64,000 bases of DNA from an uncultured Clostridia bacterium. GTDB lineage: Bacteria; Bacillota; Clostridia; Christensenellales; UBA1242. The translations under genes and the position numbers were made by a program. The notes below the pieces were generated by a model. It had not been told where the DNA came from, did not search any database, and was given only the letters and a program-made list of their open reading frames with translations. The stretch covers positions 27,855-91,854 of the forward strand of contig CALVTR010000006.1 of NCBI GenBank assembly GCA_944362965.1, read 5' to 3'. Numbering within the stretch: position 1 is the stretch's first letter; every line of letters starts with the position of its first letter. This document shows positions 1 to 64,000 of this stretch, one piece after another.

Positions 1-652
1 CAGCAACACCTTGAACAAGCATGCTGTCGCCAATGTCTTTTCTCATAATTTCATTTTGTTCTTTTTGAATTGAAGAAACAATCTGTTTCATCTTGACTGA
101 AACGTTGTGAGAAAGAATCTCTTGCAAGATTTCATCATTGATTGTCATATCGGTATCAAAGTAAGACAAAAGTTGTCCATCTTCTATCTTATATTGTCTT
201 TTAAGCTGAAGTTCTCCGCTGTATTCAGTCTTGCCAATTTTAAAACTAGCGGGACCAAGGTTGTAGTCATAATACATTGAAGAAATAGGGGCTCTCCAGT
301 CTGCAACATAAAGTTTGTTGTCTTCAACAAGGTTGCCAATTCCAATATATACCTTTTGAACAGTTTTTCGATTTTTTGGTAAAAAGTCTATGCGTGCAAA
401 ATATGGATGATCCTTTTGAAGAGTCAATCTCTTGTTTTCTTTGAATACTTCGCTTTCTAACGATTCCACATCTGAAAGGCTGCTATAGATAGAAGAAAGG
501 TCTGTTTGCTTGTCATGAAAGTTCTCAGCAAGGTCACTTACCCCAAGCTTTAAATTTGCTCTGATTGCCTTAAGTTTTTCTTGGCTTTCTTTTATCTTCT
601 TATCTATAATCTTTAATGTTTTTGCAAGATGTTCTTTTTCTTTTATATCCAA
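1..652 (-). CDS. helD: HelD-like UvrD/Rep-family helicase (helicase IV), N-terminal part; gene continues beyond window start
   Basis: Open minus-strand frame from TTG at 652 (GGGGGA RBS upstream) to the window edge. My translation LDIKEKEHLAK...HPYFARIDF...YIGIGNL...VADWRAPISSMYYDY...IQKEQNEIMRKD...MLVQGVAG follows the conserved HelD N-terminal pattern up to the start of Walker A. Absent from the ORF track because it is truncated. Confidence 0.7.
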   Translation of the reverse strand, partial: MDIKEKEHLAKTLKIIDKKIKESQEKLKAIRANLKLGVSDLAENFHDKQTDLSSIYSSLSDVESLESEVFKENKRLTLQKDHPYFARIDFLPKNRKTVQKVYIGIGNLVEDNKLYVADWRAPISSMYYDYNLGPASFKIGKTEYSGELQLKRQYKIEDGQLLSYFDTDMTINDEILQEILSHNVSVKMKQIVSSIQKEQNEIMRKDIGDSMLVQGVA

Positions 653-861
653 TTTGATTTCCCCCTTATATAACAACGTTATCACATAAAATCTTGAATA
701 TTCAGTTAGTTAATAGCAGGGTAATACACAAAATTTTAATTAGTTTTTTAACCTATGAAATGTTGTTTTGATTGCAAATTATAGCATAATAAGACACAAA
801 AGTCAAGGAAGTTGTCTTTTGAATAGAAAAAATTACAAGGTTATTAAAATAAGGTTGCTTT

Positions 862-961
862 GCCCGAGAATTTAAAAACTCGGAACGAGTTTTTAAAGAC
901 AAAACATGCGTTTTGCCTTTTGAAAGAAAACGCAAAAGCGTTTTCTTTCACATTCTCGGGC
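862..961. repeat. Cloverleaf-like palindromic intergenic element, copy 1 (outer stem plus three internal hairpins)
   Basis: Outer stem GCCCGAGAAT (862-871) / ATTCTCGGGC (952-961). Inner hairpins: AAAAACTCG-gaa-CGAGTTTTT (874-894), CAAAAC-atgc-GTTTTG (900-915), TGAAAGAAAACGC-aaaa-GCGTTTTCTTTCA (921-950). Confidence 0.7.
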
Positions 962-1134
962 AAGCCACACCGCTGACGCGGGAGTGAAGAGTGAAAAATG
1001 AAGAGTGAAAAGAGAGTAAGGACGGAATTTATAAAACGGAACAGAAAAACTAGGCGTTATGGACACGCAGGACGATAGTGAGCGGATAATTCGTCCGCTC
1101 TTTTAAATTTTTACAATAAGCCTTAGGTATAGTA

Positions 1135-1266
1135 AATTTGTTTCTCCGCCGCAGGCAAGCGAATGAGTGAATTTTTGAAAAAAATCACAATAGGCAAAAC
1201 ATGCTTTGCCTATCAAAAAACTCACAAGAGTTTTTCATTCGCTTGCCTGCGGCGGAGAAACAAATT
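1135..1266. repeat. Cloverleaf-like palindromic intergenic element, copy 2 (inverted relative to copy 1)
   Basis: Perfect 32-bp outer stem: 1135-1166 AATTTGTTTCTCCGCCGCAGGCAAGCGAATGA pairs with 1235-1266. Three inner hairpins (1167-1189, 1191-1212 TAGGCAAA-acatgc-TTTGCCTA, 1216-1235 AAAAACTC-acaa-GAGTTTTT) are of the same types as copy 1 but in reverse order. Confidence 0.75.
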
Positions 1267-1407
1267 ATAAGTTGAAGTGAAAAAGGAAGGGGTATATAAG
1301 GAAATTATAGATAAAACTTTTCATATAAAGCGGAAATATAAAAATTTATCAATATAAGCTTAAGTTCGCAAATTTTTTTAATTTTTTTAAAAATTTGCTA
1401 AAAATAG

Positions 1408-1435
1408 TTGATAAACATTGCGGGGGGGGTATAAT
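1408..1435 (+). promoter_or_regulatory. Sigma-A-type promoter with a G8 homopolymer in the spacer (candidate phase-variable promoter) for ORF 1526-2095
   Basis: TTGATA (1408-1413), 16-nt spacer AACATTGCGGGGGGGG (G8 at 1422-1429), TATAAT (1430-1435). AGGAG RBS precedes the ATG at 1526. Confidence 0.55.
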
Positions 1436-1525
1436 AAGCTAACTTAAAAATATAATATCATTTTTATTGCCCGAAGATGATTTGTAGGTTTTTAAGTTAA
1501 TTTATTATAAAAGGAGAAAAAGAAT

Positions 1526-2095
1526 ATGAGTTTAAAATTAAAATTGGCAATGAGTATAAGTGCCTTTTTCTTAGTTCTTGCAATGCTTGTCACAGGCGTG
1601 TTTGCAGCAAGGAACTTAGAGCTTAACTTTGGTGGCACAATAAACTTTGAAGGTGTCAATGGCGAAATTGACGCACTTGTTACAGGAACAGTAACAAACA
1701 CTGCCACACCAATCACACTAGAAGATATATCAATAGAGCAAGGAACTGAAACAGTCACCGTTCCACTATCATGGCAAAACCTAGACTTAACTTTTACAGA
1801 TATCAACCTAATAATTGTAGCAATATATGTTCAGAACAGACGTTCTGATAGAAATTTAAATGCAACTATATCTATGGAAGGGATTGCGATGGAGACTGGT
1901 GTTGGAGAAGATAATGTATATGGTTATACTTTTACTACTGGAACACAACGGGCTCAAACTAAAACGCTTAATCTTACACCAAACCAGTCAGATAGTGTTG
2001 CATTTAGCATACGTATTGTCGATAGATTCACACCTGTTGACAATGTCAACGTAACATTTACAATTTCATTGCAAGATGCAGAGCCAACAGATTAA
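1526..2095 (+). CDS. Secreted or surface hypothetical protein (N-terminal signal peptide)
   Basis: AAAGGAG RBS. N-terminus MSLKLKLAMSISAFFLVLAMLVTGVFAA is signal-peptide-like; the rest is T/N/V-rich and looks beta-rich. A terminator follows. No family recognised. Confidence 0.6.
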   Translation: MSLKLKLAMSISAFFLVLAMLVTGVFAARNLELNFGGTINFEGVNGEIDALVTGTVTNTATPITLEDISIEQGTETVTVPLSWQNLDLTFTDINLIIVAIYVQNRRSDRNLNATISMEGIAMETGVGEDNVYGYTFTTGTQRAQTKTLNLTPNQSDSVAFSIRIVDRFTPVDNVNVTFTISLQDAEPTD

Positions 2096-2116
2096 ACCTT
2101 TTAATGGCATAATTTT

Positions 2117-2146
2117 TAAAGACAGGAAGGGCAACCTGTCTTTTTT
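2117..2146 (+). terminator. Rho-independent terminator
   Basis: AAAGACAGG-aagggcaa-CCTGTCTTT followed by a T-run. Confidence 0.6.
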
Positions 2147-2261
2147 AATTTACATTTTGTCTATATATTTTTAATTTCTAAACAATATCAATAAAAATAA
2201 AAATTTTAATTAAAACAAAAAACTCTCATACTAATTTGTATAAGAGTTTTTATTTAACAAT

Positions 2262-4883
2262 CTATTCATTAGGTTGGTCATCTGTTGTATTTTCATTTTC
2301 TTGGCTATTTACTAAAGTTTCTTCTTCTAAATTATCTGTTGAAACTTCATTTTCTAAATTTTCTGCATTTATATTGCTTTCATTTTCTGCTATTTCTTGA
2401 TTTTGAGCATTTTCATCAATACTTTCACTTTCTTCTTCCTTCTTGGCAAGTGCTACTCCAACAATCTTGCTACCATCTCTAAGTTTCATAACTCTCACAC
2501 CTTGACTTACTCTTGAAAGCGAGCTTATCTGGTCAACAGGTGTTCTTATAATCACACCATTGTCAGCAATAAGCATAATATCGTCATCGGCGATTGATTG
2601 CTTCAGGGCAACAAGTTTGCCAGTCTTTTCGTTAAATATGCCAGCCTTAACACCTTTTCCGCCACGACTTTGAAGCCTATATTCTTCAACGTCACTGCGT
2701 TTTCCATAGCCATTCTCAGAAATGGTTATGATTTGAGAGTTTTTCTTAACAATAGCCATATCAACAATGTAGTCGCTTTCGCTAAGTTTCAAACTTCTCA
2801 CACCTTGACTATCTCTTCCCATGTTGCGGACGTCTTTTTCACTGAAGCGAATAGCTTTTCCGTCATGAGATGCAATCAAAATGTCATCTTCGCCAGAAGA
2901 TACTTCAACTCCGATAAGTTCATCACCTTCAAGCAGGTGAATAGCTTTCTTTCCAACTTTGCGAATTGAAGCAAATTCTTCAAGTCTAGTCTTCTTGATA
3001 AGCCCATGTTTTGTTGCCATAATAAGGTTGCCTTCGGCATCATCTTTTCTAGGAATGATTGTTGTAACCTTTTCACCCTCGCTAAGTATAAGCAAATTGA
3101 TTATAGCTCTGCCCTTAGCGGTTTTTTGAGCTTCCGGCACTTCGTATGCTTTAATGCAATAAACACGTCCAAGATTAGTGAAGAACAGAAGGTCATCATG
3201 AGTATTTGTGATAAACATATTTTCAACATAGTCTTCTTCTTTAGTCTTATGTGCAGTCACACCAACACCGCCACGATTTTGAGATTTATACTCACTTGTA
3301 GACATTCTCTTGATATAGCCTTGATGTGTCATAGAAACAACAACATCTTCTTTTTCTATAAGGTCGGCAATATCAATTCCGCCAGCGTCAAGGCTGATTT
3401 CAGTTTTCCTAGCATCGCCAAACTTGTTTTTAATCTCTTCAAAATTGTCTCTCAAGATTTTAAGAATGCGGGCAGGGGTTGCAAGTATATCTTCAAAGTC
3501 AATGATAAGCGCATCAAGTTGACGCAGTTCTTCATTTAGTTTTTCAACTTCAAGAGAAGTAAGTCTTGAAAGTTTCATCTCAAGGATTGCGTTTGCTTGG
3601 ATTTCATCAAGTTCAAAATTTTGAGTAAGTTTTATAGATGCGTCTTGCTTATCATCAGAAGATTTGATTATAGCAATCACTTCGTCAATGTTAGCAAGTG
3701 CAATAACAAGACCTTTAACAATATGTTCACGCTCTTTAGCCTTTTCAAGTTCATATTGAGTTTTTCTTGTCAAAACTTCTTTTTGATGCTCAAGATAGTA
3801 ATAGAGCATTTCTTTAAGGTTTAAAATGCGTGGGGTGCCATTTACAAGAGCAAGGAAGATAATGCCGCTACTCTTTTGAAGTTGAGTCTGTTTATAAAGA
3901 GAGTTAAGCACAACTTGAGCATTGAAATCTTTTTTAATGTCGATAACAATTCGCATACCTTTGCGGTCAGACTCTTCTTTGATGTCGCTAATGCCGTCAA
4001 GCCTCTTGTTCTTAACAAGGTCAGCCATTTGCACAATAAGTTGAGCTTTGTTTACCTGATAAGGTAGTTCAGTAATAATAATTCTGCTTCTTCCACTCGC
4101 TGTTTCTTCAATTTCAGCTCTGCCACGCACAACAATGCCACCACGACCAGTCTTGTATGCGTGCTTTACAGCAGCACGTCCCATAATTATACCGCCAGTA
4201 GGATAGTCAGGTGCAGGGATGATTTTTATAAGCTCGTCTATATCAATATCAGGGTTATCAATGAGCGCTTGCAATCCGTTTAGAACTTCAGTAAGGTTGT
4301 GCGGTGGAATATTTGTTGCCATACCAACGGCGATACCGTCAGAACCATTTATAAGAAGGTTAGGGATTTTTGCAGGAAGCACTGCGGGTTGCATAAGTGT
4401 GTTATCAAAGTTAGGGTAGAAGTCAACTGTGTTTTTGTCAATATCTTCCAGCATAAGCCCAGCAATCTTTGAAAGCCTTGCTTCTGTGTAACGCATAGCA
4501 GCAGGTGGGTCGCCATCGACAGAACCAAAGTTGCCTTGTCCGTCAACAAGCGGATATCTTATAGAAAAATCCTGTGCAAGACGAACCATAGCATCATAAA
4601 CCGAGCTATCACCATGTGGGTGATATTTACCCATAACATCACCGACAATTCTTGCGCACTTTTTAGTAGGCTTGTCATAAAAGTTGTTCATTTCACCCAT
4701 AGCGTATAGTATACGTCTATGCACAGGCTTAAGCCCATCACGCACATCAGGAATAGCACGTGACACATTGACCGCCATTGCATAAGAAATAAACGACCTT
4801 TTAAGGTTGTCTACAGTATCGACTTTTTCAACTTTTGTGTCTTGGAAGATTTCGTCCAAAGACTTTTTGCTTTCATGCTCCAT
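2262..4883 (-). CDS. gyrA: DNA gyrase subunit A
   Basis: 873 aa. Canonical GyrA N-terminus ([28 protein letters not shown]...[20 protein letters not shown]) with C-terminal beta-pinwheel repeats. Carries an extra ~60-aa acidic E/N-rich tail. Confidence 0.97.
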
Positions 4884-4902
4884 TTTTCGCTCCTAGAAAT
4901 TG

Positions 4903-5409
4903 TTATTCTTTTTCAATATTCTCTTCAATAACTAAAAGAAGTTTATCTTTTAGTCGCTGTTTGTTCTGCTGAACTTTAATATCTTGCTCAAAGCCTAGCT
5001 CGTCTATTGTTATGCCCAGTGAGTTTTCAAGCCACCCAGCCACCAAAAACCTGTGACAGAACTTGGTTGGCTTTTCAAAGCATAGCAGTACCGCGTTTTC
5101 GCCAAGCTGGCAATAAATATCTTGCGGATTGAGCGGCTTTAAAACCCTGTTATAAAATTTTTCAATGTAGTCATCTTCGTTTTGCTCTTTAAAGGCGAGA
5201 TATTCTTGCTCGCTAAGCATTTTGCTCTGCCAAAGCTTGTCAATTTCAATTTCGCGTGCCTTCCATTTGCGGAAGAAACTGTAAGGCGAAAGGTTTCTCA
5301 TAGCTCGCCCTTCAAAGCCCACCATTTTACCCTCGTCACCAGAAATAGCAACAGGGGAGTATTTTTTTGTATCAATTCTCTTCAAATTTGCATAATAAGA
5401 TGTTTTCAT
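4903..5409 (-). CDS. DUF488-family protein
   Basis: 168 aa. SYYANL...PVAIS...LSP...LLCFEKPTKFCHRFLVAGWL matches the DUF488 pattern as I recall it. Motif-level call only. Confidence 0.5.
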   Translation of the reverse strand: MKTSYYANLKRIDTKKYSPVAISGDEGKMVGFEGRAMRNLSPYSFFRKWKAREIEIDKLWQSKMLSEQEYLAFKEQNEDDYIEKFYNRVLKPLNPQDIYCQLGENAVLLCFEKPTKFCHRFLVAGWLENSLGITIDELGFEQDIKVQQNKQRLKDKLLLVIEENIEKE

Positions 5410-5717
5410 TTTAAATTCAGCCTTTTTTCTTCACATCTTTTTTGCCCACGTTTGATTTTGTATTCTATCATCTCGTCAACTTCTTTGCCACCAAACATAA
5501 GTCTTAATGTTTCCGCACAGATAAGCACATCAGCTGTCTCTTCTATAATGTCTTTTTTAACTTTTTCAAGCTTTTCGCTGTTGCCTTTTGCTCGAAAGTA
5601 TTTGCAAAGCTCTTTTGTAAGCTCGCTCATCTCTTCAATGGCAAACACATATTGTGTGTCTTCTCCGAAGACCTTTATAAAATTTTTATAACAGCTCTCT
5701 CGCTCTTCTCTGTCCAT
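5406..5717 (-). CDS. MazG-like all-alpha nucleotide pyrophosphohydrolase family protein (paralog 1)
   Basis: 103 aa. AIEEMSELTKEL...IEETADVLI fits the EExxE...ExxD metal-binding helices of small MazG-like proteins. ATGA overlap with the downstream DUF488 gene. Confidence 0.5.
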   Translation of the reverse strand: MDREERESCYKNFIKVFGEDTQYVFAIEEMSELTKELCKYFRAKGNSEKLEKVKKDIIEETADVLICAETLRLMFGGKEVDEMIEYKIKRGQKRCEEKRLNLK

Positions 5718-5774
5718 CTTTTCTTCCTTTTAATTAAAAAGTTTTAAAAATGATTTGTTCAAATCCTAGCTATT

Positions 5775-6080
5775 TTAACTTTCCATATTTTTCTTTTCAG
5801 CTCTTTTCAAGGCTCTATCTAATTTATATTGTTTGATATCATTGATTTTATCTTGACCAAACATATATGAAAGCTGACCCATATTTATTGACACATCTGC
5901 AATCTCTTCTTGCAAGTTTTCTAGTGCCTTTTGAATTTCAAGTTCATCTCCTGTTGCGACCTTACGCTTATATTTGCATATTGCTTGCAATAATTCGCCC
6001 ATTTCTTCAATAGCACATTGAAATTGTGTTTCTTCGCCAAAAGTATCTAAAAAAATCTTATAATATTCTTCGTCTTTCAT
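5775..6080 (-). CDS. MazG-like all-alpha nucleotide pyrophosphohydrolase family protein (paralog 2)
   Basis: 101 aa. AIEEMGELLQAI...QEEIADVSI; clearly paralogous to 5406-5717. Confidence 0.5.
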   Translation of the reverse strand: MKDEEYYKIFLDTFGEETQFQCAIEEMGELLQAICKYKRKVATGDELEIQKALENLQEEIADVSINMGQLSYMFGQDKINDIKQYKLDRALKRAEKKNMES

Positions 6081-6098
6081 AATTTCTCCCTTTTATCT

Positions 6099-8183
6099 TT
6101 AAATATCAAGGTCATCAACAAGGGTAGCATTTTCTTCAATAAATTTACGTCTAAGCTCGCTATCTTCGCCCATAAGGTCGTTGAAGTATTTTTCAGCTTC
6201 AATAGCATCTTCCATAGTCAGCTGTATAAGTATGCGGTGTTCAGGATCCATAGTTGTTTCCCAAAGTTGGTCAGCACTCATTTCACCAAGACCTTTATAA
6301 CGTTGTTGTGGATAGCCACGGTCATTGCCGTTTGCCTTCCAAGCGTTAAGCTCTTCATCTGAATAGAAGTAGAGTTCTTCTTTGCCCTTTGTCACTTTAT
6401 ATAGTGGTGGTTTTGCCGCATATACGTGTCCATGTTCAATAAGCGGACGCATATAGCGGAAGAAGAAGGTGAGAAGCAGAATCCTAATGTGAGCACCATC
6501 AACGTCGGCATCGGTCATACAGATAATCTTGTCATAACGAAGCTTGTCTTCATTAAATTCGCTTCCAATACCGCAACCAAAGGCGGTTATCATAGATTTA
6601 ATTTCATTATTTTCAAGGATTTTATTTAAACGAGCCTTCTCTACATTCAAAATTTTGCCCCTAAGTGGCAAGATAGCTTGGAAACGTCTATCTCTGCCGG
6701 TCTTAGCAGTTCCACCGGCTGAATCTCCTTCTACAATGTAAATTTCGCAGTATTTGCGGTTCTTTTCACTACAATCGGCTAGTTTTCCAGGAAGGGTGGT
6801 GTTTTCAAGCACACTTTTACGTCTTGTCAGTTCTCTTGCATTTCTTGCAGCATCCCTAGCACGCTGAGCGGTGATAGATTTCATAATAAGGTTCTTGGCT
6901 TCAGCAGGGTGATTGTCAAGATAGTCACCAAACTCTTCAACCATAGCTTTATAAACAATGTTTCTCATCTCGCTGTTGCCAAGTTTAGTCTTTGTTTGAC
7001 CTTCAAATTGTGGGTTTCTAAGCTTAACACTGATAACAGCTGTGATACCTTCTCGGCAATCTTCGCCAGAGAGTTTTTCATTTTCTTTGATTATTTTGTT
7101 TGCAAGAGCATAGTCATTTATAACTTTAGTTAGTCCTGACTTAAATCCTTCAAGGTGAGTTCCGCCTTCTTCAGTATTAATGTTGTTTGCATATGCGTTT
7201 ATAACTTCGCTGTAGCCATCATTGTATTGAAAACAAACTTCAATTTCATTTTCAAGTTCGCCCTTAGCATTTCTATTGAACTTATTAAAGTATACAGGTG
7301 CAGAAAGCAGTGTTTCACGATTTTTGTTAAGATAGTCAACAAATTCAATGATGCCACCTTTAAATTCAAAGGTTTCTTTTCTCTCCTGTCCTTCACGTTT
7401 ATCTTCAAGAGAAATCACAAGCCCTTTATTTAGGAAGGCGATTTCACGGAAGCGGTTTTTCATAGTGTCAAAGTTGAAAACCGTTGTTTCAAAAATCTCA
7501 TCATCAGGTAGGAAGGTGATGGTTGTTCCGCGTCTTTCAGTGGCTCCAACAACTTCAAGCGGAGAGATAACCTTTCCGCGAGAGAACTCAATCTTATAGT
7601 GTTGTCCGTTTTGATAGACATCAGCTCTCATATATTTTGAAAGGGCATTTACGCAAGACACACCAACGCCGTGCAGTCCACCAGAAATTTTATAACCTTC
7701 GCCGCCGAATTTACCACCAGCATGAAGTTTTGTAAGCACAACTTCCACAGCACTTTTGCCTTCTTTAGGAATGATGCCTGTAGGAATACCACGACCATTA
7801 TCTATAACAGAGCATGAGCCGTCAAAATTGATAATAACGTCAATTTGAGTGCAGTATCCGGCAAGAGCCTCGTCAATAGAGTTGTCCACAACTTCAGTCA
7901 CAAGGTGGTGAAGGCCATGCTCATCTGTTGAGCCAATATACATACCAGGACGTTTTCTAACAGGTTCAAGTCCTTCAAGAACTTGAATATCACCAGCATC
8001 ATATTTATCTGAATGCCCAATTTCTTTGCTTTCCTTGTCGGTATCTTCTTTGTCGGCAGCCTTTTCTATATTTTCGCTAGAACTATTTGCACCTACGTTA
8101 TCGTTTTCACTTACGTTATTATTTTCAGAAGTGTCAGCTTCATTATCAACTTTTTGCTCGTCTAAATTCTTATCAAGTTCCAT
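6099..8183 (-). CDS. gyrB: DNA gyrase subunit B
   Basis: 694 aa. YDAGDIQVLEGLEPVRKRPGMYIGST, HHLVTEVVDNSIDEA, LHGVG, EGDSAGG, PLRGKILNV. Carries an N-terminal ~58-aa acidic extension. Confidence 0.97.
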   Translation of the reverse strand: MELDKNLDEQKVDNEADTSENNNVSENDNVGANSSSENIEKAADKEDTDKESKEIGHSDKYDAGDIQVLEGLEPVRKRPGMYIGSTDEHGLHHLVTEVVDNSIDEALAGYCTQIDVIINFDGSCSVIDNGRGIPTGIIPKEGKSAVEVVLTKLHAGGKFGGEGYKISGGLHGVGVSCVNALSKYMRADVYQNGQHYKIEFSRGKVISPLEVVGATERRGTTITFLPDDEIFETTVFNFDTMKNRFREIAFLNKGLVISLEDKREGQERKETFEFKGGIIEFVDYLNKNRETLLSAPVYFNKFNRNAKGELENEIEVCFQYNDGYSEVINAYANNINTEEGGTHLEGFKSGLTKVINDYALANKIIKENEKLSGEDCREGITAVISVKLRNPQFEGQTKTKLGNSEMRNIVYKAMVEEFGDYLDNHPAEAKNLIMKSITAQRARDAARNARELTRRKSVLENTTLPGKLADCSEKNRKYCEIYIVEGDSAGGTAKTGRDRRFQAILPLRGKILNVEKARLNKILENNEIKSMITAFGCGIGSEFNEDKLRYDKIICMTDADVDGAHIRILLLTFFFRYMRPLIEHGHVYAAKPPLYKVTKGKEELYFYSDEELNAWKANGNDRGYPQQRYKGLGEMSADQLWETTMDPEHRILIQLTMEDAIEAEKYFNDLMGEDSELRRKFIEENATLVDDLDI

Positions 8184-8388
8184 AATATCTCCTTAAACTA
8201 AAAAAGAGCATTTTCACTCTATGTATATTATATATAATATATTATAAATAAATATAAGGAAAAAAGCAAGTGATTTGACAAATTAGGCGGAGACTTTAAA
8301 AAAATAAAATGCAAATATTGTGAAAGGTTGTCAAAAAACAAAAAATATGGTATAATCAAGCCTAGTATTACATATTTAAGGAATAACT

Positions 8389-9015
8389 ATGGAAGAAAAT
8401 AAAACAAAACAATCTCAAAAGAAATCTCAAGAGCAAGAAAACAATGATAGTTTGCAAATCACTCAAGAGAAAATAGCAAATACTGACACGTCATCTGTTG
8501 AAGATACTGCAGAAACCAGTTCGCAAACGGTGGCTATACAAGAAAAAGGGGAAGAGAAGCTTTCAAGGAAACAACAATTTATCCAATTTCTAAAGTTCCT
8601 TGCTTTTTCTTTGTCTGCAGGAGTAATTCAAATATTATCATTTTCCGTGCTGTATGAATGGACAGGTTGGCTTGCTTGGTGGCCATCTCATCTCATATCA
8701 GTCACTCTTTCAGTTATTTGGAACTTTACGTTCAACCGTAAATTCACGTTTAAATCTGCAAGCAATGTGCCACTTGCAATGGTGCTTGTTATAATCTATT
8801 ACGCGGCGTATATTCCTGCTTCAGTCTTTGGTGGCGATGCGCTTGAAGCTATAGGGTGGAATGGCTTTTTAGTAGAAGTTATAATGATGGTGATAAACTT
8901 CATCACAGAATTTTTCTGGGACAAGTATATAGTATTCAACGATAAGGTGATAAACAAACTATTAAGAAAAGATAAAAAAGAGAAAAAGGACAGTAAAACA
9001 AATAGCGAAAACTAA
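8389..9015 (+). CDS. GtrA-family membrane protein
   Basis: 208 aa. FIQFLKFLAFSLSAGVIQILSF...NFTFNRKFTFKS is the GtrA-like signature. Has a ~60-aa polar N-terminal extension. Confidence 0.65.
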   Translation: MEENKTKQSQKKSQEQENNDSLQITQEKIANTDTSSVEDTAETSSQTVAIQEKGEEKLSRKQQFIQFLKFLAFSLSAGVIQILSFSVLYEWTGWLAWWPSHLISVTLSVIWNFTFNRKFTFKSASNVPLAMVLVIIYYAAYIPASVFGGDALEAIGWNGFLVEVIMMVINFITEFFWDKYIVFNDKVINKLLRKDKKEKKDSKTNSEN

Positions 9016-9043
9016 AAATAAGAGCGGGTAATCTCACTTGCTC

Positions 9044-9604
9044 TTATTTTTTCTTATCAATAAATGCAATATTGTTGTTTTTAAATTTAACAAGATAGTT
9101 TTGATTGATATTTATTTCGCCTTTAAAAAAGATTTTTCCTTGTGATTGCTTTTTGCTCTCAACTTCCAAGTATTCTATGTCATAGAAGTTATAGCCTAAA
9201 ATATTTAAAAGCGGATTGATATAGAAAAGGCAGTTGTTTATGTATACTATGCCAATAAAGATAAGAATTATAATAAAAAGCACAAAGTCGCAAACATAAG
9301 AAACATCAAGTTGCAGGGCAAAAAGCACGAAGAGCGAAAAATATCCAAGAAAATGCCTGTCAGTAATATTTTCTTTTCTTAATATGATTATTTCTTTTGT
9401 TGTGTCCTTGCAATGATAGATATTTATTATAAGCCCAACAATGCCAAGCACAATAAGTATAATCAGCAAAATAATGTTTAGCGTGTTCAGCACATTAAAT
9501 GTAAGGTTGTCATTTATGATGTCAATGATAAGACGAGTTAAAATCAAAAAATACATTGGCACAAAGGCACTTAAATATAAAAATATATCTTTTATAACTT
9601 TCAT
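9044..9604 (-). CDS. Hypothetical polytopic membrane protein
   Basis: 186 aa with about four hydrophobic segments. No family recognised. Confidence 0.45.
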   Translation of the reverse strand: MKVIKDIFLYLSAFVPMYFLILTRLIIDIINDNLTFNVLNTLNIILLIILIVLGIVGLIINIYHCKDTTKEIIILRKENITDRHFLGYFSLFVLFALQLDVSYVCDFVLFIIILIFIGIVYINNCLFYINPLLNILGYNFYDIEYLEVESKKQSQGKIFFKGEININQNYLVKFKNNNIAFIDKKK

Positions 9605-9681
9605 AAAAATTATTTTGCTTAATTTTTTAAAATTTATTTAAAATGTTTTGTTTTCTTTACATTTTAGGTTAAAATATAATT

Positions 9682-10350
9682 ATGATAATGCTTCCAATAA
9701 TTTTAATAGGCGTTGTGTGCCTCGCAATGTGCGTTCTATACGCGATTTTTCAAGATGTGGGTGAGTGGCAAGGATTTGTTGTAAGATCGCTCACAGGTTT
9801 ATTTTTGCTCATTTATGCGGTAATAACGATAAATTTAACATCAACTATAAATGCATTCTCGCTTTTCATAGCAATAGCTGCGGCTATAACAATGTTCTAT
9901 GAAGGATTGCAAACAAGCAAAATCACAAGCGTGCAGGCAAAGACCATGCTCAGCGGAATTAGTAAGGCACTAGTTTATTTGTCAACTGCACTTGGCATTA
10001 TGTCACTCGCTGAATTTAACGGACTGGCTTTTGCTGGCGGACTACTTCTAGGTCTTGGTCTAGGTCTTATGGTCTGGGCAATCAAGAAATACAAAAATAT
10101 ATCAGATATTCTTTCAACAATCTTTATATTTGCTGCACTTGGGCTTGGCGTAGGCTTCAGCATAAATAGTTTGATCACAACAAGACATTTAATCAGTGCT
10201 ATTGTCACAGCTGTTGCCACATTCTTATTGCTTCTAAGTGAATTTTTAGCACACTTCTTAAAGGAAGGAAAGGCAAATTCAATTACATGCTCAACTCTAA
10301 GAAATATTGCTTTAATAATGCTTGTAGTTTCAATATATCTATTTAGTTAA
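9682..10350 (+). CDS. Hypothetical polytopic membrane protein
   Basis: 222 aa with 6-7 predicted TM helices. A hairpin terminator follows at about 10364-10392. No family recognised. Confidence 0.5.
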   Translation: MIMLPIILIGVVCLAMCVLYAIFQDVGEWQGFVVRSLTGLFLLIYAVITINLTSTINAFSLFIAIAAAITMFYEGLQTSKITSVQAKTMLSGISKALVYLSTALGIMSLAEFNGLAFAGGLLLGLGLGLMVWAIKKYKNISDILSTIFIFAALGLGVGFSINSLITTRHLISAIVTAVATFLLLLSEFLAHFLKEGKANSITCSTLRNIALIMLVVSIYLFS

Positions 10351-10522
10351 TTATAATATAATAAAACTCCTACTATTTTATAGGAGTTTTTTGTTGTAAA
10401 ATACAAGAGAATTTTCTTGCGTAAGATATATTATTTTTTAACAAATTATTATATGATAAGAAAATTTATATGTTTTAAGGGGAGTAATTGACAAAAAATT
10501 ACAAAATAAATACAAAAAAGTA

Positions 10523-10551
10523 TTGACAAAACGACAAAAAGGGCATATACT
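10523..10551 (+). promoter_or_regulatory. Promoter of tRNA-fMet
   Basis: TTGACA (10523-10528), 17-nt spacer, TATACT (10546-10551), 27 nt upstream of the tRNA 5' end. Confidence 0.5.
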
Positions 10552-10578
10552 ATTATTGTGCTTGAAAAAGCTATATAT

Positions 10579-10655
10579 CGCGGGATGGAGCAGCTCGGAA
10601 GCTCGTCGGGCTCATAACCCGAAGGTCGTTGGTTCAAATCCAACTCCCGCAACCA
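10579..10655 (+). tRNA. Initiator tRNA-Met (anticodon CAT), CCA encoded
   Basis: CGCGGGATGGAGCAGCTCGGAAGCTCGTCGGGCTCATAACCCGAAGGTCGTTGGTTCAAATCCAACTCCCGCAACCA. C1/A72 mismatch and GGG/CCC in the anticodon stem are initiator hallmarks. Confidence 0.95.
10611..10655 (+). repeat. attL core (element-supplied 3' part of tRNA-fMet)
   Basis: CTCATAACCCGAAGGTCGTTGGTTCAAATCCAACTCCCGCAACCA, identical to 21454-21498. Confidence 0.85.
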
Positions 10656-10774
10656 TTTATTTATAAGGGCTATAGAGATTTTACTGAATATAGAATTATA
10701 CGTTTTGACTCTCAATTTGACTCTCAAAATTTCAGAAGAATTTATATTAAGCCTTTTAGATGACTAGGTTTTGC

Positions 10775-11164
10775 CTAGTCTTTTTCTTTTTCAATCTCAT
10801 ACATTTTATCTAAAGTATACTTGAATAATTTTTTATATACACCTTTAGATGCATCCATACAATTATTTAATTTAAGTTTTAATTTATCCCATTTACTATC
10901 TGCATTATTATCTTTATATTTTTGACTCTTAGTCATACGAGCTAATATTGGCATTACATATACTTGCAATTTTATATCATTATTCAATAATTCTTTGCTA
11001 GTAAAAGGGCATATTCCGTTATGCTCAAGATAGAACAACAATGCTTGTAAATATTCCATACGTTTTTTCTCTTTAGCAATCTTTGCCTCTAGAGCATAAA
11101 TAATACCACAAGAATTTGAAATTGCCTTATCAATATCTTCTATATCAATATATTTATTTTTCAT
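10775..11164 (-). CDS. Hypothetical protein (element)
   Basis: I prefer the start at MKNKYIDIEDI (ATG 11164), which has an AAAGGAAAGG RBS; the track start 11209 would overlap rep. No family recognised. Confidence 0.5.
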   Translation of the reverse strand: MKNKYIDIEDIDKAISNSCGIIYALEAKIAKEKKRMEYLQALLFYLEHNGICPFTSKELLNNDIKLQVYVMPILARMTKSQKYKDNNADSKWDKLKLKLNNCMDASKGVYKKLFKYTLDKMYEIEKEKD

Positions 11165-11180
11165 TTTTTCACCTTTCCTT

Positions 11181-12260
11181 TTAAAATGGCAAATCATCAT
11201 TATTGCCACTATACAAAGTAAGTTCTATTTGCTCTGCTTGTTTATTGTATCTATCAAAAACTATTTTTGCTCTTCCGTATTTGTCATACTCAAGCACTTG
11301 TTTAATACGTTTTTTACGACCATAAGGTTTTTGCTCACTCTGTGGTATATCTTCATATATAGTTTCACGTTCCACAAATATATCAGTAGGGGAGTTTATA
11401 CGTATAACTTTACTTAAACGTCTAACAAAGCCGTTATATTGACTTATATTCTCTTCCTGTTCTTGCTTATATAACTCTTTATAGTGAAAGTTAGATATTA
11501 TATAAACTTTTGTAAAACAAGCCTGTCCTAGAAAGTTAAGCCCACGAAGTTTAACTGGTAAAAAGTCAAGCAAACGGTTCATAAACTGTATATTGAATTG
11601 ACCAACGCCTTTAAACTCATCTATGACTAATATATCTTCACCTGCATAGCCTGTAAATGCTGAATTATCAAACGTATCAACATAGAAATAGTTTTCATTA
11701 CGTATTAGGTCACGAACATAAGTTGTTTTGCCTGAACCACTAGGTCCATATATGTATATCACTTCAACGTCACGTTCTTGCTTTTTAAAAAGCTCAGATT
11801 TTTTAAGTGTTCTTAATTTATCAAGCTTATTAAATTCTTTTAAAAATAAGCTAGGGTATAATTCACGAAGTTGTAAATCACTTGCACCGCTATCAATCAA
11901 TTCATAGAAATCTTTTAAATCAGTTCTTTCGCCTTTCTCAGTAAATGTGCCATCTTCATAAGGTCCTGATATACGTGTTTCAGTTTTAGAGCAATAATCA
12001 CGGCATTGAATATTTGAGCCTTGTGCTTTTTCAATATGGGCAGTAGGGAAGTATCCTTTAATAGTGCTAAAACGTTTACTAATAGTAAAAACTATATATA
12101 TTTGAAAATGAATAGTTCCTTTTTCTTCGCCTTTTTCACGTTGAAAGATGTAATATTTAAAATGCTCTAAATTCTTTAAATAATTTTGCATTTCTTCGTC
12201 TGTTTCTTTAGGGTTATTTATTGTTAAAACCCATCTACGTGCTTGTGAATTTTCTTCCAT
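11181..12260 (-). CDS. rep: Rolling-circle replication initiator, circovirus/CRESS-type HUH endonuclease fused to an SF3 helicase
   Basis: 359 aa with ordered motifs: RRWVLTINNP (motif I), GTIHFQIYIVF (motif II, HUH-type), DYCSK (motif III, catalytic Tyr), GPSGSGKT (Walker A), LVIDEF (Walker B), YIISNF (motif C). Confidence 0.85.
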   Translation of the reverse strand: MEENSQARRWVLTINNPKETDEEMQNYLKNLEHFKYYIFQREKGEEKGTIHFQIYIVFTISKRFSTIKGYFPTAHIEKAQGSNIQCRDYCSKTETRISGPYEDGTFTEKGERTDLKDFYELIDSGASDLQLRELYPSLFLKEFNKLDKLRTLKKSELFKKQERDVEVIYIYGPSGSGKTTYVRDLIRNENYFYVDTFDNSAFTGYAGEDILVIDEFKGVGQFNIQFMNRLLDFLPVKLRGLNFLGQACFTKVYIISNFHYKELYKQEQEENISQYNGFVRRLSKVIRINSPTDIFVERETIYEDIPQSEQKPYGRKKRIKQVLEYDKYGRAKIVFDRYNKQAEQIELTLYSGNNDDLPF

Positions 12261-12293
12261 GATATACTCCTATTTATATCAAGACTTTGACGC

Positions 12294-12399
12294 GCGTCAA
12301 GGTATGCGTCAAGATGCGTCAAGGTTAAATTAAAAAATTAAAATGCTATAAGCCTTTATTTATAAGGTTTTTTGATTTTTAGGCGTCAATGCGTCAAGG
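12294..12399 (-). repeat. Iterons GCGTCAA(G/T), five copies, between the origin stem-loop and the rep start
   Basis: Copies at 12294-12302, 12306-13, 12316-24, 12383-90 and 12391-99. The last copy forms part of the stem. Confidence 0.7.
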
Positions 12400-12432
12400 T
12401 TCAAGGGTAATACTAACCTTGAACCTTGTCGC
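12391..12432 (-). promoter_or_regulatory. Putative rolling-circle origin: stem-loop presenting the nonanucleotide TAGTATTAC
   Basis: Stem 12395-12406 CAAGGTTCAAGG pairs with 12417-12428 CCTTGAACCTTG, extendable to 16 bp with one mismatch. Loop 12407-12416 GTAATACTAA reads TTAGTATTAC on the rep (minus) strand. Confidence 0.75.
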
Positions 12433-12660
12433 GTATCCAACTTGTTGGGCTTGGCGAGCCATCGCCCAACAAGTCAAGTTGTATCGAAGAAACAACCTTC
12501 TCATGCGGATTTTTAAAACTTGGGCTCTGCCCAAACCCGCCAATACTCTAGAGTATTGGATGAGCTTTCTTCGCTCGACCGCTAGGCAACTCCGGAACGG
12601 GTGTTCCGAAGCAGGGCAAGTATGAGCGAAGTGACCCGCTTGTCAAGTAAAAATTTGCAT
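12433..12660. other. GC-rich hairpin cluster (candidate complementary-strand origin or packaging signal)
   Basis: CTTGTTGGGC (12441-50) / GCCCAACAAG (12464-73). Outer stem CGAAGAAA (12485-92) / TTTCTTCG (12566-73) encloses TTGGGC-tct-GCCCAA (12520-34) and the 20-nt perfect palindrome CCAATACTCTAGAGTATTGG (12540-59). CGGAAC-gggt-GTTCCG at 12593-12608. Confidence 0.5.
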
Positions 12661-12670
12661 TTATCTCCCG

Positions 12671-13045
12671 TTAGGCATAAACGACAAATTTTTTCTTGAC
12701 AAGCTGCTGTATCTCTTCGATTGAGTTCTTTGCTAGTATACACCTTTTATTTTTCTTCAGAAGTCCGCAAAAAGCTTCTTCTTGCGGAACTTCTGATTTT
12801 TCTGATTGTTTCTTCATGGCTTTCAGCCACAGTTGTTTCCTTCGATACAATGAAGGTATTTTATTGAGTTGACGTCGCATATCTTTCCAGACATATTTAC
12901 GAAATCTTTTTAAATGCTTATTATCTATAAAGTCCTCAGTATCTAAAGTAAGAGCAAAAGTTGCTGAATATTGACTAAAAACCTTTTGCAACAACTTATT
13001 CCTAGTAAAATCTAATTTTGGTTCTTCTTGTATTTTCTGAAACAT
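12671..13045 (-). CDS. Hypothetical basic protein (element)
   Basis: 124 aa. Its start overlaps the stop of the upstream ATPase gene (TAATG). No family recognised. Confidence 0.5.
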   Translation of the reverse strand: MFQKIQEEPKLDFTRNKLLQKVFSQYSATFALTLDTEDFIDNKHLKRFRKYVWKDMRRQLNKIPSLYRRKQLWLKAMKKQSEKSEVPQEEAFCGLLKKNKRCILAKNSIEEIQQLVKKKFVVYA

Positions 13046-13863
13046 TATGCCGCCTTCCTTTTTTGATAGAAATTATCAGGAAGTTCGTCGTCAACTTCCT
13101 TGAGATATTTAACCACAGCTTCAAAGTTATCGTCCGTAGGTTCTGCATATTTTAAATCAAAGTCTTCATCTAAATGACCTTCATAGAATTTAGGCTTGCA
13201 ATTTTGACTGTCGTATAAGGCAAAAACGTTATAATCAGCAACAACAGTCTCTTCAGTATAACAAGTTTTATCTTTCTTACCACTAGCCATATATCTATCA
13301 AATAAAGCACTATTATCAATATGTCTTATAGTCCAAGTAAGCTTGTCAACCTTGCCATTTTCATTTTTATGTATATTTAATTTAGCGATTTCAATAAAAC
13401 TAGCAAGTTCCCGGATATTCACGTCTATAAGCATAGGACGTTGAGTATCGAGAAATATATCTATGTTGTCATGACCATGCTGTTCATACCAACGTGATTG
13501 CCAGTCAGGGAAATACATGCTCATTCTTGAATTAAGATATTTTTGTGCTTCAGTGATACCGATAACTTCATAGGGCAGGTTAAAGTGTGTTTTGACATAA
13601 TTATTTGCGAAGCCTAATCTAAAAGGATTAATACGCCTAGAATAACGACGACTATACCCAAACTTTTTAAATGCAATATCATAATTTGCTGCCACACAAT
13701 GGGTAGGTATTGTTTTTATGTTTTTAAAACCATTAAGCTTTTTATAAAGAACTTCACGCTGCATAGCTCTATTACGCACTTTATCATAAGCATAAGTATT
13801 TAATATATGGGTCAAAAAACAAGTTTTCCCTGTTCTTGGTGGAGCAAATATTATTGTTATCAT
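13045..13863 (-). CDS. Zot/pI-like P-loop ATPase (filamentous-phage assembly ATPase family)
   Basis: MITIIFAPPRTGKT (Walker A), VIGITEAQ (Walker B-like), EQHGHDNIDIFLDTQRPMLIDVNIRELA (Zot-type HRH-G-D-ii-TQ block). I prefer ATG 13863 with an AAGGAAA RBS; the track begins at TTG 13884. No C-terminal TM segment is seen. Confidence 0.65.
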   Translation of the reverse strand: MITIIFAPPRTGKTCFLTHILNTYAYDKVRNRAMQREVLYKKLNGFKNIKTIPTHCVAANYDIAFKKFGYSRRYSRRINPFRLGFANNYVKTHFNLPYEVIGITEAQKYLNSRMSMYFPDWQSRWYEQHGHDNIDIFLDTQRPMLIDVNIRELASFIEIAKLNIHKNENGKVDKLTWTIRHIDNSALFDRYMASGKKDKTCYTEETVVADYNVFALYDSQNCKPKFYEGHLDEDFDLKYAEPTDDNFEAVVKYLKEVDDELPDNFYQKRKAA

Positions 13864-13877
13864 TTTATTTATTTTCC

Positions 13878-13979
13878 TTGACAAATTTATTTTTTTAGCA
13901 TATACTAATTATGTCAAGATTTTGACAGCGCAGTTTATTCTGCGACAGGTATGAACGGAATATTTTTCCGTTCTTTTTT
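13878..13979 (+). ncRNA. Candidate short plus-strand (antisense) transcript: consensus promoter plus intrinsic terminator
   Basis: TTGACA (13878-83), 17-nt spacer, TATACT (13901-06). Hairpin GAACGGAA (13953-60) / TTCCGTTC (13966-73) followed by T6. Predicted RNA of ~65 nt. No expression data. Confidence 0.25.
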
Positions 13980-14397
13980 ATTTTCTACCTTTTAACTTTC
14001 TAACTCTCATTCTATTTGACTTAGAATTTTTAGAAGTCTTAAATAAAATTCTCTTTATTTGAGATATTTCATTTTTATTAAAATCATAAGAACTTTTATT
14101 TTCTAAAAAATACTTATTTCTCTTTATTGGCTTATTTCTAAAATCACGAGTTTCAACAAAAGGTTTTATTTTTGATTTGCCTTGTCTATATGTTTTTATA
14201 GGAATGCCTTTATTAGACATAGTAAGCTTAACAACTGCTAGTTCGTTATTCCTATTACTATCAACAACTACAACTCGTCTATAATAACCTTTTACGTTAG
14301 GTTTTCTATAATTTTCAGCGCCATAGAAATAATTATCTTTTGTTTGAAAAGTTCTTCCATTAGGTATCTTTATAGATATATTTTTCTTTCTTGACAT
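13978..14397 (-). CDS. Highly basic hypothetical protein (possible nucleic-acid-binding or structural protein)
   Basis: 139 aa, K/R-rich throughout. No family recognised. Confidence 0.5.
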   Translation of the reverse strand: MSRKKNISIKIPNGRTFQTKDNYFYGAENYRKPNVKGYYRRVVVVDSNRNNELAVVKLTMSNKGIPIKTYRQGKSKIKPFVETRDFRNKPIKRNKYFLENKSSYDFNKNEISQIKRILFKTSKNSKSNRMRVRKLKGRK

Positions 14398-14467
14398 ATT
14401 AGCTCCATTAAAAGCTTAAAAATAAAGGCAAAAATATATCTTGCCTTTATTTTTGCTTAAGTATTAT

Positions 14468-14686
14468 TTATTTAGTTTCTTGCTTAGGTTCATCGTCAAT
14501 TACAAGGCCAAGTCTAAGCAAGTTATCAGTTGATGGGAAAAACATAATTTCTTTACCATTTTTTCCCTTAACTTTGAAGCATGCATAAGGCTTTCCACTG
14601 TCTTTGCCGACACCTTCAAATACTTCCATGCTCTCAACTACTGATTTTAATTCTTTTGCTAAATTTTCTCTTTTAATAATTTTCAT
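14468..14686 (-). CDS. Small hypothetical protein (element)
   Basis: I prefer the start MKIIKRENL (ATG 14686) preceded by AAAAAAGGAGAAAAGG. 72 aa. Confidence 0.45.
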   Translation of the reverse strand: MKIIKRENLAKELKSVVESMEVFEGVGKDSGKPYACFKVKGKNGKEIMFFPSTDNLLRLGLVIDDEPKQETK

Positions 14687-14830
14687 TTTCCTTTTCTCCT
14701 TTTTTATTATTTGATTACTTACTTCAGGGCCCTTTGAAATAAGTATCTGGTGAAGCAAGAGCAATAGGAGAGAAATACTCTTGCAACTGGTAGCAGGTTA
14801 CTTTTAAATTGTTGTAGCCTGCATAAACAA

Positions 14831-15043
14831 TCAATTTTCTATAGCAGATATAACAAGTGCTTTCTTAATACGTTTATACTCACTGCCTGTCCAAAAGATA
14901 TAGTAAAATTCAGTGGAACGACAAAACATAACATGCTTAATAATTTCTTTTATCTTATCAAATGAATTATTCCACTTGATTTTTATAGACCTTTCATAAG
15001 TTACGTCATAATATCGACCTAAAAGAAAACTAAATTTTTCCAT
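14831..15043 (-). CDS. Small hypothetical protein (element)
   Basis: 70 aa, tightly packed after the LRR gene. Confidence 0.4.
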   Translation of the reverse strand: MEKFSFLLGRYYDVTYERSIKIKWNNSFDKIKEIIKHVMFCRSTEFYYIFWTGSEYKRIKKALVISAIEN

Positions 15044-15045
15044 AA

Positions 15046-16089
15046 TTAAATACCCATTTCAACATTAGACAAAATAAGGTCAGTCACGTTGACACCGTAA
15101 ATGTTAGAGCCATAATTAGTAGTAAAATAATCGATATATGATTGATACATAGTCTCTGGAACATATACATAGTCAATTAAACTATTTAAATATGCATCAT
15201 AAAAATCAACTATTTGCGTTTCATTTGAAATGATAAGATTATGTATAGTTGAACCTAAAAACGCAGTAGAAGATAGCTCTATAACATTTTCAGGTAAAAC
15301 AAGTGACGTCATTTCTAAAGTATAATATGCACCATCTATTGCAGTTACTGTTGATGGTATAGTTGTGTTGCTGCAAGCTACAACCAAAGTATTTGTTGCA
15401 GTTTCAATAATAGCATTGCAGTTTTCTCTGCTATCATAAACAGAATTATCAAGTGATACTACTATTGTTTCAAGTGAAAGGCCACTTCCAATCACTACTT
15501 CTCCAATACTTGTCACACTTGATGGAATATATAGCTCTAACAAACTATCACAATTTAGAAAAGCTCTGCTGCCTATAGTCTCTAAACCTTCATTTAAAAT
15601 AACACTTTCAAGATTAAAACACGTATCAAAAGCATTATTTTCAAGTTCGACAATAGTAGTTGGCAATATTACTGATTTTAGTGTTTCTGAATAATTAAAA
15701 ATATTTTCACCTATAACTGTCACTTGATAGTCATCACCTTCAATAAAGTTGCCTTCGTCATCGATTGAATATGAAGAAGGAAGTTCAACATAAGCATCAT
15801 TACCAAAATAACGAACTATTTTATTCTCATAAAACTCATAGTCAGAAACATTGCAAACATAAGTTATTTTTCCCGGTTCGTCAGTTTCTCCTGTATCTTC
15901 ACTTGGCTCTTCTGGCTCTTCAGTTTCTCCTGTATCTTCGCTAGGATTATCTTCATCCGGTTGTATAGTCTCTTCTTCAGCTATGCCAAACCAAGTATTG
16001 ACTATACTAGGCTCAATTAAGTAGGTTATACCAACACCTGCTACTAAAATTAGAATTAAAGAAAATATAATTAAATAAGCTTTTTTCAT
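15046..16089 (-). CDS. Membrane-anchored BspA-type leucine-rich-repeat surface protein
   Basis: N-terminal TM (MKKAYLIIFSLILILVAGVGITYLI), acidic PEDTGETEEP repeats, then LRR_5-like repeats (IGENIFNYSETLKSVILP, LENNAFDTCFNLESVIL, IGSRAFLNCDSLLELYIPSSVTSIG). Confidence 0.65.
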   Translation of the reverse strand: MKKAYLIIFSLILILVAGVGITYLIEPSIVNTWFGIAEEETIQPDEDNPSEDTGETEEPEEPSEDTGETDEPGKITYVCNVSDYEFYENKIVRYFGNDAYVELPSSYSIDDEGNFIEGDDYQVTVIGENIFNYSETLKSVILPTTIVELENNAFDTCFNLESVILNEGLETIGSRAFLNCDSLLELYIPSSVTSIGEVVIGSGLSLETIVVSLDNSVYDSRENCNAIIETATNTLVVACSNTTIPSTVTAIDGAYYTLEMTSLVLPENVIELSSTAFLGSTIHNLIISNETQIVDFYDAYLNSLIDYVYVPETMYQSYIDYFTTNYGSNIYGVNVTDLILSNVEMGI

Positions 16090-17504
16090 TCTACCACCTC
16101 AACTTTTAACATGCCGGCATTTATAGTATCCCAAGCAAGCAAATCAATCGTTCCGTCACTATTTATGCCGAAAGAGAAATTAAACAAAATATCATTATAC
16201 GTTTCATTTATGTAATAAATATTTGAATTTGATTTTTCAAAAGTAAATGTTTGTTCATCGTTATATGTAAGAGTTATCACTCCGTCTATTTCACTAAGTG
16301 TGGCTGACCAAACTTCACGATTAAAACCATCAGTTCGAATTAGTGTCCAAACATTTGAATTAAGAGTAGTAATATACTCAACTTCTTCAGTTGAAATAAT
16401 ATCTACAGAATATGTATCTACGTCAATGTTCGGATAAGACATATACCAAAAATTAGTCATTGTCATACTGCCATTAGCAAAGGTATATTCGACCTTAAAA
16501 TATGTTTCTGCATCTTCAACTTCAAGTAAATTTAAATAATTTTCTTGAATAAAACTTGTTGGAATATTAACCGTAACAATGTTGTCTTCTATAGTAGAAA
16601 AATTTGTTAAAGATTCAGATATATCTATAAAATTAGTTAAATCTGAATTTAAAATTTCAATGCTATTTATAGTAGAACCTGTTATATTCATATAAGAATT
16701 AATAACAGGATAAGTCTCTCCGCTTGTATTTGCTGAAGAATAATAAGTTCTAACTGCAGCATTTACATTGTATGTCTCAGTTGTCTCTTCAAAGACTGCG
16801 TAAAGAGTGGTATCATTAGGGAAGAAATATCCTTGAAGCTCAATAGGTGTAGAGCCGTCAAGTGACCAACCTGTAAAGTTATAACCTATAAGCTTAGGGT
16901 CTTCTACATAGTGGTCAAATGAGCTATCAGCACTTGTAACTACTACGTCGTAATTATTATCATTTACTTTAAATGTAACTATACTTTGTCCTTCAAAGTT
17001 ATATGACGCAACAAGCTCTTCATAATATGTAACTGTATCTTCTAACGTTGAAACCGTGCTTTGAAGAGTAGATACTTGGCTTTCTAAAGTTGAAATAGTA
17101 TCTGCATATTCCGTTACCAAATCTTCGCTATCTTCTAAGTCAGATTGAAGCTGCGCTATCTGAGATTGCAAGCTTGAAATAGTAGTGTTTAAACCTTCAA
17201 TAGTTGATTGAAGCTCAGATATAGTTTCTTGTAAGTCTGCAATAGTTTCTGCATCTGATGCTGTTTGCTCATCTTTGCTGTCAAGCTGAAATTCTAATTC
17301 AACAATGTTGCCTTGCAAATTTTCAACTTGTATAATTAAATTATCTATTGTAGTTTCAAGCTGTGTTATATATGCTTGCGTATCTTGGCTATTCAATTCT
17401 TGATATTTATCATTGACATTTTTATACATTATGCCAAAGACAATACCGCAAATATCACCTGCCATAAACAATATAATCATTAAATAACCTAAAAATTTCT
17501 TCAT
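16086..17504 (-). CDS. Membrane-anchored coiled-coil protein with a Listeria-Bacteroides-type repeat
   Basis: N-terminal TM, heptad-like LQS/LES repeats (aa ~40-165), then GYNFTGWSLDG...TTLYAVF. ATGA overlap with the downstream gene. Confidence 0.55.
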   Translation of the reverse strand: MKKFLGYLMIILFMAGDICGIVFGIMYKNVNDKYQELNSQDTQAYITQLETTIDNLIIQVENLQGNIVELEFQLDSKDEQTASDAETIADLQETISELQSTIEGLNTTISSLQSQIAQLQSDLEDSEDLVTEYADTISTLESQVSTLQSTVSTLEDTVTYYEELVASYNFEGQSIVTFKVNDNNYDVVVTSADSSFDHYVEDPKLIGYNFTGWSLDGSTPIELQGYFFPNDTTLYAVFEETTETYNVNAAVRTYYSSANTSGETYPVINSYMNITGSTINSIEILNSDLTNFIDISESLTNFSTIEDNIVTVNIPTSFIQENYLNLLEVEDAETYFKVEYTFANGSMTMTNFWYMSYPNIDVDTYSVDIISTEEVEYITTLNSNVWTLIRTDGFNREVWSATLSEIDGVITLTYNDEQTFTFEKSNSNIYYINETYNDILFNFSFGINSDGTIDLLAWDTINAGMLKVEVVE

Positions 17505-17515
17505 GTTTTTTCTCC

Positions 17516-18853
17516 TTAACTATCTCTAAATAGTTCGAACGGCTTTTTGATAAGCCACCATAAACCTTTTAAAAAATAACAAAAACCTAAACATATGTAT
17601 TTTATAACCATTACAATAACTTTAAATATTAAAGGTAAAACACTTGGTGCTAAAATTGCAATTACTGCGATTATTGCTATAGTGACAACTATACCAACAA
17701 TAGATGATATCAATTTATCTAACCAATTTTCATTATCAGGCTTATTGTCACCTGTTTGTTTGTTATCAACAACTCCCAAATTATAAGTAATACCATCATT
17801 TTCAAACGTTAATTCTAAAATCGTAATATTTTCAACTTTTGTCCAATAAGTTAATACTGCTCCTACCAAAGGCGAAATAGTAAATTCTGTTTCAGTGAAT
17901 CTCAAAACCCAGTCTTTGCTTTTTACAGCATCTTCAATTTCTTCTTTTAAATCTACGGATTCTACAAACTCATTTGAGCTTTGTATTCGTTCCCAAGAAT
18001 ATTTCTTTACAAACACAGCTCCAGAACTAACACTAGCAACATCTGTATAATTTAAATTTATTGAGATAGGATCAGAGTATTCTCCGTTTATATTCTCGTT
18101 TAACATTGGAACTGTTATATATTCAACTTTGGCTGAAAGTAACTTATCAATTGGCTTATCTGTCGAAAATGCTACATATTGGCTATCACAAGCATTTGGA
18201 TCAAGAAAAAATCCACTTTCATATCTAATAAACCCTATATATTTATCAACTATATTTATTGTATCAGTAGTTATATATGCGTAATAGACTTTTCCATCAA
18301 CAGTCATGCAAGTCCATTCCTGACCAACCTTATAAGAACATTCACTTATTGTATTCCCTGTATTTTCTTCAGGTAATTCATCAACTCCATCTATAAATTT
18401 ACGAAATATTGATGAAATAACATAATATCTAACAGAATTTTGTTCAACAGTTAAATCATCAACCTTATATTTTTGTAAAGCACCCGAAGAATTTATATAT
18501 GTTAAAGTATAATTATTAAAATCTAAATTATTATCAATTCCTTTTGAAATATTTATACTAGTTGCATATTTTATAGCACTAGGCTGATAAACATAGATAA
18601 ACAATTCTTTATCTTCACTTTCAGCTATTTGAATTACTTGTAAAGAATAATTGTCAGAAATAATAGGGTAATTATCAATGCTAAAATTTTCATCTTTTTG
18701 CAAATCGTCAAGAACATTTGAATATTCAGTTTCTGCTGCGTAAACGTTAGTTGTTGCCGACGACATAGGCAGTAAAGAAAAAAGACAGAGTATAAGCATG
18801 AAAAAATACGCTAAATCAAATATTTTAAATTTACTTTTATTTTTCCTTGTCAT
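17516..18853 (-). CDS. Secreted protein with C-terminal membrane anchors (candidate adsorption or spike protein)
   Basis: 445 aa. Signal peptide ending TNVYA/AETEY, large ectodomain, two or three C-terminal TM helices. Confidence 0.5.
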   Translation of the reverse strand: MTRKNKSKFKIFDLAYFFMLILCLFSLLPMSSATTNVYAAETEYSNVLDDLQKDENFSIDNYPIISDNYSLQVIQIAESEDKELFIYVYQPSAIKYATSINISKGIDNNLDFNNYTLTYINSSGALQKYKVDDLTVEQNSVRYYVISSIFRKFIDGVDELPEENTGNTISECSYKVGQEWTCMTVDGKVYYAYITTDTINIVDKYIGFIRYESGFFLDPNACDSQYVAFSTDKPIDKLLSAKVEYITVPMLNENINGEYSDPISINLNYTDVASVSSGAVFVKKYSWERIQSSNEFVESVDLKEEIEDAVKSKDWVLRFTETEFTISPLVGAVLTYWTKVENITILELTFENDGITYNLGVVDNKQTGDNKPDNENWLDKLISSIVGIVVTIAIIAVIAILAPSVLPLIFKVIVMVIKYICLGFCYFLKGLWWLIKKPFELFRDS

Positions 18854-18905
18854 ATATTCCGCTCCTTCTCTGTCATCTTTCTTTATTGGCTATGGATTTT
18901 TAAAT

Positions 18906-19199
18906 TTAAGCTACAATCACTACATTTGAATAATTGTTAGCTATGTTTTGAAGGTCAACAACTTCAACTTCGTCATCTTCTGTGATATCTGTTTCAGTAT
19001 CAGCTTGCTCTTCATCATTTACTGTATCGTCAGTGTCATCAATAACTTCTTCAACTTCAGTTCCCCATGATTTCCACTCATCAACTAGTGAGCGGTCATT
19101 AACTGAAGCCATAACTAAAGAAGTCACAATGAAAACTAAAGCTACAAAAATGACAAAGCATACTATTGATGAGATTGCTATCTTTGTTTTTTTAGACAT
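18906..19199 (-). CDS. Small protein with an N-terminal signal/anchor and an acidic C-terminal part
   Basis: 97 aa: MSKKTKIAISSIVCFVIFVALVFIVTSLVMA, then a D/E/T-rich region. Confidence 0.5.
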   Translation of the reverse strand: MSKKTKIAISSIVCFVIFVALVFIVTSLVMASVNDRSLVDEWKSWGTEVEEVIDDTDDTVNDEEQADTETDITEDDEVEVVDLQNIANNYSNVVIVA

Positions 19200-19214
19200 T
19201 GCTCTTTGCTCCTT

Positions 19215-19466
19215 TTATTTAGATTTTTTCTTTTTGCAATTCGACTTATATGCTTTTGCATTGTCAGATCTTGCTGTTAGGTAACCGCTACGATATGCCT
19301 TTTGTGTGTCAGTTAAACGAATAGGTTTGCCATATTTATTTTTCTTGACAACATGATCATTGGTTGCATGAATACCTTTCTTAAGTTCTGCAGCATATTT
19401 GCGACCTTTTTCAGCAGGGTTTAACAAAGTTACTTTCTTACCACGTCTATTTGTTACAACTCTCAT
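19215..19466 (-). CDS. Small basic hypothetical protein
   Basis: 83 aa, K/R-rich. Overlaps the upstream ORF by 20 nt. Confidence 0.45.
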   Translation of the reverse strand: MRVVTNRRGKKVTLLNPAEKGRKYAAELKKGIHATNDHVVKKNKYGKPIRLTDTQKAYRSGYLTARSDNAKAYKSNCKKKKSK

Positions 19467-19686
19467 TTCTTACTCCTTTTAACCCATCGGCTACACCTTT
19501 ATCAAAAATTTGAATAAACTCATTTGCTGATATCAACATTTCAGTCCATTCGTTTTTGCAACGATAATAGACACGATAGGCAATATTAAAAGTATTAAGT
19601 GCGTTAATCTTAGGCTTTAACTCTTCAATGCCGTTGCACTCATAAATTTTGTTGTTCGACACAATCATAAACTCTTTTTCTTCCAT
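19447..19686 (-). CDS. Small hypothetical protein, first gene of the leftward operon
   Basis: 79 aa with an AAAGGAG RBS. Divergent from the XRE repressor gene. Confidence 0.45.
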   Translation of the reverse strand: MEEKEFMIVSNNKIYECNGIEELKPKINALNTFNIAYRVYYRCKNEWTEMLISANEFIQIFDKGVADGLKGVRNESCNK

Positions 19687-19700
19687 TTTAAACTCCTTTT

Positions 19701-19769
19701 TAGTTAATTTTTAACTATTCATACTTATATTATATTCAAATATAGAATAATGTCAACTAAATTTTAGTT
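19701..19769. promoter_or_regulatory. Candidate operator palindromes in the divergent switch region
   Basis: TAGTTAAtttTTAACTA (19701-19717) and AACTAAAtTTTAGTT (19755-19769), between the leftward operon and the XRE gene. Confidence 0.4.
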
Positions 19770-19825
19770 ACTTATTGAATATTTTTTAAAAAAATTTATA
19801 ATGTTATAAATAAAAGGAGTTAAAC

Positions 19826-20140
19826 ATGAAAATAAAAGAACTAAGACAACAATTAAACAAAACACAAGAAGAAATAGCAAAAATATTAAACATTTCACAA
19901 AGTAATTATAGCAAGTATGAACGAAATGAAATTGAGCCAGATATTAAAACACTAAAAAAAATAGCCGACTACTTTGACGTCAGCTTAGATTTCTTGTGCG
20001 GGAGACCAAGACCTTATGATTTACCTTCCACAACAACTTCAGGACAAAAAGAAGCAATAAATTTAATATTGCAACTAAATGAAATCAACACTATAAAAGC
20101 AATCTCATATTGTGCCGGGTTACTTGCAGGGCAAAACTAA
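19826..20140 (+). CDS. XRE-family helix-turn-helix repressor
   Basis: LRQQLNKTQEEIAKILNISQSNYSKYERNEIEPDIKTLKKIADYFDVSLDFLCG is a classic HTH_3 domain. Confidence 0.8.
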   Translation: MKIKELRQQLNKTQEEIAKILNISQSNYSKYERNEIEPDIKTLKKIADYFDVSLDFLCGRPRPYDLPSTTTSGQKEAINLILQLNEINTIKAISYCAGLLAGQN

Positions 20141-20309
20141 CTCGGCACTATAACTCATAATTTCTAATCAATCAAAAGAAAACTACTTAAAGGAGAAATT
20201 ATGAATAAAAAAATTATTGAAACTTTTTTAAAATATAAGCATTCAACAAAACAAACTACTAGAACAAGCAACAAATTGTAATATTGCAATAACAGAATTT
20301 TTAAAAGGC

Positions 20310-21362
20310 TTGATAGATTCTTCTGAAATAGATACTGAAATAAAAGGAGATATTTATCAAGATATGAAATATAAAGGACATAAAATTGAAAAACGAAAAG
20401 ACGGAAGATGGCAAGCACGAATAAGAGAAAACGGGAAACAACATTTTGTTTATGCAAAATCTCAAATTGAGTGCTTGAATAAATTAAAAGAATTATACAA
20501 AGACAAACCAAAACTTATAAAACCGCAAATGAAACTTTTTGAAGCTTGGGAATATTGGTATAACAAATATAAAAAACCCTTAATAAGAGAAGATACCTTA
20601 AAAAACATTCGTAGCGTTTTCAAAAATCAATTATCAATTCTTTTAGAAAATAAAAATTTAAAAGATATAAATTCATTAGATTTTAACCTTGCTATAAAAA
20701 AAATAAATAAACCTAGAATGAAAGAATATGCTTCACAATATATTAAAGATTTTTTAAAATCACTTTACAAAGAAAAACTAATCAAGTATGACATTACTGA
20801 TGAAATAAAATCATATCATAGCCCAAGAAAAGAAGGTAATTCACTCACAATCGAACAAAGAAAAATCTTAGTTGAAAAATCATATTTAATAGAAAACGGG
20901 GAGATGTTTAGATTTTATTTATTTTCAGGAGTCAGGCCAGCTGAAATATTTTTAATAAAAGATACTGATATTGAAAAAGAGTTTATACATATACCAGGAA
21001 CAAAAACGGAAAAATCAGATCGTTATATACCAAGATTTAAACAATTAGACGAAGTACTAGAGAAGTTGAAAGACATAAAAGGACCACTTTTCAAAATTAG
21101 CGAAACAACTAGAAAAAGACGAATTTATGAATTAAGACAATTATGCGGTTTTCACTTTAATGTGAAAGATTTACGAACAACATTTGCAACAATGTGTGCA
21201 GAGAATGGAGTTCAACAAAATGTTATTGCAAAATGGCTAGGACATACTAACGTTACAACTACAAATAAATATTATATTAAAGTTCTAAATGACTATGAGC
21301 GAGAGCAAATAAAGAATTTAGAACATAAAATTGACTCTCAAATTGACTCTCAAAACTGCTAA
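20310..21362 (+). CDS. int: Tyrosine-type site-specific integrase
   Basis: N-terminal arm-binding-like KRKDGRWQARIRENGKQ. Catalytic region has GVRPAE (Arg), DLRTTFAT (Arg), WLGHTNVTTTNKYY (His, Tyr). Start is uncertain: TTG 20310 or ATG 20367. Confidence 0.85.
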   Translation: MIDSSEIDTEIKGDIYQDMKYKGHKIEKRKDGRWQARIRENGKQHFVYAKSQIECLNKLKELYKDKPKLIKPQMKLFEAWEYWYNKYKKPLIREDTLKNIRSVFKNQLSILLENKNLKDINSLDFNLAIKKINKPRMKEYASQYIKDFLKSLYKEKLIKYDITDEIKSYHSPRKEGNSLTIEQRKILVEKSYLIENGEMFRFYLFSGVRPAEIFLIKDTDIEKEFIHIPGTKTEKSDRYIPRFKQLDEVLEKLKDIKGPLFKISETTRKRRIYELRQLCGFHFNVKDLRTTFATMCAENGVQQNVIAKWLGHTNVTTTNKYYIKVLNDYEREQIKNLEHKIDSQIDSQNC

Positions 21363-21453
21363 AAAACGGGGAAATGGCAAAAATAAAACACTATATAAAG
21401 TGTCTTTAAATTTAAAAATACTTATATATAGTGTTTTTGCCATTAAAACCGCT

Positions 21454-21498
21454 CTCATAACCCGAAGGTCGTTGGTTCAAATCCAACTCCCGCAACCA
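21454..21498 (+). repeat. attR core (displaced original 3' part of tRNA-fMet)
   Basis: 45 nt identical to 10611-10655. Confidence 0.85.
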
Positions 21499-21892
21499 TG
21501 AAAAAGGTTGGGCAATATGCCCAACTTTTTTATTGTGGCAAAAAAGTTAATTTACGACCTTCGGGTTATATCGAGCATTTTAAATTTTTTTTTCATAAGA
21601 ATAAATAAACAAAAAGCACGGCTGAATAAATAGACAAAATAGACGCGAGATATAATCTCGTTTTCGGTCGTTGGTTCAAATCCAACTCCCGCAACCATAA
21701 AAAGTTGGGCGTTTTGCCCAGCTTTTTTATTGCGGCAAAAAAGTTAATTTACGACCTTCGGGTTATATCGAGCATTTTAAATTTTTTTCATAAGAATAAA
21801 TAAACAAAAAGCACGGCTGAATAAATAGACAAAATAGACGCGAGATATAATCTCGTTTTCGGTCGTTGGTTCAAATCCAACTCCCGCAACCA
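21499..21892 (+). repeat. Two ~195-bp tandem units, each ending in a 32-nt tRNA-fMet 3'-end fragment
   Basis: GGTCGTTGGTTCAAATCCAACTCCCGCAACCA at 21666-21697 and 21861-21892. Each unit also holds a terminator-like hairpin and an inverted anticodon-arm fragment TTACGACCTTCGGGTTAT (21552-69, 21749-66). Confidence 0.8.
21507..21531 (+). terminator. Displaced native tRNA terminator
   Basis: GTTGGGC-aatat-GCCCAAC followed by T6, immediately after the attR tRNA fragment. Confidence 0.6.
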
Positions 21893-21958
21893 TAAAAAGT
21901 TGGGCGTTTTGCCCAGCTTTTTTATTTAATAAAAAGCGGACTTGTATAGCCCGCCTAT

Positions 21959-23776
21959 TTAATCTAAGTTTTCGGCATAGAACATATTTTTAAATTTAAC
22001 ATTGTTTTCAAATAGCTCGTCAAAGGTGCCAATGTCTTCAATTTTTCCGCCATCAAGGAAGAATATTCTATCAACATTACGTATTGTTGAAAGTCTGTGT
22101 GCAACTATAACAATAGTGCTTTTACCTTTCATCTGGTCAATGCTGTGTTTAATATCTTCCTGAGCAAAGTTGTCAAGCGAGCTTGTTGATTCGTCAAATA
22201 TGATGATAGGTGAGTTTCTAAGAAAAGCCCTAGCAATCGCAAGACGTTGTTTTTGTCCGCCTGAAAGCTTGATGCCGCTTTCTCCAACTTTTGTGTCAAT
22301 CTTCTTAGGCAGCGAATCAATAAACTCTTTTAAAGAAGCTTTTTCAATAGCCTGATAGATTTCTTCGTCAGTCGCGTCATTCTTTGCGAGGAGCAAGTTT
22401 TCCTTTATTGTCATATCAAATATGTAAGGGAATTGATTGACGAGTGATATGTTGCTTCTTAAAGATTCTTTGTCAAGGTCGTTGATGTTTATTCCATCAA
22501 TAAGCACTTCGCCATCACTGACAACATACATTTTGCTCATCAAATTTAAAATTGTAGACTTCCCAGAACCTGATTTGCCAACAAAAGCTACAGTGGTATT
22601 AGGCTGAATCTTAAAAGAAAGGTTGTCAAAAATCTTATTGACAGAAAGCACTTTTTTCTTTAGTTTCAACCTGTCTTTTTTCTTAAGTTTTAAGTTGTTT
22701 TCGTCATTGTAAGGGTTATCGTATTCAACATAGCTATAGCCCACATTTCTAAATTCAATCTCGCCCTTAACATTTTCTAGTTTCACATTGCCAAACTTTT
22801 CACATTCAAAGATTTCATCGTTAAATATTGAGAACATTCTATCACAACAAACTCTGATATTTGTAATTGTCGATGCAATATCTCCAAAGCACCATACAAG
22901 TCCACGTAAACTTGAATTGTTTGAATAGATAATCATAAAAGTTGCAAGGGTGATAAGCCCAATATCAATAAAATACACACCTAAGATAAGAAGCAAAGCA
23001 CCACCAATTTCAATAATGATATTGCGTAAAGTGTAGTAATTCATATTTGTGTTTTCGGTTCTAGCATTAGCAGTGGTGTAGTCACTATAATATTCTTTAG
23101 AAAATTTTGTTAAAGCAGGTTCAAGACCAAGCGCTTTAATATCCTGTTCACTTCTAACAATTTCAGTTGTTAGGGATTGAATTTTGTCGCTCTTTTTTCT
23201 AATAAGTTTATAACTCTTGTTTAAAAATTTATTTCTATAAAATTCTAAAATAGTGCATACAATCACAATAGCCATAATTGCAAGCCCAATATATAGATTT
23301 AAGGTTGCAATGTATATAACCATAATAAGAGAAGAAATGATTTCAGAAACAAGGTCAACAATATTTGAAAGTTGAGACACAATTCTCTCAGGGTCGTTTA
23401 CAATTCTTTGGACAAATGTGCCAGTATCGTGGTCGGCATAAGTTTTAGAGCTAAGTTTAAATGCCTGTGACGCAAGGTTGATATTAAGGTCAGACATGAT
23501 GCGGTTTGCATATTTGTTATAGAGCCTACCAGAGATATACCAAGCAATTCTTCTTAAAAGATAAAGTCCTGCACCTATAGATAAACTGATAATTGCATGA
23601 TAAAATTCACTAAGGGTGATTTGTTCAATAGCTTCTGCCAAAATTATAGTCATAAAAATGTTGCAAGCACTAGCAACTATGTAAACAAAAAGATACATAA
23701 TTATGCCAAATTTGTAATTCTTTAGATAGTGCCAAATATTTATTTTATTTTTGTTTTCGTTTTTAATTTTTTTCAT
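21959..23776 (-). CDS. ABC transporter, fused permease/ATP-binding exporter (MsbA/multidrug type)
   Basis: Six-TM N-terminal domain, GKSGSGKST (Walker A), LSGGQKQRLAIARA (signature), IIIFDESTSSLD (Walker B). I prefer start ATG 23776 with a GGAGG RBS. Confidence 0.85.
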   Translation of the reverse strand: MKKIKNENKNKINIWHYLKNYKFGIIMYLFVYIVASACNIFMTIILAEAIEQITLSEFYHAIISLSIGAGLYLLRRIAWYISGRLYNKYANRIMSDLNINLASQAFKLSSKTYADHDTGTFVQRIVNDPERIVSQLSNIVDLVSEIISSLIMVIYIATLNLYIGLAIMAIVIVCTILEFYRNKFLNKSYKLIRKKSDKIQSLTTEIVRSEQDIKALGLEPALTKFSKEYYSDYTTANARTENTNMNYYTLRNIIIEIGGALLLILGVYFIDIGLITLATFMIIYSNNSSLRGLVWCFGDIASTITNIRVCCDRMFSIFNDEIFECEKFGNVKLENVKGEIEFRNVGYSYVEYDNPYNDENNLKLKKKDRLKLKKKVLSVNKIFDNLSFKIQPNTTVAFVGKSGSGKSTILNLMSKMYVVSDGEVLIDGININDLDKESLRSNISLVNQFPYIFDMTIKENLLLAKNDATDEEIYQAIEKASLKEFIDSLPKKIDTKVGESGIKLSGGQKQRLAIARAFLRNSPIIIFDESTSSLDNFAQEDIKHSIDQMKGKSTIVIVAHRLSTIRNVDRIFFLDGGKIEDIGTFDELFENNVKFKNMFYAENLD

Positions 23777-24265
23777 AAAAAACCTCCGTATAATAGTTTG
23801 CATACGAAGGCTTTCACTCTGCATAAAACTTCGTGCGTCAACTTTGTTTTTTATTTACACTTGACGACAGTAAGTGGATAATCCACAGTTTTTAATGCAA
23901 TATGATATTTGTTTGTTTTTTAAATATTATTTTGCAAAACAAGAACCATTCGCATGGCTAACATTATTATTAAATTTGTTTGTTTTAATTAAGAAATTGA
24001 TTATTATCATTTTGAATAGTTCTCCTTTTGTTAAAATATTTTATTTCAATCGACAGCATTATGATAAAACATTTTTGTTTTGATGTCAATACTTTTTTAA
24101 AGTTTTTTATAAAAATTTTTTAAAATAGATAAAAATAAACCAAAAATATTTTTCATATAATAAATAAAAAGACGAGTTTTTTCTCGCCTTTATATTTTAT
24201 AAGAATTTTAATTTTTAATTAAATTAATTTAGCACAAATCTATACTTAAATAGTCTATTTCATCA

Positions 24266-24697
24266 TCATCCTGTTTTTTTTTGAGGTTTATTATTGCTAA
24301 AATGAAACAAAGGTATCCATAGAAAAGAACCCATTACAAGACTTAATCCATATGCACCTAAGACATAATAAGTATTTTCTAGATTTTCAGAATTTTCATA
24401 GCTGAACCTTAGTGGTAACGAAGAAGATTTTAAAACAGCCACAGCATTTTCGTCAGACAATGTTTCATTCAATTTTAAAAAATATTCGGCGTCATTTATT
24501 TGCCCAGAACTAAGTTGTTGCTCTAAATCTTTTTGCTCATTTGAAACACTTTCAATATATGTGTCAGTTGTCTTAAAATCACCTAAGATTTCATCTTGAT
24601 TGTTATTTTCAACCGATGAAAGTGGAAAAAACGATACAGCCAATGCACCGCCAGCAGCAAGAACACAAATAGCAACCATAACATTACTTTTAATCAT
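24266..24697 (-). CDS. Hypothetical membrane protein
   Basis: 143 aa with N- and C-terminal TM segments. Confidence 0.45.
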   Translation of the reverse strand: MIKSNVMVAICVLAAGGALAVSFFPLSSVENNNQDEILGDFKTTDTYIESVSNEQKDLEQQLSSGQINDAEYFLKLNETLSDENAVAVLKSSSLPLRFSYENSENLENTYYVLGAYGLSLVMGSFLWIPLFHFSNNKPQKKTG

Positions 24698-24771
24698 AAT
24701 TTTCTCCCTATGTCACAATTATAGCACAAAATTTATGTTTGTCAAGGTTAAATAATTATTTCAAGCTATAT

Positions 24772-26784
24772 TTACTCTTGTCCGTTTTTCTTTGCCATTT
24801 CGTCAAGCTGAGATTGATGACGTTTAAAGAAATCTTCTCTTGGCTTTAAAGCTTTGATTTTTCTATTTTTCTTTTTGTCAAGCACCCCTTCAAAGCTGCC
24901 AAAAATATAATTCCAATCAAAGCACTTGTCTTTGTCAAAAACAATATAGTCAGCCACATTCTCAGTGCCACTTGGTGCAATAGGGTGAAGAAGGGTGTTT
25001 GCCACAAAAATCATTTGCATAGTGTTGACAGTTAGATGCGCAAGTTTTTCTTCTGTCACACAATTATTTATATCTTTAACCCAATATTTGTTTATATTTC
25101 TAATAAACACATCAAGAGCATTGTATACTTGGTGGAACTTTTTGTCGAACATAAATTTTTCCACGTTAAGCACCACTTTTTTGCATTCGTCCATTGTGCT
25201 TGCATCAATCGCAGACTCTGGAAGCACTCCGTCAAAATGACTTTGTGTTGAATAGAACACCGTTCTTAAAATTCTATTATAAACATTTGTAAGAAGGTTG
25301 CCTTCCTTGACAACAGGGTCAATTTCATCATCATTTGCGTCAGGGTCAAACGCCTTAGGTGAAAGTGAAACGTTGTTGTTGACAAGATTCATTGCTAAAA
25401 AGTGCATACGAATTTGCTCAGCAGTGTAATGCTCCAAAAATTCACTTGCCATAGGCGGTTTAACTGCACCAGAAGAACTTGCCTTTTTATTCATATAAAG
25501 AATAGATTTGATTGGGTTGATTTTTGTAAGACGAAGCTCACCATTTTCTGGGTCAAGCACAGGGTTTTTGCCTTGTGTATAAAGCCACATAGCCTGTTGT
25601 GCAGGACCATAGAAATAAATGTTGTCTTCACCTAAGAATTGATAAACCTGTCCATCTCGGTCACACCAATATTTTTTCCATTCATCTTCATCTTTACCAA
25701 TGCTTTCAAGGTATGTCTTAGTGAAGGTGATAGGAGCCCATAAACTTTCAGGCCAAACATAGAAGGTCTGGTCTTTCACACCATCAATTTCAGGGCATGG
25801 CACGCCCCAATCAATATTGCCTGTAAGACGGAAAGGTGTAAGCGTCTTTCCTGTTCTATATCTGATGTTGTTTTGTGCAAGAATTTCGCAAGCTTTTTCA
25901 CGGTCTTCAAGCTTGTCAAAAACAATGGTCATAGAAGGCGCTTTTTCATTTCTGTCAAGCTCAACAAAATGCGGTAAACTATCCTTTATCTTATTAAAAT
26001 CTTCAAAGAACTCACGTTTGATATAAACTTCTGGCTTTTTGAAAAATTCTCTAATTTCTTTAACCATAAACGGAGCAGTATCACTTTTTCTGTCAATAGA
26101 ATCGATCCACTGCGTAAGGATGTCAGTGCATTTTTCAAGGTCAAAATATAGGTTTTCAATCTTAACAAGCTTTGGCTTTTTGCCGCTAAGCGTGCTGATA
26201 GGGTCAATTAAGTCCTGTGGAAGATATTGATGCCCAAGGTCACATTCATCAGCATAACCTTTTTCGCTTTGACAATTTTCAATAGGGCACTTGCCTATAA
26301 CCTGTCGTCCGTTAAGTAGACACTTATTTTCTTCATCATAGAATTGAAGTGAAGAGTGCTTAGACACCATTCCATTTTCATAAAGTTTTTCAATAAACCA
26401 CTTGCTAACATCTTTGTGAATTTCACCAGCACGCCCAAGAGCAGATGCCCCATAAAGATTGAAGCCAATTTCAAACTTTTCCAAGATGTCCTTTTGTTTG
26501 TTGTGATTTTCTGTGATGAAGTCAACAAGAGTTTTGTCTTTCCACTCGCCATTTTCTTGAAGTTTACGGAAGGCTTCCACAGCAGGTGAGCCATAGCAGT
26601 CCGTTCCTGAAACAAAAATCACGTTTTCTTTGCCAATTCTATCACGCATAAAGCGGGCAAAAACGTCGGCACGCAGTATCATGCCAAGATGCCCAAAATG
26701 AATAAGCTTGTTTCCATAAGGCATACCTGATGTTATAACGGCACGCTTAGGAAATTCTGGTCTAGGTCTTACAAAATCGTTCAT
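24772..26784 (-). CDS. metG: Methionine--tRNA ligase (class I aaRS), atypical KMSKS
   Basis: PYGNKLIHFGHL (HIGH-type), GTDCYGSP, Cys-knuckle CPIENC...ECDLGH, DWGVPCP...FYVWPES. The KMSKS position reads KASSSG. Confidence 0.65.
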   Translation of the reverse strand: MNDFVRPRPEFPKRAVITSGMPYGNKLIHFGHLGMILRADVFARFMRDRIGKENVIFVSGTDCYGSPAVEAFRKLQENGEWKDKTLVDFITENHNKQKDILEKFEIGFNLYGASALGRAGEIHKDVSKWFIEKLYENGMVSKHSSLQFYDEENKCLLNGRQVIGKCPIENCQSEKGYADECDLGHQYLPQDLIDPISTLSGKKPKLVKIENLYFDLEKCTDILTQWIDSIDRKSDTAPFMVKEIREFFKKPEVYIKREFFEDFNKIKDSLPHFVELDRNEKAPSMTIVFDKLEDREKACEILAQNNIRYRTGKTLTPFRLTGNIDWGVPCPEIDGVKDQTFYVWPESLWAPITFTKTYLESIGKDEDEWKKYWCDRDGQVYQFLGEDNIYFYGPAQQAMWLYTQGKNPVLDPENGELRLTKINPIKSILYMNKKASSSGAVKPPMASEFLEHYTAEQIRMHFLAMNLVNNNVSLSPKAFDPDANDDEIDPVVKEGNLLTNVYNRILRTVFYSTQSHFDGVLPESAIDASTMDECKKVVLNVEKFMFDKKFHQVYNALDVFIRNINKYWVKDINNCVTEEKLAHLTVNTMQMIFVANTLLHPIAPSGTENVADYIVFDKDKCFDWNYIFGSFEGVLDKKKNRKIKALKPREDFFKRHQSQLDEMAKKNGQE

Positions 26785-26856
26785 AATTTTCTCCTAAAAT
26801 TTCAAAATAATTATTTTTTTAATTTGAATTATTTTTAATTTAATTTTTTTAATAGA

Positions 26857-26907
26857 TTTTTTATTTTTAATAATTTTTTATTTTTAATAATTTTTTATTT
26901 TTAATAT
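26857..26907. repeat. AT-only 17-bp tandem repeat, about three copies
   Basis: TTTTTTATTTTTAATAA at 26857-73 and 26874-90, with a degenerate third copy at 26891-907, inside a ~250-bp almost GC-free spacer between sigH and metG. Confidence 0.6.
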
Positions 26908-27037
26908 TTTTAATTATTAAATTTAACTTTTTATTTCTTTTTTAGTTATTACATATATTTTTTTATTTTTATAGTTTTCTAACATTTTTAATATTTATTT
27001 TTTATTTATTTTTTTGAATTTTTTTTAAATATAATTT

Positions 27038-27655
27038 TTAATTTTTATCATATAAATAATCATTTTTTAAAAAAGCTAGTTTATTTTTTATTCTTGTCAG
27101 TGCGTTATCTATGCTCTTCTTTGACAAATTGCCAATTTTTGAGATTTCATCATAACTATAACCTTTCAGATATAGATTGAGCACTTTAAGCTCCATTGAA
27201 GAAAGTGTCTTTTTGATTTTACCAATAATCTCAGAAATGCGTTCTTTCTCCAAAATCCTGTCATCAGGGGAAGGCAGGTCGGAAGGAAAAACTATCTCAG
27301 AACTATCTTCATCATCTTCGCTGTTTAGTTGTTCCATAATTGGCAGTGCCGACGATAACACTTTATTTTTCTCTGAACTTGCAACTCGCACCGCACTTTG
27401 AATTTGATGCTTAATGCATGTGCTTGCAAAGGTTTTAAACGAAGCCGCTTTATCATCTTTGTAGTGCATGATTGCCTTGTATAGTCCTATCATGCCTTCT
27501 TGAACAATGTCCTCAATATCGCCGCCTGTAAGAAAGTAACTTCTTGCAATTTGATTTACAAGAGATTTATATTTTGTCAGCAGGGTATTGACTGCACTTT
27601 CATCACCATGATGTGCTTTTACCGAATACTCTTCATCTGTTATTTTATCTTCCAT
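27038..27655 (-). CDS. sigH: RNA polymerase sigma-H-like (sigma-70 family) factor
   Basis: 205 aa. GDESAVNTLLTKYKSLVNQIARSYFLTGGDIEDIVQEGMIGLYKAIMHYK... plus a C-terminal region-4 HTH (YSYDEISKIGNLSKKSIDNALTRIKNKL). Sits directly downstream of rlmB, as in Firmicutes. Confidence 0.8.
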   Translation of the reverse strand: MEDKITDEEYSVKAHHGDESAVNTLLTKYKSLVNQIARSYFLTGGDIEDIVQEGMIGLYKAIMHYKDDKAASFKTFASTCIKHQIQSAVRVASSEKNKVLSSALPIMEQLNSEDDEDSSEIVFPSDLPSPDDRILEKERISEIIGKIKKTLSSMELKVLNLYLKGYSYDEISKIGNLSKKSIDNALTRIKNKLAFLKNDYLYDKN

Positions 27656-27658
27656 AGT

Positions 27659-28384
27659 TTAACTCTCTTGCCTTTGTCTTAAAATTTCAAAAACCATCAC
27701 GCCGCAAGCAACCGATGCATTCAGTGAATTTACCTTTCCCATCATTGGCAGTGAGATAACTCCGTCAACGTAATTAAGCAGTGATTTCTTAACGCCAAAT
27801 CCTTCAGAGCCGATGATAATTGCCTCGCCTTGATTTAACTTTTTGCTGTAAACCATATCGCCGCCAGCTTCACAAGCATAAACCCAAACATCGTTTTCTT
27901 TAAGGGTATTTATTGCGTCTTTCAGATTGGTGACGCGTGCAATAAGCATATTTGAAATAGCCCCTGTGCTTGTCCTGATAACTGTCTCATTGACTTGAAC
28001 AGCTCTATTTTTAGGGATAATTATTCCATGCACTCCGGCACACTCACAAGAACGTATGATAGCTCCAAAATTATGCGGGTCTTCTATTCCATCAAGCAGC
28101 ACAATAAATGGCTTTTGCCCAAGTTTTCTTGCCTTTTGCAAAATGTCGTCAACCTGACAGTATTCAAAATCAACGCTATCTGCAATGTAACCTTGATGAT
28201 GACCTGTCTTAGATTTTTTATCTAGGAAAACTCTTGGCACAAATTCAAATTTAATTTTGTTTTGCGCGGCAAGGTTGATAATCTCATCTTTGCGTCCTTG
28301 ATAGTTTTTATCAACATAGATTTTATTTATGGTAACCTTTGCTTCTATTGCTTGCCTAATAGCATTTTTACCTTCTATAAACAT
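27659..28384 (-). CDS. rlmB: TrmH/SpoU-family 23S rRNA 2'-O-methyltransferase
   Basis: GIEDPHNFGAIIRSCECAGVHGIIIP, IIGSEGFGV and SLNASVACGV motifs. Confidence 0.85.
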   Translation of the reverse strand: MFIEGKNAIRQAIEAKVTINKIYVDKNYQGRKDEIINLAAQNKIKFEFVPRVFLDKKSKTGHHQGYIADSVDFEYCQVDDILQKARKLGQKPFIVLLDGIEDPHNFGAIIRSCECAGVHGIIIPKNRAVQVNETVIRTSTGAISNMLIARVTNLKDAINTLKENDVWVYACEAGGDMVYSKKLNQGEAIIIGSEGFGVKKSLLNYVDGVISLPMMGKVNSLNASVACGVMVFEILRQRQES

Positions 28385-28700
28385 AATGTCTTCTCCATGT
28401 TTAAGATTTTATCACAAAACAAACAAAAACACAAGATAATTTGAAGCAATACAAAATAAAATAATAGAGCATATTATAAAATTAAAAAACTTTGTTTAAA
28501 ACTTTCATAGAATTTAAAGATAAGTAAATTTTAAAATTATAAATTTGAAATAGCATTAATTTATTGAATATATTTTTTAAAGAATAGTTGCTTTATAAAT
28601 ATCATACAAAGTAATTATTATTTTGTTAATTTTATGCAAAACACGAAACATGAAATTTAAAAATTTTAATTTCATTGTTGCCTTTTCGCTCCGCTCGCAC

Positions 28701-28742
28701 GGGCGGTGCACCCTTGACGCACCGCCCACGCTCGCTATCGTC
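28701..28742 (-). repeat. GC-rich repeat module: GACGATAG box plus a 9-bp GC hairpin
   Basis: GGGCGGTGC (28701-09) / GCACCGCCC (28719-27). CTATCGTC at 28735-42 is the reverse complement of GACGATAG. Confidence 0.5.
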
Positions 28743-28852
28743 ACTCCGTCCGAGTTTTATCAATAAGCAATGTAACACCTCCCACCAACTTTGCTCTTGA
28801 CATGCGGAAATATTGTGATATAATAAAAGCATAAGAAAAAGGAGAGATAAAA

Positions 28853-29233
28853 ATGAAAGGAAATTTAAAGAAAATAATTCCAACAGCACTATTATCAGTT
28901 ACTATGACTTTTGCCGCATTAGGCATTGCTGGTTGTTCAAGTGAAAATGATGCTGATGGAACAAATGTAAACGATATGTTTGAGAATAATTTTGATAATG
29001 ATACCTATATTGCAAATTTATCTATCAACAACGTTTTTATTGTCTACAATGGAAAACTCCATAAGGGTGACGTATCATTTGTAGGAAAGTGGAAATATGG
29101 CTATTCAATACCTTTTATCAAAACAGATTGTGGAATGGCACGTATAACAAACGAATATTCAATCAGCCCAGACATGCCACATGACGACGAATACGAATTT
29201 GTTTGTGAAGAATGTATCCATGAAAATGAATAA
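28853..29233 (+). CDS. Lipoprotein, hypothetical
   Basis: Lipobox FAALGIAG-C at aa 18-26. A hairpin terminator follows at about 29245-29275. Confidence 0.65.
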   Translation: MKGNLKKIIPTALLSVTMTFAALGIAGCSSENDADGTNVNDMFENNFDNDTYIANLSINNVFIVYNGKLHKGDVSFVGKWKYGYSIPFIKTDCGMARITNEYSISPDMPHDDEYEFVCEECIHENE

Positions 29234-29351
29234 TAAAAATAAAAAAGGAAACTCTTAGGGTTTCCTTTTTTAATGCAAAATAAAAAATAATATGTTAAAT
29301 TTAAAGAAATTATTAGAAAATATTAAAAATATTTCTATATTTAAAAATTTA

Positions 29352-29762
29352 TTAAATCTTAACAGAATATTCTAAAATTTCCTTTAATCTAGTATTGTCA
29401 TTTTTTAAATAAAGATAGCCTATAAGCACTTCAAAAGCGGTTGCGTATGAGTAGTCAGATTGGCTTGCGTTTTTTGCCGAGTGCTTAGGCTTTGCATTTC
29501 GACCGCGACGGACAATCTCACTTTCTTCTTCGCTTAGGGTAGGGAGAAGTTCTTTCAAAACTCTAGCTTGCGATTGAGCTTTACAATATTTTGCAGCTTC
29601 AGTATGATAGTTTTCCATTTTCCCGTCATACATTTCAAGGCAATACTCTCGCACAAAAAGGGTATGCACGCTGTCGCCTATAAAGGCAAGCGGCAGCAGA
29701 TTAGTTTTTAGTAACTTTTCAAGCAGTTCACTATTTTTTGTAGTGTGATTTATAACATCCAT
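29352..29762 (-). CDS. mrnC: Mini-ribonuclease 3
   Basis: LPLAFIGDSVHTLFVREY...RRGRNAKPKHSAKNAS...ATAFEVLIGYLYL. Confidence 0.85.
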   Translation of the reverse strand: MDVINHTTKNSELLEKLLKTNLLPLAFIGDSVHTLFVREYCLEMYDGKMENYHTEAAKYCKAQSQARVLKELLPTLSEEESEIVRRGRNAKPKHSAKNASQSDYSYATAFEVLIGYLYLKNDNTRLKEILEYSVKI

Positions 29763-29941
29763 AAAAATCCTTTAAAAATATGATTATATTCGGTTTGGAA
29801 GAAATGTAGGCGTTTATATATTAGTGATGCAAACTAAGTTTGCCGTCAAACATTTTGCTTATAAAGTTCACCTCGTTGTAGAAAACCAAATGTTAGAAAG
29901 TAAATATAGACATTAATAGTTTGATACTAGCAAGTAATAGT

Positions 29942-30134
29942 TACCCCTTGTGGGTCCAAATTACGACGAAATTTACAGAGTAAATTTCTAGGGGGTGGAA
30001 AGGGAGTTGGGAGGAAAACCAAAATTTTAGCGGTTAGCCGTTAGGCGTGCCCGCGTTCTCCGCAAGGAGTTGGGCAAAAGTTGCAGGCTTAAACCCTGAA
30101 ACTTTTCTCCAAAAAATTTTGGTGTTACCCCAAG
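29942..30134 (-). repeat. Structured GC-rich element immediately 3' of ychF (homolog of 42634-42805)
   Basis: TACCCCTTGTGGGTCC (29942-57) is the reverse complement of 42790-42805. Hairpin GAAATTTAC-aga-GTAAATTTC at 29968-88. Also contains GGGGTGGAAAGGGAGTTGGGAGG. Ends 3 nt from the ychF stop. Confidence 0.65.
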
Positions 30135-30136
30135 AT

Positions 30137-31231
30137 TTATACATTGAAGCGGAACAGCATCACATCTCCATCTTGCACAACATAGTCCTTGCCTTCCATG
30201 CGGACTTTACCTTTTTCTTTAGCCTTTACAAATGAGCCCGCTTCCACAAGGTCGTTATAAGATACAACTTCAGCTTTGATAAAGCCTTTTTCAAAGTCGG
30301 TGTGAATTTTTCCCGCAGCTTGTGGAGCTTTTGTTCCTTTTTTAATAGTCCAAGCTCTTACCTCTTTCTCTCCAGCGGTTAAGAATGACATCAGCCCAAG
30401 CAAATCATAACTAGTTGCAACAAGTTTTTCAAGCCCACTTTCTTTTATACCAAGTTCTTCTTTAAAAATCTCTCGCTCGTCAGGTTCAAGCCCTGTCAAT
30501 TCTTCTTCAATTTTGGCAGAAAGCACAATAACCTTCGCGCCTTCACTTTCAGCATGTTTCTTTACTTGCTTAACAAAGTCATTGTCTTCTTTTCCCACAT
30601 CATCTTCACTAATGTTTGCAACGTAAATAACAGGTTTAGCGGTCAGAAGTTGCAAGTTTTTCATAATTTTTTGTTCTTCTTCGCCGTCTATTTCCACACT
30701 TCTAACTGGCTTATTATTTTCAAGGGCAGTATTTATTCTGTCAAGAAGGTTTACTGTTGCAATCAAACTTTTGTCACCAGTTTTAACAAGTTTAGCATCT
30801 TTTTCAAGAAGTTTGCTTACTTGTTCAAGGTCAGCAAGTGCAAGTTCAAGATTGATTATTTCAATGTCGCGTAGCGGGTCAATAGAACCATTAACATGAA
30901 TTATCTTTTCATTTTCAAAACACCTTACAACATGAACAATGGCATCAACTTCACGAATATGACTTAAAAATTTATTGCCAAGTCCTTCACCTTTGCTTGC
31001 TCCTGCAACAAGTCCTGCAATATCAACAAATTCAATGGAAGCGGGTGTGATTTTTTGTGTATTATAAAGTTTTCCAAGCACTTGCAATCTCTCGTCAGGC
31101 ACATCAACAATCCCTATATTTGGCTCAATAGTGCAGAAAGGGTAGTTCGCACTTTCCGCCCCAGCATTTGTAATTGCGTTAAATAGAGTGCTTTTTCCAA
31201 CATTAGGAAGTCCAACAACACCAATTTTCAT
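30137..31231 (-). CDS. ychF: Ribosome-binding ATPase YchF
   Basis: [21 protein letters not shown]...[15 protein letters not shown] prefer the start at the internal Met (31231). Confidence 0.93.
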
Positions 31232-31497
31232 ATTTTTTATCCTTTTAATAATTAAATTTTTCTCTTGCATATTATAACATTTAATTTATTATTAGTAAAG
31301 TTAAATAATAAAAAATATATAAATTCTATTTTTTATTAAAATTAAGGATATTTTTTAATAATTTTGCAATAAATATCACTTTATTTAATTAAATTTAATA
31401 AATTTTATTTTAAATATAACAATTTATATAACCTTCAAATAATTAAAAAAGAGTTTAATATATAACCCTAAAGTTAATGTTAAACTCTTTTTTTTAA

Positions 31498-34400
31498 CTA
31501 TTCTCCTTCGCGTTCTGAATCTTCTGTTTCAGGCGCTCTTCTGCCAGCTTCAGCAGCCGCGGCTCTAGCGGCTTCTTCTCTCGCTCTAGCTTCTGCTTCT
31601 TCAGCAGCAGCTCTTTCTCTGTCGCCTTTAAGTTTTGAAAGGAATTTGCTTATTCCGCTAAGCCCATTCAAAGCTTTTGACCTGCTAACTTTACCAATAT
31701 CATTTTCAGTTTTTGTAGAAACTGCAACAGCATCGTGATAAGAACTATCAGCGGCTATTTTAAGTTCAAGACTTTTTGCACTTATCTTCTTATCAAGTTT
31801 GCTCTTTTGTTTTTTAAGCTGTTCAAGAAGCTGTTTATTTGCTTTGCTAGCTTTTTCACTAGCCGCACGGGCAGCTTCTGGGGTAAGTCCAGATGTGTTA
31901 GACCTTTCACTAGCTTTTTGTTTGAGTTTTTCAATATCTTTATTAATACCAAGTTTTTCAAATAGATATAGGTCAGAAATATCAAATTCCAAACCTTCAG
32001 GTCTAAATTCTGGGTGTGCTTCAAAGAATGAAACATCTCCTTCTATGAAGGCATTTACAAGCTCATTTGCATATTGATAGTCAGGGTGCTCTTTGATATA
32101 GTCTTCAATAGCTTTAAATTTAGCATCAAATTCTTCTTCAGCCTTTTCAAATCGAGCGAGATTATCTTTGTCTCTATTAGCCTTGCGTTCAGCTTCAGAA
32201 TTGCCTTCTCTTACTTTTTCGGCATGCTCTTGTTGGTCTTTAAGTCTAGCAGCCTGCAAAATAAGTTCTTTTTCATAGCCTTCTAAAAGTTTATCAATCT
32301 GTTCTCTTTTTTCGCTGTCACTAAGTTTTTTATTGCTAATCACATCCACAAGGTCAAGCCCATAAACGCCAGCTCTTTCAAGATATAATTCGGTTTTTTC
32401 AATGGCATTTATAAGGTCGTTTTGTTCTTCCGGCTCATCAGGGGATAGTGTTTCGCGAGAAAGGATTTCATTTATTCCTGTTATAAATTTTGAGATATTT
32501 GAATCAAAAATTCTTATCTCTCTATTTGCCTTAAAGTATTCTATATTTGCTTTAGTTGGAAGCTCATCTAGAACATATTGCTTAGCTTCTTCATACTCAT
32601 TTTTATATTCATCAGGAAGAAGGGATAGAATTAGTTTTTCTCTGTCACTGTCAGACTTTGCACTATCAAGTTTAATAGCAAGTTTTTCTTTAAAGAGCTC
32701 TTTGCTATCAGCCTTTATAGAAGACACGCGAGACGCACCCGCTTCTTCATCATAAAGAATTTCTGCAAGAAGGTCAACACTTGTATCATATTCAGTTTTT
32801 CCACTTTCTTGAATTTCCTTTCTTGTTTCATATTCTCTATCAACAAAGGTTTTTCCATTTCTTGCACGAAGTGAAGTAAGATTTGTTGAAGTTCTTCTAT
32901 CAATAACTTTATTTTTGTCATCGCAGAATTTAACAAACTCGTTTGCCTTTTTAGTTCTATCATTTTCATTTGCATATGGTCTTTCAACGTCAGAATATTT
33001 TGCAATTATATCGTAAATTTTTTCGCCATCAACTTCTCCACGTTCCATAAAAGGTTTTAATTGTGCGTCAAATGCTTGTTTTAGGTCAAGCTCAGGATTG
33101 TTTATATGTGCAACGCTAAGAGCCACTTGCATGTTATTTTTTTCTGTTTGAGAAATTGGCAGTTCATTAATTATTCTAACAAAGTTATTATATTTTTCAA
33201 TGCTAGAAGATAGTTCTTGACCTGCATTTTCAACAGCACTTAAGTCTCTGCCATTGCTATGTGCAGGGTCAAGCACACTTTCAAAAGCTCTTTCATCGTA
33301 TGCCACAGAGAATGAACCATCAAGCAGAGAGTTCGCAAACTTTTCAGCGCCATTATAAACACTAAGTTTTGTTTGATATTCAGCTTCATTGAAGTCTCTT
33401 TTTGCTTCAAGTTTTCTCTCTCTATCAACCTTAAGCCTATTTCTTTGACCTTCAGCTCCTAACTTAATAAGCAAAATATCTCTCTTTTGTTCGTCTGAAA
33501 GGGTGGCAAAATATGGAAAAATCTTAGTATATTCTTTGATTAATTCATCTTCGCTGTAAATAATAAAGTCGTCTTTGCCCTCTTTTTTAGGGTTAATATC
33601 ATAGTTAGCAACAAGGTAAACTTTCTTTTCTTCATTATACCTAACAATAGGGTTGTCACCAGTTTGTCTAGCCACTTGTTTTGTTATTTTTGACAAAGCA
33701 GTGTTGATTTTTTCTTGTTTAGCTTTTTGGTAACTATCTCTGCTAACAGAATAAACCGCTGCAGAATATGCAGTTTTACTCTCAGAAGAATATGAATTTG
33801 CAGAAACAGATAGAGAAAGGTGCTCACCTAATTTGATAGAAACACTGTCATTATCTATTACAGAGATATCATAATCATGGACGATATCTGAAAGTGATTT
33901 TTGATTTAGCTCATCTCTAATAGCATCAGGGTTAATAGCGTCATGTTCAGCTCCTTCAACATACCTTCCAGCATTTGATACAATAAATTCAACAAGGTCA
34001 TTTTTTGCAAGAGTATCAGCGGTAGCATAAAGAGTATGGCTCTTTTCAACTGTGTTTTCAGTAGGGTTGGCAAGAAGTCCGCCATCACCCAGCAATGAAG
34101 CTCCGCTTTCTGTAGTGGTTGTATAAAGTCCTGCAATTCGACCGATATAGTCACTATTTTGAAGAGAACTATCAACTGCTTTCATTTCAGCAGTTGCTTC
34201 GGTAGGGTTAAGCATAGAAACTGCGTCATTTACACTTTGAAGAATATTTTTTTCAACTCCTGTAGCAGAAGCAGGTAAGTCTCGGTTAATTTCTTCTTCA
34301 AGATTTTTTGCATAGCCATCATAGTATGCAAGACTATACGTTTTCAAATAGTTTTCACTTGCAACAACACAGCTATCAATAGTTGCAACATTTTCACTGT

Positions 34401-37089
34401 TTCTTGAAATTTCATCGATAGCAGTCTTATAAGCTTTAATATCGTCAACTTTCTTATGTTCTTCATTGTTTTCTTTAGCCTGCTCGTCAATTAGTTTTAA
34501 ATCAGTATCAATTTGAGAAGCGGCACTTTCAAGTATATTTACAACTTGGTCACGGCTCTCTTCAGGCACATTTTCTATAAGTTGATTGATAACCTCAGTT
34601 GTCCCGTCATGAGATAAAACCGCGTTTTGGATGATATCAGTGCCATATCTGTTGAAGAAAACAAGCCTTTGCTCTTCAGTCATTTGCTCAGTGCTAGCAA
34701 AGAATTTAAGTCTATATATATCCGCACTTTTAACAGCGTCACGTTGACTTTCAAGAAGCGTTCTCTCTTTAACTTGTGCAGAGTTAAGTTCATTCAAAGC
34801 AGAAACATATTGTTGCAAATCTGTGCCGTGAACAAGAGTTCCGTCTCCATTTGCTGCAAATAGGCTTTCAATATTTGCTCTTTGATTAGTATTAAGATTT
34901 GAAAAATAATTTGCAGTAAAGTTTTCAATAAGTTGTTGCCTATTTTCAGGGTCAGAAGTCTTTGAAATTTGGTCAAGACTCATAGCCATAGCAAGACGGG
35001 TGTCAAGGTTTTCAATATTGTTTAGTGAGTAAATGTTATTGCTGATATCTGTTCCAACAGGTGAGGCAATCCCAACACCGTTTGTGTTATAAAGCGAAGC
35101 AAAATTTTTTGCGAACTCATTTTGAGATAACTCTCTATCATACATTTGCTCAAGGGCGGCAATTTTTTCAGTGGAAGCATTTTCAAGAGTGTCAAGTTCT
35201 CTTTCATTTTCAATAAATTTGTCACGAGCATTGAATTCTTCATCTTCTTCAGCTTCATAATAGTCGATTAGGTGTCTTATTCTTCTAAATGGGCTAAACA
35301 CAAGCTGGTCAGCAAATGTGGTTTGAATAAGTCCTACGCTTGCCATAATTGCACCAGATATCAAAGCAGCAAGCCCAACACCAGGTATCATTGAGCAAAC
35401 CATAAGCCAAATACCAATGGTAGAAAGCGTTTCACCCATAATGTTGTTAACAGTTTTCATGGTATCTTTGAATGCTTTGTTCTTCTCTTTATTGCGAGCC
35501 TTTTCGGCGGCTATATGTTCTTCGCGTTTTCTTAGCTGTTCGGCTTTTCTAGCTTCTCTATCATCTCCACTAGGATTTCCGCCACCATTTCCACCGCTTC
35601 CGTTGTCGCCGTCGCCATTTCCGCCGTCATTTCCGTCATCTTCAGGCTCGTCACCATCGTCTTCCGGTTCGTCTCCATCGTTCTCAGGCTCGCCACCTTC
35701 ATTTTCAGTTGGTGGAATATTTCCGCCACCAGTGCTATGTTCAGGGTTTGGATTTCCAGAGCCACTACCATCTTCTGCATCACCAGAACCGCTACCATCG
35801 TCGGTGTCGCTAGAATCACTACCATCGTCAGTGTCACTAGAGCCACTTCCGCTATCGCCATCCCTATCACGTCCATCAGGTTCGTCAATATCTGGCACAA
35901 TACCAACTTCTCCTTCACCGCTACGATATGGCTCAGGGGAGATAGTCTCTTGAACAGATAGATTTCTGTCATTTATCATAAATGAAACGGGATTAGATTT
36001 TCTAGTATCCATTCGTTTTGCGTCAACATAGATATCACTGCCATCAATAGGGATAGCAATCTGTTTTAGCCCGTTATCAGCCCCCATATTTTCAGCATTA
36101 AAATTTAAACCGCTTGTGTTTGTCAAAATTTCATAGGCTTGGGTGAACTTCGATATAGTTTGCATATTTGATGCACTTGTGTCAATAGGCACAGGAACAT
36201 AGTAGTAATACTCAGGTTTAGTGGCAGTTTGTATATGCATAGTGAAGTGGTCTCTGCCATCTCCACCATTCTCATAAAGGAAGGTCACCTGTCCACTACA
36301 AGGAACCATTCTGCCTTCAACATAGAAGTATCGGATTTCTTTGCCTCTAGTATTTTTTTGCTTAACAAAACAGCATGGCGGTGTATCAGCACCAAAATCA
36401 AGTTTAGTTAAAGTTATTCCGTTGAAGTCAACAGTGATATTGGCTTTCATACCGCTAAAATATTGACCTATAACATTTGCGGGCAGTGTGCTTATGCTAG
36501 AAACAGTGCTAAACACACTTTGACCTTCTTTGCTTGTAAGCATATCCTTAACAACGCGTCTGTTGAGTGTTATATCAATACATTTTTCATTATTTGTTGT
36601 GTATTGATATCTGGATTTCCCTTCGCCGTCACCATATTCAAGAGAGATTGAAGTAGGGGTTGCAATGATAGTGTAAGGTTTTTTATCTTTTGCATTAACA
36701 GTGATAACAATTTGGTCGATAGATTTTTTCATAGAAATAGCATTGCTGTTAGGGCTAATTTCAAGACCGTCACCATTAAATAAAGCCTTTAAGCCTTCAT
36801 CAGCTTCAAGTGACTGCCCATTTTCATCTAAAAATTGTCCAAGCTGTTCAAGTTTAACAAAATAGCTTTTGTTTTTAGGGTCAATTTCGTCATTTTTAGA
36901 GAAAATAGACATAATAGAGCGCCCGCCGTTATCTTGCTCTTGAGTTGTAAGGTTAAAAAGAGTTTGCACGCCGCCACTTGTTTGAGAATTGACCATAGTC
37001 ATTTTTTGAGTAAGCCTTGCCTTTGTCTTTCCATCTGTAGACTTAATTCTAACATTTTGATTTGCAACTATCGGATAAATCTTAGCCAT
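31498..37089 (-). CDS. Giant (1863 aa) uncharacterised protein: N-terminal beta-rich domain, acidic G/D/S/E linker, central TM hairpin, ~1200-aa helical or coiled-coil region
   Basis: I prefer start MAKIYPIV (ATG 37089, GGGAG RBS). No signal peptide. Hydrophobic stretch TLSTIGIWLMVCSMIPGVGLAALISGAIMASVGLIQTTF. C-terminus is A/E/R-rich. No family recognised. Confidence 0.7.
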   Translation of the reverse strand: MAKIYPIVANQNVRIKSTDGKTKARLTQKMTMVNSQTSGGVQTLFNLTTQEQDNGGRSIMSIFSKNDEIDPKNKSYFVKLEQLGQFLDENGQSLEADEGLKALFNGDGLEISPNSNAISMKKSIDQIVITVNAKDKKPYTIIATPTSISLEYGDGEGKSRYQYTTNNEKCIDITLNRRVVKDMLTSKEGQSVFSTVSSISTLPANVIGQYFSGMKANITVDFNGITLTKLDFGADTPPCCFVKQKNTRGKEIRYFYVEGRMVPCSGQVTFLYENGGDGRDHFTMHIQTATKPEYYYYVPVPIDTSASNMQTISKFTQAYEILTNTSGLNFNAENMGADNGLKQIAIPIDGSDIYVDAKRMDTRKSNPVSFMINDRNLSVQETISPEPYRSGEGEVGIVPDIDEPDGRDRDGDSGSGSSDTDDGSDSSDTDDGSGSGDAEDGSGSGNPNPEHSTGGGNIPPTENEGGEPENDGDEPEDDGDEPEDDGNDGGNGDGDNGSGGNGGGNPSGDDREARKAEQLRKREEHIAAEKARNKEKNKAFKDTMKTVNNIMGETLSTIGIWLMVCSMIPGVGLAALISGAIMASVGLIQTTFADQLVFSPFRRIRHLIDYYEAEEDEEFNARDKFIENERELDTLENASTEKIAALEQMYDRELSQNEFAKNFASLYNTNGVGIASPVGTDISNNIYSLNNIENLDTRLAMAMSLDQISKTSDPENRQQLIENFTANYFSNLNTNQRANIESLFAANGDGTLVHGTDLQQYVSALNELNSAQVKERTLLESQRDAVKSADIYRLKFFASTEQMTEEQRLVFFNRYGTDIIQNAVLSHDGTTEVINQLIENVPEESRDQVVNILESAASQIDTDLKLIDEQAKENNEEHKKVDDIKAYKTAIDEISRNSENVATIDSCVVASENYLKTYSLAYYDGYAKNLEEEINRDLPASATGVEKNILQSVNDAVSMLNPTEATAEMKAVDSSLQNSDYIGRIAGLYTTTTESGASLLGDGGLLANPTENTVEKSHTLYATADTLAKNDLVEFIVSNAGRYVEGAEHDAINPDAIRDELNQKSLSDIVHDYDISVIDNDSVSIKLGEHLSLSVSANSYSSESKTAYSAAVYSVSRDSYQKAKQEKINTALSKITKQVARQTGDNPIVRYNEEKKVYLVANYDINPKKEGKDDFIIYSEDELIKEYTKIFPYFATLSDEQKRDILLIKLGAEGQRNRLKVDRERKLEAKRDFNEAEYQTKLSVYNGAEKFANSLLDGSFSVAYDERAFESVLDPAHSNGRDLSAVENAGQELSSSIEKYNNFVRIINELPISQTEKNNMQVALSVAHINNPELDLKQAFDAQLKPFMERGEVDGEKIYDIIAKYSDVERPYANENDRTKKANEFVKFCDDKNKVIDRRTSTNLTSLRARNGKTFVDREYETRKEIQESGKTEYDTSVDLLAEILYDEEAGASRVSSIKADSKELFKEKLAIKLDSAKSDSDREKLILSLLPDEYKNEYEEAKQYVLDELPTKANIEYFKANREIRIFDSNISKFITGINEILSRETLSPDEPEEQNDLINAIEKTELYLERAGVYGLDLVDVISNKKLSDSEKREQIDKLLEGYEKELILQAARLKDQQEHAEKVREGNSEAERKANRDKDNLARFEKAEEEFDAKFKAIEDYIKEHPDYQYANELVNAFIEGDVSFFEAHPEFRPEGLEFDISDLYLFEKLGINKDIEKLKQKASERSNTSGLTPEAARAASEKASKANKQLLEQLKKQKSKLDKKISAKSLELKIAADSSYHDAVAVSTKTENDIGKVSRSKALNGLSGISKFLSKLKGDRERAAAEEAEARAREEAARAAAAEAGRRAPETEDSEREGE

Positions 37090-37369
37090 ATATATCTCCC
37101 TATAAAATATATTTAATATATATAATGATATCATTATAAAAGCCATTTGTCAAGAAATATGGTATCAATATTGCCTTGCAAATTTAAGAGCAGGGCAATA
37201 TTACTTTGTCAGTGTTTACCATTCAAAAAATTTTAATTAATAGAAAACAAACAAAAATTAAATAAATTTCAGAAAAAACATAAAAATCAAGTTTAAAAAA
37301 GTTTAATATAAAATATACAAAACACAATAATTAATTAAAAAAGCATGAAACAAAGTTCATGCCTTTTCG

Positions 37370-39649
37370 TTATTCAGCTTCATGTTCTTCAACAGAATTT
37401 GCCTTTTCTGTCTCTTTAATTTTAGTTATAATAGTTTCAATATTTGTTATATATTCAAGCACTTTTTCGCTGTCAGCACTAGTGAAGTAACGTTCATAGA
37501 ATTTGGCTTTTGCTTTAATTGAATTAGAAGGGTTTGTGATATTCACTTGGTCAGCTTCTATATCATCAGAAATCTGTGCGGCTTTGGTAGCAATATCTGA
37601 GATTTCGTCTGCGTAGGTTGTAACTTTTCCGCTGTTTTTTATTTCAACTTCACCAATTTTTTGAGTGTTTTCATCGATACCACTCGCATTTTCTGGCAAT
37701 GTTTCGCTTGCCAAAATCATATCAATACCTGTTGTGATTTGATTGCGTATTGTGTCATTTTCAACTGCAGCAGCACTATCAGAAGGAGTTTCACGTTCTT
37801 CTTCAAGGTCACTTCTAATTTGACGGAGATTTTCAAGGTTTTTGTCAGCTTTTGCATAGTGCTCATCTCTAGCAGTAATATTCTTCTCTTTGTTTGTTTC
37901 TAATTCTTCAGTTTGCTCTTCAACATATTTAATACTACTATCAATAGCTTCTCTTTGCATAGCATTCATAACGGCTCCAAGTTTAAGGTCACGTTTATTT
38001 GCAACCTTAGGGTCAAGTGCGCCTAAAAGAAGACTATCAATTTCAAAAGCACGAATATCTTTATTGCTTCCAATAAAGGCTCTAACAGCTTCATTGCTTC
38101 TAATAAACATGCAAAGTATTTTAAGTTGGTCAACGCTGAGGTCGTCAAAATCCACGTCTATTGTTTGACCTTGCTCTATATCCATACCAAAAATGGCTTC
38201 ACCAACTTCTTTAAGTTGCTCAGGGGCAGGGGTATGTTTAACAGTTTTGTATTTAAAGTTTTCAAGAAGGTTATCTCCAGCTTGATATTCACTATCATTT
38301 ACAATATTTTGAGCATGTTGTTTCATGATTTCAAAGATTTGCTCCATAACCTTTTCTTGTCTTGTTGTGTAAAGATAAGAATTTCTTGTGCCATCACTTT
38401 CAACTTCAATTTTTGTTCTAAAGATATCGTCTGTGTGCTCAATAGTGTCGTCACCATTGTATCTATCAATAGCATCAACAAAAGCATCATAAGGATTATT
38501 TATACTTTGGTCAAAGATGATTTCAAATTCTTTGTCTCTATCTTCTTCTAAGTCTGATGAGAGTGTGTCTTTGTCTATAATGAAAGAAAAACCATTCATT
38601 TTTCCATCAACTTCTTCGCCATCAAAGTAGGCAACAGGGAAGTCTCTTGCAATGTTAAGCAAAGCATTCATAAATTCATCGCGTCTTTCAGCGGCAGGCT
38701 TAACAATATCTCTTTTACCTTTAAACCAGTTGCGAAGTATAGCATGCTCATCTTCATTTTCGTCATATTCTTCTTTTAACTCGGCAAGTTTTTCTGAAAC
38801 AATGTCAGCTTGAGCAAGTTTTTCATCAATATCTTGGATTTTTGCGTTTCGAGAAGCAATTTCATCTATGTTTGCGTCATATTCTTCAACATTTTTATTT
38901 ACATTTGCACTTGCCTTATAGTTTTCTTGTGCTATTATACTTTCAGCATCAACTCTTTCTGCAAGGATATCGTCACAACGTCTTTGAGCATAAGCTGCAC
39001 CTTTAACATAAACGTTAGAATTAAACACTTCGTCGTTTACAACTTCAGGATTAAACTCAGGCATTGTGTAGCCGTTGATATCAGCATCAGCATAGCTATT
39101 CACTATTTCCATAAGCTCACTAAAAGCCTTGTCGCCTTCTTCATCATAGATTTCTTTCATATTGCAAATACCAACAAAGTTGGCCTTGATGTAAGCAAGC
39201 GCTCTAGCTTTTGCTTGGGTTTGTTTTGCAATGCGAGAGTAGGCGATTTTGTCTTGCTCTGAAAGATTTTGCCCACCAGCGAAATATTGAAATAGCCCAT
39301 CAACTGTAAGCATTGTTGCATTTGCAAAAGCCTGTCTTCTTTGAGCATTCATAGTTTTGATTTTTGTTTCATACTCAGAAGGATTTGCAAAATTTCTAAG
39401 GTCACCTGCAAAGTCAACAACGTCTTGTAAGGTTTTGTTAGCAAAATGCTTAGCAAAATGCTCTACAGCTTTTCCTTCATAGAAACCTGATTTGTGTTCA
39501 AAATTAGGACGTCCTGTTCTAACCTGTGGACCATCAACAGTTTTTGCAATAGACCTAGTTGCTTGTTTAAGGTCGGCCATTTTTAAGGCTTTTTCACTTT
39601 TCAAAAATAATCCAGAAATTTTTGAAACAATGTTTTTAAATAATCCCAT
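37370..39649 (-). CDS. Large (759 aa) uncharacterised acidic helical protein with an amphipathic N-terminus
   Basis: AGGAG RBS. Begins MGLFKNIVSKISGLFLK. E/D/K-rich. Same strand as the 1863-aa gene and directly upstream of it. No family recognised. Confidence 0.65.
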   Translation of the reverse strand: MGLFKNIVSKISGLFLKSEKALKMADLKQATRSIAKTVDGPQVRTGRPNFEHKSGFYEGKAVEHFAKHFANKTLQDVVDFAGDLRNFANPSEYETKIKTMNAQRRQAFANATMLTVDGLFQYFAGGQNLSEQDKIAYSRIAKQTQAKARALAYIKANFVGICNMKEIYDEEGDKAFSELMEIVNSYADADINGYTMPEFNPEVVNDEVFNSNVYVKGAAYAQRRCDDILAERVDAESIIAQENYKASANVNKNVEEYDANIDEIASRNAKIQDIDEKLAQADIVSEKLAELKEEYDENEDEHAILRNWFKGKRDIVKPAAERRDEFMNALLNIARDFPVAYFDGEEVDGKMNGFSFIIDKDTLSSDLEEDRDKEFEIIFDQSINNPYDAFVDAIDRYNGDDTIEHTDDIFRTKIEVESDGTRNSYLYTTRQEKVMEQIFEIMKQHAQNIVNDSEYQAGDNLLENFKYKTVKHTPAPEQLKEVGEAIFGMDIEQGQTIDVDFDDLSVDQLKILCMFIRSNEAVRAFIGSNKDIRAFEIDSLLLGALDPKVANKRDLKLGAVMNAMQREAIDSSIKYVEEQTEELETNKEKNITARDEHYAKADKNLENLRQIRSDLEEERETPSDSAAAVENDTIRNQITTGIDMILASETLPENASGIDENTQKIGEVEIKNSGKVTTYADEISDIATKAAQISDDIEADQVNITNPSNSIKAKAKFYERYFTSADSEKVLEYITNIETIITKIKETEKANSVEEHEAE

Positions 39650-39902
39650 TTTTAACTCCTTTTTTTATTAAATCAAAAAATGATTTTTTCATGCTAATAT
39701 TTTACAATAAATTACAAGACTTGTCAATATAAATCTTTAAAATAAGTTATTATAAGGAGATAAATAAGTTTTTTATGACAGTATTTTATCAAATTTTCAT
39801 ATAAGGAAAAGCTTTTGCATAGCAAATATCTCTTAAATAATTTGACATTTTATAAAAAATCATTAAAATTATATCAGCATTATTGTTTTTTAAGGAGATT
39901 TT

Positions 39903-42629
39903 ATGGGACTTTTTGGTAATGAAAACAAATCACAGTTAAAGAAATTAAGAAAAATAGCAGACAAGGTTATTGCACTTGAAGATAAATATAAATCGTATTC
40001 AAACGAACAGCTTCGTGCCTGCACTGATGAATTTAAAAATAGATATAAAACAGGAGAGAGCTTAAATGACCTTCTTCCAGAAGCTTATGCGGTTGTTAGA
40101 GAAGCGGCAGCAAGAGTGCTTAATATGAGGCATTTCTATGTGCAAATTCTTGGTGGCATTGCACTTCATCAAGGCAGAATTGCAGAAATGGCAACAGGTG
40201 AAGGTAAAACTCTTGTTGCAACACTTCCTGCATACTTAAATGCAATCACAGGAAAAGGCGTTCATGTTGTCACAGTCAATGAATATTTGGCAAAACGTGA
40301 CGCTGATTGGATGGGAAAGGTGTATAAGTTTTTAGGGCTTTCTGTCGGTGTTTCACTAAACGGGCAGAACAACGAGCAGAAAAAGAAGGCATATCTTGCT
40401 GATATCACATACACCACAAACAACGAACTTGGCTTTGACTATCTAAGAGACAACATGGCAAGGTCAAAGAACGAACGTGTGCAAAGGGGACTTAACTTTG
40501 CAATCGTCGATGAAGTTGATAGTATCTTGATTGATGAAGCAAGAACACCACTTATCATAAGCGGACGTGGAAGCAAGTCAACCGACGGCTATATGGTTGC
40601 ACAAAAGTTTGTAAAAACTTTAAAACAAGATAGTGATGTTGATATAGATATAAAAACAAAGCAAATCAACCTTACAGATAAAGGTATCAGAAAGGCTGAA
40701 AGTTTCTATCATATAGAGAATTTGTCAGATATTGAAAATATAGAGCTAAGCCACTATATCAACAATGCCTTAAGGGCAAACTTTATCATGCATAGAGATG
40801 AAAACTATATCGTCAAAGACGGCGAAGTAATCATTGTAGATGAGTTCACAGGTCGTCTCTCTCCAGGCAGACGTTTCAGCTCAGGGCTTCACCAAGCCAT
40901 TGAAGCAAAGGAAGGGGTTGATATTCGTGATGAAAACCAAACTTTTGCAACAATAACCTTCCAAAATTTCTTCCGTCTATATAAAAAGCTATCAGGTATG
41001 ACAGGAACAGCAAAGACAGAAGAAGGTGAGTTTAGAACAATTTATAATCTAGACGTTGTCACAATCCCACCAAACAGACCAAAACAAAGAATAGATTACC
41101 CAGACAAGATGTATGTAACAGAAAAGGGTAAGATTGCCGCCATTATTGAAGAGATAAAGGAATGTGTAGAAAGTGGTCAGCCTGTGCTTGTCGGCACAAT
41201 CAATATTGATAAATCAGAACAGCTTTCAAACGCACTTCGTCATGCAGGAATAAAGCATCAAGTATTGAATGCTAAAAATAATGAAAAAGAAAGTGAAATC
41301 GTCGCTCAAGCGGGCAGAAAGGGTGCAGTAACAATCGCAACCAACATGGCAGGTCGTGGAACTGATATCTTGCTTGGTGGTAACCCAGAGTTTATGGCAA
41401 CAAAGGAAATGAGAGATAAGGGCTTCACCGAAGAAGAAATCTTGTATGCCACAGCTTTTAACTATGTTGATGATGAAGCGTTAAACAAGGCAAGAGAAGA
41501 ATATAACAAGTTCTATACTAAATATAAAGAGATAACAGATAAAGAAAAACAAGAAGTCATCTCACTTGGCGGACTTAAGATTGTGGGCACAGAGCGTCAC
41601 GAATCCCGCCGTATAGACAATCAGCTTCGTGGTCGTTCTGGTCGTCAAGGGGATCCAGGCTCAAGCATATTCTTCCTTTCACTTGATGATGATTTGTTCA
41701 AGAGATTTGCAACTGACAAACTTAGAAAACTGCTTGCATTTTTCAAAGTTGACGATTCAACACCAATTCAATTAAAAGCCATTTCAAAGCAAATTGAAGC
41801 ATCTCAAAGAAAGATAGAACTTCAAAATTTCAGCATAAGAAAAACCGTTTTGCAGTTTGACGACGTTATGAACAAGCAAAGAGAGATTATCTATAAAGAA
41901 CGCAACGAAGTGCTTGACGGGCAACCTGTTCATGACCAGATTATGAAGATGTTCCCAGAAGTTGTCACAAAGAGCGTCACAAAGATTATTTCAGATGACC
42001 GCCCATATTATGAATGGGATTTAGAAGCACTTAATAAAGAACTTGAAAACGGACTTCTTGAAAAGGATAGCAACACTATCACAGAAGAGTTCATTGAAGG
42101 CTGTGACGTCAATGACGTTATAGAAAAAGTGCTTGATATAATCTATAAGAAGTATGATGAGCGTCAAAAAGAAGTAACAGCAATCGGCGTCAATTTTGAA
42201 GATATAGAACGTAATGTTCTTTTAAGAATGGTTGACATAAATTGGATGAGCCAAATAGAGAATATGCAGATAATGAAAGATGAAATTCTTTCAAGACAAT
42301 TTGGTCAACAAGATCCAGTCATGGCGTATAAGAAGGAAGGCTTTGATATGTTCGACTCAATGATTGACAAAATCAAAGAGACCACATGTAAAATTCTGTT
42401 GAATGCAAGAATACAAGCGCGTCCTGTTACTCCAGCACCAGAACCTGCAAAGATTATCTTCACAGGCAAACAACTCACACCAGAAGAGAGAGCCGCTCAA
42501 AAGCAAAAGCAGAAACTTCAAGTTCAAAAGACAGTATATAATGATAAGCCAAAAGCGGGCAGGAACGACCCATGCCCATGCGGAAGTGGCAAAAAATACA
42601 AAAACTGCTGCTGGGATAAAGACCACTAA
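39903..42629 (+). CDS. secA: Preprotein translocase ATPase SecA
   Basis: 908 aa: MATGEGKTLVATLPAYLNA, DEVDSILIDEARTPLIISG, TNMAGRGTDI, C-terminal zinc motif CPCGSGKKYKNCC. Confidence 0.97.
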   Translation: MGLFGNENKSQLKKLRKIADKVIALEDKYKSYSNEQLRACTDEFKNRYKTGESLNDLLPEAYAVVREAAARVLNMRHFYVQILGGIALHQGRIAEMATGEGKTLVATLPAYLNAITGKGVHVVTVNEYLAKRDADWMGKVYKFLGLSVGVSLNGQNNEQKKKAYLADITYTTNNELGFDYLRDNMARSKNERVQRGLNFAIVDEVDSILIDEARTPLIISGRGSKSTDGYMVAQKFVKTLKQDSDVDIDIKTKQINLTDKGIRKAESFYHIENLSDIENIELSHYINNALRANFIMHRDENYIVKDGEVIIVDEFTGRLSPGRRFSSGLHQAIEAKEGVDIRDENQTFATITFQNFFRLYKKLSGMTGTAKTEEGEFRTIYNLDVVTIPPNRPKQRIDYPDKMYVTEKGKIAAIIEEIKECVESGQPVLVGTINIDKSEQLSNALRHAGIKHQVLNAKNNEKESEIVAQAGRKGAVTIATNMAGRGTDILLGGNPEFMATKEMRDKGFTEEEILYATAFNYVDDEALNKAREEYNKFYTKYKEITDKEKQEVISLGGLKIVGTERHESRRIDNQLRGRSGRQGDPGSSIFFLSLDDDLFKRFATDKLRKLLAFFKVDDSTPIQLKAISKQIEASQRKIELQNFSIRKTVLQFDDVMNKQREIIYKERNEVLDGQPVHDQIMKMFPEVVTKSVTKIISDDRPYYEWDLEALNKELENGLLEKDSNTITEEFIEGCDVNDVIEKVLDIIYKKYDERQKEVTAIGVNFEDIERNVLLRMVDINWMSQIENMQIMKDEILSRQFGQQDPVMAYKKEGFDMFDSMIDKIKETTCKILLNARIQARPVTPAPEPAKIIFTGKQLTPEERAAQKQKQKLQVQKTVYNDKPKAGRNDPCPCGSGKKYKNCCWDKDH

Positions 42630-42633
42630 TAAC

Positions 42634-42805
42634 TGGTGAGACACCAAAGCCATAACGCTGACACGCTGAAAAATTCAGCTAACAGCTATGGCACGCAATT
42701 TTAACGATAGGACATTAAAATTGCTTTCGGTTTCTCTCCCAAGCCTCTTCCACCCCAGACAAAAATTTTCTAAATTTTTGTCTTAATAAGGACCCACAAG
42801 GGGTA
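42634..42805 (+). repeat. Structured GC-rich element immediately 3' of secA (homolog of 29942-30134)
   Basis: Starts 5 nt after the secA stop. Hairpins GCTGAA-aaa-TTCAGC, GCAATTTTA...TAAAATTGC and GACAAAAATTT-tct-AAATTTTTGTC (42758-82). Also CTCTCCCAAGCCTCTTCCACCCC and GGACCCACAAGGGGTA (42790-805). Confidence 0.65.
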
Positions 42806-42948
42806 GATATAAGTGAAAAATGAAAAATGAAGAGTGAAAAGTTTATTTAGCTCCACAAGGGGGGTGGAATAATTGTAGTTTATGTTCTCATGGAACAAGT
42901 AAACTCGGTATTATAGATGCACTAGACGATAGAAAGTGGCTAAGCCAC
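42806..42948 (+). repeat. Mosaic repeat extension: purine-rich block plus a GACGATAG-hairpin module
   Basis: 42821-42841 TGAAAAATGAAGAGTGAAAAG is identical to 992-1012. GACGATAG at 42925-32, then GTGGC-taa-GCCAC (42936-48), which is the inverted match of 63224-63236. Confidence 0.6.
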
Positions 42949-43121
42949 CAAGATAATATCAAAATCTTTTACAAAAAATTCTCGAGCTTTAAAGTCTTGA
43001 GAATTTTTTGTAGTGGCAATCGGTATTCTTCCGCCTTTAAATTGCTATTTTTAATGTTTTGCGTATTGACAAATTGAAAAATATTTGATAGTATTATCAT
43101 GGTTGAAAAAAGGAGAAGAAT

Positions 43122-43355
43122 ATGAAAGTAAATGAATTGATAAGCTCATATAAAAAGGATAATAAAAAGAGCCCTATTGAAAGAGATTGGTTTAAGTCTT
43201 TAAAAGGGTGTAATTTAAATATAAGTAATGAAGAACTATGCGAAATACTAAAGGCTAAAACTGGTTTTAATTGGAATTATAAAGTTTGCTTAGATGATAA
43301 ATTTGGACCAGGACCAGATAATCATCCTATGCCATGTGCTATGACCTTATTTTAA
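43122..43355 (+). CDS. Hypothetical protein (77 aa)
   Basis: AGGAGAAG RBS and an upstream TTGACA-17-TAGTAT promoter. Overlaps the next ORF by 22 nt in another frame. Confidence 0.4.
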   Translation: MKVNELISSYKKDNKKSPIERDWFKSLKGCNLNISNEELCEILKAKTGFNWNYKVCLDDKFGPGPDNHPMPCAMTLF

Positions 43356-43684
43356 TAGCAGAAAATAATAAAACACGCAAACAATTTCCATTATTACATT
43401 CTTACTATAGCTATGCCGGTGATGTTATAGAGTCAACGCTTTATAAAATTATTGTAAGCAAAAACCAAGCTGAAGAAGGCAAACTTAAAAATGCAAATTG
43501 GGCAGAGCTATTTTTAAATGCGGAAAATAGAAATGGAACTCTTTATTGTGGAGAATGGATGAAAGAACCATTGCCACATATTGTGCAAGAATGCTTAACG
43601 GAATTTATGCTTTGCGCAGCAAATCAAATGGAGAGTGAAGCTAACAGTTCAGCAGAAGGTGAATCAGAAGGCGAAATAGAGTAA
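43334..43684 (+). CDS. Hypothetical protein (116 aa)
   Basis: Overlapping ORF. The pair is either translationally coupled or one frameshifted gene. No family recognised. Confidence 0.4.
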   Translation: MCYDLILIAENNKTRKQFPLLHSYYSYAGDVIESTLYKIIVSKNQAEEGKLKNANWAELFLNAENRNGTLYCGEWMKEPLPHIVQECLTEFMLCAANQMESEANSSAEGESEGEIE

Positions 43685-44171
43685 TAGTTATTTACTAATA
43701 TTTATGTCGGCTGTTAAAAACCACAATATAAGAATAGATTTTAAAGATGACAACAAAAAATCTCAGGGCTTAGTCAATTAATTTTGATACTAGCGGTATA
43801 AAGGACGCTTTACAACAAAAGATATGGTGTCTTTTATTTTTTCTTGACGGAAAAATAAAACGAATATTTCTGATGTTGTCATAGGTTGTTATTATAATTT
43901 TTTATTTGTAAATTTTTAAACATTCATTTTAACCTTGACAACAAAGAATATTCGCTTATACTAGAATAAGAGAAATAAAAAACAAAAGAGTTGTGTGCGT
44001 ATGATTTTGCCAACACCAACTTTTTCGCTTTAATCTACATTAATTTATGTGTGCTTGTTAGCGAGCCGACTTGTATCAGGACAAGCACATATCTAAATGC
44101 TAAAATAAATATTTTTATAATTTTTTTAAAAATTTGATACAAATTAGAAAATTTTATGGTATTATATAAAT

Positions 44172-44906
44172 ATGAATAAAAGCGCATATGATATAGATAT
44201 TTTTTTGAAAGATTATGTTGATAAGAATAGCAAATTTTCTTTTGACAGAGCACTTGCATTAAAAGAAAAATTCAAATATAAAAAAATAACATCAATATTA
44301 GATTTAGCCTGTGGAACTGGCTTGTTTTTAAATGAAATGGTTAAAAGTTTTGATTTGGAATATGGTGTCGGGGTAGATTTATCAGCAAACATGATAAAGT
44401 ATGCAAAAAAGCACAATCAATCATCAAAACTGAAGTTTGTTAAAGGTGATATGACCAATTTTTCACTTGAAAAGACCTTTGATTTAATCACTTGCAACTA
44501 TGATGCAATCAATCATTTAATTATGTTTGAAGACTGGCAAAAGATGTTTAATAATGTATATTCTCATCTAAAAATCGGCGGGGTTTTTACTTTTGATTAC
44601 AACACGCTTTTAAAACTAAAAAATTTTAGTAGGACTTCTTATTATGAGTATGAAGAATATAATTGCGTATGGCATAACACAAACGAAAATGATAGGTTTA
44701 ATTTCGATTTTTCCTATTATATCAAACAAAAAAATGGGGAGTATAAACTGATAAAATCAAGTCAAATTGAATCAACATTTCCTTATAAATTGATTGCAAC
44801 AACACTTAAACAAATGGGCTTTAAACACATTAAATTTTGCAATAAAGACTTCAAAAAATGTAATCCAAACAAAGTGTTTAGATGTTTTGTTATTTGTGAA
44901 AAATAA
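44172..44906 (+). CDS. Class I SAM-dependent methyltransferase
   Basis: ILDLACGTGLF (motif I), GVDLSANMI, KGDMTNF, FDLITCNYDAINHL. Confidence 0.8.
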   Translation: MNKSAYDIDIFLKDYVDKNSKFSFDRALALKEKFKYKKITSILDLACGTGLFLNEMVKSFDLEYGVGVDLSANMIKYAKKHNQSSKLKFVKGDMTNFSLEKTFDLITCNYDAINHLIMFEDWQKMFNNVYSHLKIGGVFTFDYNTLLKLKNFSRTSYYEYEEYNCVWHNTNENDRFNFDFSYYIKQKNGEYKLIKSSQIESTFPYKLIATTLKQMGFKHIKFCNKDFKKCNPNKVFRCFVICEK

Positions 44907-45284
44907 CGAATTTTAGCAAATAATAAATGCTAGGTATTTTGGCTAGAGTTTTATAAACTTGATATTATAAAGAATCTTAATATTAAGGATCTTCTTGCTA
45001 GTTTAAAGTTTATAGTTTTTTAGTCAAACATTTTTCAAACTAGTACAAAAAATAGTGGGACAAATTGTTTCCACTATCTTTTTTTGCTAGTTTCAAAGAT
45101 TACCAGCCTTGCCTTGAGATTTTTTTAATTGTTCTTTATAAAAATTGTGTTTTTTGTTTTGAAAAAGATTTTTTTTATGATACTATTAGAGTAGGAATGT
45201 TTATTTTTCAAATAAAAAGGCGATAAAAAGCTTTAAAAATCTATGCAGAAACATTCATTTTAGAATTTAAGGAGCTTTTAAAGC

Positions 45285-45569
45285 ATGAAAACTTACGTTT
45301 ACCCGGCAGTATTTATCAAAGATGAAGAAGAGAATGTCTATCGTGTGCTTTTTCCAGATTTAGAACTTACAACTGATGGAGCAATAGTTGAAGAAGCATA
45401 TCTTTATGCAAGAGAGTGTTTGAAAGCCTATTTTAAATATATTGAAAAGTATGATTTAGATTTCAACTTGCCAACAGATTTTGAATGTGTAAAGAAATCG
45501 GCAAGAGCGGAAGACTATGTCATGCTTATAGATGCAGTCATTCCAGATAATGAAAAACAAAAGAAATAA
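45285..45569 (+). CDS. HicB-like antitoxin-fold protein (no adjacent HicA seen)
   Basis: MKTYVYPAVFIKDEEENVYRVLFPDLELTTDGAIVEEAYLYARECL is the typical HicB/UPF0150 N-terminal domain. Confidence 0.55.
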   Translation: MKTYVYPAVFIKDEEENVYRVLFPDLELTTDGAIVEEAYLYARECLKAYFKYIEKYDLDFNLPTDFECVKKSARAEDYVMLIDAVIPDNEKQKK

Positions 45570-45637
45570 AAAGCCTTAATTAAACGACATAAAAAGTTGT
45601 TTTACGTAAAATAAAATAAAAAAATATTGATAAATTG

Positions 45638-45666
45638 TTGACAATAAAGTCAAACTGTGATAATAT
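45638..45666 (+). promoter_or_regulatory. Promoter of rpmG-secE-nusG
   Basis: TTGACA (45638-43), 17-nt spacer ending in TGa, TAATAT (45661-66), i.e. an extended -10. Confidence 0.5.
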
Positions 45667-45718
45667 AATGCTAGCACTTCTTTGATGGGGTGTTAGTTTT
45701 TTGTTAGGAGATAAGAAA

Positions 45719-45880
45719 ATGGCAACACCAAAACGTAAAAATATTATTCTTGCTTGCACAGAATGCCAAGAACGCAACTATGCAACAAGCAAAAACACTT
45801 CTGCAAATCCTGAAAGAGTGGAAATAAAGAAGTTTTGTTCTCGTTGTGGAAAGAGAACTGTTCATAAAGAAACCAAATAA
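45719..45880 (+). CDS. rpmG: 50S ribosomal protein L33
   Basis: 53 aa, below the track cutoff: [53 protein letters not shown]. Confidence 0.9.
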
Positions 45881-45904
45881 AACCACAATATAGCAGGGGG
45901 TATT

Positions 45905-46366
45905 ATGCCAAAAAAGAAAAAGTCGCAGAAGAAAACCAATAACAATAAGAATGTAAATGTTGCAGCTCAAGAAGATGCTGCAATCCTTTCTGCAACCACA
46001 GAACAAAGCGAAGTTCAAAGCGAAGAAATAGCTGAGACCGCTACAGCAGAAGCAAAACAAGAAGAAAATGTATCAAAAAAAGTTGCAAAGGCAGATAAGA
46101 ATGTAAAAGAAAACAAAGATGATAAAAAATCTGCGAAAAATGATAAAAATAATAAGAAAAAGAACAATAAAAACGACAAAAAAGAAAAGGGTAAGTTAAA
46201 AAGAAAGGTTAAAGAAACTTTCTCAGAACTTAAAAAGGTAACTTGGCCATCTTTTGGTGACGTCTGCAAGAAAACAGGTGTAGTTCTCGTTGTTGTTCTT
46301 ATTTTTGCAGTTGTAATCTTTGGCATAGACTATTGCTTAGGACTGCTTATGGGATTATTGAGATAA
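45905..46366 (+). CDS. secE: Preprotein translocase subunit SecE with a long lysine-rich N-terminal extension
   Basis: C-terminal ELKKVTWPSFGDVCKKTGVVLVVVLIFAVVIFGIDYCL is canonical SecE. It is preceded by ~95 aa of K/N/E-rich sequence. Confidence 0.85.
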   Translation: MPKKKKSQKKTNNNKNVNVAAQEDAAILSATTEQSEVQSEEIAETATAEAKQEENVSKKVAKADKNVKENKDDKKSAKNDKNNKKKNNKNDKKEKGKLKRKVKETFSELKKVTWPSFGDVCKKTGVVLVVVLIFAVVIFGIDYCLGLLMGLLR

Positions 46367-46376
46367 GAGGTTGTTT

Positions 46377-47045
46377 ATGGAAGAAAAAGATATGGGCTTA
46401 GAACAAAACGAAACAATAAATGACGTTGAAAAAGTTGTAAGTGATGCAGAAAAATCACAAGATGAAGTGACAGACGCTACTGAAGAATATGATGACGAAA
46501 AGGCATACAAAGAATTTGTAGACAGCTTGCCAGCAAAATGGTATGCACTGCACACTTTTTCAGGGTATGAAAACGTGGCAAAAGAAAATCTTGAAACTGT
46601 TATTGAAAAATTCGGACTTCAAGATCGTATCTTTGATATCGTTATTCCTATGGAAGATGTTGTTGAAGAGAAAAATGGCAAGAAAAAACTTGTTCAACGC
46701 AAATCAATGCCATCTTATATATTGGTAAAAATCAAATATGCAGACGACCTATGGCACAATATCACAAGAACACGTGGTATCACTGGCTTTGTAGGACCAA
46801 ACGGAAGACCACTTCCTTTGAAAGATGAAGATATAAGAAGACTTCATCTTGAAAAAATTAAGGTTGATGTAGACTTGAAGGTTGGCGACAAAGTTGAAAT
46901 AGTTGATGGTCCTTTCAATGGACAGGTTGGTGATGTAACATCTATCGACACAGAATCTGGCAAAGTTTCAGTAAATATCGTCTTCTTAAATCGTGAAACA
47001 CCAGTAGAGCTAGAACTTTCTCAAGTTAGGCGTATAAATCAGTAG
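46377..47045 (+). CDS. nusG: Transcription termination/antitermination factor NusG
   Basis: KWYALHTFSGYENVAKENLE (NGN domain) and KVGDKVEIVDGPFNGQVGDV (KOW domain), with a ~45-aa acidic N-terminal extension. I prefer ATG 46377 over the track's TTG 46371. Confidence 0.92.
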   Translation: MEEKDMGLEQNETINDVEKVVSDAEKSQDEVTDATEEYDDEKAYKEFVDSLPAKWYALHTFSGYENVAKENLETVIEKFGLQDRIFDIVIPMEDVVEEKNGKKKLVQRKSMPSYILVKIKYADDLWHNITRTRGITGFVGPNGRPLPLKDEDIRRLHLEKIKVDVDLKVGDKVEIVDGPFNGQVGDVTSIDTESGKVSVNIVFLNRETPVELELSQVRRINQ

Positions 47046-47052
47046 GCAAGTT

Positions 47053-47280
47053 ATGGAAAATAAACCAGTATTCACGAAAAAAGAAGTTTCCGATCTTATG
47101 AGAAGACTAAAGCAAGAAGAAAGGGAAACCGAACGCGACTATGAGACTATTGAAGATAAAAATCGCAGAAAACAACTTGAAAAAGTGTCCTTTGAGCAAA
47201 GACAGATGCGTCGTAAACTTCGTATGCAAGAGCCAATCGAGCAAACTCAAGACGACTACGAAGACGAACATGATAGATAA
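47053..47280 (+). CDS. Small highly charged hypothetical protein
   Basis: 75 aa, E/R/K/Q-rich, between nusG and rplK. Confidence 0.4.
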   Translation: MENKPVFTKKEVSDLMRRLKQEERETERDYETIEDKNRRKQLEKVSFEQRQMRRKLRMQEPIEQTQDDYEDEHDR

Positions 47281-47457
47281 TTGCCACAAAATATAAAAGT
47301 TTAAATTTATTTTTGTTTAAAATTTAATGAAACAAGATATATTTAAGGCTTAAAGCCTTTCAATATATTGTCCTTGACAAGACAGAAAACTATCAAATAA
47401 AAATCGTGGGAGAGTGGAACTGCAACCGCTCAAAACAACCACAAAGGAGGAGAAAAA

Positions 47458-47886
47458 ATGGCAGAAAAGAAAATTGCTGCGGTTGTAAAATTACAACTAG
47501 ACGCAGGTAAAGCCACTCCGGGACCTCCAGTTGGTTCAACTCTTGGACCTCATGGAATCAACCTAGGTGCCTTTACAAAAGAATTTAACGAGAAGACAGC
47601 AGCGCAAGCAGGACTTAAGATACCTGTTGTTGTAACTATCTATGCTGATAGAAGCTTCTCATTCGTGCTCAAAACCCCACCAGCAGCCATCCTTATTATG
47701 AAGGCTATCGGTATTGACAAGGGTTCTGCAGTGCCAAACAAAACAAAAGTCGGAAGTATCACAAAAGCACAAATCAGACAGATTGCTGAAACAAAGATGC
47801 CAGACCTTAACTGCACATCAATAGAGTCTGCAATGTCAATGATTGAAGGTGCTGCTCGTTCTATGGGCGTAACCGTAGTGGACTAA
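47458..47886 (+). CDS. rplK: 50S ribosomal protein L11
   Basis: [34 protein letters not shown]. Confidence 0.97.
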
Positions 47887-47896
47887 GGAGGCAGAG

Positions 47897-48577
47897 ATGA
47901 AAGTAAGTAAGAAATATGCACAAGCCTCTCAGGCAATCACACAAAAATCTTATGATATCGCAGAAGGAATTAACACACTTTTGTCACTTCCAAAAGCTAA
48001 ATTTGATGAAACAGTAGAACTTCACGTAAAACTTGGCGTTGATGGAAGAAACGCAGACCAACAAGTTCGTGGTGTATGTATCCTTCCACATGGAACAGGT
48101 AAGTCACTCAAAGTTCTTGTTATCGCAAAGGGCGATAAGGCAGACGAAGCAACAAAAGCTGGGGCTGATTATGTAGGTGCTGAAGAAATAGTAAGCAAAA
48201 TACAAGGCGGTTGGCTTGATTTTGACGTATGTATCACAACCCCAGATATGATGGGTGTTGTAGGACGTGTAGCTAGAGTTCTTGGACCTAAAGGTTTAAT
48301 GCCAAACCCAAAGAGCGGAACAGTTACTATGGACGTAGCTAAAGCTATCCGTGATGCTAAAGCTGGTAAAGTTGAATACAGACTTGACAAAACAAACAAT
48401 GTTCACGTAATCATTGGTAAGGTAAGCTTTGGAAAAGATAAACTTCTTGATAACTTCAACACAGTTATCGAAGCTCTTACAAAGGCTAAACCAGCAGCTG
48501 CCAAAGGTCAATATTTCAGAAACGTTACAATCGCTTCTACTATGGGACCTGGAATTAAAATCAACGTTACAATGTAA
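47897..48577 (+). CDS. rplA: 50S ribosomal protein L1
   Basis: [24 protein letters not shown]...[16 protein letters not shown]. Confidence 0.97.
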
Positions 48578-48596
48578 CAAGTTAAATGTAACATAT

Positions 48597-48630
48597 AAAA
48601 GATAAGTTGAAATTACTTATCTTTTTTTAT
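48597..48630 (+). terminator. Rho-independent terminator after rplA
   Basis: AAAAGATAAGT-tgaaatt-ACTTATCTTTT followed by a T-run. Confidence 0.6.
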
Positions 48631-48750
48631 TTTATCTAGAAAATATTTAGTTTGTTTTTTAATTAATCCAAATTTTATCTAGCAGTGTTTGTTTTAAATT
48701 GACTATCTAGTGTTATTATTGTAAACTATAATTATGTTAAAGGAGATTTC

Positions 48751-49857
48751 ATGAAAGTTTGCTACTATGAAAACGAAGAATTAATTAGGCATGAAAAGTC
48801 AATTTTTTTAGCAGGTCCAACACCTAGAGACGATGAAACTAAGGGTTGGAGAGAAGAAGCCGTGCAGATATTGACGGATTTAGGCTACGACGGCACAGTG
48901 TATGTTCCTGAAAGAGCAGAAGGTGGCTACATAAAAGATATAACGGAAGAAAAATATAAGAAAACAGCAGAGTGGGAACTTCAACGTTTACATAATTCAA
49001 CAGTTATAGTCTTTTGGGTTCCACGAGAACTTAAGAAAATGCCAGCATTTACAACAAATGTGGAGTTTGGCTTCCATATAAATTACAATGTGGTATATGG
49101 TCGCCCAGATGATTCAGAAAAGAATAGATATCTTGACAATCTCTATTTGCGTGAGTGCGGTAAGATGCCCTATAACACATTATACGACACATTGAAGGAG
49201 GCAGTTTCACAGGCAGATAAACTGAATGCACAAGAACTAGAATTACTCAAGCTGTTGCCATACAAAAAGAAAAAAGACAAGATTTATTTTACAGCAGACA
49301 CGCATTTTGATAGCTTAAGAACGCTAGCCTATTCTTATAGACCATATAGAAATGTTGAAGATATGAATTTTCATATTGTGAAAAATTGGAATAGCGTGGT
49401 TGTTAAAGATAATATGGTATATCATTTAGGTGATTTTGGAAACTATGATTATGTCAAGCAGTTGAATGGGAAAGTTGTTTTGCTTGCAGGTAACTATGAA
49501 TTAAATGATTTAAAAGAAAATTATAATAATGATAAGACTGCATTCAAGCAATATCTGATATCTCTTGGATTTTATGATGTTATATTTGATAAGAACTATA
49601 ATCTAGACCTTCAGACAACAAACGGAGAAAAGGTAGGCTTCAATTTGTCGCACAAACCAACTGATTGCAATAAAACAAAGTTTAATTTATTTGGTCATAT
49701 TCATGAAAAATGTAAAATCAAAAGCTTTGGTCTTAACGTAGGTGTGGATGCATCATCATTTATGCCAATATCTCTCGAGCAGGTTTTATTTTTAAAGGAT
49801 GCAATAGAAAATAATTACGACCTAGACGTTTTCTGCACCGACAAAGATTTAAAATGA
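48751..49857 (+). CDS. Fusion protein: nucleoside 2-deoxyribosyltransferase-like domain plus calcineurin-type metallophosphoesterase domain
   Basis: N-terminal part: SIFLAGPTPRD...WREEA...AEWELQRL...VIVFWVPRE...FTTNVEFGF. C-terminal part: IYFTADTHFDS...RPYRNVEDMNFHIVKNWNSVV...VYHLGDFG...LLAGNYE...LFGHIHE. Confidence 0.6.
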   Translation: MKVCYYENEELIRHEKSIFLAGPTPRDDETKGWREEAVQILTDLGYDGTVYVPERAEGGYIKDITEEKYKKTAEWELQRLHNSTVIVFWVPRELKKMPAFTTNVEFGFHINYNVVYGRPDDSEKNRYLDNLYLRECGKMPYNTLYDTLKEAVSQADKLNAQELELLKLLPYKKKKDKIYFTADTHFDSLRTLAYSYRPYRNVEDMNFHIVKNWNSVVVKDNMVYHLGDFGNYDYVKQLNGKVVLLAGNYELNDLKENYNNDKTAFKQYLISLGFYDVIFDKNYNLDLQTTNGEKVGFNLSHKPTDCNKTKFNLFGHIHEKCKIKSFGLNVGVDASSFMPISLEQVLFLKDAIENNYDLDVFCTDKDLK

Positions 49858-50021
49858 AAAATTATATTAAATGTTAAAAACATAAGTAAGTTAAGCTTTT
49901 GTTGCGTAAAAAAACACGTTAAATTGCGTCAGCACACATTAAATAACCAAATTAGTTTCACTTTGGCAGACTAGTCCAATTTAATAATTTAAAAAGTAAA
50001 AATAAAAGAAACAAAAAATAA

Positions 50022-50050
50022 AAAAAGCTTTACGGTTTGTAAAGCTTTTT
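50022..50050. terminator. Bidirectional hairpin terminator between convergent genes
   Basis: AAAAAGCTTTAC-ggttt-GTAAAGCTTTTT, with an A-run and a T-run on either side. Confidence 0.6.
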
Positions 50051-50055
50051 TGTTT

Positions 50056-53000
50056 TTATTTAACCTTTTGTCTCTTTCTGAGAGCGATTGTTATGCCAAT
50101 TATTGCGGCAACAGCTGCAACGCCGATAATGATTGCAATGATTGCAAAGGTGTTGAGTGGCTCAGACCTTATAACTTTGTATGAGTAGAGCAGGTTGTTA
50201 GACATTGTATAAACTTGGATGAAATATGTTCCAGTATTATCAATGGTTATTGTGTAAGTTTCACCATAATTTGCAAGCCTGTCTGCTGTAAAGTAGTGGT
50301 ATTGAGAGCCAATTCTTATATAGCAGTCGCCCATAGCGTTATAGAAGTTTTGAACGTTAAAGGTTATAGTGATAGTTCCTGTTGTGCTGTCGCCTTCTGC
50401 AAGTGATATGTTGAGTGGTGGATTTTGCATATTAAGCCAGAACTCAAAGGTATATCTGCTGCTTGAAGTGCTAGCGTAGGCACTATCATTTGTGTTTACA
50501 GTGATTTGATATCTTCCGCTTCCTGTCTTTTCATCAAGATAATTTATCATAAGCTCAGAAAGATAAGTTGTTCCATCAATTCTTATTGTGTCATAGTTTC
50601 CTATATCAATAAGGTCTTGAGTGATATCAATTCCGTCTTTAAAGACGCTTTCAATGTAGTAGTTTTTGTATTGTATAAATTCATAAGCGTATCTAGATTC
50701 ATTTTCATTGATGATAGTGAAGTTATATTCATCTTGTCTTACAGGCACGCCAGTTGTGCTAGTAGCAGTGAATACAACAGAGTAGTAACCAGGTCGTGTG
50801 AATGTGTAGTTGTAATTGCTTGCTGTATAGCCTGTGTAAGTGTTTCCATTCAGCCGAACAGAAATTGAAGGGTAACCAGAAGCTTGGTAGTATGAAGAAA
50901 GGTTATATAGCGAAAGTTTAACGTCGCTGTTATAAACTGCATTGTCAACTCTTTCTGAAATCACTTCTTCGCCGCTTATTGTGTCAGTATAGGTCACTAT
51001 AAATGGAACTGAATTTAAGAACACGATATCTATATAAGTGCTAGTGCCAAATAGATGAACGTTAGCAGGTGAGCATGAGTCGTAGAGTCTAACTCTGTAA
51101 GAGCCCGCCTTTTCAAGATAAATGTAAGACATATTACCATTAGAGAAGATTGTTGGAGTGATTACAGTATATTCACCATTGAAGAATTTTAAAACTTCCA
51201 CGTTAATCTTATTCTGTTCAATTCCGTAGTATAAGTTGAAATTGAGTTTAAGCCTGTCAAATGAGCTTTCAGTTTCATTATTTGCAACGATAACAACAGA
51301 AGGTGTGGACCTAATTGATTCCGTCGTTCCCGAAGTTGTTTCATAAGTAAATTGTGTTAAAATATTGTTTGTCTCATTGATATAGATTATTGTAAAGTCG
51401 CCTCTAGATTCAGCACATTCATAATGATAAATTTCTACGTAGACGTTAGTTCCTGTGGTTTCCACTCTTGGCGTTCCGATTTGCACACTAAGCTCGCCGT
51501 TAGGAACAATTTGTAATCTGTTATCTCTATCGGCATAGTCCACACTTACAATATAGTTAACATCATATTCATAACCATAACTATCGGTATATTTCATATC
51601 CCCACGTTCAATAGGCATTCCGTCAACTGTGATGTAGTAGTAAGATGTTGAAGAGTCTAATATAGAAAGTGTGAAGATCCTGCAATTATTGACAAATACG
51701 TTTTCAGAATCATATTTAATGAAGATAATATACTCGCCTGTGCCGGAGATGGTGTATCCACTTGAAGCTGAATAGTTATCATTTATGTTTTGCCAAGTGT
51801 TACCATTGTCTGCTGAGAGATATACACTATAGCCATAACCATCTTGATATGCGTTAGCACCTTCATGATTCAATGTTTGCCCATCCCTGAAACGAACTCT
51901 TATGGTTTGAGAGTAGGTTGTAGCAGCTTGAGCAGTTGCAGTGTAAGGTGTTCCGTTGAAGTTTACAGTGTAGTTAGGTATTGTTGCGAAATCTTCACTT
52001 CCCAAAGGTTCGAGATTTCTATCAACAAACACGATAGCACCGCCGTTTATATCACTTGTTGAATATGATAGATAAGGAAGCTGATTATAAACTCTTATAT
52101 GAAGGGTTCTAATTTCTTCATTTGTCTCACTATCGGTCACAACTATTCTATAGTAGTCATCATAGATATTTGCACTAGATGGTGAGAACGCATAAGAATA
52201 GATATTGTTGCCAAGATTTGTATAGGTGAGACTGTTTGTAATATCAATATTTTCTAAGTTAAAGATATTGATTGTATAAAGCAGGGTGTTGTAAGCAAAG
52301 TTGATAGTGTTATCAGAAAGATAGGTCACATCACCATTGCTTTCAGTGATTTCATAGATGTCAGAGTTGCCGCTTATTTCATTGTATGCAACTTCATTTG
52401 CAAGCTGAATTATAGTTGTTTCATTTCCAAAGTTATCAAGGATTTCAAAACGAACTTTCTGTGAAGCATTTGCACCAAGATTTATAACAATTTGAAGAGT
52501 AGAGCCATTATTTATTGTTGTAAAACTAATATATGATAAAGCAGTTTCAAATTCTGGAGTAGGTGTCCAAGTTCCGTAAGGTCCTTGATTTGCAATCATC
52601 AAAAGGTCATATTCGCCAGATATTGAATTGTATTGAGAAATCGTTATTTGTGTTGGGAATACAAAGCTTGTTGTCGTGCTTTGATATTGAGCTTGAGTTG
52701 GCACAGAAATGTTGAGAATTGCAGATGTTCTATTAGGATCCTCCACCTTTTGAGTTGAAATAGTTGCGTCCATAATAGAAAGATAAGTGTTATACGAAGC
52801 CCCGTTTATTCTGTTAGTAAAGGTTATCATATGTTTATTTGACGAAGATTCAACATCATCAAATATTGATGCAAGGGTAACTTGCTCAAAGCTTACACCT
52901 GTTGAGCTGATTGTAATCCTATAGATATATCCATCATCAAGATAAGGCGAAGTCATGTAGCGAACAGAGCTTTGACCTGCTATTTGAATATAGACAAGGC

Positions 53001-56000
53001 TCCAAGGGTCAGACATATAACTTAAACTGCGTAACTCAAACCCGCTGTTAGAGTAGATATTGAAACCTTCTCCGATATCTTCTGAAAGCACCGCAATTTC
53101 TTCAGAATGTTGAGCATTGGTGTAAGTCAAAGCGTTTACATTGACATTTTCATCTTCTTCAAAAGACGAATTAACAAGATAAACAAGATATACAACCATA
53201 TTGCCAGCATAGTCCATTTCAACGATTTCATAATATCCACAGCTTAAATCATTTGCACCGCTAGTTGTAAGCTGATAATAGTTGTTAGCAGAGAATGAGT
53301 TTCTATCCACCTGAGTATAGGAGTCAAGAGAAGGCACTTCTTCATAATAGATATATTGAGTATCATATCTAAAGCTCGATGCATTTCTAAGAGTTCCAAC
53401 AAGGGTGGTATTGAAGAAATCTGTTGTAACATTATAGCTGTAGTATTGGAAATAACCGGTAGAAGCGGAGAAAGAGTAACTCATATTTGCTATTTGGTTA
53501 TAGTTTGTTGCTGTTATAGTAACATCTTCACCGGTATAGTCTTGATAACTTCTCATATTGATTTCTTGATAATTTCTAGTAAATATTCCTGTGGCATATT
53601 CGGTGTTAGTCATCAAGTTTTGCAAATTCGCAAGTGGGGCAGACCTATCAAAATAGATAGTTTTTGTAGTTCTATTATAATAGTTGTTGTTATGCCCTTC
53701 AAATTCCATAGTAATGGTCAGTGAAGAGTTGGTAGCAGTAATTAAATTAGAGCAATCAATAGTGAAAGACCTAGTATTTCCATTGGCAGTAATTTCAGAA
53801 TGAGTAACAGGTTGAGAGCCGTTTATGGTTATGTGTGAGAAGTCTTCATTTATTCTCGCCTCAAACTCACTTGTAGGAACTTCCCATTGAATAGTAAGAG
53901 AATTAGAGTTTGTGTAGTATGTATTTGTAGAGACTGAAGCCAGCTCATAGCCGTCAGCACTAATTATACTGAAAGCAGGTTGTTGAGAGATAATTTCAAA
54001 TCCAAATTTATAGAATGAGTAGAAATTGCTTTGTGGGTCGTTGTTTGATTGATAGATTGTCACAACATAGCTTCCTTGTTGGTAGAAGAAGTCAACAGGC
54101 GAACTACTTGTAATAATTCCATTTGAAGAGCCTTCATAAAGGTTAAGGAAACCACCATTAGTTGTTCCGTTTGAGAAGTAATATCTTGTAACATTTCTAC
54201 CATTTTCAATAACTTCAGCAACCACTTTAGCATATATTTCATATTCGGTAATTGAAGCCTGACTATTGACAAAATCTTGTGCTTCAGCTTCAGTGTTAAA
54301 GGCTTCGGTTATTTCAATACCTTCAGAGTATACGTGCCATAAGTTGTCAGCTTCAAGTTGATAATAGGTATTTCCATAGAAGGATAGGTTGTCGTTATAG
54401 TCAACACTATAAGAATTTGAATTTTCGTCATAGCTTGTCGTTGTAGTAAATTTATATTTAGGAATGTAGAGCGTCATTGGAAGTTTGTTTCCTTCTACTG
54501 AGAAGGTAGGTATTTCATCTTCACTTGAGAATGATTCTTTAGTATAGAATGAGCCACCATTTAGTCCTGTTTCAGCGTTGTAGCTTGGGAAAGAAACTTG
54601 AATAGAAGAATTTCCTTCACTGCTATACATACTAAGGATTATATCACCACCAACAAGACTTTCAAGAGAAGAGTTTCCTTCTTCACTGCTTACAGCTTCA
54701 AGTCCAGATATAAGCCCAAAATCATCAACATCAAAGGTGATGGTTCGTTTGAAATAATCATATTGGTCGGTATCATTTCCTTCAATATATTGTCTTTCAA
54801 TGATATACCTTCCAACTAAAGGTAAATTTCCGCTTCCAAGTGCAACTGTATAGGTCAAAGTTTCTCCTGGCTCATAGGCAACACTTGTGTCATACTCATA
54901 AATAACAACTTGTTGATATTCGTCAGAGATATCATAGTAATAGAAATATTTTCCATCAATTAACTGATAAGTTTTAACATAAGGGTAGTATCTTAAGACA
55001 ACAGAGCCAAGTGTTGAGCCGTTGTCAGCAAGTGGAATAAATGAAATTGTAAGTTCTTCATCGGCATTTACAGGGATATAGTATGCAAAGCGATAAGTGA
55101 GTTCACTTTGAGTAAGGTCAACACCTTCCATTTCGGTAAGGTGAGTGTAAACTCTTTCGCCATCTTCATTGGTGTAGTAATAAAGGTTTCCTGTAAGGTC
55201 ATAGCTTGCCCAGTCAAGCATCGTTTGGTTTTCACCACTTCCACGATAGACTGAAAGCTTTGAGTCATCGCTTGTCACATTGAAGGTAATGATTGCACTA
55301 GGGTTGTTCAAGAAGTCGTTTTGTTCATTTCCTGTGATATATGTGTTAGACATATCTCTTATAAGGATACGATAAGTGCCTTCTCTTGCTTGACCGTCAT
55401 TGTCAATAAAGTCTATTTCATAGCTATTGATGCCAGAATATCTATTGTAAGTGCTTGAAAGCTCACGGATATAACTCACATCATCAATGTCAACAACAAG
55501 ATAACTTCCATTATAGCTTGATATACCTGTTGTGATTTGTCCTTCTTCAGAACTTGAAGTTATAGCAGAAATACTGATATTAGTAACGCGTGTAATGTCG
55601 TCATTTGTTGTGCTTGAGAAGAACTCAGACAGCCTTTGGCTCAAGTTTGCACTAGCCTCGCTATAGCTTAAAGTATAAGTATAAGGGGTGATTGAACTGT
55701 AAGATTCAATATTGTCAAGATAAATAGCCTTGCTATCCGACCATTCAACCCACATTCTAGTTCCGGTTTCAGGAACAGAAATGCTTTGAGAACTTGACAT
55801 AACCTGTCTTGTTTCATCATTGTATGAAACTCTAAGAACAAAGATAGGACTAGTATTGTCAATCATATAGATTTCAAAGGTAGAGTTTCCAGCTTGGTCA
55901 TAAATTTCAAGGATATAGAAGCCGGCATTTGATTTAACATAGGTCGCATCAACAGTTGAAGTGAATGATGCTGAGTTTCTATATTCAGTCCAAGATGAAG

Positions 56001-58491
56001 CACGTGCCAAATCAACCTTGTAAGAAACAGGCAAAGAGCCTTGCTCAATCCAGTAGTCAAGAAGTTGTGAAACTGTTGCAGAGTTAGTTTGAGAAGAGTA
56101 GTAGTTAATTTCACTCATAGGAATGTATTTAACATATCCATAGGTTGTAGCACCGCTTGCCTTTTCATTCCAAGAGAAGATAAGTGGTCTGTTTGTGTTG
56201 TAAGAAGAGATGTTATCTCCAATTCTATAGGTTGTGCTTGAAGAGTAAGTAACATTTCTTGCAGTAACACCGCTAATCTGGTTTGTGTCTATTGTGAATG
56301 TTCTACTGCTTGGCACTGTTGAGTTTGCAGATAGGATTTGAACAGTAAAGCGGGCATTTGCATATCTATTTGTGTTTTCAATCAAAATTCCATATTTTCC
56401 AGCTACATTTGCGTTATATTCTTGATAATTTTCAGTATCGTCAGTAGCTTCTTCAAATTGCTGATATGTAATTCCATAACTTGAAAGGTTTGTTATATTT
56501 TCATTTTGGAAGAAATAACTTCCGGTTGCATAGTTGTAAGCTGACAATGTGATATTGACTTGGGCATCATAAACATTATTTTCAGCATCATTTAAGATAT
56601 AAACACTTTTGTTAGTAAAGCCAGAGGTATAAACTTCGTTAAAATCACTATCAAGCACTGTAACCGATGGGGTAGAGTTTGTAATTTCAAAGAAGAATAT
56701 TTGATAGTGATAGTAATAGCTTTGCAAAGTTCCTGTTGTCGACATATAGTTTTCAAATTGATATTGAATAATATAGAGATATAGTCCAGGCTCATTTTGA
56801 TTAAAACCTTCAAAATAGTTTTGTCCATCAATTTGATATTCAAGTTGTCCATCGTTTTCAACAGTTGATAGATTATAGATATAACTATTTACTCTAGAAT
56901 TAGTTGAATTTGTCAAGAATTTGATAGGGGTTTGATTTGTTGTAATAGGCTCTATCAGTCCGTCAGCACTTCCATTGTTTAGGTAAGCTAAGGTCGCACT
57001 TCTTAACTGATTATTGCTAAATACTCTATAACTTGAAGGGTTAGCTTCACTTGCATGATTTGCAGGATTTTCAGTATTGCTTTCAATACTGCCCACACTG
57101 TCAGGGTTCGAAACCATATAACTATTCACAGCACTTGTGATATCTGCACTTGCAGAGTAGTTAAGCTGGTCAAAGTTGAATGTTTTAAGTTCAACAGCTT
57201 CAGGTTGGTTTGTATCTGCATTGATATTTGCATAATCGGAATATACTGCTTGATAGCCATAGACATAAAGTCTTTGATCTTCATTTTGCAGGGTAGTTGT
57301 GTCAAGACTATCAGCAAACGGGAGTTCATAAACTGTTTCCACGCCGTTGACGATTGCTTTATAAAGGTATTGGAAAGATAGGTCATAATAGCCAACATCT
57401 AAGAAGATAAGTTTGCATTCTTCGTCAATCATGTATGGGAAAACAAAATAGTCATCTTCGCTTATTTGATTTCCATTTTCGTCAACTTGGGTAAGTTCTC
57501 CATTGCTATAAACAACAGTGGCAACATGTGAGATTTGATTTAAATCGGTATAATTAACAGTGATTTGAAATCTATCAGGATTGTAGGAGAAAGAAGCTAA
57601 GCTGTTTGTTGAGATAACGGTATCACCTGCAAAAGAATAGTTATAGTAATAATATCTTGAGAATGTATCAGAAGAGGTGAGAGTTGATTGTTGTATATTT
57701 GAAGATGGCGTAATGTTAGGCAGACCTGTTGTGTTATTAAAGTAAGAGCCAGAGCTAAAGAGCATAAATGAATAGTATAATGTTTGAGTTCCAGGAACAA
57801 AAGTAATTCCGCCATTATTTGTATAGTAATAGTTTAAGTTGATAACAAGGGTGTAGATGCCTTCTTGATTTAACGTAACTTGACTTCCGCTTAAATTAAT
57901 TTCTTCTAAGTTTGTGTCAAGCGAGAAAGATATTTCAAGTTTTTGTGGTGTGATGCCAAGCCCAGAAATTGCGAATGCGACTTCACCACTATCACTATTT
58001 GAAGATGCGTAGTTTGTTATAGATTGTCCATAGAGCAGGTTTTCTCCAACTTGTCCGTCTTGCACTTGAGAGTTCGAAAGATTATAGTATAAAGATAGAC
58101 TGTTTGAGAATGTGAAGTAATAATACTCTTGTGGATTGTCGTCTGTGTTTGCTGTAGAGTCTGTAATGTATGCGTAGTTTCTTTCGACAGCGCCAACTGC
58201 AGTAGGATTAGAATTTGTAATCTTGTCATTTGCCGCGATTGTGGCATTCACTTGACTGCCGCTGCCACCGCCTTGCATAAGAAAGATTGTGTCACCAACT
58301 GAGCCTGCCACATTTTCAAGCTCTGGCATTTCAAAATACTCAGGCAAATCGTTTGTGATTTGCTGATATGTCGGCGGCTCAGCCAAACTTACTAGGCTAT
58401 CACTTTTTGGCAGAAAAAGCCCGATACATAAAATTCCTATCACTGAAAATGATAGAACTAAAGAGTTAAACAATCTTTTGATTTTAAACAT
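50056..58491 (-). CDS. Giant (2811 aa) surface protein: N-terminal signal/anchor, N/S/T/Y-rich ectodomain, C-terminal TM anchor
   Basis: N-terminus MFKIKRLFNSLVLSFSVIGILCIGLFL. C-terminus FAIIAIIIGVAAVAAIIGITIALRKRQKVK. Uninterrupted 8.4-kb ORF. No LPXTG motif and no recognised domain. Confidence 0.75.
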   Translation of the reverse strand: MFKIKRLFNSLVLSFSVIGILCIGLFLPKSDSLVSLAEPPTYQQITNDLPEYFEMPELENVAGSVGDTIFLMQGGGSGSQVNATIAANDKITNSNPTAVGAVERNYAYITDSTANTDDNPQEYYYFTFSNSLSLYYNLSNSQVQDGQVGENLLYGQSITNYASSNSDSGEVAFAISGLGITPQKLEISFSLDTNLEEINLSGSQVTLNQEGIYTLVINLNYYYTNNGGITFVPGTQTLYYSFMLFSSGSYFNNTTGLPNITPSSNIQQSTLTSSDTFSRYYYYNYSFAGDTVISTNSLASFSYNPDRFQITVNYTDLNQISHVATVVYSNGELTQVDENGNQISEDDYFVFPYMIDEECKLIFLDVGYYDLSFQYLYKAIVNGVETVYELPFADSLDTTTLQNEDQRLYVYGYQAVYSDYANINADTNQPEAVELKTFNFDQLNYSASADITSAVNSYMVSNPDSVGSIESNTENPANHASEANPSSYRVFSNNQLRSATLAYLNNGSADGLIEPITTNQTPIKFLTNSTNSRVNSYIYNLSTVENDGQLEYQIDGQNYFEGFNQNEPGLYLYIIQYQFENYMSTTGTLQSYYYHYQIFFFEITNSTPSVTVLDSDFNEVYTSGFTNKSVYILNDAENNVYDAQVNITLSAYNYATGSYFFQNENITNLSSYGITYQQFEEATDDTENYQEYNANVAGKYGILIENTNRYANARFTVQILSANSTVPSSRTFTIDTNQISGVTARNVTYSSSTTYRIGDNISSYNTNRPLIFSWNEKASGATTYGYVKYIPMSEINYYSSQTNSATVSQLLDYWIEQGSLPVSYKVDLARASSWTEYRNSASFTSTVDATYVKSNAGFYILEIYDQAGNSTFEIYMIDNTSPIFVLRVSYNDETRQVMSSSQSISVPETGTRMWVEWSDSKAIYLDNIESYSSITPYTYTLSYSEASANLSQRLSEFFSSTTNDDITRVTNISISAITSSSEEGQITTGISSYNGSYLVVDIDDVSYIRELSSTYNRYSGINSYEIDFIDNDGQAREGTYRILIRDMSNTYITGNEQNDFLNNPSAIITFNVTSDDSKLSVYRGSGENQTMLDWASYDLTGNLYYYTNEDGERVYTHLTEMEGVDLTQSELTYRFAYYIPVNADEELTISFIPLADNGSTLGSVVLRYYPYVKTYQLIDGKYFYYYDISDEYQQVVIYEYDTSVAYEPGETLTYTVALGSGNLPLVGRYIIERQYIEGNDTDQYDYFKRTITFDVDDFGLISGLEAVSSEEGNSSLESLVGGDIILSMYSSEGNSSIQVSFPSYNAETGLNGGSFYTKESFSSEDEIPTFSVEGNKLPMTLYIPKYKFTTTTSYDENSNSYSVDYNDNLSFYGNTYYQLEADNLWHVYSEGIEITEAFNTEAEAQDFVNSQASITEYEIYAKVVAEVIENGRNVTRYYFSNGTTNGGFLNLYEGSSNGIITSSSPVDFFYQQGSYVVTIYQSNNDPQSNFYSFYKFGFEIISQQPAFSIISADGYELASVSTNTYYTNSNSLTIQWEVPTSEFEARINEDFSHITINGSQPVTHSEITANGNTRSFTIDCSNLITATNSSLTITMEFEGHNNNYYNRTTKTIYFDRSAPLANLQNLMTNTEYATGIFTRNYQEINMRSYQDYTGEDVTITATNYNQIANMSYSFSASTGYFQYYSYNVTTDFFNTTLVGTLRNASSFRYDTQYIYYEEVPSLDSYTQVDRNSFSANNYYQLTTSGANDLSCGYYEIVEMDYAGNMVVYLVYLVNSSFEEDENVNVNALTYTNAQHSEEIAVLSEDIGEGFNIYSNSGFELRSLSYMSDPWSLVYIQIAGQSSVRYMTSPYLDDGYIYRITISSTGVSFEQVTLASIFDDVESSSNKHMITFTNRINGASYNTYLSIMDATISTQKVEDPNRTSAILNISVPTQAQYQSTTTSFVFPTQITISQYNSISGEYDLLMIANQGPYGTWTPTPEFETALSYISFTTINNGSTLQIVINLGANASQKVRFEILDNFGNETTIIQLANEVAYNEISGNSDIYEITESNGDVTYLSDNTINFAYNTLLYTINIFNLENIDITNSLTYTNLGNNIYSYAFSPSSANIYDDYYRIVVTDSETNEEIRTLHIRVYNQLPYLSYSTSDINGGAIVFVDRNLEPLGSEDFATIPNYTVNFNGTPYTATAQAATTYSQTIRVRFRDGQTLNHEGANAYQDGYGYSVYLSADNGNTWQNINDNYSASSGYTISGTGEYIIFIKYDSENVFVNNCRIFTLSILDSSTSYYYITVDGMPIERGDMKYTDSYGYEYDVNYIVSVDYADRDNRLQIVPNGELSVQIGTPRVETTGTNVYVEIYHYECAESRGDFTIIYINETNNILTQFTYETTSGTTESIRSTPSVVIVANNETESSFDRLKLNFNLYYGIEQNKINVEVLKFFNGEYTVITPTIFSNGNMSYIYLEKAGSYRVRLYDSCSPANVHLFGTSTYIDIVFLNSVPFIVTYTDTISGEEVISERVDNAVYNSDVKLSLYNLSSYYQASGYPSISVRLNGNTYTGYTASNYNYTFTRPGYYSVVFTATSTTGVPVRQDEYNFTIINENESRYAYEFIQYKNYYIESVFKDGIDITQDLIDIGNYDTIRIDGTTYLSELMINYLDEKTGSGRYQITVNTNDSAYASTSSSRYTFEFWLNMQNPPLNISLAEGDSTTGTITITFNVQNFYNAMGDCYIRIGSQYHYFTADRLANYGETYTITIDNTGTYFIQVYTMSNNLLYSYKVIRSEPLNTFAIIAIIIGVAAVAAIIGITIALRKRQKVK

Positions 58492-58751
58492 ACGTCACCT
58501 CTTAATAATTTTGTATATTATGATTTTATCATAGCTTAGAAAAAAATCAAAATATTTTGACGAAATATATAAGATAATATATAAATAAATATATATTTAT
58601 TTAATTATTTGCAATATGTATAAAAATAATCAACTTTAATATTAAAATATAAAAAAGGTGAAATTAAATAATTTATTATAAAAAATTTAAAAATATACCA
58701 TTTTAAAAAATAATTTTATCAATTTTTAATGTTTTTTCATAAAAAGTATAT

Positions 58752-59828
58752 ATGAAAAGTTTATCTTTATGTATGATTGTCAAAGATGAAGAAGACTGTA
58801 TTGAAAATTGCCTATCTTCAGTCAAAGACGCATTTGACGAAATAATCATTGTAGATACTGGCTCAACCGACAAGACAAAAGAGAAAGCAAGCAGGTTTAC
58901 AGACAAGATATTTGATTATACTTGGCAATTTGACTTTTCAAAGGCAAGGAATTTTTCTTTTGATAAGGCGACATGCGAATATATCATGTGGCTTGACGCA
59001 GACGATATCATGCTGCCAGAGTCAGTAGAGAAGATAAAAGAGTGGAAGAAAAATGGCGAAGATTGTGATTGCGTCATGTGCAAGTATATAACGTCTTATG
59101 ATGAGAGTTTTAAACCACTTTTCGAGTTTTTCAGAGAAAGGATTGTAAAAAACAGTCCACTTTTGCGTTGGAGCGACCCTATTCACGAAGTCATAACGCC
59201 AACGGGCAAGATTGTCTATAATAATGATATCTTGGTCTATCACAACAAGAAAAATAAACCCTACACAGATAGAAATCTAAATATTTATAGAAAGATGATA
59301 AAAGATGGCATGGTGTTCACGCCGCGTCAACAATTTTACTATGCAAGAGAACTATATTTCAACAACTTGATAGACGAGGCAATCCATGAGTTTTCAATCT
59401 TTTTGTCAAGTGGAAAAGGGTGGAGCGAAAACAATATTGAAGCCTGCCTAAATTTAGCAAAGTGTTATCAACTTAAAGGTGAAACGCAAAACGCAATCAC
59501 TGCACTCTTAGGCTCATTTACCTACGACGTTCCACGTGGTGAAGTGCTTTATCAGCTTGGCAGAATTTTTGAAGACGAAGCAAAATATGATATGGCTATT
59601 TATTGGTATAAACAGGCTCTAAGCAGCAACCCAAACACGCAAGGTGGCGGCTTTGTAAATGTTGATTGCTACAGATTCTTGCCTGCACTTCAGCTTTGTG
59701 TTTGCTATTATAAGAAAGGTGATGTCATCCTGTCGCAGCATTATCACAATGTCGCAAAGTCAATAAAGCCTAACGATAAAAATGTTTTATATAATGAAAA
59801 ATTCTTTAATAATTTAAATAAAAAATAA
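58752..59828 (+). CDS. Family-2 glycosyltransferase with a C-terminal TPR region
   Basis: LSLCMIVKDEEDCIENCLSSVKDAFDEIIIVDTGSTDKT...DFSKARN...WLDADD is a GT2 DxD-type domain. The C-terminal half has TPR-like repeats (LAKCYQLKGE, LGRIFEDEAKYDMAIYWYKQAL). Confidence 0.75.
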   Translation: MKSLSLCMIVKDEEDCIENCLSSVKDAFDEIIIVDTGSTDKTKEKASRFTDKIFDYTWQFDFSKARNFSFDKATCEYIMWLDADDIMLPESVEKIKEWKKNGEDCDCVMCKYITSYDESFKPLFEFFRERIVKNSPLLRWSDPIHEVITPTGKIVYNNDILVYHNKKNKPYTDRNLNIYRKMIKDGMVFTPRQQFYYARELYFNNLIDEAIHEFSIFLSSGKGWSENNIEACLNLAKCYQLKGETQNAITALLGSFTYDVPRGEVLYQLGRIFEDEAKYDMAIYWYKQALSSNPNTQGGGFVNVDCYRFLPALQLCVCYYKKGDVILSQHYHNVAKSIKPNDKNVLYNEKFFNNLNKK

Positions 59829-59903
59829 TAATTTAAAAATAATTCTTCGCCTTTATCTAAAAGGTGAATAAATAAAAAAGAAAACAAAAAAATGTTTTCT
59901 TTT

Positions 59904-60848
59904 TTATTTTTTATTTAATGCTTTTTTATCTAATATTTTCCCTATTTTTTTAACTTTATTTAAATAGAATTTTAAAAATTGTTCTCTTTTTATTTTAACA
60001 GTCAAAAGCACGTGTCCATTTTTATCAAACTTAACTAAAGTCTTGCCAGGCACATCAACAAGATCAACATCAACTTCAACACGTTTGCAGGTGAAAAGGT
60101 GTGGGTATGCAAGATAAAGATATGCACAGGTATCATTTGTTGCAATTCGTTTGTCAGGGAAGTTAGGTTCCCAATATGTGCTATACATTTGATATAAAAA
60201 CTTGCCAAAATCATTCGTGTCACGAAGCCCGTAAACAAAATCTTCAGGTAGATATGCTTCACGTCTGCCCATATCATAAGGTATCATAACAAGTGGAATC
60301 TTGCTTTCAAGCACAATTTTGAAAGCTTCAGGGTCAGAGGAAATATTGAAAGAAATATGGTCAGAAAAACCGGGAACTCCATAAGGAGAACCGCCCATAA
60401 ATACAATGCGTGGAATTTTGCTCACAATATCAGGGTGCTGCGTCAAAAGTCTAGCCACATTTGTTTGCGGACCAAGTGCGATAATAGAGATATCCCCATT
60501 TCCTTCTTTAAGCACTCTATACATAGCTTCAATGGCATCTTCTCTGATAGGAGAGTGATGCACTTCTCTTGGCGGGGTGTAGCCACCCATACCAGAAGCA
60601 GAGTGTATATATTCTGCACTTTTTCGCTCTCTCACAAGTGGCTTGTCAGAGCCTACTGCAACAGGAAAGTCAACATCAAACCTGTCAAGAAGATGCAAAA
60701 GATTTCTAGTAACAAATTTGATATTTACGTTACCAGAAACAGTTGTCAAAAGTTTTATATCAAGTCTTTTGTCGAAGAATGCAAAAGCAAGGCAAGCACT
60801 ATCGTCTACGCCGGGGTCAGTGTCAATTATAACTTTGTGTTTTCTCAT
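59904..60848 (-). CDS. Inosine/uridine-preferring nucleoside hydrolase family protein
   Basis: HKVIIDTDPGVDDSACLAFA is the DxDxxxDD signature. I prefer the start at MRKHKVII (60848). Confidence 0.8.
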   Translation of the reverse strand: MRKHKVIIDTDPGVDDSACLAFAFFDKRLDIKLLTTVSGNVNIKFVTRNLLHLLDRFDVDFPVAVGSDKPLVRERKSAEYIHSASGMGGYTPPREVHHSPIREDAIEAMYRVLKEGNGDISIIALGPQTNVARLLTQHPDIVSKIPRIVFMGGSPYGVPGFSDHISFNISSDPEAFKIVLESKIPLVMIPYDMGRREAYLPEDFVYGLRDTNDFGKFLYQMYSTYWEPNFPDKRIATNDTCAYLYLAYPHLFTCKRVEVDVDLVDVPGKTLVKFDKNGHVLLTVKIKREQFLKFYLNKVKKIGKILDKKALNKK

Positions 60849-61075
60849 AGCCAATCCTTTTAAGCAGTCGCAAGCCTGATGCCACAAGGCTTATAAAAAT
60901 ATTATATTCTAAAATTAAAATAAAACAAAGCGAATTTATCATTTTAGTTGATAATCAAACAAAAATATGATAAAATAAATCTGCATTTTATAGAGGTCAA
61001 AACTTATATCTAAAGATAAAATGTAAATTAAGCCGCCAGTCCACACTCATTTAATTTTACGCCTTTAAAAAATAA

Positions 61076-61166
61076 GGAGACGTATCGAAGTGGTCGTAAC
61101 GAGACGCACTCGAAATGCGTTTGTCGAGAGATCGGCACGTGGGTTCGAATCCCACCGTCTCCGCCA
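61076..61166 (+). tRNA. tRNA-Ser (anticodon CGA), long variable arm, CCA encoded
   Basis: Acceptor GGAGACG/CGTCTCC. Anticodon stem ACGCA/TGCGT with loop CTCGAAA. T-arm GTGGG-TTCGAAT-CCCAC. Confidence 0.9.
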
Positions 61167-61214
61167 AAAAACTATAGCCAAGAATTTATTTTCTCGGCTA
61201 TTTTTTTATTTATA

Positions 61215-61646
61215 TCATTTTGATAAAAGATTGCCAATTAAGTATTCAATGCTTACATCAAAATATTTTGCTAAATCTATAAGGTTTATGGTTTTAGGAA
61301 TCAAACCATCACGCCAGCGATAGTAACTATACTCGCTCATTTTTAGGTTTTTCATAGTTTGTGCAATACTTATTCCGCTAGATTTGATTAAGTTTTTTAA
61401 ATTTTCAAAAAATGGCTTATTGTTTCTATTTGAGAAATCATTGGTGTCACTAAGACCGAATAAAAAATCAAGCGAACAATTAAAATAGTTTGCCATATCT
61501 ATTGCTATTTCAATTTTAGGGTAATAGCCATTGTTAAAATAACCATTTATAGTTGTTGAAGAAATGTTCAAAGATTTTGCTAGTTGCAGTCTTGATAGGT
61601 TATTTTCATCTAAAAGTTCTTGTAATCTTTCTTGAAACTCGTTCAT
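61215..61646 (-). CDS. Tandem double-HTH XRE-family regulator
   Basis: Two HTH_3-like units: LSRLQLAKSLNISSTTINGYFNN...YFNCSLDFLFG and ISIAQTMKNLKMSEYSYYRW...YFDVSIEYLIG. Confidence 0.7.
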   Translation of the reverse strand: MNEFQERLQELLDENNLSRLQLAKSLNISSTTINGYFNNGYYPKIEIAIDMANYFNCSLDFLFGLSDTNDFSNRNNKPFFENLKNLIKSSGISIAQTMKNLKMSEYSYYRWRDGLIPKTINLIDLAKYFDVSIEYLIGNLLSK

Positions 61647-61802
61647 AATTAAAAACTCTCACTACTTTCTATGATTTTATGAAAAAACAATGATAAAAAC
61701 TTGAATTAGAGAGTTGTGAGAGCATGTAATATTATATCTCTAAATATTTCTCGTATTTTAATAGATATTGACAAATATCCTTAGTTTTTATATAATTAAC
61801 CT

Positions 61803-62675
61803 ATGAATAACACAATTTTAAAATTTTTAGAAAGACATGATTTTGATTTAAGTTTGATCAAAAAGAAATGTGATTTAGGGGTGAAGTCTTCAAAGGACGT
61901 GAACCCAATAATTGCCAAGTATTATATTGGCAAAGGGGAAGAGCAGCAGAGAATCTATGTTGCCGATATTGTTGGTTATGATTATAGTTATATGAATCTG
62001 GATAATTCAAATATCATAGATAATATGTCTTATTTCTACAATGAAAATGGCGATGGCTATTCAACAAGGTCACTTTCGCTTTTAGATATTCCAACGGATG
62101 AAATTGTGTATAGGCTTATGGGCAGTTTTACAAGAGACCCGATGTATTTGATGGAAGCAGACAAGGGTAAATATGTTATAGATAGCAATGGATTACATAG
62201 ATTACATATTTTAAAAGCTCATTATTTAAAAGAACTTTCAGAGCTTGAAGAAGGTGACGCTATAGGGCATAAAATCTTGGAAGATAAATATATGGTTGAA
62301 ACAATGGCTAGAAAAGTTGACTATTTAAAAACTTATTCTTCATTTTTGTTTCAGCAGATAGCAAGGTATTATGGTTGTGATTTTGATATAAGACCGCAGT
62401 ATGATGACTATGGTGAGCTCACAGGTAAAGTGACGATAGAGTTAAGGGGCAAAAATGAAAAACTAGTTTTGAATGATAAGCAATTTATAAAACTATTGAA
62501 AGATGAAATAGCAAACTTTTTAAATGACAACTCTATTTCTAAAAAAGATAAAAAACATTTTATAGATTTTGTAGGTCAAACAATAGAAGAATATGATAGT
62601 TTTAAAGAGTATATTAAGCAAAATTTACAAGAAATATATAATGAATGTTTTAGTGATGAAGTGGAAGTTGGTTAA
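61803..62675 (+). CDS. Hypothetical protein with a weak ParB/Srx-like nuclease-fold motif
   Basis: 290 aa. KYVIDSNGLHRLHILKAHYL resembles the ParB-like DGxHR segment. This is a weak call. Confidence 0.35.
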   Translation: MNNTILKFLERHDFDLSLIKKKCDLGVKSSKDVNPIIAKYYIGKGEEQQRIYVADIVGYDYSYMNLDNSNIIDNMSYFYNENGDGYSTRSLSLLDIPTDEIVYRLMGSFTRDPMYLMEADKGKYVIDSNGLHRLHILKAHYLKELSELEEGDAIGHKILEDKYMVETMARKVDYLKTYSSFLFQQIARYYGCDFDIRPQYDDYGELTGKVTIELRGKNEKLVLNDKQFIKLLKDEIANFLNDNSISKKDKKHFIDFVGQTIEEYDSFKEYIKQNLQEIYNECFSDEVEVG

Positions 62676-62689
62676 TAAAGGAGCAGAAT

Positions 62690-63019
62690 ATGGAACTATT
62701 AAAATGTGAAACAAGTGACATAGAGAATACCGAAAAGTATATTTTAAAAAATGGCGAAAAAGAGATTGGCTATGGCTATATCAAGGGCGTTGAAATAAAC
62801 CCAATAGAGATTTTTATTTATGAAAATGAAAGGTCAAATGGCTATGGCAAACTTTTATTTTCAAAGCTTCTTGAAATTATAAAAGAAAAGGAAGCTAAAT
62901 TGCTTACTTTTGATTTGCCTGAAGAACAATATAGAATGATAAATATTGTAGCATATTCTGGCGGACGCTATATTTCTATAAAAAATGGCGTTAGAAGATA
63001 TATCTTGCCTATAAAATAA
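62690..63019 (+). CDS. Small GNAT-like acetyltransferase-fold protein
   Basis: 109 aa. ENERSNGYGKLLFSKLLE fits GNAT motif A (R-x-x-G-x-G). Only 14 nt downstream of the preceding ORF. Confidence 0.45.
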   Translation: MELLKCETSDIENTEKYILKNGEKEIGYGYIKGVEINPIEIFIYENERSNGYGKLLFSKLLEIIKEKEAKLLTFDLPEEQYRMINIVAYSGGRYISIKNGVRRYILPIK

Positions 63020-63184
63020 AATTTAATAAATTTTGATTATTTTTTATAAAATTTAACAAAAAACACGTAAAATCATGAAAATTTCAGTAAAAAACGTGTT
63101 TTTTTCATTAAAAATGTGCTTTTAAATTAAAAATACTATATATCTTTTAAAGTTATATATAGTATTTCAGAGTGTAGACAAAAA

Positions 63185-63452
63185 TTTCAGGTTGCAGAAA
63201 AACTAGCGTAGGCTTGTGCTCGGGTGGCTTAGCCACTTTTTAAGGGCACCCCTAAAATCGTTAGATTTTTGGGGATAAGAAGCAAACGAGTGATATCGCA
63301 ATAAATTGTGTATACAATTTTTGCCTGAACGTAGTTTGCGACGCCAGCAGGAGTTTAGTAAGCCTAAATAACTGTTTTTAGGCGTTTTACAGTAAACGCA
63401 GCAAGAAAAATTTATTTAATTTTTCGGTCGCGACGTTTTTATGCAGCCTGAT
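63185..63452. repeat. ~270-nt GC-rich multi-hairpin element closed by an outer stem
   Basis: Outer stem TCAGGTTGCA (63187-96) / TGCAGCCTGA (63443-52), with one G-T pair. Inner hairpins: GTGGC-tta-GCCAC (63224-36), CCCCTAAAATC-gtta-GATTTTTGGGG (63249-74), GCAATAAATTGT-gtat-ACAATTTTTGC (63298-324), GCCTAAA...TTTAGGC (63362-83). Confidence 0.55.
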
Positions 63453-63456
63453 TTTG

Positions 63457-64000
63457 TTATTCAATGCTAGTCAATGCCGCCCAAGTGTTAGGTCCAACTA
63501 TGCCATCAACCGCAAGCCCATTAGCCGACTGAAAAGCACGAACAGCGTTAGCGGTGCGAGAGCCAAAAATTCCGTCAATAGTGCCAACAGGGTAGAGATT
63601 ACTCTCAAGTAGTTGTTGCAAAAATCTAACATACGCTCCACGATAGTTTTGCCTTAAAAGCGGATAGGTTGGAAGAGTTAAAAGAGTTTTCCAAGTGTTA
63701 TTTCCAACCAGCCCATCAACAGTAAGTGAGTTCACACGTTGGAAGTCTCTCACTGCATTAAGCGTGTTATTACCAAAAATTCCATCAACACTCAAATTAT
63801 ACCCATAATCATTATTTAAAATAAACTGCAAAAGATACACAAAGTTGTTGCTGCTTCCACTTCTTAAAAGTGGATAATTGTCTAGATTGTCACGTGGAAT
63901 ATAGCCCACATTCAAATAATCGCAAACCCCATGGCAAGCCTCTTCTCCAACTTCAGTAACAAAAAGTGGATTTATCATAAGAGCGGCTTCACGCAAGTTT
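63457..64000 (-). CDS. Protein with two C-terminal peptidoglycan-binding (PG_binding_1) repeats; N-terminus may lie beyond the window
   Basis: LRSGSSNNFVYLLQFIL...VDGIFGNNTLNAVRDFQRVNSLTVDGLVGNNTWKTL and LRQNYRGAYVRFLQQLL...IDGIFGSRTANAVRAFQSANGLAVDGIVGPNTWAAL. The frame is still open at the window edge. Confidence 0.7.
   Translation of the reverse strand, partial: NLREAALMINPLFVTEVGEEACHGVCDYLNVGYIPRDNLDNYPLLRSGSSNNFVYLLQFILNNDYGYNLSVDGIFGNNTLNAVRDFQRVNSLTVDGLVGNNTWKTLLTLPTYPLLRQNYRGAYVRFLQQLLESNLYPVGTIDGIFGSRTANAVRAFQSANGLAVDGIVGPNTWAALTSIE

Follow-up and report, generated by a model that had tools for sequence, protein, structure and literature searches.

The window analysed here is a 64,000-nt stretch of DNA from an uncultured gut Clostridia bacterium with a 1.37-Mb genome (34% G+C, 24 contigs). 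As listed in Table 1, the 5′ part of helD and a gene for a signal-peptide protein face away from each other near its left end. The spacer between them (positions 686–1525) was found to be modular, with a purine-rich module, an E2 module with its right flank, and an A/T-rich tract with a promoter. Two cloverleaf elements, E1 and E2, enclose the purine-rich module and form with it a block of ~570 bp. Both elements are upstream of the divergent helD and poly-G promoters and so, as judged from the predicted promoters, are placed between the two and outside both predicted transcripts. By eye, the purine-rich module contains a possible basic ORF of 26 codons from ~1008.

Table 1. Features of the spacer between helD and the signal-peptide protein gene, with positions in the window
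Feature	Position	Strand	Details
helD 5′ part (UvrD-type helicase)	2–651	−	
Predicted helD promoter	806–778	−	TTGACT-17-TATAAT, TG extension, leftward; 11/12 consensus matches
E1 cloverleaf	860–963		closing stem 860–870/953–963; hairpins 871–897, 900–915 and 921–950
Purine-rich multi-copy module	966–1104	+	terminator-like hairpin 1080–1100, then TTTTAAATTT; ~20 copies (blastn, terminator scan)
E2 cloverleaf	1135–1266		perfect 32-bp arms 1135–1166/1235–1266
E2 core, three hairpins	1167–1234		68 nt; both orientations among paralogs relative to conserved flanks
E2 module conserved right flank (ATAAGYTGAAGTGAAAAAG...)	1267–1352	+	six copies aligned; blastn
A/T-rich upstream tract and poly-G promoter	1369–1435	+	−35 1408–1413, G8 1422–1429, −10 1430–1435
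189-aa signal-peptide protein (MSLKLKL...)	1526–2095	+	member of the family driven by 24 poly-G promoters

An earlier note on this DNA had described two cloverleaf elements here, each with three hairpins in one closing stem, and this was borne out by the sequence, by a repeat finder and by RNAfold. By sequence and repeat finder, the closing stem of E1 was perfect over 11 bp and extended to 18 nt at 89% complementarity. Its hairpins were TTTAAAAACTCG-gaa-CGAGTTTTTAAA (871–897), CAAAAC-atgc-GTTTTG (900–915) and a perfect 13-bp hairpin with the loop AAAA (921–950), and those of the E2 core were GTGAATTTTT-gaaa-AAAAATCAC, ATAGGCAAA-acatgc-TTTGCCTAT and AAAAACTC-acaa-GAGTTTTT. On both strands of both elements the four-way junction was the minimum-energy fold in RNAfold, at −53.5 and −59.8 kcal/mol for the two strands of E1 and −80.5 and −82.4 kcal/mol for those of E2. 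The z-scores of these folds on either strand ranged from −9.1 to −15.7, and none of 200 shuffles was as stable. The same three inner hairpin types had been claimed for both elements; two of them, AAAAACTC and GCAAAAC, were convincingly common to E1 and E2, but the third hairpins were unlike. The outer stems had been said to share no sequence, and they were indeed unrelated between subfamilies, but a GAAT motif near the junction was common to both. No T-tract was present on either side of E2, and beside E1 there was only CCTTATTTT, on the minus strand.

The earlier note had also proposed looking for known RNA families, for covariation and for further copies. An Rfam search at a permissive E-value gave no family at the gathering threshold for E1 or E2; the best matches were plant miRNA precursors (48 vs 94 bits), and these sub-threshold matches are long-hairpin noise. 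A tRNA scan at the site of E1 and E2 detected no tRNA, and plasmid and phage collections gave no match. Further copies were found in other genomes and throughout this one (at least 85).

A strict scan of the genome, which required perfect stems of at least 6 bp and allowed gaps up to 6 nt, detected 76 chains with exactly three perfect hairpins, 66 of them closed by a perfect outer stem, and one chain of four hairpins. A composition-matched Markov-2 control genome contained no chain of three or more hairpins, so that chance was excluded at the genome scale as the source of the 66 strict elements. A relaxed census with RNAfold gave 85 non-overlapping three-hairpin elements, 18 with two hairpins and one with four. 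The 85 elements had four helices each and a median length of 94 nt (span 76–137 nt, about 80–135), and 76 of them left 0–3 unpaired bases at the junction. Nearly all copies were intergenic. Their sequences diverged widely and were unrelated between subfamilies. The closing stem had a polarity, in that, among 65 outer 5′ arms, 51 had GAA at most 7 nt from the junction and none had TTC. Strict copies reached a density of 4.8 per 100 kb here, and none was found in 100 kb sampled from each of nine other genomes. A density this high appears unusual to this genome and calls for some proliferation mechanism.

E2 belonged to a subfamily of about 14 copies in the genome with arms of the GCAAGCGAATG type, and six of its relatives had arms of 25–32 bp at 87–92% identity. 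No E2 relative was found in 24 congeners and 16 further genomes of the order (40 in total); on this sequence comparison the E2 subfamily is species-specific. The E1 subfamily had ~5 copies with GCCCGAGAAT-type outer stems, and its relatives were located by nhmmer at C2:1748, C1:71787, C9:54624 and C17:1553. The promoter consensus TTGAYA-N-G(6–9)-TATAMT was present in 24 copies in the genome, nearly all driving “MSLK(V/L/I)KL...” signal-peptide proteins, a phase-variable surface-protein family. The E2 module (terminator-like hairpin, E2 and conserved flank) recurred upstream of these poly-G promoters, and in the same promoter cassettes the purine-rich module recurred both in leaders and in upstream regions. 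On a map of the cassettes, cloverleaves of the E2 subfamily took an upstream position (−120 to −640 from the promoter), and those of other subfamilies a leader position (+65 to +350, often ~20 nt before the ribosome-binding site). Leader cloverleaves stood directly before the ribosome-binding site in at least 12 surface-protein genes; the window's own cassette had the upstream type only. The purine-rich module was adjacent to E2 in four cassettes, and E1 was adjacent to the purine-rich module only at this locus.

Among 3587 pairs in the 85 elements, G·U pairs numbered 40 on the plus strand and 30 on the minus strand (~1%), and in 44 elements all four helices were perfectly Watson–Crick. Elements between co-directional genes contained 14 G·U pairs on the sense and 25 on the antisense strand, i.e. 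no sense enrichment, and in co-directional contexts the sense fold was the more stable in 25 elements and the antisense fold in 29. Watson–Crick pairing without strand bias indicated a constraint or a process symmetric on the duplex.

E2 copies are young (81% column identity) and for that reason covaried weakly among themselves; the statistical test was therefore made on orthologs defined by synteny. In lineages without the E1–E2 block the gyrA–helD spacer contained a different cloverleaf, with the outer stem GGCTGTGAAG and often then T6. Sampling of 80 species by gyrA synteny revealed this gyrA-3′ cloverleaf in 12 of them, and it was present in L120, L134 and L137 as well. Its outer stem and two of its hairpins were fairly conserved. 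The third hairpin was a distinct perfect palindrome in almost every lineage (e.g. AAGAAGCC, GGAATGC, GCGGACAT, GGAAAGCG and AAGCCACT) and is repeatedly reinvented. Eleven gyrA-3′ orthologs, picked by position and not by fold, were compared. Paired cells amounted to 94.4%, compared with 85.9% after shuffling and ~40% in slid controls. Both sides had changed in 10 of 22 pairs (shuffled mean 3.2), a number reached in none of 500 shuffles, and one-sided changes of the G·U type were nearly absent (3 cells). Covariation at the family level is real. Since template switching also yields paired changes, covariation alone is no proof of a selected fold.

The gyrA-3′ cloverleaf is kept in at least 12 species, which is long for a purely neutral passenger. 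E1 was considered as a positional ortholog of the gyrA–helD spacer cloverleaf, and this was rejected: the spacer cloverleaf (outer stem GCTGTGAAG) sits in the helD 5′UTR/gyrA 3′ region of L120, L134 and L137 and is missing here, whereas E1 is of another subfamily and is found on the far side of the helD promoter.

Four same-species contigs (L128, L129, L131 and L136; 99.1–99.6% identity) contained E1 and E2 in the orientation of the window, with no change in E1. All the intergenic differences from L128 were 1171 A>T, a loop change at 1225, 1412 T>C and G8>G6; the change at 1171 perfects one E2 hairpin in L128, where the promoter tract is G6. In L138 (94.5% identity) the third hairpin of E1 read TGAATGAAAACGC-tttt- in place of TGAAAGAAAACGC-aaaa-, with the loop reverse-complemented and an A–T pair flipped to T–A. 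L134 and L135 (84% identity) had the surface-protein gene, the G8 promoter and a homologous segment with the helD promoter, with ~97 nt where the block of E1, module and E2 stands here and the promoters ~100 bp apart. In L120–L127 and L137 (the last at 95% identity) the cassette was absent and helD directly followed gyrA. No clean empty site for a single cloverleaf was found among the lineages compared, all indels being larger mosaic replacements. Absence or replacement of the block in sister lineages indicated that it was dispensable and recently acquired or replaced. By comparison of these loci, E1 and E2 are dispensable DNA at this position.

The cores of the cloverleaves were found in both orientations. 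In a flank-anchored alignment the E2 core had one orientation in C6 (the window) and C15 and the other in C12, C1, C4 and C13; relative to the downstream promoter the copies split 6:3. A leader cloverleaf with 10–12-bp arms was reversed at C4_53232 relative to C4_99279, C1_112457 and C21, and the gyrA-3′ ortholog was reversed in two species (L141 and L143) relative to nine others. Inversion was also seen at the level of a single loop, in the third E1 hairpin of the 94.5%-identical lineage. E1 and E2 had been called inverted homologs. They are related and their cores are in opposite order, but cores flip freely between arms, in E2 paralogs, leader paralogs and orthologs alike, and the relative inversion of E1 and E2 therefore carries no meaning. 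Nor was a functional pairing of the two supported: E1 and E2 are dispensable family members and not a special paired device.

Template switching homogenises the arms of inverted repeats and inverts their spacers (PMC8604942), and it creates and maintains perfect stems (PMC8794818). Spacers that invert, arms that become alike and compensatory changes of several bases at once are together documented as the signature of switching between inverted repeats. We infer that replication template switching between inverted-repeat arms would create the palindromes, keep them perfect and flip them. Flips arising in this way would need no dedicated recombinase, and the elements would spread mainly as the cassettes around them are duplicated and recombined. 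Our best explanation as a whole, which we consider probable though by a modest measure, is that E1 and E2 belong, independently of each other, to a large uncatalogued family of self-maintaining nested DNA palindromes shaped by template switching.

Template switching by itself leaves unexplained the strong preference for exactly three hairpins, and equally the GAA/TTC polarity of the closing stem. The exactly-three rule and this polarity hint at recognition or selection. The palindrome-cleaving nuclease SbcD was considered as an explanation of the expansion and set aside, the whole genus having only sub-threshold matches, so that it did not distinguish this genome.

Some copies may have roles when transcribed. 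Either strand would give the same very stable junction, so that the orientation of a transcribed copy would not matter: at a 3′ end with a T-tract behind it, such a copy could be a terminator or decay barrier, and elsewhere a 5′-leader structure. With a T-tract defined as at least 5 T in the 8 nt after the outer 3′ arm, tracts were present at 12 of 24 flanks between convergent gene pairs, at 11/55 sense vs 3/55 antisense flanks between co-directional pairs, and at 3 of 34 flanks between divergent pairs. By its position, the subset with T-tracts looks like (bidirectional) terminators or 3′-end barriers, and leader copies that adjoin the ribosome-binding site resemble 5′ structures. As to intrinsic termination, E1 and E2 were not at the 3′ end of a transcription unit but between divergent promoters. 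For E1 and E2 themselves the likeliest status is that of passengers, and the most they might do is insulate the two promoters from stray or read-through transcription, e.g. minus-strand read-through from gyrA.

Other readings of the family were weighed against this one. The four-way junction might be selected as an RNA fold (a leader, terminator, stabiliser or small RNA), with E1 and E2 as functional copies, and the earlier note had likewise argued for selection on the fold. Covariation in orthologs, the many members in 5′ leaders beside the ribosome-binding site or at gene 3′ ends with T-tracts enriched on the sense strand, and the high stability of the folds are consistent with this. However, G·U pairs amount to ~1% without sense-strand bias, core orientation is freely reversible, no Rfam family matched, E1 and E2 are upstream of both divergent promoters and outside their predicted transcripts, and a sister lineage keeps both genes without the block. 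Selection on a one-strand RNA fold is thus not favoured, and we consider this reading unlikely, if the foremost of the alternatives. Ranked after it, and unlikely too, is a MITE-like origin in which the outer arms are terminal inverted repeats and the elements were spread by transposition with a transposase acting in trans. Unrelated outer stems had been taken to argue against a MITE, and between subfamilies, whose arms are indeed unrelated, the argument stands. Within the E2 subfamily it fails, the 25–32-bp arms being conserved like terminal inverted repeats in at least six copies; expansion is moreover lineage-specific, and presence or absence varies between lineages. On the other side, target-site duplications did not exceed chance (flanking direct repeats had the lengths of a shifted control), a Y1/RAYT transposase was not found in the genome, and no E2 arms flanked a coding sequence, all genomic arm matches being element-sized. 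Nor did the genome or the plasmid and phage collections yield an IS whose ends match. Copies also shared their flanking modules, which argues that they spread with cassettes and not alone.

Three further readings give the elements a DNA-level function. The broadest takes the closed four-way junction as an object recognised by a structure-reading system, with the three-hairpin rule and the GAA...TTC polarity as marks of a site to be bound or cut. A protein specific for the junction, be it a recombinase, a resolvase-like nuclease or a nucleoid protein, would recognise the elements and copy, invert or extrude them, and a cruciform between divergent promoters would be a supercoil-driven modulator of the poly-G promoter. 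We hold this to be very improbable; if true, gut Clostridia would have DNA elements of a new, structure-addressed class. Slimmer still is the chance that E2, and perhaps all cloverleaves, are site-specific invertible switches working with the poly-G tract in phase variation. When paralogs and orthologs are compared, and only then, the core does occur both ways round against fixed flanks and promoters, the elements are sited upstream of or in the leaders of phase-variable surface-protein genes, and the genome has eight tyrosine-recombinase domain matches; yet all four same-species strain contigs show the window's orientation, and no recombinase gene is adjacent, the nearest tyrosine-recombinase match being ~20 kb away at C6:48743. 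The E2 core, moreover, had no strong orientation-dependent promoter or terminator (9/12 promoter-like matches and one internal terminator-like hairpin), and single-loop inversion together with unrelated 10–12-bp arms fits a generic inverted-repeat process better than one recombinase. Least probable of all, in our estimate, is a branched cruciform, extruded by the negative supercoiling that arises between divergent promoters or bound by a junction-binding nucleoid protein, that tunes a twist-sensitive poly-G promoter. Strict double-strand symmetry, the pairing of every nucleotide with junctions of 0–3 nt, the position between two divergent promoters and the closing-stem GAA/TTC polarity would suit such an element, but the idea is purely inferential, the same two promoters do without the block in a sister lineage, and only 17 of 85 members lie between divergent promoters.

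If the family does consist of nested palindromes shaped by template switching, then a class of intergenic elements defined by shape and not by sequence exists in a common group of uncultured gut Clostridia. The cloverleaves look like products of replication template switching, and like a natural laboratory for it, and covariation in such elements could not naively be read as proof of a functional RNA. Since a phase-variable surface-protein family of 24 members has them in its leaders and upstream regions, they may shape expression or recombination of the cassettes. Because of them, short-read assemblies also break at just these loci, the Logan contigs stopping at the promoter repeat.

The family resembles several known systems in part. 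Like REP/BIME/REPIN sequences of Enterobacteria and Pseudomonas (PMC3116915, PMC3184786), its members are high-copy intergenic palindromes that fold on either strand, are placed at transcript ends and between cistrons as possible terminators or decay barriers, and have expanded in a lineage-specific manner; the numerous extragenic copies typical of REPs and REPINs were found here too (66–85, nearly all intergenic). REPs are single imperfect hairpins of ~20–40 nt with conserved sequence and a cognate RAYT transposase (PMC3116915, PMC3184786), whereas the elements here are closed four-way junctions of 80–135 nt with sequences largely unrelated between subfamilies. A search of this genome for a RAYT/Y1 transposase (PF01797) gave no match, while 6 of 14 control genomes were positive. 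BOX, RUP and SPRITE of Streptococcus pneumoniae (PMC3049150) are likewise small, modular, interspersed structured repeats of Firmicutes, often in transcripts or leaders and suspected of modulating expression. BOX modules, however, are defined by sequence (boxA, boxB and boxC) and have no closed stem around exactly three hairpins, and RUP is an IS630-type MITE with target-site duplication (PMC3049150), a duplication not seen in the family here. Correia elements of Neisseria and ERIC/IRU of Enterobacteria (PMC3184786, PMC10969869) are also palindromes of ~100–150 bp with long terminal inverted repeats beside promoters and genes, and their long duplex, like the 32-bp stem of E2, would if transcribed be a plausible RNase III substrate. 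Their sequences are conserved, and Correia has TA target duplications and internal promoter or IHF sites (PMC3184786, PMC10969869); the family here has no target duplications, and its interior consists of three perfect hairpins.

The patterns seen here are those of template-switch (quasipalindrome) products (PMC8604942, PMC8794818, PMC7202029), namely arm homogenisation, compensatory multi-base changes without G·U intermediates, and inversion of spacers or loops. Template switching is, however, a mutational process and not an element family, and it is not known to produce a genome-wide class of closed junctions with three hairpins. Integron attC sites were compared by eye; the stems here are perfect, without extrahelical bases, and the elements flank promoters and not ORF cassettes. 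In invertons, e.g. the cwpV and flgB switches of Clostridioides difficile and fimS of E. coli, the short segment between the inverted repeats is close to the promoter or leader of a surface-protein gene that varies in phase. An inverted repeat likewise flanks a segment beside such a gene here, and both orientations exist among copies, but unlike invertons the elements have no orientation-specific regulatory signal and no dedicated recombinase nearby. The family is kin to the intergenic palindromic repeats (REP/BIME, BOX, ERIC and Correia), and is set apart from them by its closed four-way junction, a shape conserved without sequence, and flipping cores.

A cloverleaf (a closing stem around three hairpins) with the conserved outer stem GGCTGTGAAG was found 3′ of gyrA in at least 12 species (gyrA 3′ flanks of loci L139–L179; also L120, L134 and L137). 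Its third hairpin was a perfect palindrome that differed in nearly every lineage, and its core was inverted in two species. Among lineages 81–95% identical, the entire surface-protein cassette between gyrA and helD was either present or missing (window 812–1525 with 1526–2095; loci L120–L127 and L137); in L137 and the L120-type strains, helD directly followed gyrA without the cassette.

Absence of SbcD, a palindrome-cleaving nuclease, could help palindromes to survive. No SbcD above the NCBIfam cut-off was detected in any member of the genus, which gave just weak N-terminal phosphoesterase matches; above-cut-off SbcD was present in three genomes of other families within the order. As a cause of the high palindrome number in this genome, SbcD absence was rejected, since the lack of an above-cut-off match is genus-wide and leaves the abundance in this genome unexplained.

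Four perfect DnaA boxes were clustered near gyrA, just past the 3′ end of helD, and this cluster may be oriC. Several poly-G cassettes also had perfect boxes within or close to their leaders (see the table).

Positions of DnaA boxes, leader features and the poly-G tract (C, contigs of the genome G000; the window lies in C6)
Feature	Position	Location
Four perfect DnaA boxes (TTATCCACA), clustered	C6:26046–26364	Intergenic, ~1.5–1.8 kb left of the window start
Further perfect DnaA boxes	C4:39505–39775; C13:24500–24862; C15:1882	In or near cassette leaders
21-nt inverted repeat, 90% complementary	window 1430–1450 / 1489–1509	5′-UTR of the surface-protein gene
Small ORF, N-terminus MKDDYIRYTLRLTKEQSEQLK...	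cassettes C8:37653; C9:9481; C13:24653; C15:1665	Long leaders, between poly-G promoter and surface-protein gene
G8 tract	window 1422–1429	Promoter spacer

In the 21-nt inverted repeat, the −10 and transcript start region pairs with a stretch just 5′ of the surface-protein Shine-Dalgarno site. The window cassette carries a simple 5′-UTR hairpin where a cloverleaf sits in other cassettes. Four cassettes contained the leader small ORF, the C8 copy being called as a 52-aa ORF; judged by eye, the N-terminus of the small ORF resembles a ribbon-helix-helix.

In short-read assemblies of other samples (Logan contigs L022 and L023), the sequence broke off within the repeated promoter module, 127 nt 5′ of the surface-protein gene; such cassettes are probably assembled incompletely in public MAGs. 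The promoter-spacer tract was G8 in the window and also in lineages L134 and L135 (84% identical), but G6 in L128, a strain contig from another sample otherwise ~99% identical. Such variation in tract length is consistent with slippage-based phase variation.

What the first reader, a model, noticed from the sequence alone, without database searches (positions are those of the whole stretch)
1408..1435. G8 homopolymer in the -35/-10 spacer of a secreted-protein gene: phase-variation candidate
In this AT-rich sequence, an uninterrupted G8 run (1422-1429) sits exactly between a TTGATA -35 and a perfect TATAAT -10, giving a 16-nt spacer. The promoter drives a signal-peptide protein (1526-2095).

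Established knowledge: slipped-strand changes in homopolymer length within promoter spacers switch surface-protein expression in several bacteria. One extra G would give the optimal 17-nt spacer.

I saw no other G or C run of this length in the window.
Basis: partly seen in the sequence, partly recalled or inferred. Interest (0 to 1): 0.6.

Follow-up and report, generated by a model that had tools for sequence, protein, structure and literature searches.

The report
Poly-G promoter switch, gut Clostridia
An uncultured chicken-gut Clostridia bacterium keeps an unbroken run of eight G's between the two recognition boxes of the promoter of a small variable surface-protein gene; the run is conserved across species but differs in length between strains, so it is probably a slippage-driven expression dial like those of Neisseria, Treponema and Mycoplasma, although switching itself has not been shown.

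Summary
TTGATA (1408-1413), a 16-nt spacer ending in G8 (1422-1429) and TATAAT (1430-1435) precede a 189-aa gene. It is the only G/C run of 7 or more in the 64-kb window.

The run is selected for. Orthologues in several species keep the architecture TTGACA-N8-G(n)-TAnAAT at the same uvrD/gyrA locus. gyrA is only about 80% identical between two of these species.

The run length varies. In the window's own species it is G8 in 8 samples, G7 in 4 (on at least two SNP backgrounds) and TG6 in 2. In a sister species it is G6 against G7, and that is the only indel in 1.5 kb of 99.7-99.8% identical DNA.

The same promoter, with G7 to G11, heads paralogous and unrelated surface-protein genes (LRR proteins, DUF6273 proteins, lipoproteins). 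The protein has a near-invariant N-terminal half and a hypervariable C-terminal half.

Best reading: slipped-strand transcriptional phase variation or expression tuning (confidence 0.6).

Caveats:
- No raw reads were available.
- An apparent G7/G8 mixture within one sample turned out to be a paralogous promoter.
- Near-clonal assemblies mostly keep G8.
- T9 control tracts also vary between strains.
- The transcription start is unmapped.

Verdict: a new member of a known kind.

The parts
1366..1407 (+). A/T-rich block of phased A and T tracts just upstream of the -35 box (UP-element-like)
   Evidence: Conserved in the orthologues. A 91% identical copy lies at 44111-44144, in front of another promoter (family D14). 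Its function is inferred.
1408..1413 (+). -35 hexamer TTGATA. It is TTGACA in most strains and in all other species.
   Evidence: The 1412 T>C variant is seen in runs X2, X3, X4, X18 and X20.
1414..1421 (+). Non-repeat part of the spacer, AACATTGC. The (T/A)TGC next to the tract is invariant.
   Evidence: Alignment A2.
1422..1429 (+). G8 homopolymer, the variable part of the spacer
   Evidence: Length variants G7, TG6 and G6 in strains and relatives.
1430..1435 (+). -10 hexamer TATAAT
   Evidence: It is TAnAAT in all relatives.
1442..1525 (+). Predicted 5' leader of about 84 nt. The start near 1442 is inferred from the -10 box and is not mapped. It contains a hairpin at 1457-1481 with the conserved loop UUGCCC, and the Shine-Dalgarno AAGGAG at 1511-1516.
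   Evidence: MFE -13 kcal/mol, z = -1.8, which is a weak signal. The sequence is conserved in A2. RNAalifold on a poor alignment found no pairs.
1526..2095 (+). 189-aa gene. It encodes an N-terminal hydrophobic helix (a signal peptide or membrane anchor, MSLKLKL...TGVFAA) followed by a 9-strand beta-sandwich. Residues 1-110 are near-invariant in the family; residues 111-189 are hypervariable.
   Evidence: alignment A1; AlphaFold model with pLDDT 79.9; no Pfam or NCBIfam hit.
2118..2150 (+). Intrinsic-terminator-like hairpin plus T-run that closes the single-gene unit

Best explanation
The G8 run is a simple-sequence contingency tract inside the spacer of a sigma-70-type promoter.

Proposed mechanism (inferred): slipped-strand mispairing during replication adds or removes G's. 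[quoted passage not shown] Transcription of the single-gene unit 1526-2095 would change with it.

The product is a small secreted or membrane-anchored beta-sandwich protein. Its N-terminal half is constant and its C-terminal half is hypervariable.

G8 (16 nt) is most likely an expressing state, and G7/G6 are reduced or off states.

The locus is one member of a set of surface-protein genes in this Clostridia lineage. All carry the same promoter design with their own G tract, so each gene could be dialled independently.

Shown here:
- the anatomy of the promoter;
- conservation of the tract across species;
- length polymorphism between strains and between paralogues;
- surface-type genes downstream of the shared promoter.

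Inferred, not shown:
- that this promoter is the one used;
- that tract length changes expression;
- that switching is frequent and reversible.
For: 1. Anatomy. The tract sits exactly between TTGAYA and TAnAAT.

2. Selection keeps the run.
- Every orthologous or paralogous copy recovered whose contig reaches the promoter keeps an uninterrupted G run at the same place.
- The family proteins are only 51-78% identical to the window's.
- Window against L004: gyrA is 79.5% identical at the nucleotide level, and about 40% of the codons for identical residues in the N-terminal half differ.
- The genome is 34% GC and has no other G/C run of 7 or more in 64 kb.

3. Length varies while the flanks do not.
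- L020 (G6) against L022 and L023 (G7) are 99.7-99.8% identical over about 1.5 kb. The tract is the only indel.
- In the window's species the tract is G8 in the window, L002, X1, X3, X14, X5, X8 and X11. It is G7 in X2, X4, X7 and X20. It is TG6 in X18 and X28.
- G7 occurs on at least two different SNP backgrounds (X2-type and X4-type). X3, which has G8, shares downstream variants with X2, which has G7. This points to recurrent change.

4. Paralogous promoters vary too.
- The L035-type locus is G7 in L035, X1 and X5, and G8 in X8 and X27.
- L014 is G7 and L043 is G8 at the same locus.

5. The design is family-wide.
- The promoter TTGACAAAnnTGC-G(n)-TAnAAT, with G7, G8, G9 (the commonest; 17-nt spacer) or G11, precedes several kinds of gene: proteins with the same MSLxxKL signal, BspA-type LRR proteins, DUF6273 proteins, a GH25/SH3 lipoprotein and another lipoprotein.
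- One MAG carries two copies (L025 and L026).

6. Protein variation. The N-terminal 110 residues are near-invariant and the C-terminal 80 are hypervariable. This is the pattern of a variable surface antigen or receptor.

7. Precedent. Poly-G between -35 and -10 with an optimum at 17 nt in T. pallidum tp0126 and N. meningitidis porA (PMC7864442). Poly-A in the promoters of all M. hyorhinis vlp genes (PMC10502178).
Against: - No read-level data were available; only Logan contigs could be laid. Switching within a clone is therefore untested.
- The apparent G7/G8 branch in run X1 is a paralogous promoter with a different downstream sequence. It is not heterogeneity at this locus.
- Assemblies that are 99.9% or more identical almost always share G8: 6 of the P0008 type, 3 of the P0010 type, 3 of the P0009 type and the window group. 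The consensus state is therefore stable, or strongly selected.
- The control T9 tracts at 24274 and 21585 also differ in length between the same strains. Between-strain variation alone does not show unusual mutability.
- G9, the textbook optimum, was never seen at this locus.
- The transcription start is unmapped. The only RNA evidence is one 151-nt metatranscriptome contig over 1516-1666.
- The invariant (T/A)TGC next to the tract could mean that a protein-binding motif is being conserved, not mutability.
Confidence: 0.6

Rival explanations
1. The G run is a fixed cis-regulatory or structural element of a family-specific promoter. It could be part of an operator for an unidentified regulator of the surface-protein regulon, or a rigid G:C spacer that sets promoter strength. 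On this reading it is conserved for that role. The G6/G7/TG6 variants are ordinary strain polymorphisms, neutral or mildly deleterious, and not a switch.
For: - (T/A)TGC plus G(n) and the flanking hexamers are conserved as a block across species and paralogues.
- Near-clonal assemblies keep G8.
- T9 tracts vary between strains at a similar rate.
- Interrupted tracts exist and may be tolerated: TG6 in X18 and X28, and G8AG in L039.
- In T. pallidum a CRP homologue acts together with poly-G promoters (PMC7864442), so a regulator and a tract can coexist.
Against: - Any length change alters the -35/-10 spacing, so it cannot be neutral for a sigma-70 promoter.
- Lengths from G6 to G11 occur in otherwise near-identical promoters.
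- G7 arises on at least two backgrounds.
- A protein-binding site does not need an uninterrupted homopolymer in a 34% GC genome.
- No regulator was identified.
Confidence: 0.27
2. The hexamers are not the working promoter. Transcription would start elsewhere, and the G tract would lie in a transcribed leader or act at the DNA or RNA level in another way, for example as a recombination boundary between exchangeable promoter and gene modules.
For: - The transcription start is unmapped.
- The region upstream is full of multicopy palindromic repeats.
- The same promoter half is joined to different upstream and downstream sequences in different loci.
- Several Logan contigs begin inside or next to the tract without a matching upstream flank (X6, X13 and X15).
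Against: - TTGACA and TAnAAT are invariant, and each sits at a fixed distance from the tract, in all copies.
- Terminator-like hairpins lie upstream, at 1080-1100.
- Contig breaks are explained by the shared 31-mers of paralogous promoters.
Confidence: 0.08
3. The G8 run is a chance occurrence, or a sequencing or assembly artefact.
For: A G/C run of 8 or more appears in 4.1% of Markov-simulated windows.
Against: The tract is present in more than 30 independent assemblies and Logan runs from different studies, always at the same promoter position.
Confidence: 0.02

Closest known systems
Treponema pallidum tp0126 and the tpr gene family (poly-G promoter tracts)
   Same: - A poly-G tract lies between -35 and -10, and expression is optimal when the spacer is 17 nt (tp0126).
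- A paralogous family of surface-protein genes (tprE, G, J, F, I, L) each carries its own poly-G in the promoter.
- Tracts of 7-11 G vary within and between isolates (PMC7864442).
   Different: - A spirochaete pathogen with outer-membrane proteins, against a Gram-positive-type commensal Clostridia lineage with SipW-like-signal, LRR and lipoprotein cargo.
- In Treponema, length heterogeneity and reporter effects were measured. Here neither was.
Neisseria meningitidis porA (poly-G) and opc (poly-C) promoters
   Same: A homopolymer in the -35/-10 spacer of a sigma-70 promoter for a single-copy surface protein. Tract length sets high, intermediate or no transcription (as summarised in PMC7864442).
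   Different: - A proteobacterial pathogen.
- A single locus, not a promoter shared by a family of genes.
- The tract is 9-11 G, against 6-8 G here, because here the non-repeat part of the spacer is 8 nt.
Mycoplasma hyorhinis vlp gene family (poly-A tract in the promoter)
   Same: - A gene family with a conserved 5' block (promoter, leader, signal peptide) and a divergent mature region.
- Every member has its own homopolymer in the promoter and is switched independently (Citti and Wise 1995, as cited in PMC10502178).
- This is the closest match to the architecture seen here: conserved 5' half plus variable 3' half.
   Different: - Poly-A, not poly-G.
- Lipoproteins of a wall-less bacterium.
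- The vlp genes are clustered, whereas the copies seen here are dispersed.
- Switching was shown experimentally for vlp.

Membership tests
Promoter-spacer homopolymer phase variation (porA / tp0126 / vlp type) | A homopolymer lies between the -35 and -10 hexamers of a sigma-70-type promoter | tested here: met
   TTGATA-N8-G8-TATAAT. The hexamers and their distance to the tract are conserved in all orthologues and paralogues. The transcription start itself is not mapped.
Promoter-spacer homopolymer phase variation (porA / tp0126 / vlp type) | Tract length differs between closely related strains while the flanks stay the same | tested here: met
   G8, G7 and TG6 occur within the window's species. 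G6 against G7 is the only indel in 1.5 kb at 99.7-99.8% identity. Caveat: T9 control tracts also vary.
Promoter-spacer homopolymer phase variation (porA / tp0126 / vlp type) | Length heterogeneity within a clonal population (high-frequency, reversible switching) | not testable with these tools
   Only assembled Logan contigs were available for the holding runs. The raw-read runs offered were host transcriptomes. The X1 'mixture' was a paralogue.
Promoter-spacer homopolymer phase variation (porA / tp0126 / vlp type) | Transcription depends on tract length | not testable with these tools
   This needs reporter fusions, or RNA paired with DNA from the same sample. The only RNA evidence is one metatranscriptome contig at 1516-1666.
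Promoter-spacer homopolymer phase variation (porA / tp0126 / vlp type) | The controlled gene encodes a surface-exposed or secreted product | tested here: inconclusive
   An N-terminal hydrophobic helix (residues 3-27) is followed by a beta-sandwich. The C-terminal half is hypervariable. Sister promoters drive LRR proteins, lipoproteins and a GH25 protein. Localisation was not measured.
TasA / CalY / BsaA-type SipW-dependent fibre proteins | Match to the family profile (Peptidase_M73/TasA, or the SipW-cognate signal model) | tested here: not met
   No Pfam or NCBIfam hit at E <= 1. The PDB profile search found nothing relevant.
TasA / CalY / BsaA-type SipW-dependent fibre proteins | Fold similar to TasA or to donor-strand-exchange pilins | tested here: inconclusive
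   The best Foldseek hits are FimA-type pilins (E 1e-4, TM only 0.32-0.36) and the archaeal bundling pilus 7ueg (E 1e-2).
TasA / CalY / BsaA-type SipW-dependent fibre proteins | A cognate SipW-type signal peptidase in the genome | not testable with these tools
   None is in the window (tblastn). In another lineage (L033) a G9 promoter lies 599 nt upstream of an archaeal-type signal peptidase I (TIGR02228, 80.7 bits against a cut-off of 51.85).

The most novel reading that the evidence does not exclude
A clade of uncultured, commensal gut Clostridia may run a combinatorial contingency system. A portable expression cassette would head many dispersed surface-protein genes: small beta-sandwich proteins, BspA-LRR proteins, DUF6273 proteins and lipoproteins. 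The cassette would consist of an A/T-tract UP element, TTGACA, N8, poly-G and TAnAAT. Possibly the SipW-type peptidase that processes these proteins is also under such a promoter. Each cell would then display a random subset of these proteins. This would be the first phasome of this type described for Clostridia. It could be a major determinant of phage or immune evasion in the gut.
Probability: 0.35. Interest if true: 0.7.

Novelty: new member of a known kind. Interest (0 to 1): 0.5.

Why it matters
Homopolymer-in-spacer switches are textbook for a few pathogens (Neisseria, Treponema, Mycoplasma). Phase variation described in Clostridia is, to my knowledge, mainly by invertible DNA.

My literature searches found no description of poly-G promoter-spacer switching in Clostridia. 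Only two papers hold all four search terms, and by their titles and abstracts neither concerns such a switch in Clostridia; I did not open them.

If it is real, three things follow:
- Abundant, uncultured gut commensals diversify their surface stochastically, gene by gene.
- Metagenome-assembled genomes report only the majority state of such loci.
- Expression of these surface proteins cannot be predicted from gene presence alone.

The idea is directly testable with amplicon fragment-length analysis and simple reporter fusions.

Tried and rejected
I could not count copies of the promoter in the window's own genome.
- One read-laying run was lost to a filter.

**Within-sample heterogeneity**
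- I first read the contig break at 1399/1428 and the minor G7 contig in X1 as a G7/G8 mixture at this locus.
- Laying a narrow region showed that the G7 contig runs into a different downstream sequence. It is a paralogous promoter of the L035 type.

**Searches for raw reads and RNA**
- The RNA run search returned host single-cell transcriptomes as the only raw-read sets. These are not useful.
- Metatranscriptome contigs gave only one piece, 1516-1666. It carries no information on the transcription start.

**RNA elements**
- Rfam on 650-1600 gave only sub-threshold miRNA-precursor hits to the long palindrome at 1133-1267. There is no riboswitch or leader family.
- RNAalifold on the leader found no consensus pairs, but the alignment was poor. 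The single-sequence hairpin has z = -1.8 only.

**Protein family**
- Pfam, NCBIfam and the PDB sequence profile gave no family for the protein.
- Foldseek matches are weak (TM about 0.35).
- No second family member and no sipW gene lie in the window.

**Other promoter types**
- By eye I considered a sigma-54 promoter (TTGC as the -12 element). I rejected it because there is no GG-containing -24 element at the right distance.
- A G-quadruplex is rejected because there is only a single G run.

Full report
**1. Observation**

- TTGATA at 1408-1413;
- spacer AACATTGC followed by G8 at 1422-1429, 16 nt in all;
- TATAAT at 1430-1435.

This is the best promoter-like site in the first 4 kb, with 11 of 12 matches. 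Downstream lie an A/U-rich leader, the Shine-Dalgarno AAGGAG (1511-1516), an ATG at 1526, a 189-codon ORF ending at 2095, and a terminator-like hairpin at 2118-2143.

The window has 33.9% GC and no other G or C run of 7 or more. The next longest is G6 at 42859, inside an unrelated repeat. A first-order Markov model gives any G/C run of 8 or more in 4.1% of simulated windows. The run alone is only mildly unusual. Its placement and conservation are what count.

**2. Organism and locus**

Public runs that hold the stretch are chicken-gut metagenomes. The only genomes in the species collection that encode relatives are MAGs titled 'uncultured Clostridia bacterium'.

The gene sits between a UvrD/PcrA-type helicase gene (minus strand) and gyrA (minus strand). 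This synteny is kept in the orthologues.

**3. The protein**

- It has no Pfam, NCBIfam or PDB-sequence match.
- The database search found only 17 homologues, at 51-96% identity.
- Their alignment is striking. Residues 1-110 are almost invariant and residues 111-189 are hypervariable.
- The AlphaFold2 model (pLDDT 79.9) shows an N-terminal helix (residues 3-27) followed by a nine-strand beta-sandwich.
- Foldseek finds only weak similarity (TM 0.32-0.36) to FimA-type pilins and to an archaeal bundling pilus.
- From my own knowledge, the N-terminus (…TGVFAARN…FGGT) resembles SipW-dependent signals of TasA/CalY. This is a lead, not a tested membership: the profile test was not met.
- In another lineage (L033) a promoter of the same design lies 599 nt upstream of an archaeal-type/SipW-like signal peptidase I (TIGR02228, 80.7 bits).

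**4. Conservation of the tract**

I took the upstream regions of all recovered loci. Every copy whose contig reaches the promoter has TTGACA, 8 nt ending in (T/A)TGC, an uninterrupted G run, then TAnAAT.

These loci come from several species:
- Window against L004: gyrA is 79.5% identical at the nucleotide level.
- About 40% of the codons for identical residues in the N-terminal half differ.

An eight-base G run would not survive that much divergence in an AT-rich genome without selection.

A more distant relative (L027) encodes an LRR protein with the same signal peptide. Its promoter is TTGACA-17-TAAAAT, with only GGG at the corresponding place. The run therefore appears to have expanded within a pre-existing promoter.

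**5. Length variation**

*Window's species, this locus.*

| Tract | Samples |
|---|---|
| G8 | window/L001, L002, X1 (= L003), X3, X14, X5, X8, X11 |
| G7 | X2, X4, X7, X20 |
| TG6 | X18, X28 (same study) |

Sources. G7 occurs on at least two SNP backgrounds. X2 shares its downstream variants with X3, which has G8. X4 shares its variants at 2006-2015 with the TG6 strain X28. This argues for recurrent change.

*Sister species.*
- L020 (G6) against L022 and L023 (G7) are 99.7-99.8% identical over about 1.5 kb. The tract is the only indel.
- L042 has G7.

*Paralogous promoters.*
- The L035-type locus has G7 in L035, X1 and X5, and G8 in X8 and X27.
- L014 has G7 and L043 has G8 at the same locus.

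**6. Controls and caveats**

- In X1, which has no SNPs against the window, a 5-kb contig runs through the T9 tract at 24274 without a break or an indel.
- Between strains, however, the T9 tracts also change. The tract at 24274 is T8 in X2 and X3. The tract at 21585 is T7 in X2. The G tract is therefore not demonstrably more mutable than long A/T tracts at the between-strain level.
- Assemblies that are 99.9% or more identical nearly always share G8.
- The contig break and minor G7 contig in X1 first looked like heterogeneity within the sample. They belong to a paralogous promoter that shares 1385-1438 and then diverges.
- No raw reads of a holding run were available.
- The only RNA evidence is one metatranscriptome contig over 1516-1666. 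The transcription start is unmapped.

**7. A family-wide promoter**

A pattern scan of metagenome contigs for TTGAYAAANNWTGC-G(6 or more)-N(0-8)-TANAATA returned 13 loci. In 11 of them the variable gap is filled entirely with G.

Tract lengths:

| Tract | Loci |
|---|---|
| G7 | L035 |
| G8 | L040 |
| G8AG (interrupted) | L039 |
| G9 (17-nt spacer) | L030, L031, L032, L033, L034, L036, L037, L038 |
| G11 | L029 |

Genes downstream:
- proteins with the same MSLxxKL…G(V/I)(F/L/W)A signal, carrying DUF6273 or BspA-type LRR domains;
- a GH25/SH3 lipoprotein;
- another lipoprotein.

One MAG carries two copies of the promoter (L025 and L026).

Across about 242 kb of fetched DNA, 34 of the 36 G runs of 7 or more lie in this promoter context. 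Each locus was fetched because of the gene or the promoter, so this count mainly shows that the flanks hold no other such runs.

Earlier notes of this scan report the same module at 13 or more genes in this genome. I could not check that number.

**8. Interpretation**

The most economical reading is transcriptional phase variation, or 'volume control', by slipped-strand changes in a promoter-spacer homopolymer.
- G8 (16 nt) and G9 (17 nt) would be permissive.
- G6, G7 and G11 would be poor.

This is the mechanism documented for:
- T. pallidum tp0126 and the tpr genes, and N. meningitidis porA (PMC7864442);
- M. hyorhinis vlp, with poly-A (PMC10502178).

The vlp family is the best architectural parallel. 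It combines a conserved promoter, leader and signal with a variable mature part, and each gene has its own tract.

The main rival is that the block (T/A)TGC-G(n) is a conserved regulatory or structural element and that the length variants are ordinary polymorphisms. The two readings are not exclusive.

I put 0.6 on the switch, 0.27 on the fixed-element reading, 0.08 on 'not the working promoter' and 0.02 on chance or artefact.

**9. Novelty**

The mechanism is known. The organism class, the gene family and the family-wide promoter in a gut commensal are new as far as I could search. I classify it as a new member of a known kind. This locus is one more copy of a module that the scan has already met elsewhere in the same genome.

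Noticed in passing
window 862-961 and 1135-1266: Two long palindromic or cloverleaf-like elements lie between the helicase gene and the promoter. The summed contig depth there is up to about 10 times that of the gene body, so they are multicopy repeats. Rfam gives only sub-threshold miRNA-precursor hits, that is, a generic long hairpin.
   Followed up: partly
window 983-1012 and 42812-42841: A 30-nt purine-rich repeat, AGTGAAGAGTGAAAAATGAAGAGTGAAAAG, occurs twice at 93% identity in intergenic DNA (family D20). The second copy lies 18 nt upstream of the window's only G6 run.
   Followed up: no
window 1372-1405 and 44111-44144: The A/T-tract block upstream of the -35 box recurs at 91% identity in front of the promoter of a methyltransferase-like gene (44172-44906). 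That promoter has no G tract. The UP-like block is therefore separable from the tract.
   Followed up: no
L032 2702-2736 and L039 3006-3040: In two sister promoters a perfect palindrome, GGGTATCCAAAATAAATTTTGGATACCC, followed by a T-run starts immediately after the -10 box. It could be a terminator- or attenuator-like hairpin at the very 5' end of the leader, or the terminator of a convergent unit.
   Followed up: no
L033 8067-9190: A G9 promoter of the same design lies 599 nt upstream of an archaeal-type/SipW-like signal peptidase I (TIGR02228, 80.7 bits). The sequence between them has no obvious ORF.
   Followed up: partly
window 1426 (runs X13, X15) and about 1419-1423 (run X6): In three runs the contig that carries the gene begins inside or just before the G tract, and no contig matching the upstream flank was laid, even at 30-38x depth in X6 and X15. 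The likely cause is graph tangling by paralogous promoters, but this is not resolved.
   Followed up: partly
window 21585-21593 and 24274-24282: The two T9 tracts differ in length between strains: T7 in X2 at 21585, and T8 in X2 and X3 at 24274. They are useful baseline controls for any claim of homopolymer mutability in this species.
   Followed up: yes
window 1526-2095 (protein alignment A1): There is a sharp boundary near residue 110 between a near-invariant N-terminal half and a hypervariable C-terminal half. This suggests diversifying selection or cassette exchange in the exposed part.
   Followed up: partly

Follow-up and report, generated by a model that had tools for sequence, protein, structure and literature searches.

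A mobile prophage with a circovirus-type Rep and a Zot-like ATPase at the initiator tRNA of a gut member of the Clostridia

Introduction

In the window (the whole 64-kb stretch of DNA analysed here), genes for a Rep of the circovirus type and for an ATPase resembling Zot lie next to an initiator tRNA in the genome of a gut bacterium of the Clostridia, which raises the question of what kind of element they belong to. An earlier note had described a temperate, integrase-mobilised rolling-circle element at tRNA-fMet, in which a CRESS-type Rep and a Zot-like ATPase are joined by lysogeny genes and a surface-protein block; this description holds, and an origin, an empty attB allele and an attP circle are added to it here (Table 1). 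We consider it probable that the locus is an intact, mobile, temperate filamentous-phage (Tubulavirales-like) element with a pCRESS2/circovirus-type HUH and SF3 Rep and its own origin.

Table 1. Features of the element, in window coordinates
Feature	Position	Strand	Description	Basis
Initiator tRNA-Met (CAT)	10579..10655	+	Integration target, intact at attL	ARAGORN, Rfam
attL core	10611..10656	+	46-nt repeat, tRNA 3' part	
Two TTGACTCTCAA repeats	10705..10727	+	Candidate arm-type integrase binding sites, P' arm	Repeat family D4/D6
orf144	10775..11209	-	Operon's last gene; probably 129 aa, start 11164	ORF list
Rep	11181..12260	-	HUH endonuclease and SF3 helicase, pCRESS2/circovirus type	Viral_Rep, RNA_helicase
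Distal iterons	12285..12325	-	Three direct CTTGACGC and one inverted, directly upstream of rep RBS	
Plus-strand origin	12395..12428	-	Perfect 12-bp stem CAAGGTTCAAGG/CCTTGAACCTTG, loop T-TAGTATTAC	
G+C-rich hairpin cluster	12437..12640	-	5' of origin; candidate complementary-strand origin and/or packaging signal	
orf124	12671..13045	-	Basic (+15), adjoins ATPase	
Zot/pI-like P-loop ATPase	13045..13863	-	272 aa; Walker A FAPPRTGKT, Walker B IGITEAQ	
orf139	13978..14397	-	Very basic (+30), possible DNA-binding protein	
orf98 and orf70	14468..15043	-	Small ORFs; orf98 probably 72 aa (start 14686), orf70 at 14831-15043	
LRR protein	15046..16089	-	BspA-type, acidic, membrane-anchored; candidate receptor-binding or surface protein	
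Coiled-coil protein	16086..17504	-	Membrane-anchored, weak Listeria-Bacteroides repeat	
p445	17516..18853	-	Signal peptide, all-beta ectodomain, C-terminal membrane helix hairpin	
tm97	18906..19199	-	Short basic N-terminus, one TM helix, acidic tail; gene-VIII position	
bas83	19215..19466	-	Basic (+20) core protein, kept across wider element family	
orf79	19447..19686	-	First gene of long operon	ORF list
Divergent promoter or switch region	19729..19802	.	Between xre and long operon	
XRE/Cro-CI-type repressor	19826..20140	+		HTH_3 2.6e-20; PHROG 8 and PHROG 3
Tyrosine integrase	20310..21362	+	Likely start 20364	Phage_integrase 1.9e-11; PHROG 1 3.5e-43
attR core	21454..21499	+	Second copy of 46-nt repeat	

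Results

An intact, mobile element in the initiator-tRNA gene

The locus is a real and complete 10.8-kb mobile prophage. The tRNA gene scores 61 bits with the Rfam tRNA model, and the hallmarks of an initiator, namely the C1xA72 mismatch and the GGG:CCC pairs of the anticodon stem, can be read from its sequence. Its 3' part recurs as a direct repeat with 100% identity, which brackets the element as had been noted before, with a length of 46 rather than 45 bp, and the insert measures 10,843 bp. Exactly this block is absent from a metagenome contig of the same species (L039), which joins position 10656 straight to the sequence beyond the attR copy and whose flanks are 99.6% and 99.3% identical to those of the window. 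A relative that is 89-93% identical (L008) came out of assembly as a circle of 11.7 kb, whose ends overlap by 75 nt and which has one att core and no tRNA 5' half; tandem copies could likewise yield a circular assembly, and this caveat counts against our main reading. The relatives L005-L007 are integrated at the same tRNA and flanked by the same 45-nt core, present once in the circle. An empty-site allele and a circular form had been proposed as the test of mobility, and the outcome, with the attP circle coming from a close relative, favours it. These data show that a tyrosine integrase integrated a circle of 10,843 bp at the 3' end of this tRNA gene, restoring the tRNA. Two P-arm TTGACTCTCAA repeats (21331-21353) lie inside the last 11 codons of int, and in the circular relative such repeats flank the single att core on both sides. 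Decayed pseudo-tRNA fragments are found immediately downstream of attR, and the same array is present in the empty allele.

Gene layout and lysogeny module

The integrase and the XRE repressor lie on the plus strand, as first described, and both have the corresponding profile matches (Table 1). Inside the element, the minus strand has 13 ORFs that are 70 aa or longer, which corrects the earlier count of 15. A promoter matching the consensus at 12 of 12 positions (19756-19729, minus strand) is directed at the 13-gene operon, and one matching at 10 of 12 (19775-19802, plus strand) is directed at xre. Domain and profile searches of the element's proteins detected no relaxase, FtsK, capsid, terminase or lysis domain. 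This negative result and the perfect consensus promoter are points for a phage-type backbone.

A CRESS-type Rep with its own origin

The assignment of the Rep to the CRESS/circovirus type is solid. All the motifs reported for it (RRWVLTINNP, HFQIY, YCSK, GPSGSGKT, LVIDEF and IISN) were found in the translation, and in the HMM check suggested by the earlier note, Viral_Rep (4.4e-15) as well as RNA_helicase (4.2e-9) passed the Pfam gathering threshold. The best PDB match is the Rep of PCV2 (7LAR, 4e-26), in which motifs I-III, Walker A and B and motif C follow in identical order; PCV2 also has a (T)AGTATTAC nonamer in a stem-loop, and PCV iterons likewise adjoin the stem-loop. Unlike PCV2, the window element is a prophage of bacteria; its 10.8 kb carry 15 genes, among them an integrase and a Zot-like ATPase, and no capsid-protein family was found in it with Pfam and PHROG profiles. 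The gene beyond rep, orf144, has homologues only in L004 and L012 and matches no Pfam or NCBIfam family.

The nonamer of the origin (TAGTATTAC) lies at 12415-12407, and two proximal iterons follow the origin, reaching about 12383; the iterons of the origin read TTGACGC. The window holds seven matches to CTTGACGC, four of them within 12294-12398, where about one per whole 64 kb is expected, and the iteron sequence co-varies between sub-lineages. The same nonamer is borne by stem-loops with five different stems (L001, L003, the L004-L011 group, L012 and the window), and the stem changes are compensatory in every relative bearing a CRESS-type Rep, including two GenBank inoviruses; in L021 the origin has the variant nonamer TAAGTGTTAC. 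The intergenic stretch 12270-12670 (401 nt), which contains the hairpin cluster, folds as ssDNA to -72.1 kcal/mol (z = -5.9), and none of 100 shuffles folded as well. A long hairpin of different sequence was present at the same position in L005, L011, L012 and L021.

The Zot-like ATPase and its neighbour

Judged by profiles, the ATPase is Zot-like. The motifs PPRTGKT, GITEAQ and EQHGHDNIDIFLDTQRP described for it were all found in the translation, and the expected Zot match was obtained in part: PHROG 197 'Zot-like' (5e-10), the family profile, whose sole PDB match is the Zot domain of N. meningitidis (2R2A, 3.6e-7), and a clade member that passes Pfam Zot (L002, 33.3 bits) back it, whereas the window protein itself reaches 19.1 bits, 1.2 bits short of the cut-off of 20.3. 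That shortfall counts against a filamentous phage, as do the replacement of the Walker B aspartate by threonine and the lack, in this ATPase, of the transmembrane (TM) segment of canonical pI, which Roux et al. (2019, PMC6813254) demanded of a genuine pI. The adjoining orf124 is next to the ATPase at every one of the 31 loci for which both genes are covered, and searches with Pfam, PHROG and NCBIfam-type profiles assigned it to no known family.

Membrane, surface and basic proteins

Among the ORFs of the element no canonical small pVIII-like coat protein was found, which is counted against the filamentous reading. The only candidate for a major coat protein is tm97, whose polarity, with a 60-aa acidic tail, is reversed relative to pVIII, again a point against; a tm97-like protein of 69 aa occupies the same position in the sibling element L019. 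The protein p445 (AF2 model, pLDDT 85.7) is a candidate pIII/pVI-like minor coat or adsorption protein and has a homologue in bajarodino virus 12 (4e-53). The LRR protein (LRR_5, 5e-25) has an N-terminal TM segment and a net charge of -50, and in L019 it forms one fused protein with the coiled-coil protein. For bas83 (pLDDT 93), a fold search of the AF2 model gave no PDB match, and orf139 matched no family in Pfam, PHROG and further profile searches.

Sibling elements and exchange of the replication module

Sibling elements (L013-L038) occur in Christensenellales and other Clostridia, including the cultured Pumilibacter intestinalis CLA-AA-M10. Like the window, they carry the ATPase (66-75% identical) followed by orf124, together with bas83-like, p445-like or LRR/coiled-coil membrane proteins in the same order. 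At 24 sibling loci (L013-L020, L022-L025, L027-L038), the ATPase-orf124 pair stands without a CRESS Rep. The gene downstream of the pair was a Rep homologue in all four siblings examined (L015, L016, L019, L034), and, unlike in the window, it is of the G2P/ORF2 type in the three that were scanned (L016, L019, L034), with PF23343 REP_ORF2-G2P, the classical inovirus/plectrovirus Rep. As the siblings keep the ATPase but have a G2P-type Rep, the window lineage has swapped its replication module; the siblings' Rep would have been replaced by a plasmid-derived CRESS-type Rep along with its origin. Siblings also differ in having a serine recombinase (L015) or a LexA-like repressor (L019) instead of the tyrosine integrase and XRE. 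Relatives of the element are almost absent from IMG/VR, which counts against our main reading.

Discussion

Phage, plasmid or remnant

pCRESS1-3 elements have been described as integrated plasmids (Kazlauskas et al. 2019, PMC6668415), and the locus could be an integrated rolling-circle plasmid or an integrative mobilisable element that forms no virion, in which the Rep replicates the excised circle or is a relaxase, the ATPase is a DNA translocase or segregation ATPase and the membrane proteins are adhesins or act in surface exclusion. The Rep is indeed closest to pCRESS2 (40.7% identical to WP_036328238), and the pCRESS2 elements of Clostridia, like the window, use a tyrosine integrase to enter tRNA genes and are flanked by att direct repeats; most of them, integrated in this way, also carry an FtsK-like ATPase and an SSB, in some cases with a surface-exclusion protein, and homologues of viral structural proteins are reported from none (Kazlauskas et al. 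2019, PMC6668415). The soluble ATPase, the canonical coat protein that was not found and the near absence from IMG/VR also suit a plasmid. Against it, the ATPase matches Zot models only, and not FtsK/SpoIIIE or TcpA, whereas pCRESS2 elements mostly have FtsK-like translocases and SSBs; no MOB relaxase or SSB match was found among the element's proteins; the same ATPase is paired with a G2P-type phage Rep in the siblings; and bajarodino virus 12, which keeps p445, has a deposited record as a faecal virus with a complete circular genome. We regard such a plasmid or mobilisable element as unlikely.

Still less likely is a non-filamentous, membrane-bounded virus of Gram-positive hosts (plasmavirus- or pleolipovirus-like), whose ATPase would load DNA into protein-studded vesicles. 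Among viral proteins, the fold of p445 is matched best by ORF1 of Acholeplasma phage L2 (Plasmaviridae; E 1.4e-4, probability 1.0), a temperate element of about 12 kb that also encodes an integrase, and four membrane-anchored proteins and a soluble ATPase without a pVIII-type coat would fit. The match is weak, with TM-scores of merely 0.21 and 0.16 and 13% identity, and sequence similarity to L2 is limited to Int; neither a Zot-like ATPase nor an HUH Rep was detected in L2, in whose record the origins have putative DnaA-binding sites and a Rep gene is not annotated. The L2 family has a dsDNA genome and an enveloped particle, and the L2 host, Acholeplasma laidlawii, lacks a cell wall, whereas the Clostridia hosts here are assumed to be walled. 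The pseudo-tRNA fragments downstream of attR might suggest a decaying, immobile remnant fixed in the chromosome; they occur in the empty allele too, the att copies are identical, and the tightly packed ORFs are each intact. Such a remnant is contradicted by the empty allele, with 99.6% flank identity, and by the relatives found as a circle and in other genomes, and we consider it highly improbable.

For the temperate filamentous phage that we favour, the genes suggest the following cycle. The XRE repressor would hold the consensus promoter of the 13 co-oriented genes. After excision, Rep would bind the TTGACGC iterons and cut the coding-sense strand at TAGTATT/AC, within the loop above the 12-bp stem, and rolling-circle synthesis from this nick would yield circular ssDNA. 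Just 5' of the origin, the hairpin cluster may serve complementary-strand priming and/or packaging, and the soluble ATPase, together with tm97, p445 and the LRR and coiled-coil proteins, may carry out DNA export or assembly without lysis.

Relation to known elements

The combination had been thought undescribed, which the literature does not support. The pairing of a Zot-type ATPase with a circovirus-type Rep is already catalogued, and the window element is a well-documented new member. The inovirus protein family iPF_00203 is listed as 'RCR + helicase' with Viral_Rep and has an S3H motif of the kind that eukaryotic ssDNA viruses typically have (Roux et al. 2019, PMC6813254, Fig. 5b legend, Suppl. 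Table 5), and in the Hungatella hathewayi pCRESS2 element CZAZ01000001, Zot (CUP05435.1) adjoins the Viral_Rep gene (Kazlauskas et al. 2019, PMC6668415, supplement). In GenBank, bajarodino viruses 30 and 74 (PQ006165, PQ006121; Inoviridae records) combine Zot with a Rep 32-34% identical to that of the window and a TAGTATTAC stem-loop upstream of rep; they and the iPF_00203 inoviruses also share small genomes with genes mostly on one strand. Unlike the window element, these inoviruses have canonical small hydrophobic coat proteins and ATPases without similarity to the window's detectable by tblastn or phmmer; no integrase is annotated in the records of viruses 30 and 74, and the Zot of virus 30 has a TM segment.

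Bajarodino virus 12 (PQ006185, Inoviridae record, 9.8-kb circle) has a TM-less Zot (3e-21), the p445 homologue, an XRE-type repressor and a tyrosine integrase, and no small TM coat ORF. Its ATPase is only about 27-30% identical to the window's, and no CRESS-type Rep was found in it; 1.5 kb without long ORFs lies where a rep gene might be expected. The TM-less Zot, p445, repressor and Int shared with this virus were counted for a phage-type backbone.

Integration site and mobility

The element is inserted in a tRNA-Met(CAT) gene with initiator signatures, read from the sequence as an unpaired C1/A72 and an anticodon stem closed by three G:C pairs. A 46-nt perfect direct repeat, equal to the 3' part of this tRNA, brackets the element, with 10,843 bp between its two copies. 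The plus strand carries the genes for an XRE repressor and a tyrosine integrase (Int), both unambiguously identified by Pfam and PHROG. The minus strand has 13 tightly spaced ORFs when a minimum length of 70 aa is applied, against the 15 given in the earlier note; 13 of the 15 genes of this 10.8-kb element are thus co-oriented on one strand, and a Rep and an origin are present. A sigma-70 promoter matching the consensus at 12 of 12 positions (TTGACA-16-TATAAT) faces the 13-gene operon; the xre promoter, a 10/12 match, adjoins it and faces the other way.

The earlier note named a lack of empty-site alleles and of a circular junction as grounds for refutation; both forms were found, in favour of mobility. 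A sole metagenome contig, L039, matched the pattern of tRNA 5' half, core and right flank. It is 99.6% identical to positions 1415-10656 of the window and then passes directly into positions 21454-21731 at 99.3% identity. L039 is an attB allele of the same species, minus exactly the 10,843 bp. The closest database relative of the ATPase (86% identity) is present on several contigs, including L008, which has 11,741 bp and a 75-nt terminal overlap and was therefore assembled as a circle. On this contig, the att core occurs once, with a TTGACTCTCAA pair on either side, and the 5' half of the tRNA is missing. L008 is the attP form, and it comes from a relative with a 93% identical Int, not from the window's strain. 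In three more contigs, this relative is integrated at the same tRNA with an identical core. With its integrase, att copies that repeat the 3' end of the tRNA, and both attB and attP alleles documented, the element belongs to the temperate elements that target tRNA genes by a tyrosine integrase.

In the window, the TTGACTCTCAA repeats lie 50-100 nt inside attL and attR and are probably arm-type integrase sites. The P-arm pair falls inside the last 11 codons of int (…KIDSQIDSQNC), so these putative sites double as coding sequence.

Features of the element and its surroundings, and origin stems of relatives
Feature	Position	Strand	Description
Sub-threshold sRNA match	10504-10598		Staphylococcus sRNA S774
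tRNA-Met(CAT)	10579-10655	plus	integration target, initiator type
att core copies	10611-10656; 21454-21499		46-nt direct repeat
TTGACTCTCAA repeats	10705/10717; 21331/21343		candidate arm-type sites
Rep	11181-12260	minus	Viral_Rep 4.4e-15, RNA_helicase 4.2e-9, both above Pfam gathering
Origin stem-loop	12428-12395	minus	perfect 12-bp stem CAAGGTTCAAGG/CCTTGAACCTTG, loop T-TAGTATTAC
orf124	12671-13045	minus	
ATPase	13045-13863	minus	Pfam Zot 19.1 bits (cut-off 20.3); PHROG 197 'Zot-like' 5e-10
orf139	13978-14397	minus	
p445	17516-18853	minus	
tm97	18906-19199	minus	
bas83	19215-19466	minus	
Operon promoter	19729-19756	minus	sigma-70 type
44-aa hydrophobic ORF	19764-19898	minus	
int	20310-21362	plus	tyrosine integrase
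P-arm TTGACTCTCAA pair	21331-21353		within int
Tandem of ~195-bp units	21502-21926		just past attR
Origin stem, L004-L011			5' arm AGGTTCGGGG, 3' arm CCCCGAACCT
Origin stem, L012			5' arm CAAGGTTCAGGG, 3' arm CCCTGAACCTTG
Origin stem, bajarodino virus 74 (L003)			5' arm CCCCTAAAGG, 3' arm CCTTTAGGGG
Origin stem, bajarodino virus 30 (L001)			5' arm GACACTTAACCCG, 3' arm CGGGTTAAGTGTC

Rep and the replication origin

Every Rep and ATPase motif quoted in the earlier note is present in the translations; for Rep, these are WVLTINNP, HFQIY, YCSK, GPSGSGKT, LVIDEF and IISN. The Viral_Rep and RNA_helicase matches expected of the rep product were likewise obtained, both above gathering, and its best solved relative is the porcine circovirus 2 Rep (7LAR, 4e-26). 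Among the bacterial CRESS-type Rep groups pCRESS1-9, defined by Kazlauskas et al. 2019 (PMC6668415), blastp gave 190 and 171 bits for pCRESS2 (40.7% and 36% identity), 118 and 95 bits for pCRESS3 (29-31%) and 67 bits for pCRESS1 (26%). Judged by these pairwise scores, Rep is closest to pCRESS2, rather than to pCRESS1 or pCRESS3.

The gap between orf124 and rep is 411 nt long, and the origin features lie on the coding-sense (minus) strand. The loop of the origin stem-loop presents TAGTATTAC, the circovirus/nanovirus nonanucleotide. Two TTGACGC iterons follow immediately 3' of the stem, and three further direct iterons and one inverted copy lie beside the rep ribosome-binding site. There were seven matches to CTTGACGC in the 64-kb window, where about one is expected, and four of them fall within 105 nt at the origin. 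Every relative with this Rep has a TAGTATTAC stem-loop upstream of rep, in which the stem sequence differs and is always perfectly complementary, as judged by inspection of the five variants. In L021, a related locus with a 47% identical Rep, the stem around TAAGTGTTAC has 11 bp, and iteron-like GTCGC/GTCAC repeats come after it. The iterons co-vary with lineage, being TTGACGC in some and TTGTCGC in others. A nonanucleotide stem-loop with iterons is what the cognate origin of a pCRESS2-group Rep should contain. The element is very probably mobile with a functional CRESS-type replicon.

A 401-nt intergenic stretch including a G+C-rich region 5' of the origin folds as ssDNA at -72.1 kcal/mol (z = -5.9), and relatives have a long hairpin of different sequence at the same position. 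From this folding analysis, we infer a candidate complementary-strand origin and/or packaging signal, comparable to the Ff intergenic region.

The Zot-like ATPase

The Zot assignment predicted for the ATPase holds at profile level: the window protein scores 1.2 bits under the Pfam cut-off, but PHROG 197, a PDB match and a clade member support the assignment. Searched alone against PDB, the ATPase had a sole match, the N. meningitidis Zot domain 2R2A, and its family profile found 2R2A at 3.6e-7 with no competitor. For the homologue in bajarodino virus 12 (L002), filed in GenBank as an inovirus, the Pfam Zot score is 33.3 bits, above the cut-off. The protein is thus a pI/Zot-like ATPase without similarity to other ATPase types, as in inoviruses. 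Roux et al. 2019 required a pI-like protein to have one or two TM segments (PMC6813254); no hydrophobic segment was found in the window ATPase, which is predicted to be soluble, and a TM segment is absent from 106 of 108 full-length family representatives.

The Walker B motif reads IGITEAQ, with Thr in the usual Asp position. This residue is kept in the close family and is Ser in L002, and wider relatives have D, T, S or Q. We did not adopt the reading of an inactive ATPase because the change is conserved across a highly conserved family. Over loci L002-L038, the ATPase is unusually conserved (66-86% identity), whereas neighbouring genes diverge to 25-45%. The family comprises 826 clusters at 90% identity and 273 at 50% identity among 1.84 billion proteins, nearly all of 240-300 aa. 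Its hosts are 28 species-representative genomes, mostly uncultured Clostridia or Christensenellales, and include Candidatus Onthoplasma faecipullorum and the cultured Pumilibacter intestinalis CLA-AA-M10. A scan of IMG/VR with the single protein gave no match, and the family alignment found two weak loci only.

Exchange of the replication module among relatives

A CRESS-type Rep was present in only 10 of the fetched ATPase loci (L004-L009, L011, L012, L021 and the window's own lineage). In 24 sibling loci (L013-L020, L022-L025, L027-L038), the ATPase, 66-75% identical, adjoins orf124 without a CRESS-type Rep. A Rep-sized gene of about 340 aa stands next in all four loci examined (L015, L016, L019, L034), and all three of these genes that were scanned matched PF23343 REP_ORF2-G2P, the classical inovirus/plectrovirus initiator. 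L015 also has a serine recombinase, and L019 a LexA-like repressor. Module exchange of this sort has been described for filamentous phages (PMC6668415, PMC13595969), and it is the main reason why we place the element with them. Because the siblings have cleanly exchanged this Rep and the classical Rep of filamentous phages, they offer a concrete case for studying the movement of replication modules between plasmids and ssDNA phages.

The sibling element in the cultured isolate P. intestinalis CLA-AA-M10 (L034; NZ_CALPCH010000024, 5000-12400) shares the ATPase, orf124 and p445 but has a Rep of the G2P type; this isolate could make the family accessible to experiment.

Coat candidates and other proteins

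No small pVIII-like coat ORF was found in the element. The only coat-protein candidate is tm97, a 97-aa protein in the gene-VIII position just before p445. Its N-terminus is basic, a single TM helix follows, and the acidic tail comprises 60 aa; tm97 matched neither CoatB nor another coat family. A 44-aa hydrophobic ORF was rejected as a coat protein because it is antisense to the start of xre. p445 starts with a signal peptide, continues with an ectodomain that is all-beta and ends in a helical membrane anchor (AF2 pLDDT 85.7); bajarodino virus 12 has a conserved homologue, and an identical p445 is present in ERZ28615321. Against PDB, its model gave nothing at E <= 0.001, the top matches being generic beta sandwiches, and the model of bas83 (pLDDT 93) gave nothing below E = 2.8. 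One membrane protein is a BspA-type LRR protein (5e-25). NCBIfam held no family for any of 10 element proteins, and no lysis, capsid or terminase domains were found with Pfam and PHROG, which gives indirect support to a filamentous ssDNA particle that would leave the host without lysis. At a length of 139 aa, the product of orf139 carries a net charge of +30; the stretch RRVVVVDSNRNNELAVVKL in it resembles a PemK/MazF-type SH3-like motif, an impression that no family match supports.

Nature of the element

The element is complete and temperate, of the rolling-circle type, and combines a Zot-ATPase backbone with a Rep and an origin of the CRESS type. The functional reading proposed in the earlier note is largely borne out; its view that the combination was an unrecognised phage type is not, since the combination is already on record. 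Roux et al. 2019 listed the inovirus protein family iPF_00203 (56 sequences, 'RCR + helicase', Viral_Rep), with an S3H motif called typical of eukaryotic ssDNA viruses (PMC6813254). The supplement of Kazlauskas et al. 2019 has a Zot adjoining Rep in a Hungatella hathewayi pCRESS2 element (PMC6668415). In GenBank, bajarodino viruses 30 and 74, filed under Inoviridae, pair Zot with this Rep type as the element does but, unlike it, have small pVIII-like coat proteins. Bajarodino virus 12 shares the TM-less Zot and the p445 homologue and has no small TM ORFs. Its genome also contains a 1.5-kb G+C-rich stretch without annotation (1979-3532), in which a rep gene was sought; there was no long ORF there, and no replication gene was found in the genome. 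We found no paper on 'bajarodino' viruses, and a search for inoviruses with Christensenell* returned incidental mentions only and no description of this family.

Members of Cressdnaviricota, the eukaryotic CRESS-DNA viruses, have 2-6 kb genomes encoding Rep and a jelly-roll capsid protein. The element is instead a 10.8-kb prophage in a bacterial chromosomal context, and no capsid protein family was matched among its proteins in Pfam or PHROG. The origin of these viruses has been traced to bacterial elements with pCRESS-type Reps, which were regarded as plasmids lacking viral genes. In the present case, a Rep of the pCRESS2 type and a textbook circovirus-style origin lie in a complete, demonstrably mobile, phage-like element, of which attB, attL/attR and attP forms are all documented (attP in a relative).

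Most pCRESS1-3 Reps belong to integrated elements that use a tyrosine integrase and have, in the main, a tRNA gene as their target; Kazlauskas et al. 2019 called these elements plasmids, none with a viral structural homologue (PMC6668415). The present element might likewise be an integrated RCR plasmid or a mobilisable element, but no FtsK/TcpA-type translocase, MOB relaxase or SSB was matched in it with Pfam, PHROG or NCBIfam. With moderate confidence, we favour an element that makes filamentous-phage-like particles. A non-filamentous, plasmavirus-like particle is a minor alternative suggested by the best viral fold match of p445, a weak one to Acholeplasma phage L2 ORF1 (E 1.4e-4). The TM-scores of this pair are only about 0.2, and when all element proteins were compared with phage L2 by sequence and profile, Int was the only match, so we keep this alternative at low probability.

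In the clade with the TM-less ATPase, no coat protein can be recognised. The clade is abundant among gut Clostridia and has hardly any entries in IMG/VR and NCBIfam; its many clusters flag an abundant gut-associated element family that these resources barely cover. A wider proposal, less likely than not, is that the Zot-like ATPase of ~270 aa without a TM segment is the mark of a lineage of family rank, so far undescribed, made up of small temperate viruses that infect gut Clostridia (Christensenellales, Pumilibacteraceae and others). Their particle would have no pVIII-type coat, viral catalogues would largely miss the lineage, and the pCRESS2-type Rep would sit in a true virus. The particle of such a lineage could have a reversed-polarity coat protein (tm97) or be non-filamentous. 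If the proposal is true, a pCRESS2-type Rep in a real virus would weaken the case for bacterial CRESS-like Reps residing only in plasmids.

Chromosomal surroundings

Rfam matched the tRNA and one sub-threshold sRNA, and nothing else, on the element. The latter match, to S774, reaches 39.9 bits where the gathering score is 48, overlaps both the promoter and the 5' end of the tRNA, and is probably due to chance. In related genomes, a homologue of KwaA of the Kiwa defence system is encoded close to the tRNA, in the chromosomal flank (L005, 14505-15062; L006, 12781-13338). The window has an ORF of 186 aa about as far from its tRNA (9044-9604), for which there was no Pfam match at E <= 0.001.

Just past attR lies a tandem of ~195-bp units, in which a 145-nt stretch is perfectly repeated. 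In each unit, a pseudo-tRNA 3' fragment that reproduces the last 32 nt of tRNA-fMet exactly is accompanied by a terminator hairpin and by CGACCTTCGGGTTAT, which repeats the anticodon-arm part of the att core in inverted orientation. The empty-site allele L039 likewise contains at least the first unit before the contig ends, so the pseudo-tRNA array is independent of the element. The units could be traces left by earlier integrations, or decoy att sites.

Follow-up and report, generated by a model that had tools for sequence, protein, structure and literature searches.

The window, that is, the whole stretch of 64,000 nucleotides that was analysed, contains an element of about 10.8 kb (approximately 10657-21499) inserted in the tRNA-Met gene of an uncultured Clostridia-like bacterium, on a host scaffold of 201 kb with gyrB next door. 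The original prediction had described a CRESS-virus-style replication origin as a feature of the chromosome; the att repeats place it instead within an integrated mobile element at tRNA-Met, whose genes and borders are as follows.

10579-10655, plus strand: tRNA-Met (CAU), the integration target (ARAGORN, Rfam)
10611-10656, plus strand: attL, the 3' 46 nt of tRNA-Met, a direct repeat identical at 46/46 positions to 21454-21499
10775-11209, minus strand: small ORF downstream of rep, 129-144 aa, with homologues in two related loci
11181-12260, minus strand: Rep, 359 aa, HUH-superfamily endonuclease plus SF3 helicase (Pfam, homologue motifs, structure-profile match)
12671-13045, minus strand: basic ORF of 124 aa without family match, invariably between the Zot-like gene and the origin region
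13045-13884, minus strand: Zot-like P-loop ATPase of the inovirus pI N-domain family (PHROG_197, 2R2A profile, synteny)
13978-19686, minus strand: remaining sense-strand genes (o139, o72/98, o70, BspA-LRR, coiled-coil/Flg_new, o445, o97, o83, o79)
15046-16089, minus strand: BspA-LRR protein, with an N-terminal transmembrane (TM) segment or signal
16086-17504, minus strand: coiled-coil/Flg_new protein, with an N-terminal TM segment
17516-18853, minus strand: o445, with a signal and a C-terminal TM anchor
19826-20140, plus strand: XRE/cI-like HTH repressor (PHROG_8, 7.5e-24), divergent from the sense-strand genes
20310-21362, plus strand: tyrosine integrase (PF00589, 1.9e-11; PHROG_1, 3.5e-43)
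21454-21499, plus strand: attR, a 46-nt duplicate of the tRNA-Met 3' end, followed by the native tRNA terminator hairpin (21502-21531)

Degenerate att copies are also present to the right of the element. At the nucleotide level, only the tRNA fragment of the element matched deposited phages. A search for the excised circle with a pattern joining the att core to the left end gave no match in two collections (viral and metagenome contigs), and contigs of 9-12.6 kb with close Reps had no terminal overlap. L035 alone among the relatives looks circular; its 55-nt overlap, however, lies within a tRNA-like att core and is ambiguous, because an integrated copy could give rise to a de Bruijn loop there. 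The att core of the window's tRNA-Met was absent from all 13 relatives checked (longest exact match 12 nt), which are therefore evidently integrated elsewhere.

The rep gene starts with an ATG at 12260-12258 on the minus strand. That its product is, from end to end, a circovirus/nanovirus-like Rep is borne out by matches to the Pfam families Viral_Rep (PF02407, 4.4e-15) and SF3 helicase (PF00910, 4.2e-9), by PCV2 Rep as the closest solved structure (7LAR; 2.3e-37 by profile, 4.1e-26 by single sequence), and by conserved motifs I (LTINNP, residues 12-17), II (HFQ, 51-53, of the HUQ type) and III (YCSK, 89-92), Walker A (172-179), Walker B (214-215) and the motif C asparagine (Asn257). The motif residues are invariant across 22 homologues, and Tyr89 is the presumed nucleophile. 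The protein is about 30% identical to CRESS-virus Reps; its relatives are located in genomes of Clostridia and other Bacillota, and an identical Rep occurs on three contigs from at least two independent samples. Among plasmids, p4M (30% identity) is the sole real match, accompanied by one weak one. The small ORF downstream of rep gave weak, sub-threshold matches to late-transcription regulators and nothing else.

All genes of the element bar the repressor and the integrase lie on the minus strand. The Zot-like ATPase probably starts at the ATG at 13863, giving 272 aa. It matches PHROG_197 (5.3e-10) and scores 19.1 bits against Pfam Zot, under the cut-off of 20.3, the same family being matched in 8 of 10 syntenic homologues; against 2R2A, the single sequence scores 5.6e-4 and a family profile 9.5e-15. 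No TM segment was detected in this protein, as no 19-residue window reaches a Kyte-Doolittle value of 1.6. With tblastn, 37 loci have a Zot-like gene on the rep strand, about 1.6 kb upstream of rep; a profile search places one there in 48 of 79 loci. The order Zot, ORF of about 125 aa, origin, Rep is strictly syntenic in 37 loci. Repressor homologues occupy the same position in 24 loci, and 17-19 related loci have counterparts of o445 and of the coiled-coil protein. The element has four membrane or secreted proteins, and its o139 and o83 products are very basic. No major coat protein was recognised among its ORFs, and none of its proteins matched a capsid family in Pfam or PHROGs. The only small ORF that is preceded by a ribosome-binding site (RBS) and has a TM-like segment is o97, whose signal-like N-terminus and strongly acidic tail are atypical of the small, single-TM major coat protein of inoviruses. 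Of the 15 proteins searched, nine had no family match at the default thresholds of the libraries.

The intergenic region upstream of rep

The region between rep and the 124-aa ORF has the following features, listed from the rep side.

12267-12300, minus strand: putative promoter and RBS of rep, identified by visual inspection
12286-12323, plus strand: proximal iteron cluster (inverted copy 12286-12293; direct copies 12294-12301, 12306-12313 and 12316-12323)
12324-12382, no strand: AT-rich spacer between the iteron groups, with a conserved block at 12345-12367 (GCTATAAGCCTTTATTTATAAGG)
12383-12398, plus strand: distal tandem iteron pair, GCGTCAAT and GCGTCAAG, of 8-nt period, the second copy lying in the stem
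12391-12432, minus strand: predicted nick-site hairpin of the probable plus-strand (double-strand) origin (direct read, fold, family conservation)
12433-12710, minus strand: hairpin-rich, GC-enriched block (ssDNA fold, comparison across 44 loci)
12440-12474, minus strand: 'Hairpin 2', whose GC-rich stem of 11 bp closes the loop GATGGCTCGCCAA; in rep orientation it lies 5' of the nick hairpin, at a distance of 11 nt

The nick hairpin lies in intergenic DNA, 135-172 nt upstream of the rep ATG. Its arms, CAAGGTTCAAGG (12395-12406) and CCTTGAACCTTG (12417-12428), pair perfectly over 12 bp, and the extension (12391-12394 with 12429-12432) adds three pairs and one T-T mismatch, for a total of 15 pairs over 16 positions. 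The loop (12407-12416) is GTAATACTAA and reads TTAGTATTAC on the minus strand, where the nonanucleotide TAGTATTAC runs from T1 at 12415 to C9 at 12407, in rep sense. Direct reading confirms to the base both the stem and the 10-nt loop of the original prediction, with the nonanucleotide on the rep-coding strand. Folded as ssDNA, the hairpin reaches -16 kcal/mol (z = -7.0), and 0 of 200 shuffles were equally stable. Taken alone, TAGTATTAC is at chance level in the window (2 matches against 0.58 expected; 10 of 100 shuffles reach 2); the second copy, at 8363, was rejected as an origin and attributed to chance, since it lies in an ordinary promoter/5'-UTR context and has no inverted repeat. The nick is predicted between T7 (12409) and A8 (12408), TAGTATT/AC, presumably at the position established by circovirus and nanovirus biochemistry.

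Five repeats had been reported between the stem-loop and the rep start codon, the last of them in the stem. All five are there, GCGTCAAG at 12294, 12306, 12316 and 12391 and GCGTCAAT at 12383, with the copy at 12391-12398 overlapping the stem. Two copies can be added to them: a sixth, inverted copy, TTTGACGC at 12286-12293, which gives the palindrome TTTGACGC-GCGTCAAG, and a degenerate inverted iteron, GCGACAAG, in the opposite stem arm (minus strand, 12432-12425). The window has 10 copies of the motif GCGTCAAK where 2.08 are expected (0 of 100 shuffles reach 10), and five of the copies fall within 105 nt. The proximal direct iterons are spaced 12 and 10 nt apart and read CTTGACGC in rep orientation. 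They adjoin a putative rep promoter, with a -35 box TTGACG (12300-12295) that falls within the proximal iteron palindrome, a 16-nt spacer, a -10 box TATAAA (12278-12273) and an RBS AGGAG (12271-12267); TATAAATAGGAGTAT from this promoter/RBS region is kept in relatives. The promoter was not called by a scanner that demands T at position 6 of the -10 box. The order of hairpin, tandem iterons, second iteron group and rep agrees with the circovirus layout that had been proposed.

The block 5' of the nick hairpin contains hairpins at 12440-12474, 12540-12559, 12590-12611 (nested in 12569-12631) and 12638-12704, and folds as ssDNA at -66 kcal/mol (z = -9.1 for the minus strand, -8.5 for the plus strand). 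Across 44 loci, this side has a mean z of -5.9, versus -1.7 on the iteron side, and a GC content of 0.44, versus 0.34 in adjacent genes: the structured 5' block is a family trait. Hairpin 2 is found in 9 of 9 close relatives, where the stems are unrelated but share a loop motif, GGCT(n)GCC or GCC(nn)GGC, and in 30% of 44 HUQ loci versus 3.1% of 767 control windows. A known RNA family in the GC-rich block was rejected (no Rfam match at gathering thresholds), as was the reading of the hairpins as intrinsic terminators (no T-run follows), and no known sso consensus was detected in the block. Position 12433-12710 would be the best candidate for a complementary-strand origin and/or packaging signal, and Hairpin 2, as a second conserved hairpin, may have a role in complementary-strand priming or packaging.

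Conservation and Rep/iteron co-variation across relatives

Homologous elements carry a nonanucleotide stem-loop at the same position, with covarying stems, as the original prediction required. Of 75 homologous loci, 53 have the motif AGTATTAC on the rep strand, as part of a hairpin loop not more than 700 nt upstream of rep, and NNTATTAC variants were found in a further 11 (64/75 together); no hairpin was detected within the same 700 nt in 11 loci. Elsewhere in the homologous loci the motif occurs in a hairpin 4 times in 2.36 Mb, or 0.0012 per 730 nt, a family-level control by which a chance origin was rejected. The 83 distinct hairpins include all four Watson-Crick pairs at each stem position from 1 to 10, and the loop bases left free by the search hardly vary (T in 67/83, A in 81/83, G in 77/83, closing C in 81/83).

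The layout around the hairpin is constant in relatives: hairpin, 8-nt tandem iterons, AT-rich spacer, proximal iterons, RBS, ATG. The tandem pair of 8-nt period abuts the hairpin throughout the HUQ clade, and a spacer of 40-70 nt is found family-wide, its columns AAATAAAGG and ATAG being invariant in six relatives. The proximal cluster is alike in position and copy number, and its sequence shifts in concert.

Comparison of iterons with their Reps had been suggested as a check on the origin, and co-variation is indeed present. Among Reps 77-91% identical to that of the window, all iteron copies switch jointly between TTGACGC and TYGTCGC, and the remainder of the origin stays alignable across the switch. 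Rep residue 61, which lies just past motif II and aligns with the second Lys of VKKQTF in PCV2 Rep, is Ser with GACGC iterons and Gly with GTCGC or GTAAC. Ser61 accompanies GACGC in 6/6 lineages, a modest number counted without regard to their kinship. In a blind prediction, two further Ser61 Reps were expected to have GACGC iterons, and both did.

These matched Rep/iteron pairs, one base and one residue apart, form a natural series that offers a handle on CRESS-type origin recognition. Structural information on how CRESS Reps recognise the double-stranded origin was described as lacking in a structural review (Tarasova and Khayat, 2021). We tentatively consider it possible, while leaning against it, that this Clostridia-borne family is the closest prokaryotic counterpart of the circovirus/nanovirus/smacovirus replication module, with a HUQ/YCSK Rep, a full cis-acting origin, and residue 61 reading one iteron base. 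If true, it would provide a bacterial, genetically tractable system for studying that recognition. The family-wide origin anatomy and the link between residue 61 and the iterons appear to be new.

A candidate rolling-circle origin and its alternatives

Because of the hairpin/iteron anatomy, its conservation, the stem covariation, the Rep/iteron co-variation, the integration and the Zot synteny, the stem-loop and repeats are very probably the plus-strand (double-strand) rolling-circle origin of the integrative, Rep-encoding element of about 10.8 kb. The original interpretation is supported, and each of its parts that could be examined computationally held up. The locus combines the features of a CRESS-type origin: a hairpin-borne loop, an intergenic site in rep sense, iterons, a cognate Rep and iteron co-variation.

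A mechanism can be proposed from this arrangement. The tyrosine integrase would excise the element as a dsDNA circle, as the perfect 46-nt att repeats suggest. Rep would bind the GCGTCAAG iterons, of which one tandem pair adjoins the hairpin and runs into its 3' arm; the second cluster, 60 nt away, overlaps the putative rep promoter, and Rep therefore probably also represses its own gene. Upon extrusion of the hairpin, the HUQ endonuclease of Rep would cut TAGTATT/AC on the gene-sense (window minus) strand and become linked through Tyr89. With the SF3 helicase domain unwinding the DNA, a host polymerase would then extend the 3'-OH in the direction of the iterons and rep, and after one round Rep would cleave and rejoin the regenerated origin, releasing a circular sense-strand ssDNA. 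The block at 12433-12710, just 5' of the nick, would be displaced last, in line with its candidate role. The ssDNA could either return to dsDNA or be exported by the Zot-type ATPase and the membrane proteins of the element, which would make the element a filamentous-phage-like prophage. The earlier proposal that the minus strand is the displaced or packaged one would fit, judging from the position of all non-lysogeny genes on the nonanucleotide strand. The filamentous virion would be the weakest step, because no ORF resembling a major coat protein was recognised and the Zot-like protein has no TM segment.

The same two points would suit an integrated rolling-circle plasmid of the pCRESS kind, which would share the origin and mechanism without a virion and use its Zot-like and membrane proteins for transfer, exclusion or surface functions. 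Kazlauskas et al. read integrated Rep elements, in which they detected no known viral structural proteins, as plasmids (PMC6668415), and the nine proteins without family match agree with such a reading. We nevertheless regard a plasmid as unlikely. It has to accommodate strict synteny of Zot, the ORF of about 125 aa, the origin and Rep in 37 loci, an order of Zot, intergenic region and Rep common to complete circular genomes filed under Inoviridae, and an o445 protein whose signal peptide and C-terminal anchor are typical of a pIII-like adsorption protein. To our knowledge, Zot-family ATPases are a signature of filamentous phages, and one is encoded here. The absence of the FtsK-like ATPase and SSB that mark pCRESS1-3 also argues against it, as do the capsid-like genes of inovirus type that Tisza et al. 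(PMC7000223) found in genomes that have a CRESS Rep and prophage relatives.

The other two alternatives concern the origin itself. It could be a disused fossil in a decaying, domesticated relic: neither a circular form nor an empty site was found among viral and metagenome contigs, and the degenerate att copies on the right-hand side of the element indicate that decay occurs at the locus. Intact ORFs throughout, att repeats identical at 46/46 positions, a perfect hairpin and the identical Rep on three contigs from at least two independent samples make this improbable, as does the evolution of iterons in concert with Rep, which requires the Rep-origin interaction to be still under selection in the family. 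Far less probable still, to the point of being hardly credible, is that the hairpin and repeats merely control transcription, as operator or terminator of rep and of the operon upstream. The hairpin does lie between two transcription units, and the proximal repeats do overlap a plausible rep promoter, but an operator role for these repeats is compatible with the rolling-circle origin and already part of it, while a purely transcriptional role would leave unexplained both the near-invariant loop TAGTATTAC across Reps 30-40% identical, whose stems are free to change, and the fact that this loop is identical to the site cut by homologous viral Reps.

Relation to circoviruses, plasmids and inoviruses

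The rolling-circle origin proposed here closely resembles those of circoviruses (PCV1/PCV2, elk, avian), where the repeats also form two groups beside the stem-loop. Its stem of 12 bp (16 positions when extended) compares with 11-19 bp in circoviruses, and circovirus Rep and the element Rep have the same HUQ motif II and YCSK motif III. In contrast, the repeats here are 7-8-mers (GCGTCAAG) with an 8-nt period, and not the hexamer CGGCAG; an AT-rich spacer of about 60 nt parts the two groups; a hairpin-rich block of about 280 nt flanks the nick hairpin; and the whole belongs to a 10.8-kb integrative bacterial element without a jelly-roll capsid gene. Cressdnaviricota have small circular ssDNA genomes with Rep and capsid and eukaryotic hosts, whereas this element of about 10.8 kb is integrated in the tRNA-Met gene of a bacterium and has gyrB as a neighbour on its 201-kb scaffold. 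In Gram-positive rolling-circle plasmids and the Ff intergenic region, a nick-site hairpin likewise stands beside initiator-binding repeats, a structured single-strand origin lies just upstream of the nick and is displaced last, and the displaced or packaged strand is the mRNA-sense strand; unlike in these systems, the initiator family and nick sequence are here of the eukaryotic CRESS type. The window origin has its first repeat within the stem and an inverted copy on the opposite arm, as do the circoviruses of elk, raven, starling and finch (PMC7659335).

The pCRESS elements have a CRESS-like Rep in a bacterial element with a tyrosine recombinase, att repeats and, often, a tRNA site (PMC6668415), all of which are found here. 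The HUQ motif II and motif C Asn of the element Rep match the description of pCRESS3 at the level of motifs; the pCRESS type plasmid p4M is 30% identical. Its motifs are unlike those of the Clostridia-associated pCRESS2 (HTH, YxxKEG, FEEF). Host class and gene content also differ, with a Zot-like ATPase instead of the FtsK-like ATPase and SSB, for which no match was found among the element's proteins. Neither a nonanucleotide nor iterons are mentioned for pCRESS elements in the main text and supplements of that study (PMC6668415).

CRESS-type Reps in integrated bacterial elements and inoviruses are already published and deposited, and the novelty of the element is limited in that respect. CRESS Reps occur with inovirus genes, and with prophage relatives, in ctbe30 and ctbc27 (Tisza 2020, PMC7000223), and an inovirus Rep family with an S3H domain, iPF_00203, has been described (Roux 2019, PMC6813254). 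Like the element, iPF_00203, ctbe30, ctbc27 and the 'bajarodino viruses' combine a Zot-type ATPase with an S3H-domain Rep in 6-12 kb, and CRESS-Rep inoviruses have prophage forms in Clostridia-type genomes. Judged as an inovirus, the element has the appropriate size (10.8 kb, within 5-15 kb), genes essentially on one strand, a replication initiator and a pI-like (Zot family) ATPase, the window protein alone scoring just under the Pfam cut-off; it departs from inoviruses in that their pI-like protein has 1-2 TM domains (PMC6813254), and its Zot-like protein has none. Our literature searches found nothing on 'bajarodino' or on TAGTATTAC in prophages, and the Rep type of the Enterocloster inoviruses is not stated in the paper on those phages.

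Until now, the basis for the evolutionary link proposed between bacterial Rep elements and eukaryotic CRESS-DNA viruses has been the Rep protein. Conservation is here seen to extend to the cis-acting signals, namely the nonanucleotide, a loop of similar length and iterons placed in and beside the stem, and they recur across two bacterial Rep clades and deposited circular inovirus genomes. They suggest an annotation rule for such prophages, in which locating the hairpin would give the origin and the packaged strand. The deposited genomes are those of the bajarodino viruses (GenBank PQ006121-PQ006184), complete, circular, filed under Inoviridae and with the same order of Zot, intergenic region and Rep. 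Their Reps are 32-34% identical to the element Rep and belong to the HUH/Y(V/I)xK (pCRESS2-like) clade; an N-terminal hydrophobic segment is present in 2 of 4 aligned bajarodino Zots, and absent from that of the window. In Bajarodino virus 13, a hairpin with CTAGTATTAC is followed by TGTCGA iterons, and the 5' block is again GC-rich.

A circovirus-type Rep within an element at tRNA-Met

The ORF at 11181-12260 (minus strand) encodes a Rep matching Pfam Viral_Rep (4e-15) and the SF3 RNA_helicase domain (4e-9). A profile of 22 Rep homologs retrieved the full-length PCV2 Rep 7LAR (2e-37), followed by endonuclease domains of other circovirus and related Reps; motifs I (LTINNP), II (HFQ) and III (YCSK), Walker A and B, and the Asn of motif C are invariant or nearly so among the homologs. 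The original prediction had placed the associated origin in a bacterial chromosome; it lies instead within an element bracketed by tRNA-Met-derived repeats. These enclose about 10.8 kb, with a tyrosine integrase and an XRE repressor at one end on the plus strand. All other element genes lie on the minus strand, among them genes for four products with signal or membrane-anchor segments and for several small basic proteins. The window has a match in a 201-kb metagenome scaffold, where gyrB adjoins the element.

10579-10655: tRNA-Met gene, its last 46 nt exactly duplicated at 21454-21499
13045-13884, minus strand: Zot-like P-loop ATPase

Candidate arm-type recombinase-binding sites, TTGACTCTCAA(A/T)TTGACTCTCAAA, occur just inside both element ends (10703-10728 and 21329-21354), the right copy being contained in the 3'-terminal part of the integrase ORF. 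Beyond attR on the right (21587-21926) are two tandem 195-bp repeats. Both contain an inverted anticodon-arm fragment CGACCTTCGGGTTAT and close with a 33-nt partial copy of the tRNA-Met 3' end (21653-21698, 21848-21893), after which comes a terminator-like hairpin; they resemble remnants of previous integrations at the tRNA-Met site. Directly left of the tRNA, a 186-aa ORF (9044-9604) has a precomputed Pfam match to KwaA, a component of the Kiwa anti-phage defence. Elsewhere in the window are two giant minus-strand ORFs of 2811 aa and 1882 aa (50056-58491 and 31498-37146).

The protein collection contained 247 detectable Rep homologs, and scanning one genome per species yielded 79 Rep loci, nearly all from uncultured Clostridia, Christensenella, Oscillospiraceae and Lachnospiraceae, with a few from Izimaplasma, Paenibacillus and Brevibacillus. 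IMG/VR matches to Rep were CRESS-type contigs of 2-5 kb at ~30% identity. Tabulating motifs separated the bacterial loci into two clades: HUQ/YCSK (49 loci, the window's Rep among them) and HUH/Y(V/I)xK, which agrees with published pCRESS2 sequences and deposited 'bajarodino' inoviruses. Gene order is kept across independent contigs, running from integrase, repressor and small ORFs to two large membrane proteins and more small ORFs, and at the other end from the Zot-like gene through a ~125-aa ORF and the origin to Rep. A same-strand Zot-like homolog lies ~1.6 kb upstream of rep in 37 loci; the Zot profile, which matches the Neisseria Zot N-domain 2R2A at 1e-14, hits 48 of the 79 loci, only five of them from the HUH clade, and Pfam Zot is reached by 8/10 syntenic homologs.

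Three relatives deserve separate mention. L166, a locus whose Rep is 91% identical to the window's, carries just downstream of Rep a second ORF (415 aa, 11251-12498) that has the SF3 helicase domain and no precomputed Viral_Rep match, its 91% identity to Rep extending over 69% of Rep length; it could be a paralogue of Rep whose endonuclease domain was replaced, or a piece of a tandem second element. L035 (USSZ01000030.1, 12,094 nt) is a mosaic, 84% identical to the window in the integrase and 89% in the small element ORF o79, but only 39% in Rep and 29% in Zot; its 55-nt terminal overlap lies inside a tRNA-like sequence, so that the contig may represent either an excised circle or a loop created in assembly. 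L092 (IMGVR_UViG_3300006525_000125, 9,585 nt; 20-nt terminal overlap) is the sole IMG/VR contig combining a related Rep (32% identity) with a Zot-profile match (2e-5).

Architecture of the probable origin in the window and across the family

Direct reading of the window sequence bore out every coordinate originally given for the stem, loop and repeats. The stem arm 12395-12406 (CAAGGTTCAAGG) pairs fully with 12417-12428, and extension to 12391/12432 adds three pairs with one T-T mismatch; on the minus strand the 10-nt loop reads TTAGTATTAC. This predicted nick hairpin is far more stable than shuffled sequences (z = -7.0).

12294, 12306, 12316 and 12391: direct repeat GCGTCAAG (sequence reading)
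12383: repeat variant GCGTCAAT (sequence reading)

A sixth, inverted copy (12286-12293) forms a palindrome with that at 12294, and a degenerate inverted copy, GCGACAAG, sits in the opposite arm of the stem. The repeat occurs 10 times in the 64 kb versus 2.08 expected, five of these within 105 nt. By itself the nonanucleotide is not significant in the window (2 observed versus 0.58 expected); its second copy, at 8363 in a promoter region, is a chance match.

In 75 genomic loci that offered enough sequence, 700 nt upstream of rep were searched on its coding strand. Of these loci, 53 had AGTATTAC within a hairpin loop closed by a perfect stem of 6 bp or more, and 11 others had a NNTATTAC variant, such as CTTACTATTAC in a Christensenella group. 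The original prediction would have been refuted by homologous elements lacking a conserved nonanucleotide-bearing stem-loop here, and the homologs do carry one. The rest of the same loci, on both strands, gave 4 hairpin matches in 2.36 Mb (0.0012 per 730 nt). Across the 83 different hairpins, each of the ten loop-proximal stem positions shows all four Watson-Crick pairs, and loop bases outside the search pattern are near-invariant (T 67/83, A 81/83, G 77/83, closing C 81/83), so that compensatory substitutions preserve the structure and the loop is conserved as sequence. The complete circular genome of Bajarodino virus 13, deposited under Inoviridae, shares this design, with GGAAGTCCGC...CTAGTATTAC...GCGGACTTC and then TGTCGA repeats in its Zot-Rep intergenic region. 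The stem-loop and repeats very probably function as an origin.

Beyond the predicted nick hairpin, away from the iterons, the stretch 12433-12710 forms five or six hairpins when folded (z = -9). The equivalent block in 44 loci is more structured, with a mean z of -5.9, than the iteron side (-1.7), and is GC-enriched (0.44 versus 0.34 in adjacent genes), its sequence being mosaic even among close relatives. Adjoining the predicted nick hairpin is a second hairpin (12440-12474). It occurs in 9/9 close relatives, and 30% of HUQ loci have it versus 3% of controls; relatives' stems are unrelated, and the motif GGCT(n)GCC or GCC(nn)GGC is common to their loops. Related loci with this hairpin include L001, L002, L166, L167, L171, L173, L175 and L176.

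Proposed replication and the question of a virion

By homology, Rep would cut TAGTATT/AC on the minus strand between 12409 and 12408, and synthesis from the nick 3'-OH would proceed in the direction of rep and its iterons. This would displace the sense strand of all non-lysogeny genes, in agreement with the strand originally predicted; in filamentous phages, too, the displaced strand is the gene sense strand. The block 12433-12710, because it would be displaced last, is well placed as a complementary-strand origin, which occupies this position in Gram-positive rolling-circle plasmids and Ff phages; alternatively, it could be a packaging signal. A near-consensus rep promoter discerned by eye (TTGACG, 16 nt, TATAAA, then AGGAG) was not called by the promoter scanner. 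The proximal iteron palindrome overlaps this predicted promoter, which suggests Rep autoregulation, as known for circoviruses.

We lean towards the element making a filamentous virion. The Zot-family ATPase is in strict synteny with origin and Rep, the product of o445 (17516-18853, minus strand) has a pIII-like topology, and deposited circular inovirus genomes carry the same module. CRESS-Rep/inovirus chimeras with prophage relatives have been published (PMC7000223), and one inovirus Rep family has an S3H domain (PMC6813254). Against a virion stand the lack of a transmembrane segment in the element's Zot-like protein, the absence of any recognisable coat-protein-like ORF in the element, and a search for its circular form that found none.

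Iterons and Rep residue 61

CRESS-like Reps in integrated bacterial elements (PMC6668415) and inoviruses with CRESS-type Reps (Roux 2019; Tisza 2020; GenBank records) are already known, and the Pfam family description already names the AGTATTAC nick site. In Kazlauskas 2019 with its supplements, Roux 2019, Tisza 2020 and a full-text search on TAGTATTAC in prophages, we found no description of the conserved origin architecture across such bacterial elements, of a Clostridia HUQ/YCSK, Zot-linked clade as such, of the second conserved hairpin, or of the residue-61/iteron correlation.

Read in the direction of rep, the family shows a constant arrangement: first the hairpin, then a tandem pair of iterons with an 8-nt period (the first within the 3' arm), an AT-rich spacer of 40-70 nt that includes the conserved block AAATAAAGG...ATAG, another two to four iterons, RBS and ATG. 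Iteron sequences differ by lineage (TTGACGC, YGTCGCA, CGTAACAT, TTGTAACAT, TGCGTAACA). Among the loci of six Reps 77-100% identical to the window's, all iterons of an element swap jointly between TTGACGC and TYGTCGC, with the remainder of the origin still alignable. The sole endonuclease-domain residue tracking this switch is position 61, in FTI(S/G)KRFSTIK, eight residues past the Gln of motif II. Within the I(S/G)KRF subfamily, Ser61 accompanies GACGC in the window, L001, L002 and L011, and Gly61 accompanies GTCGC or GTAAC in all other cases; GACGC iterons, predicted in advance for two more Ser61 Reps (P0014, P0016), were found in both. The iteron/Rep co-variation that the original prediction had proposed looking for is thus observed.

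In PCV2 Rep, the residue aligned with position 61 is the second Lys of VKKQTF. Such a location would fit comparative work that puts the specificity determinants of eukaryotic ssDNA viruses beside the RCR motifs. A recent structural review (PMC8780604) notes a lack of structural information on how ori is recognised. We consider this co-variation the result most worth pursuing.

Two groups depart from the common layout. Five loci with motif I WVGTWNNP (L016, L018, L022, L023, L035) keep a long-stemmed TAGTATTAC hairpin with no adjoining tandem iterons, and this subgroup may use a different mode of origin recognition. In Christensenella MAGs (L038-L046, L050), the loop is CTTACTATTAC in place of TAGTATTAC, and the adjoining tandem repeats have a 7-nt rather than an 8-nt period.
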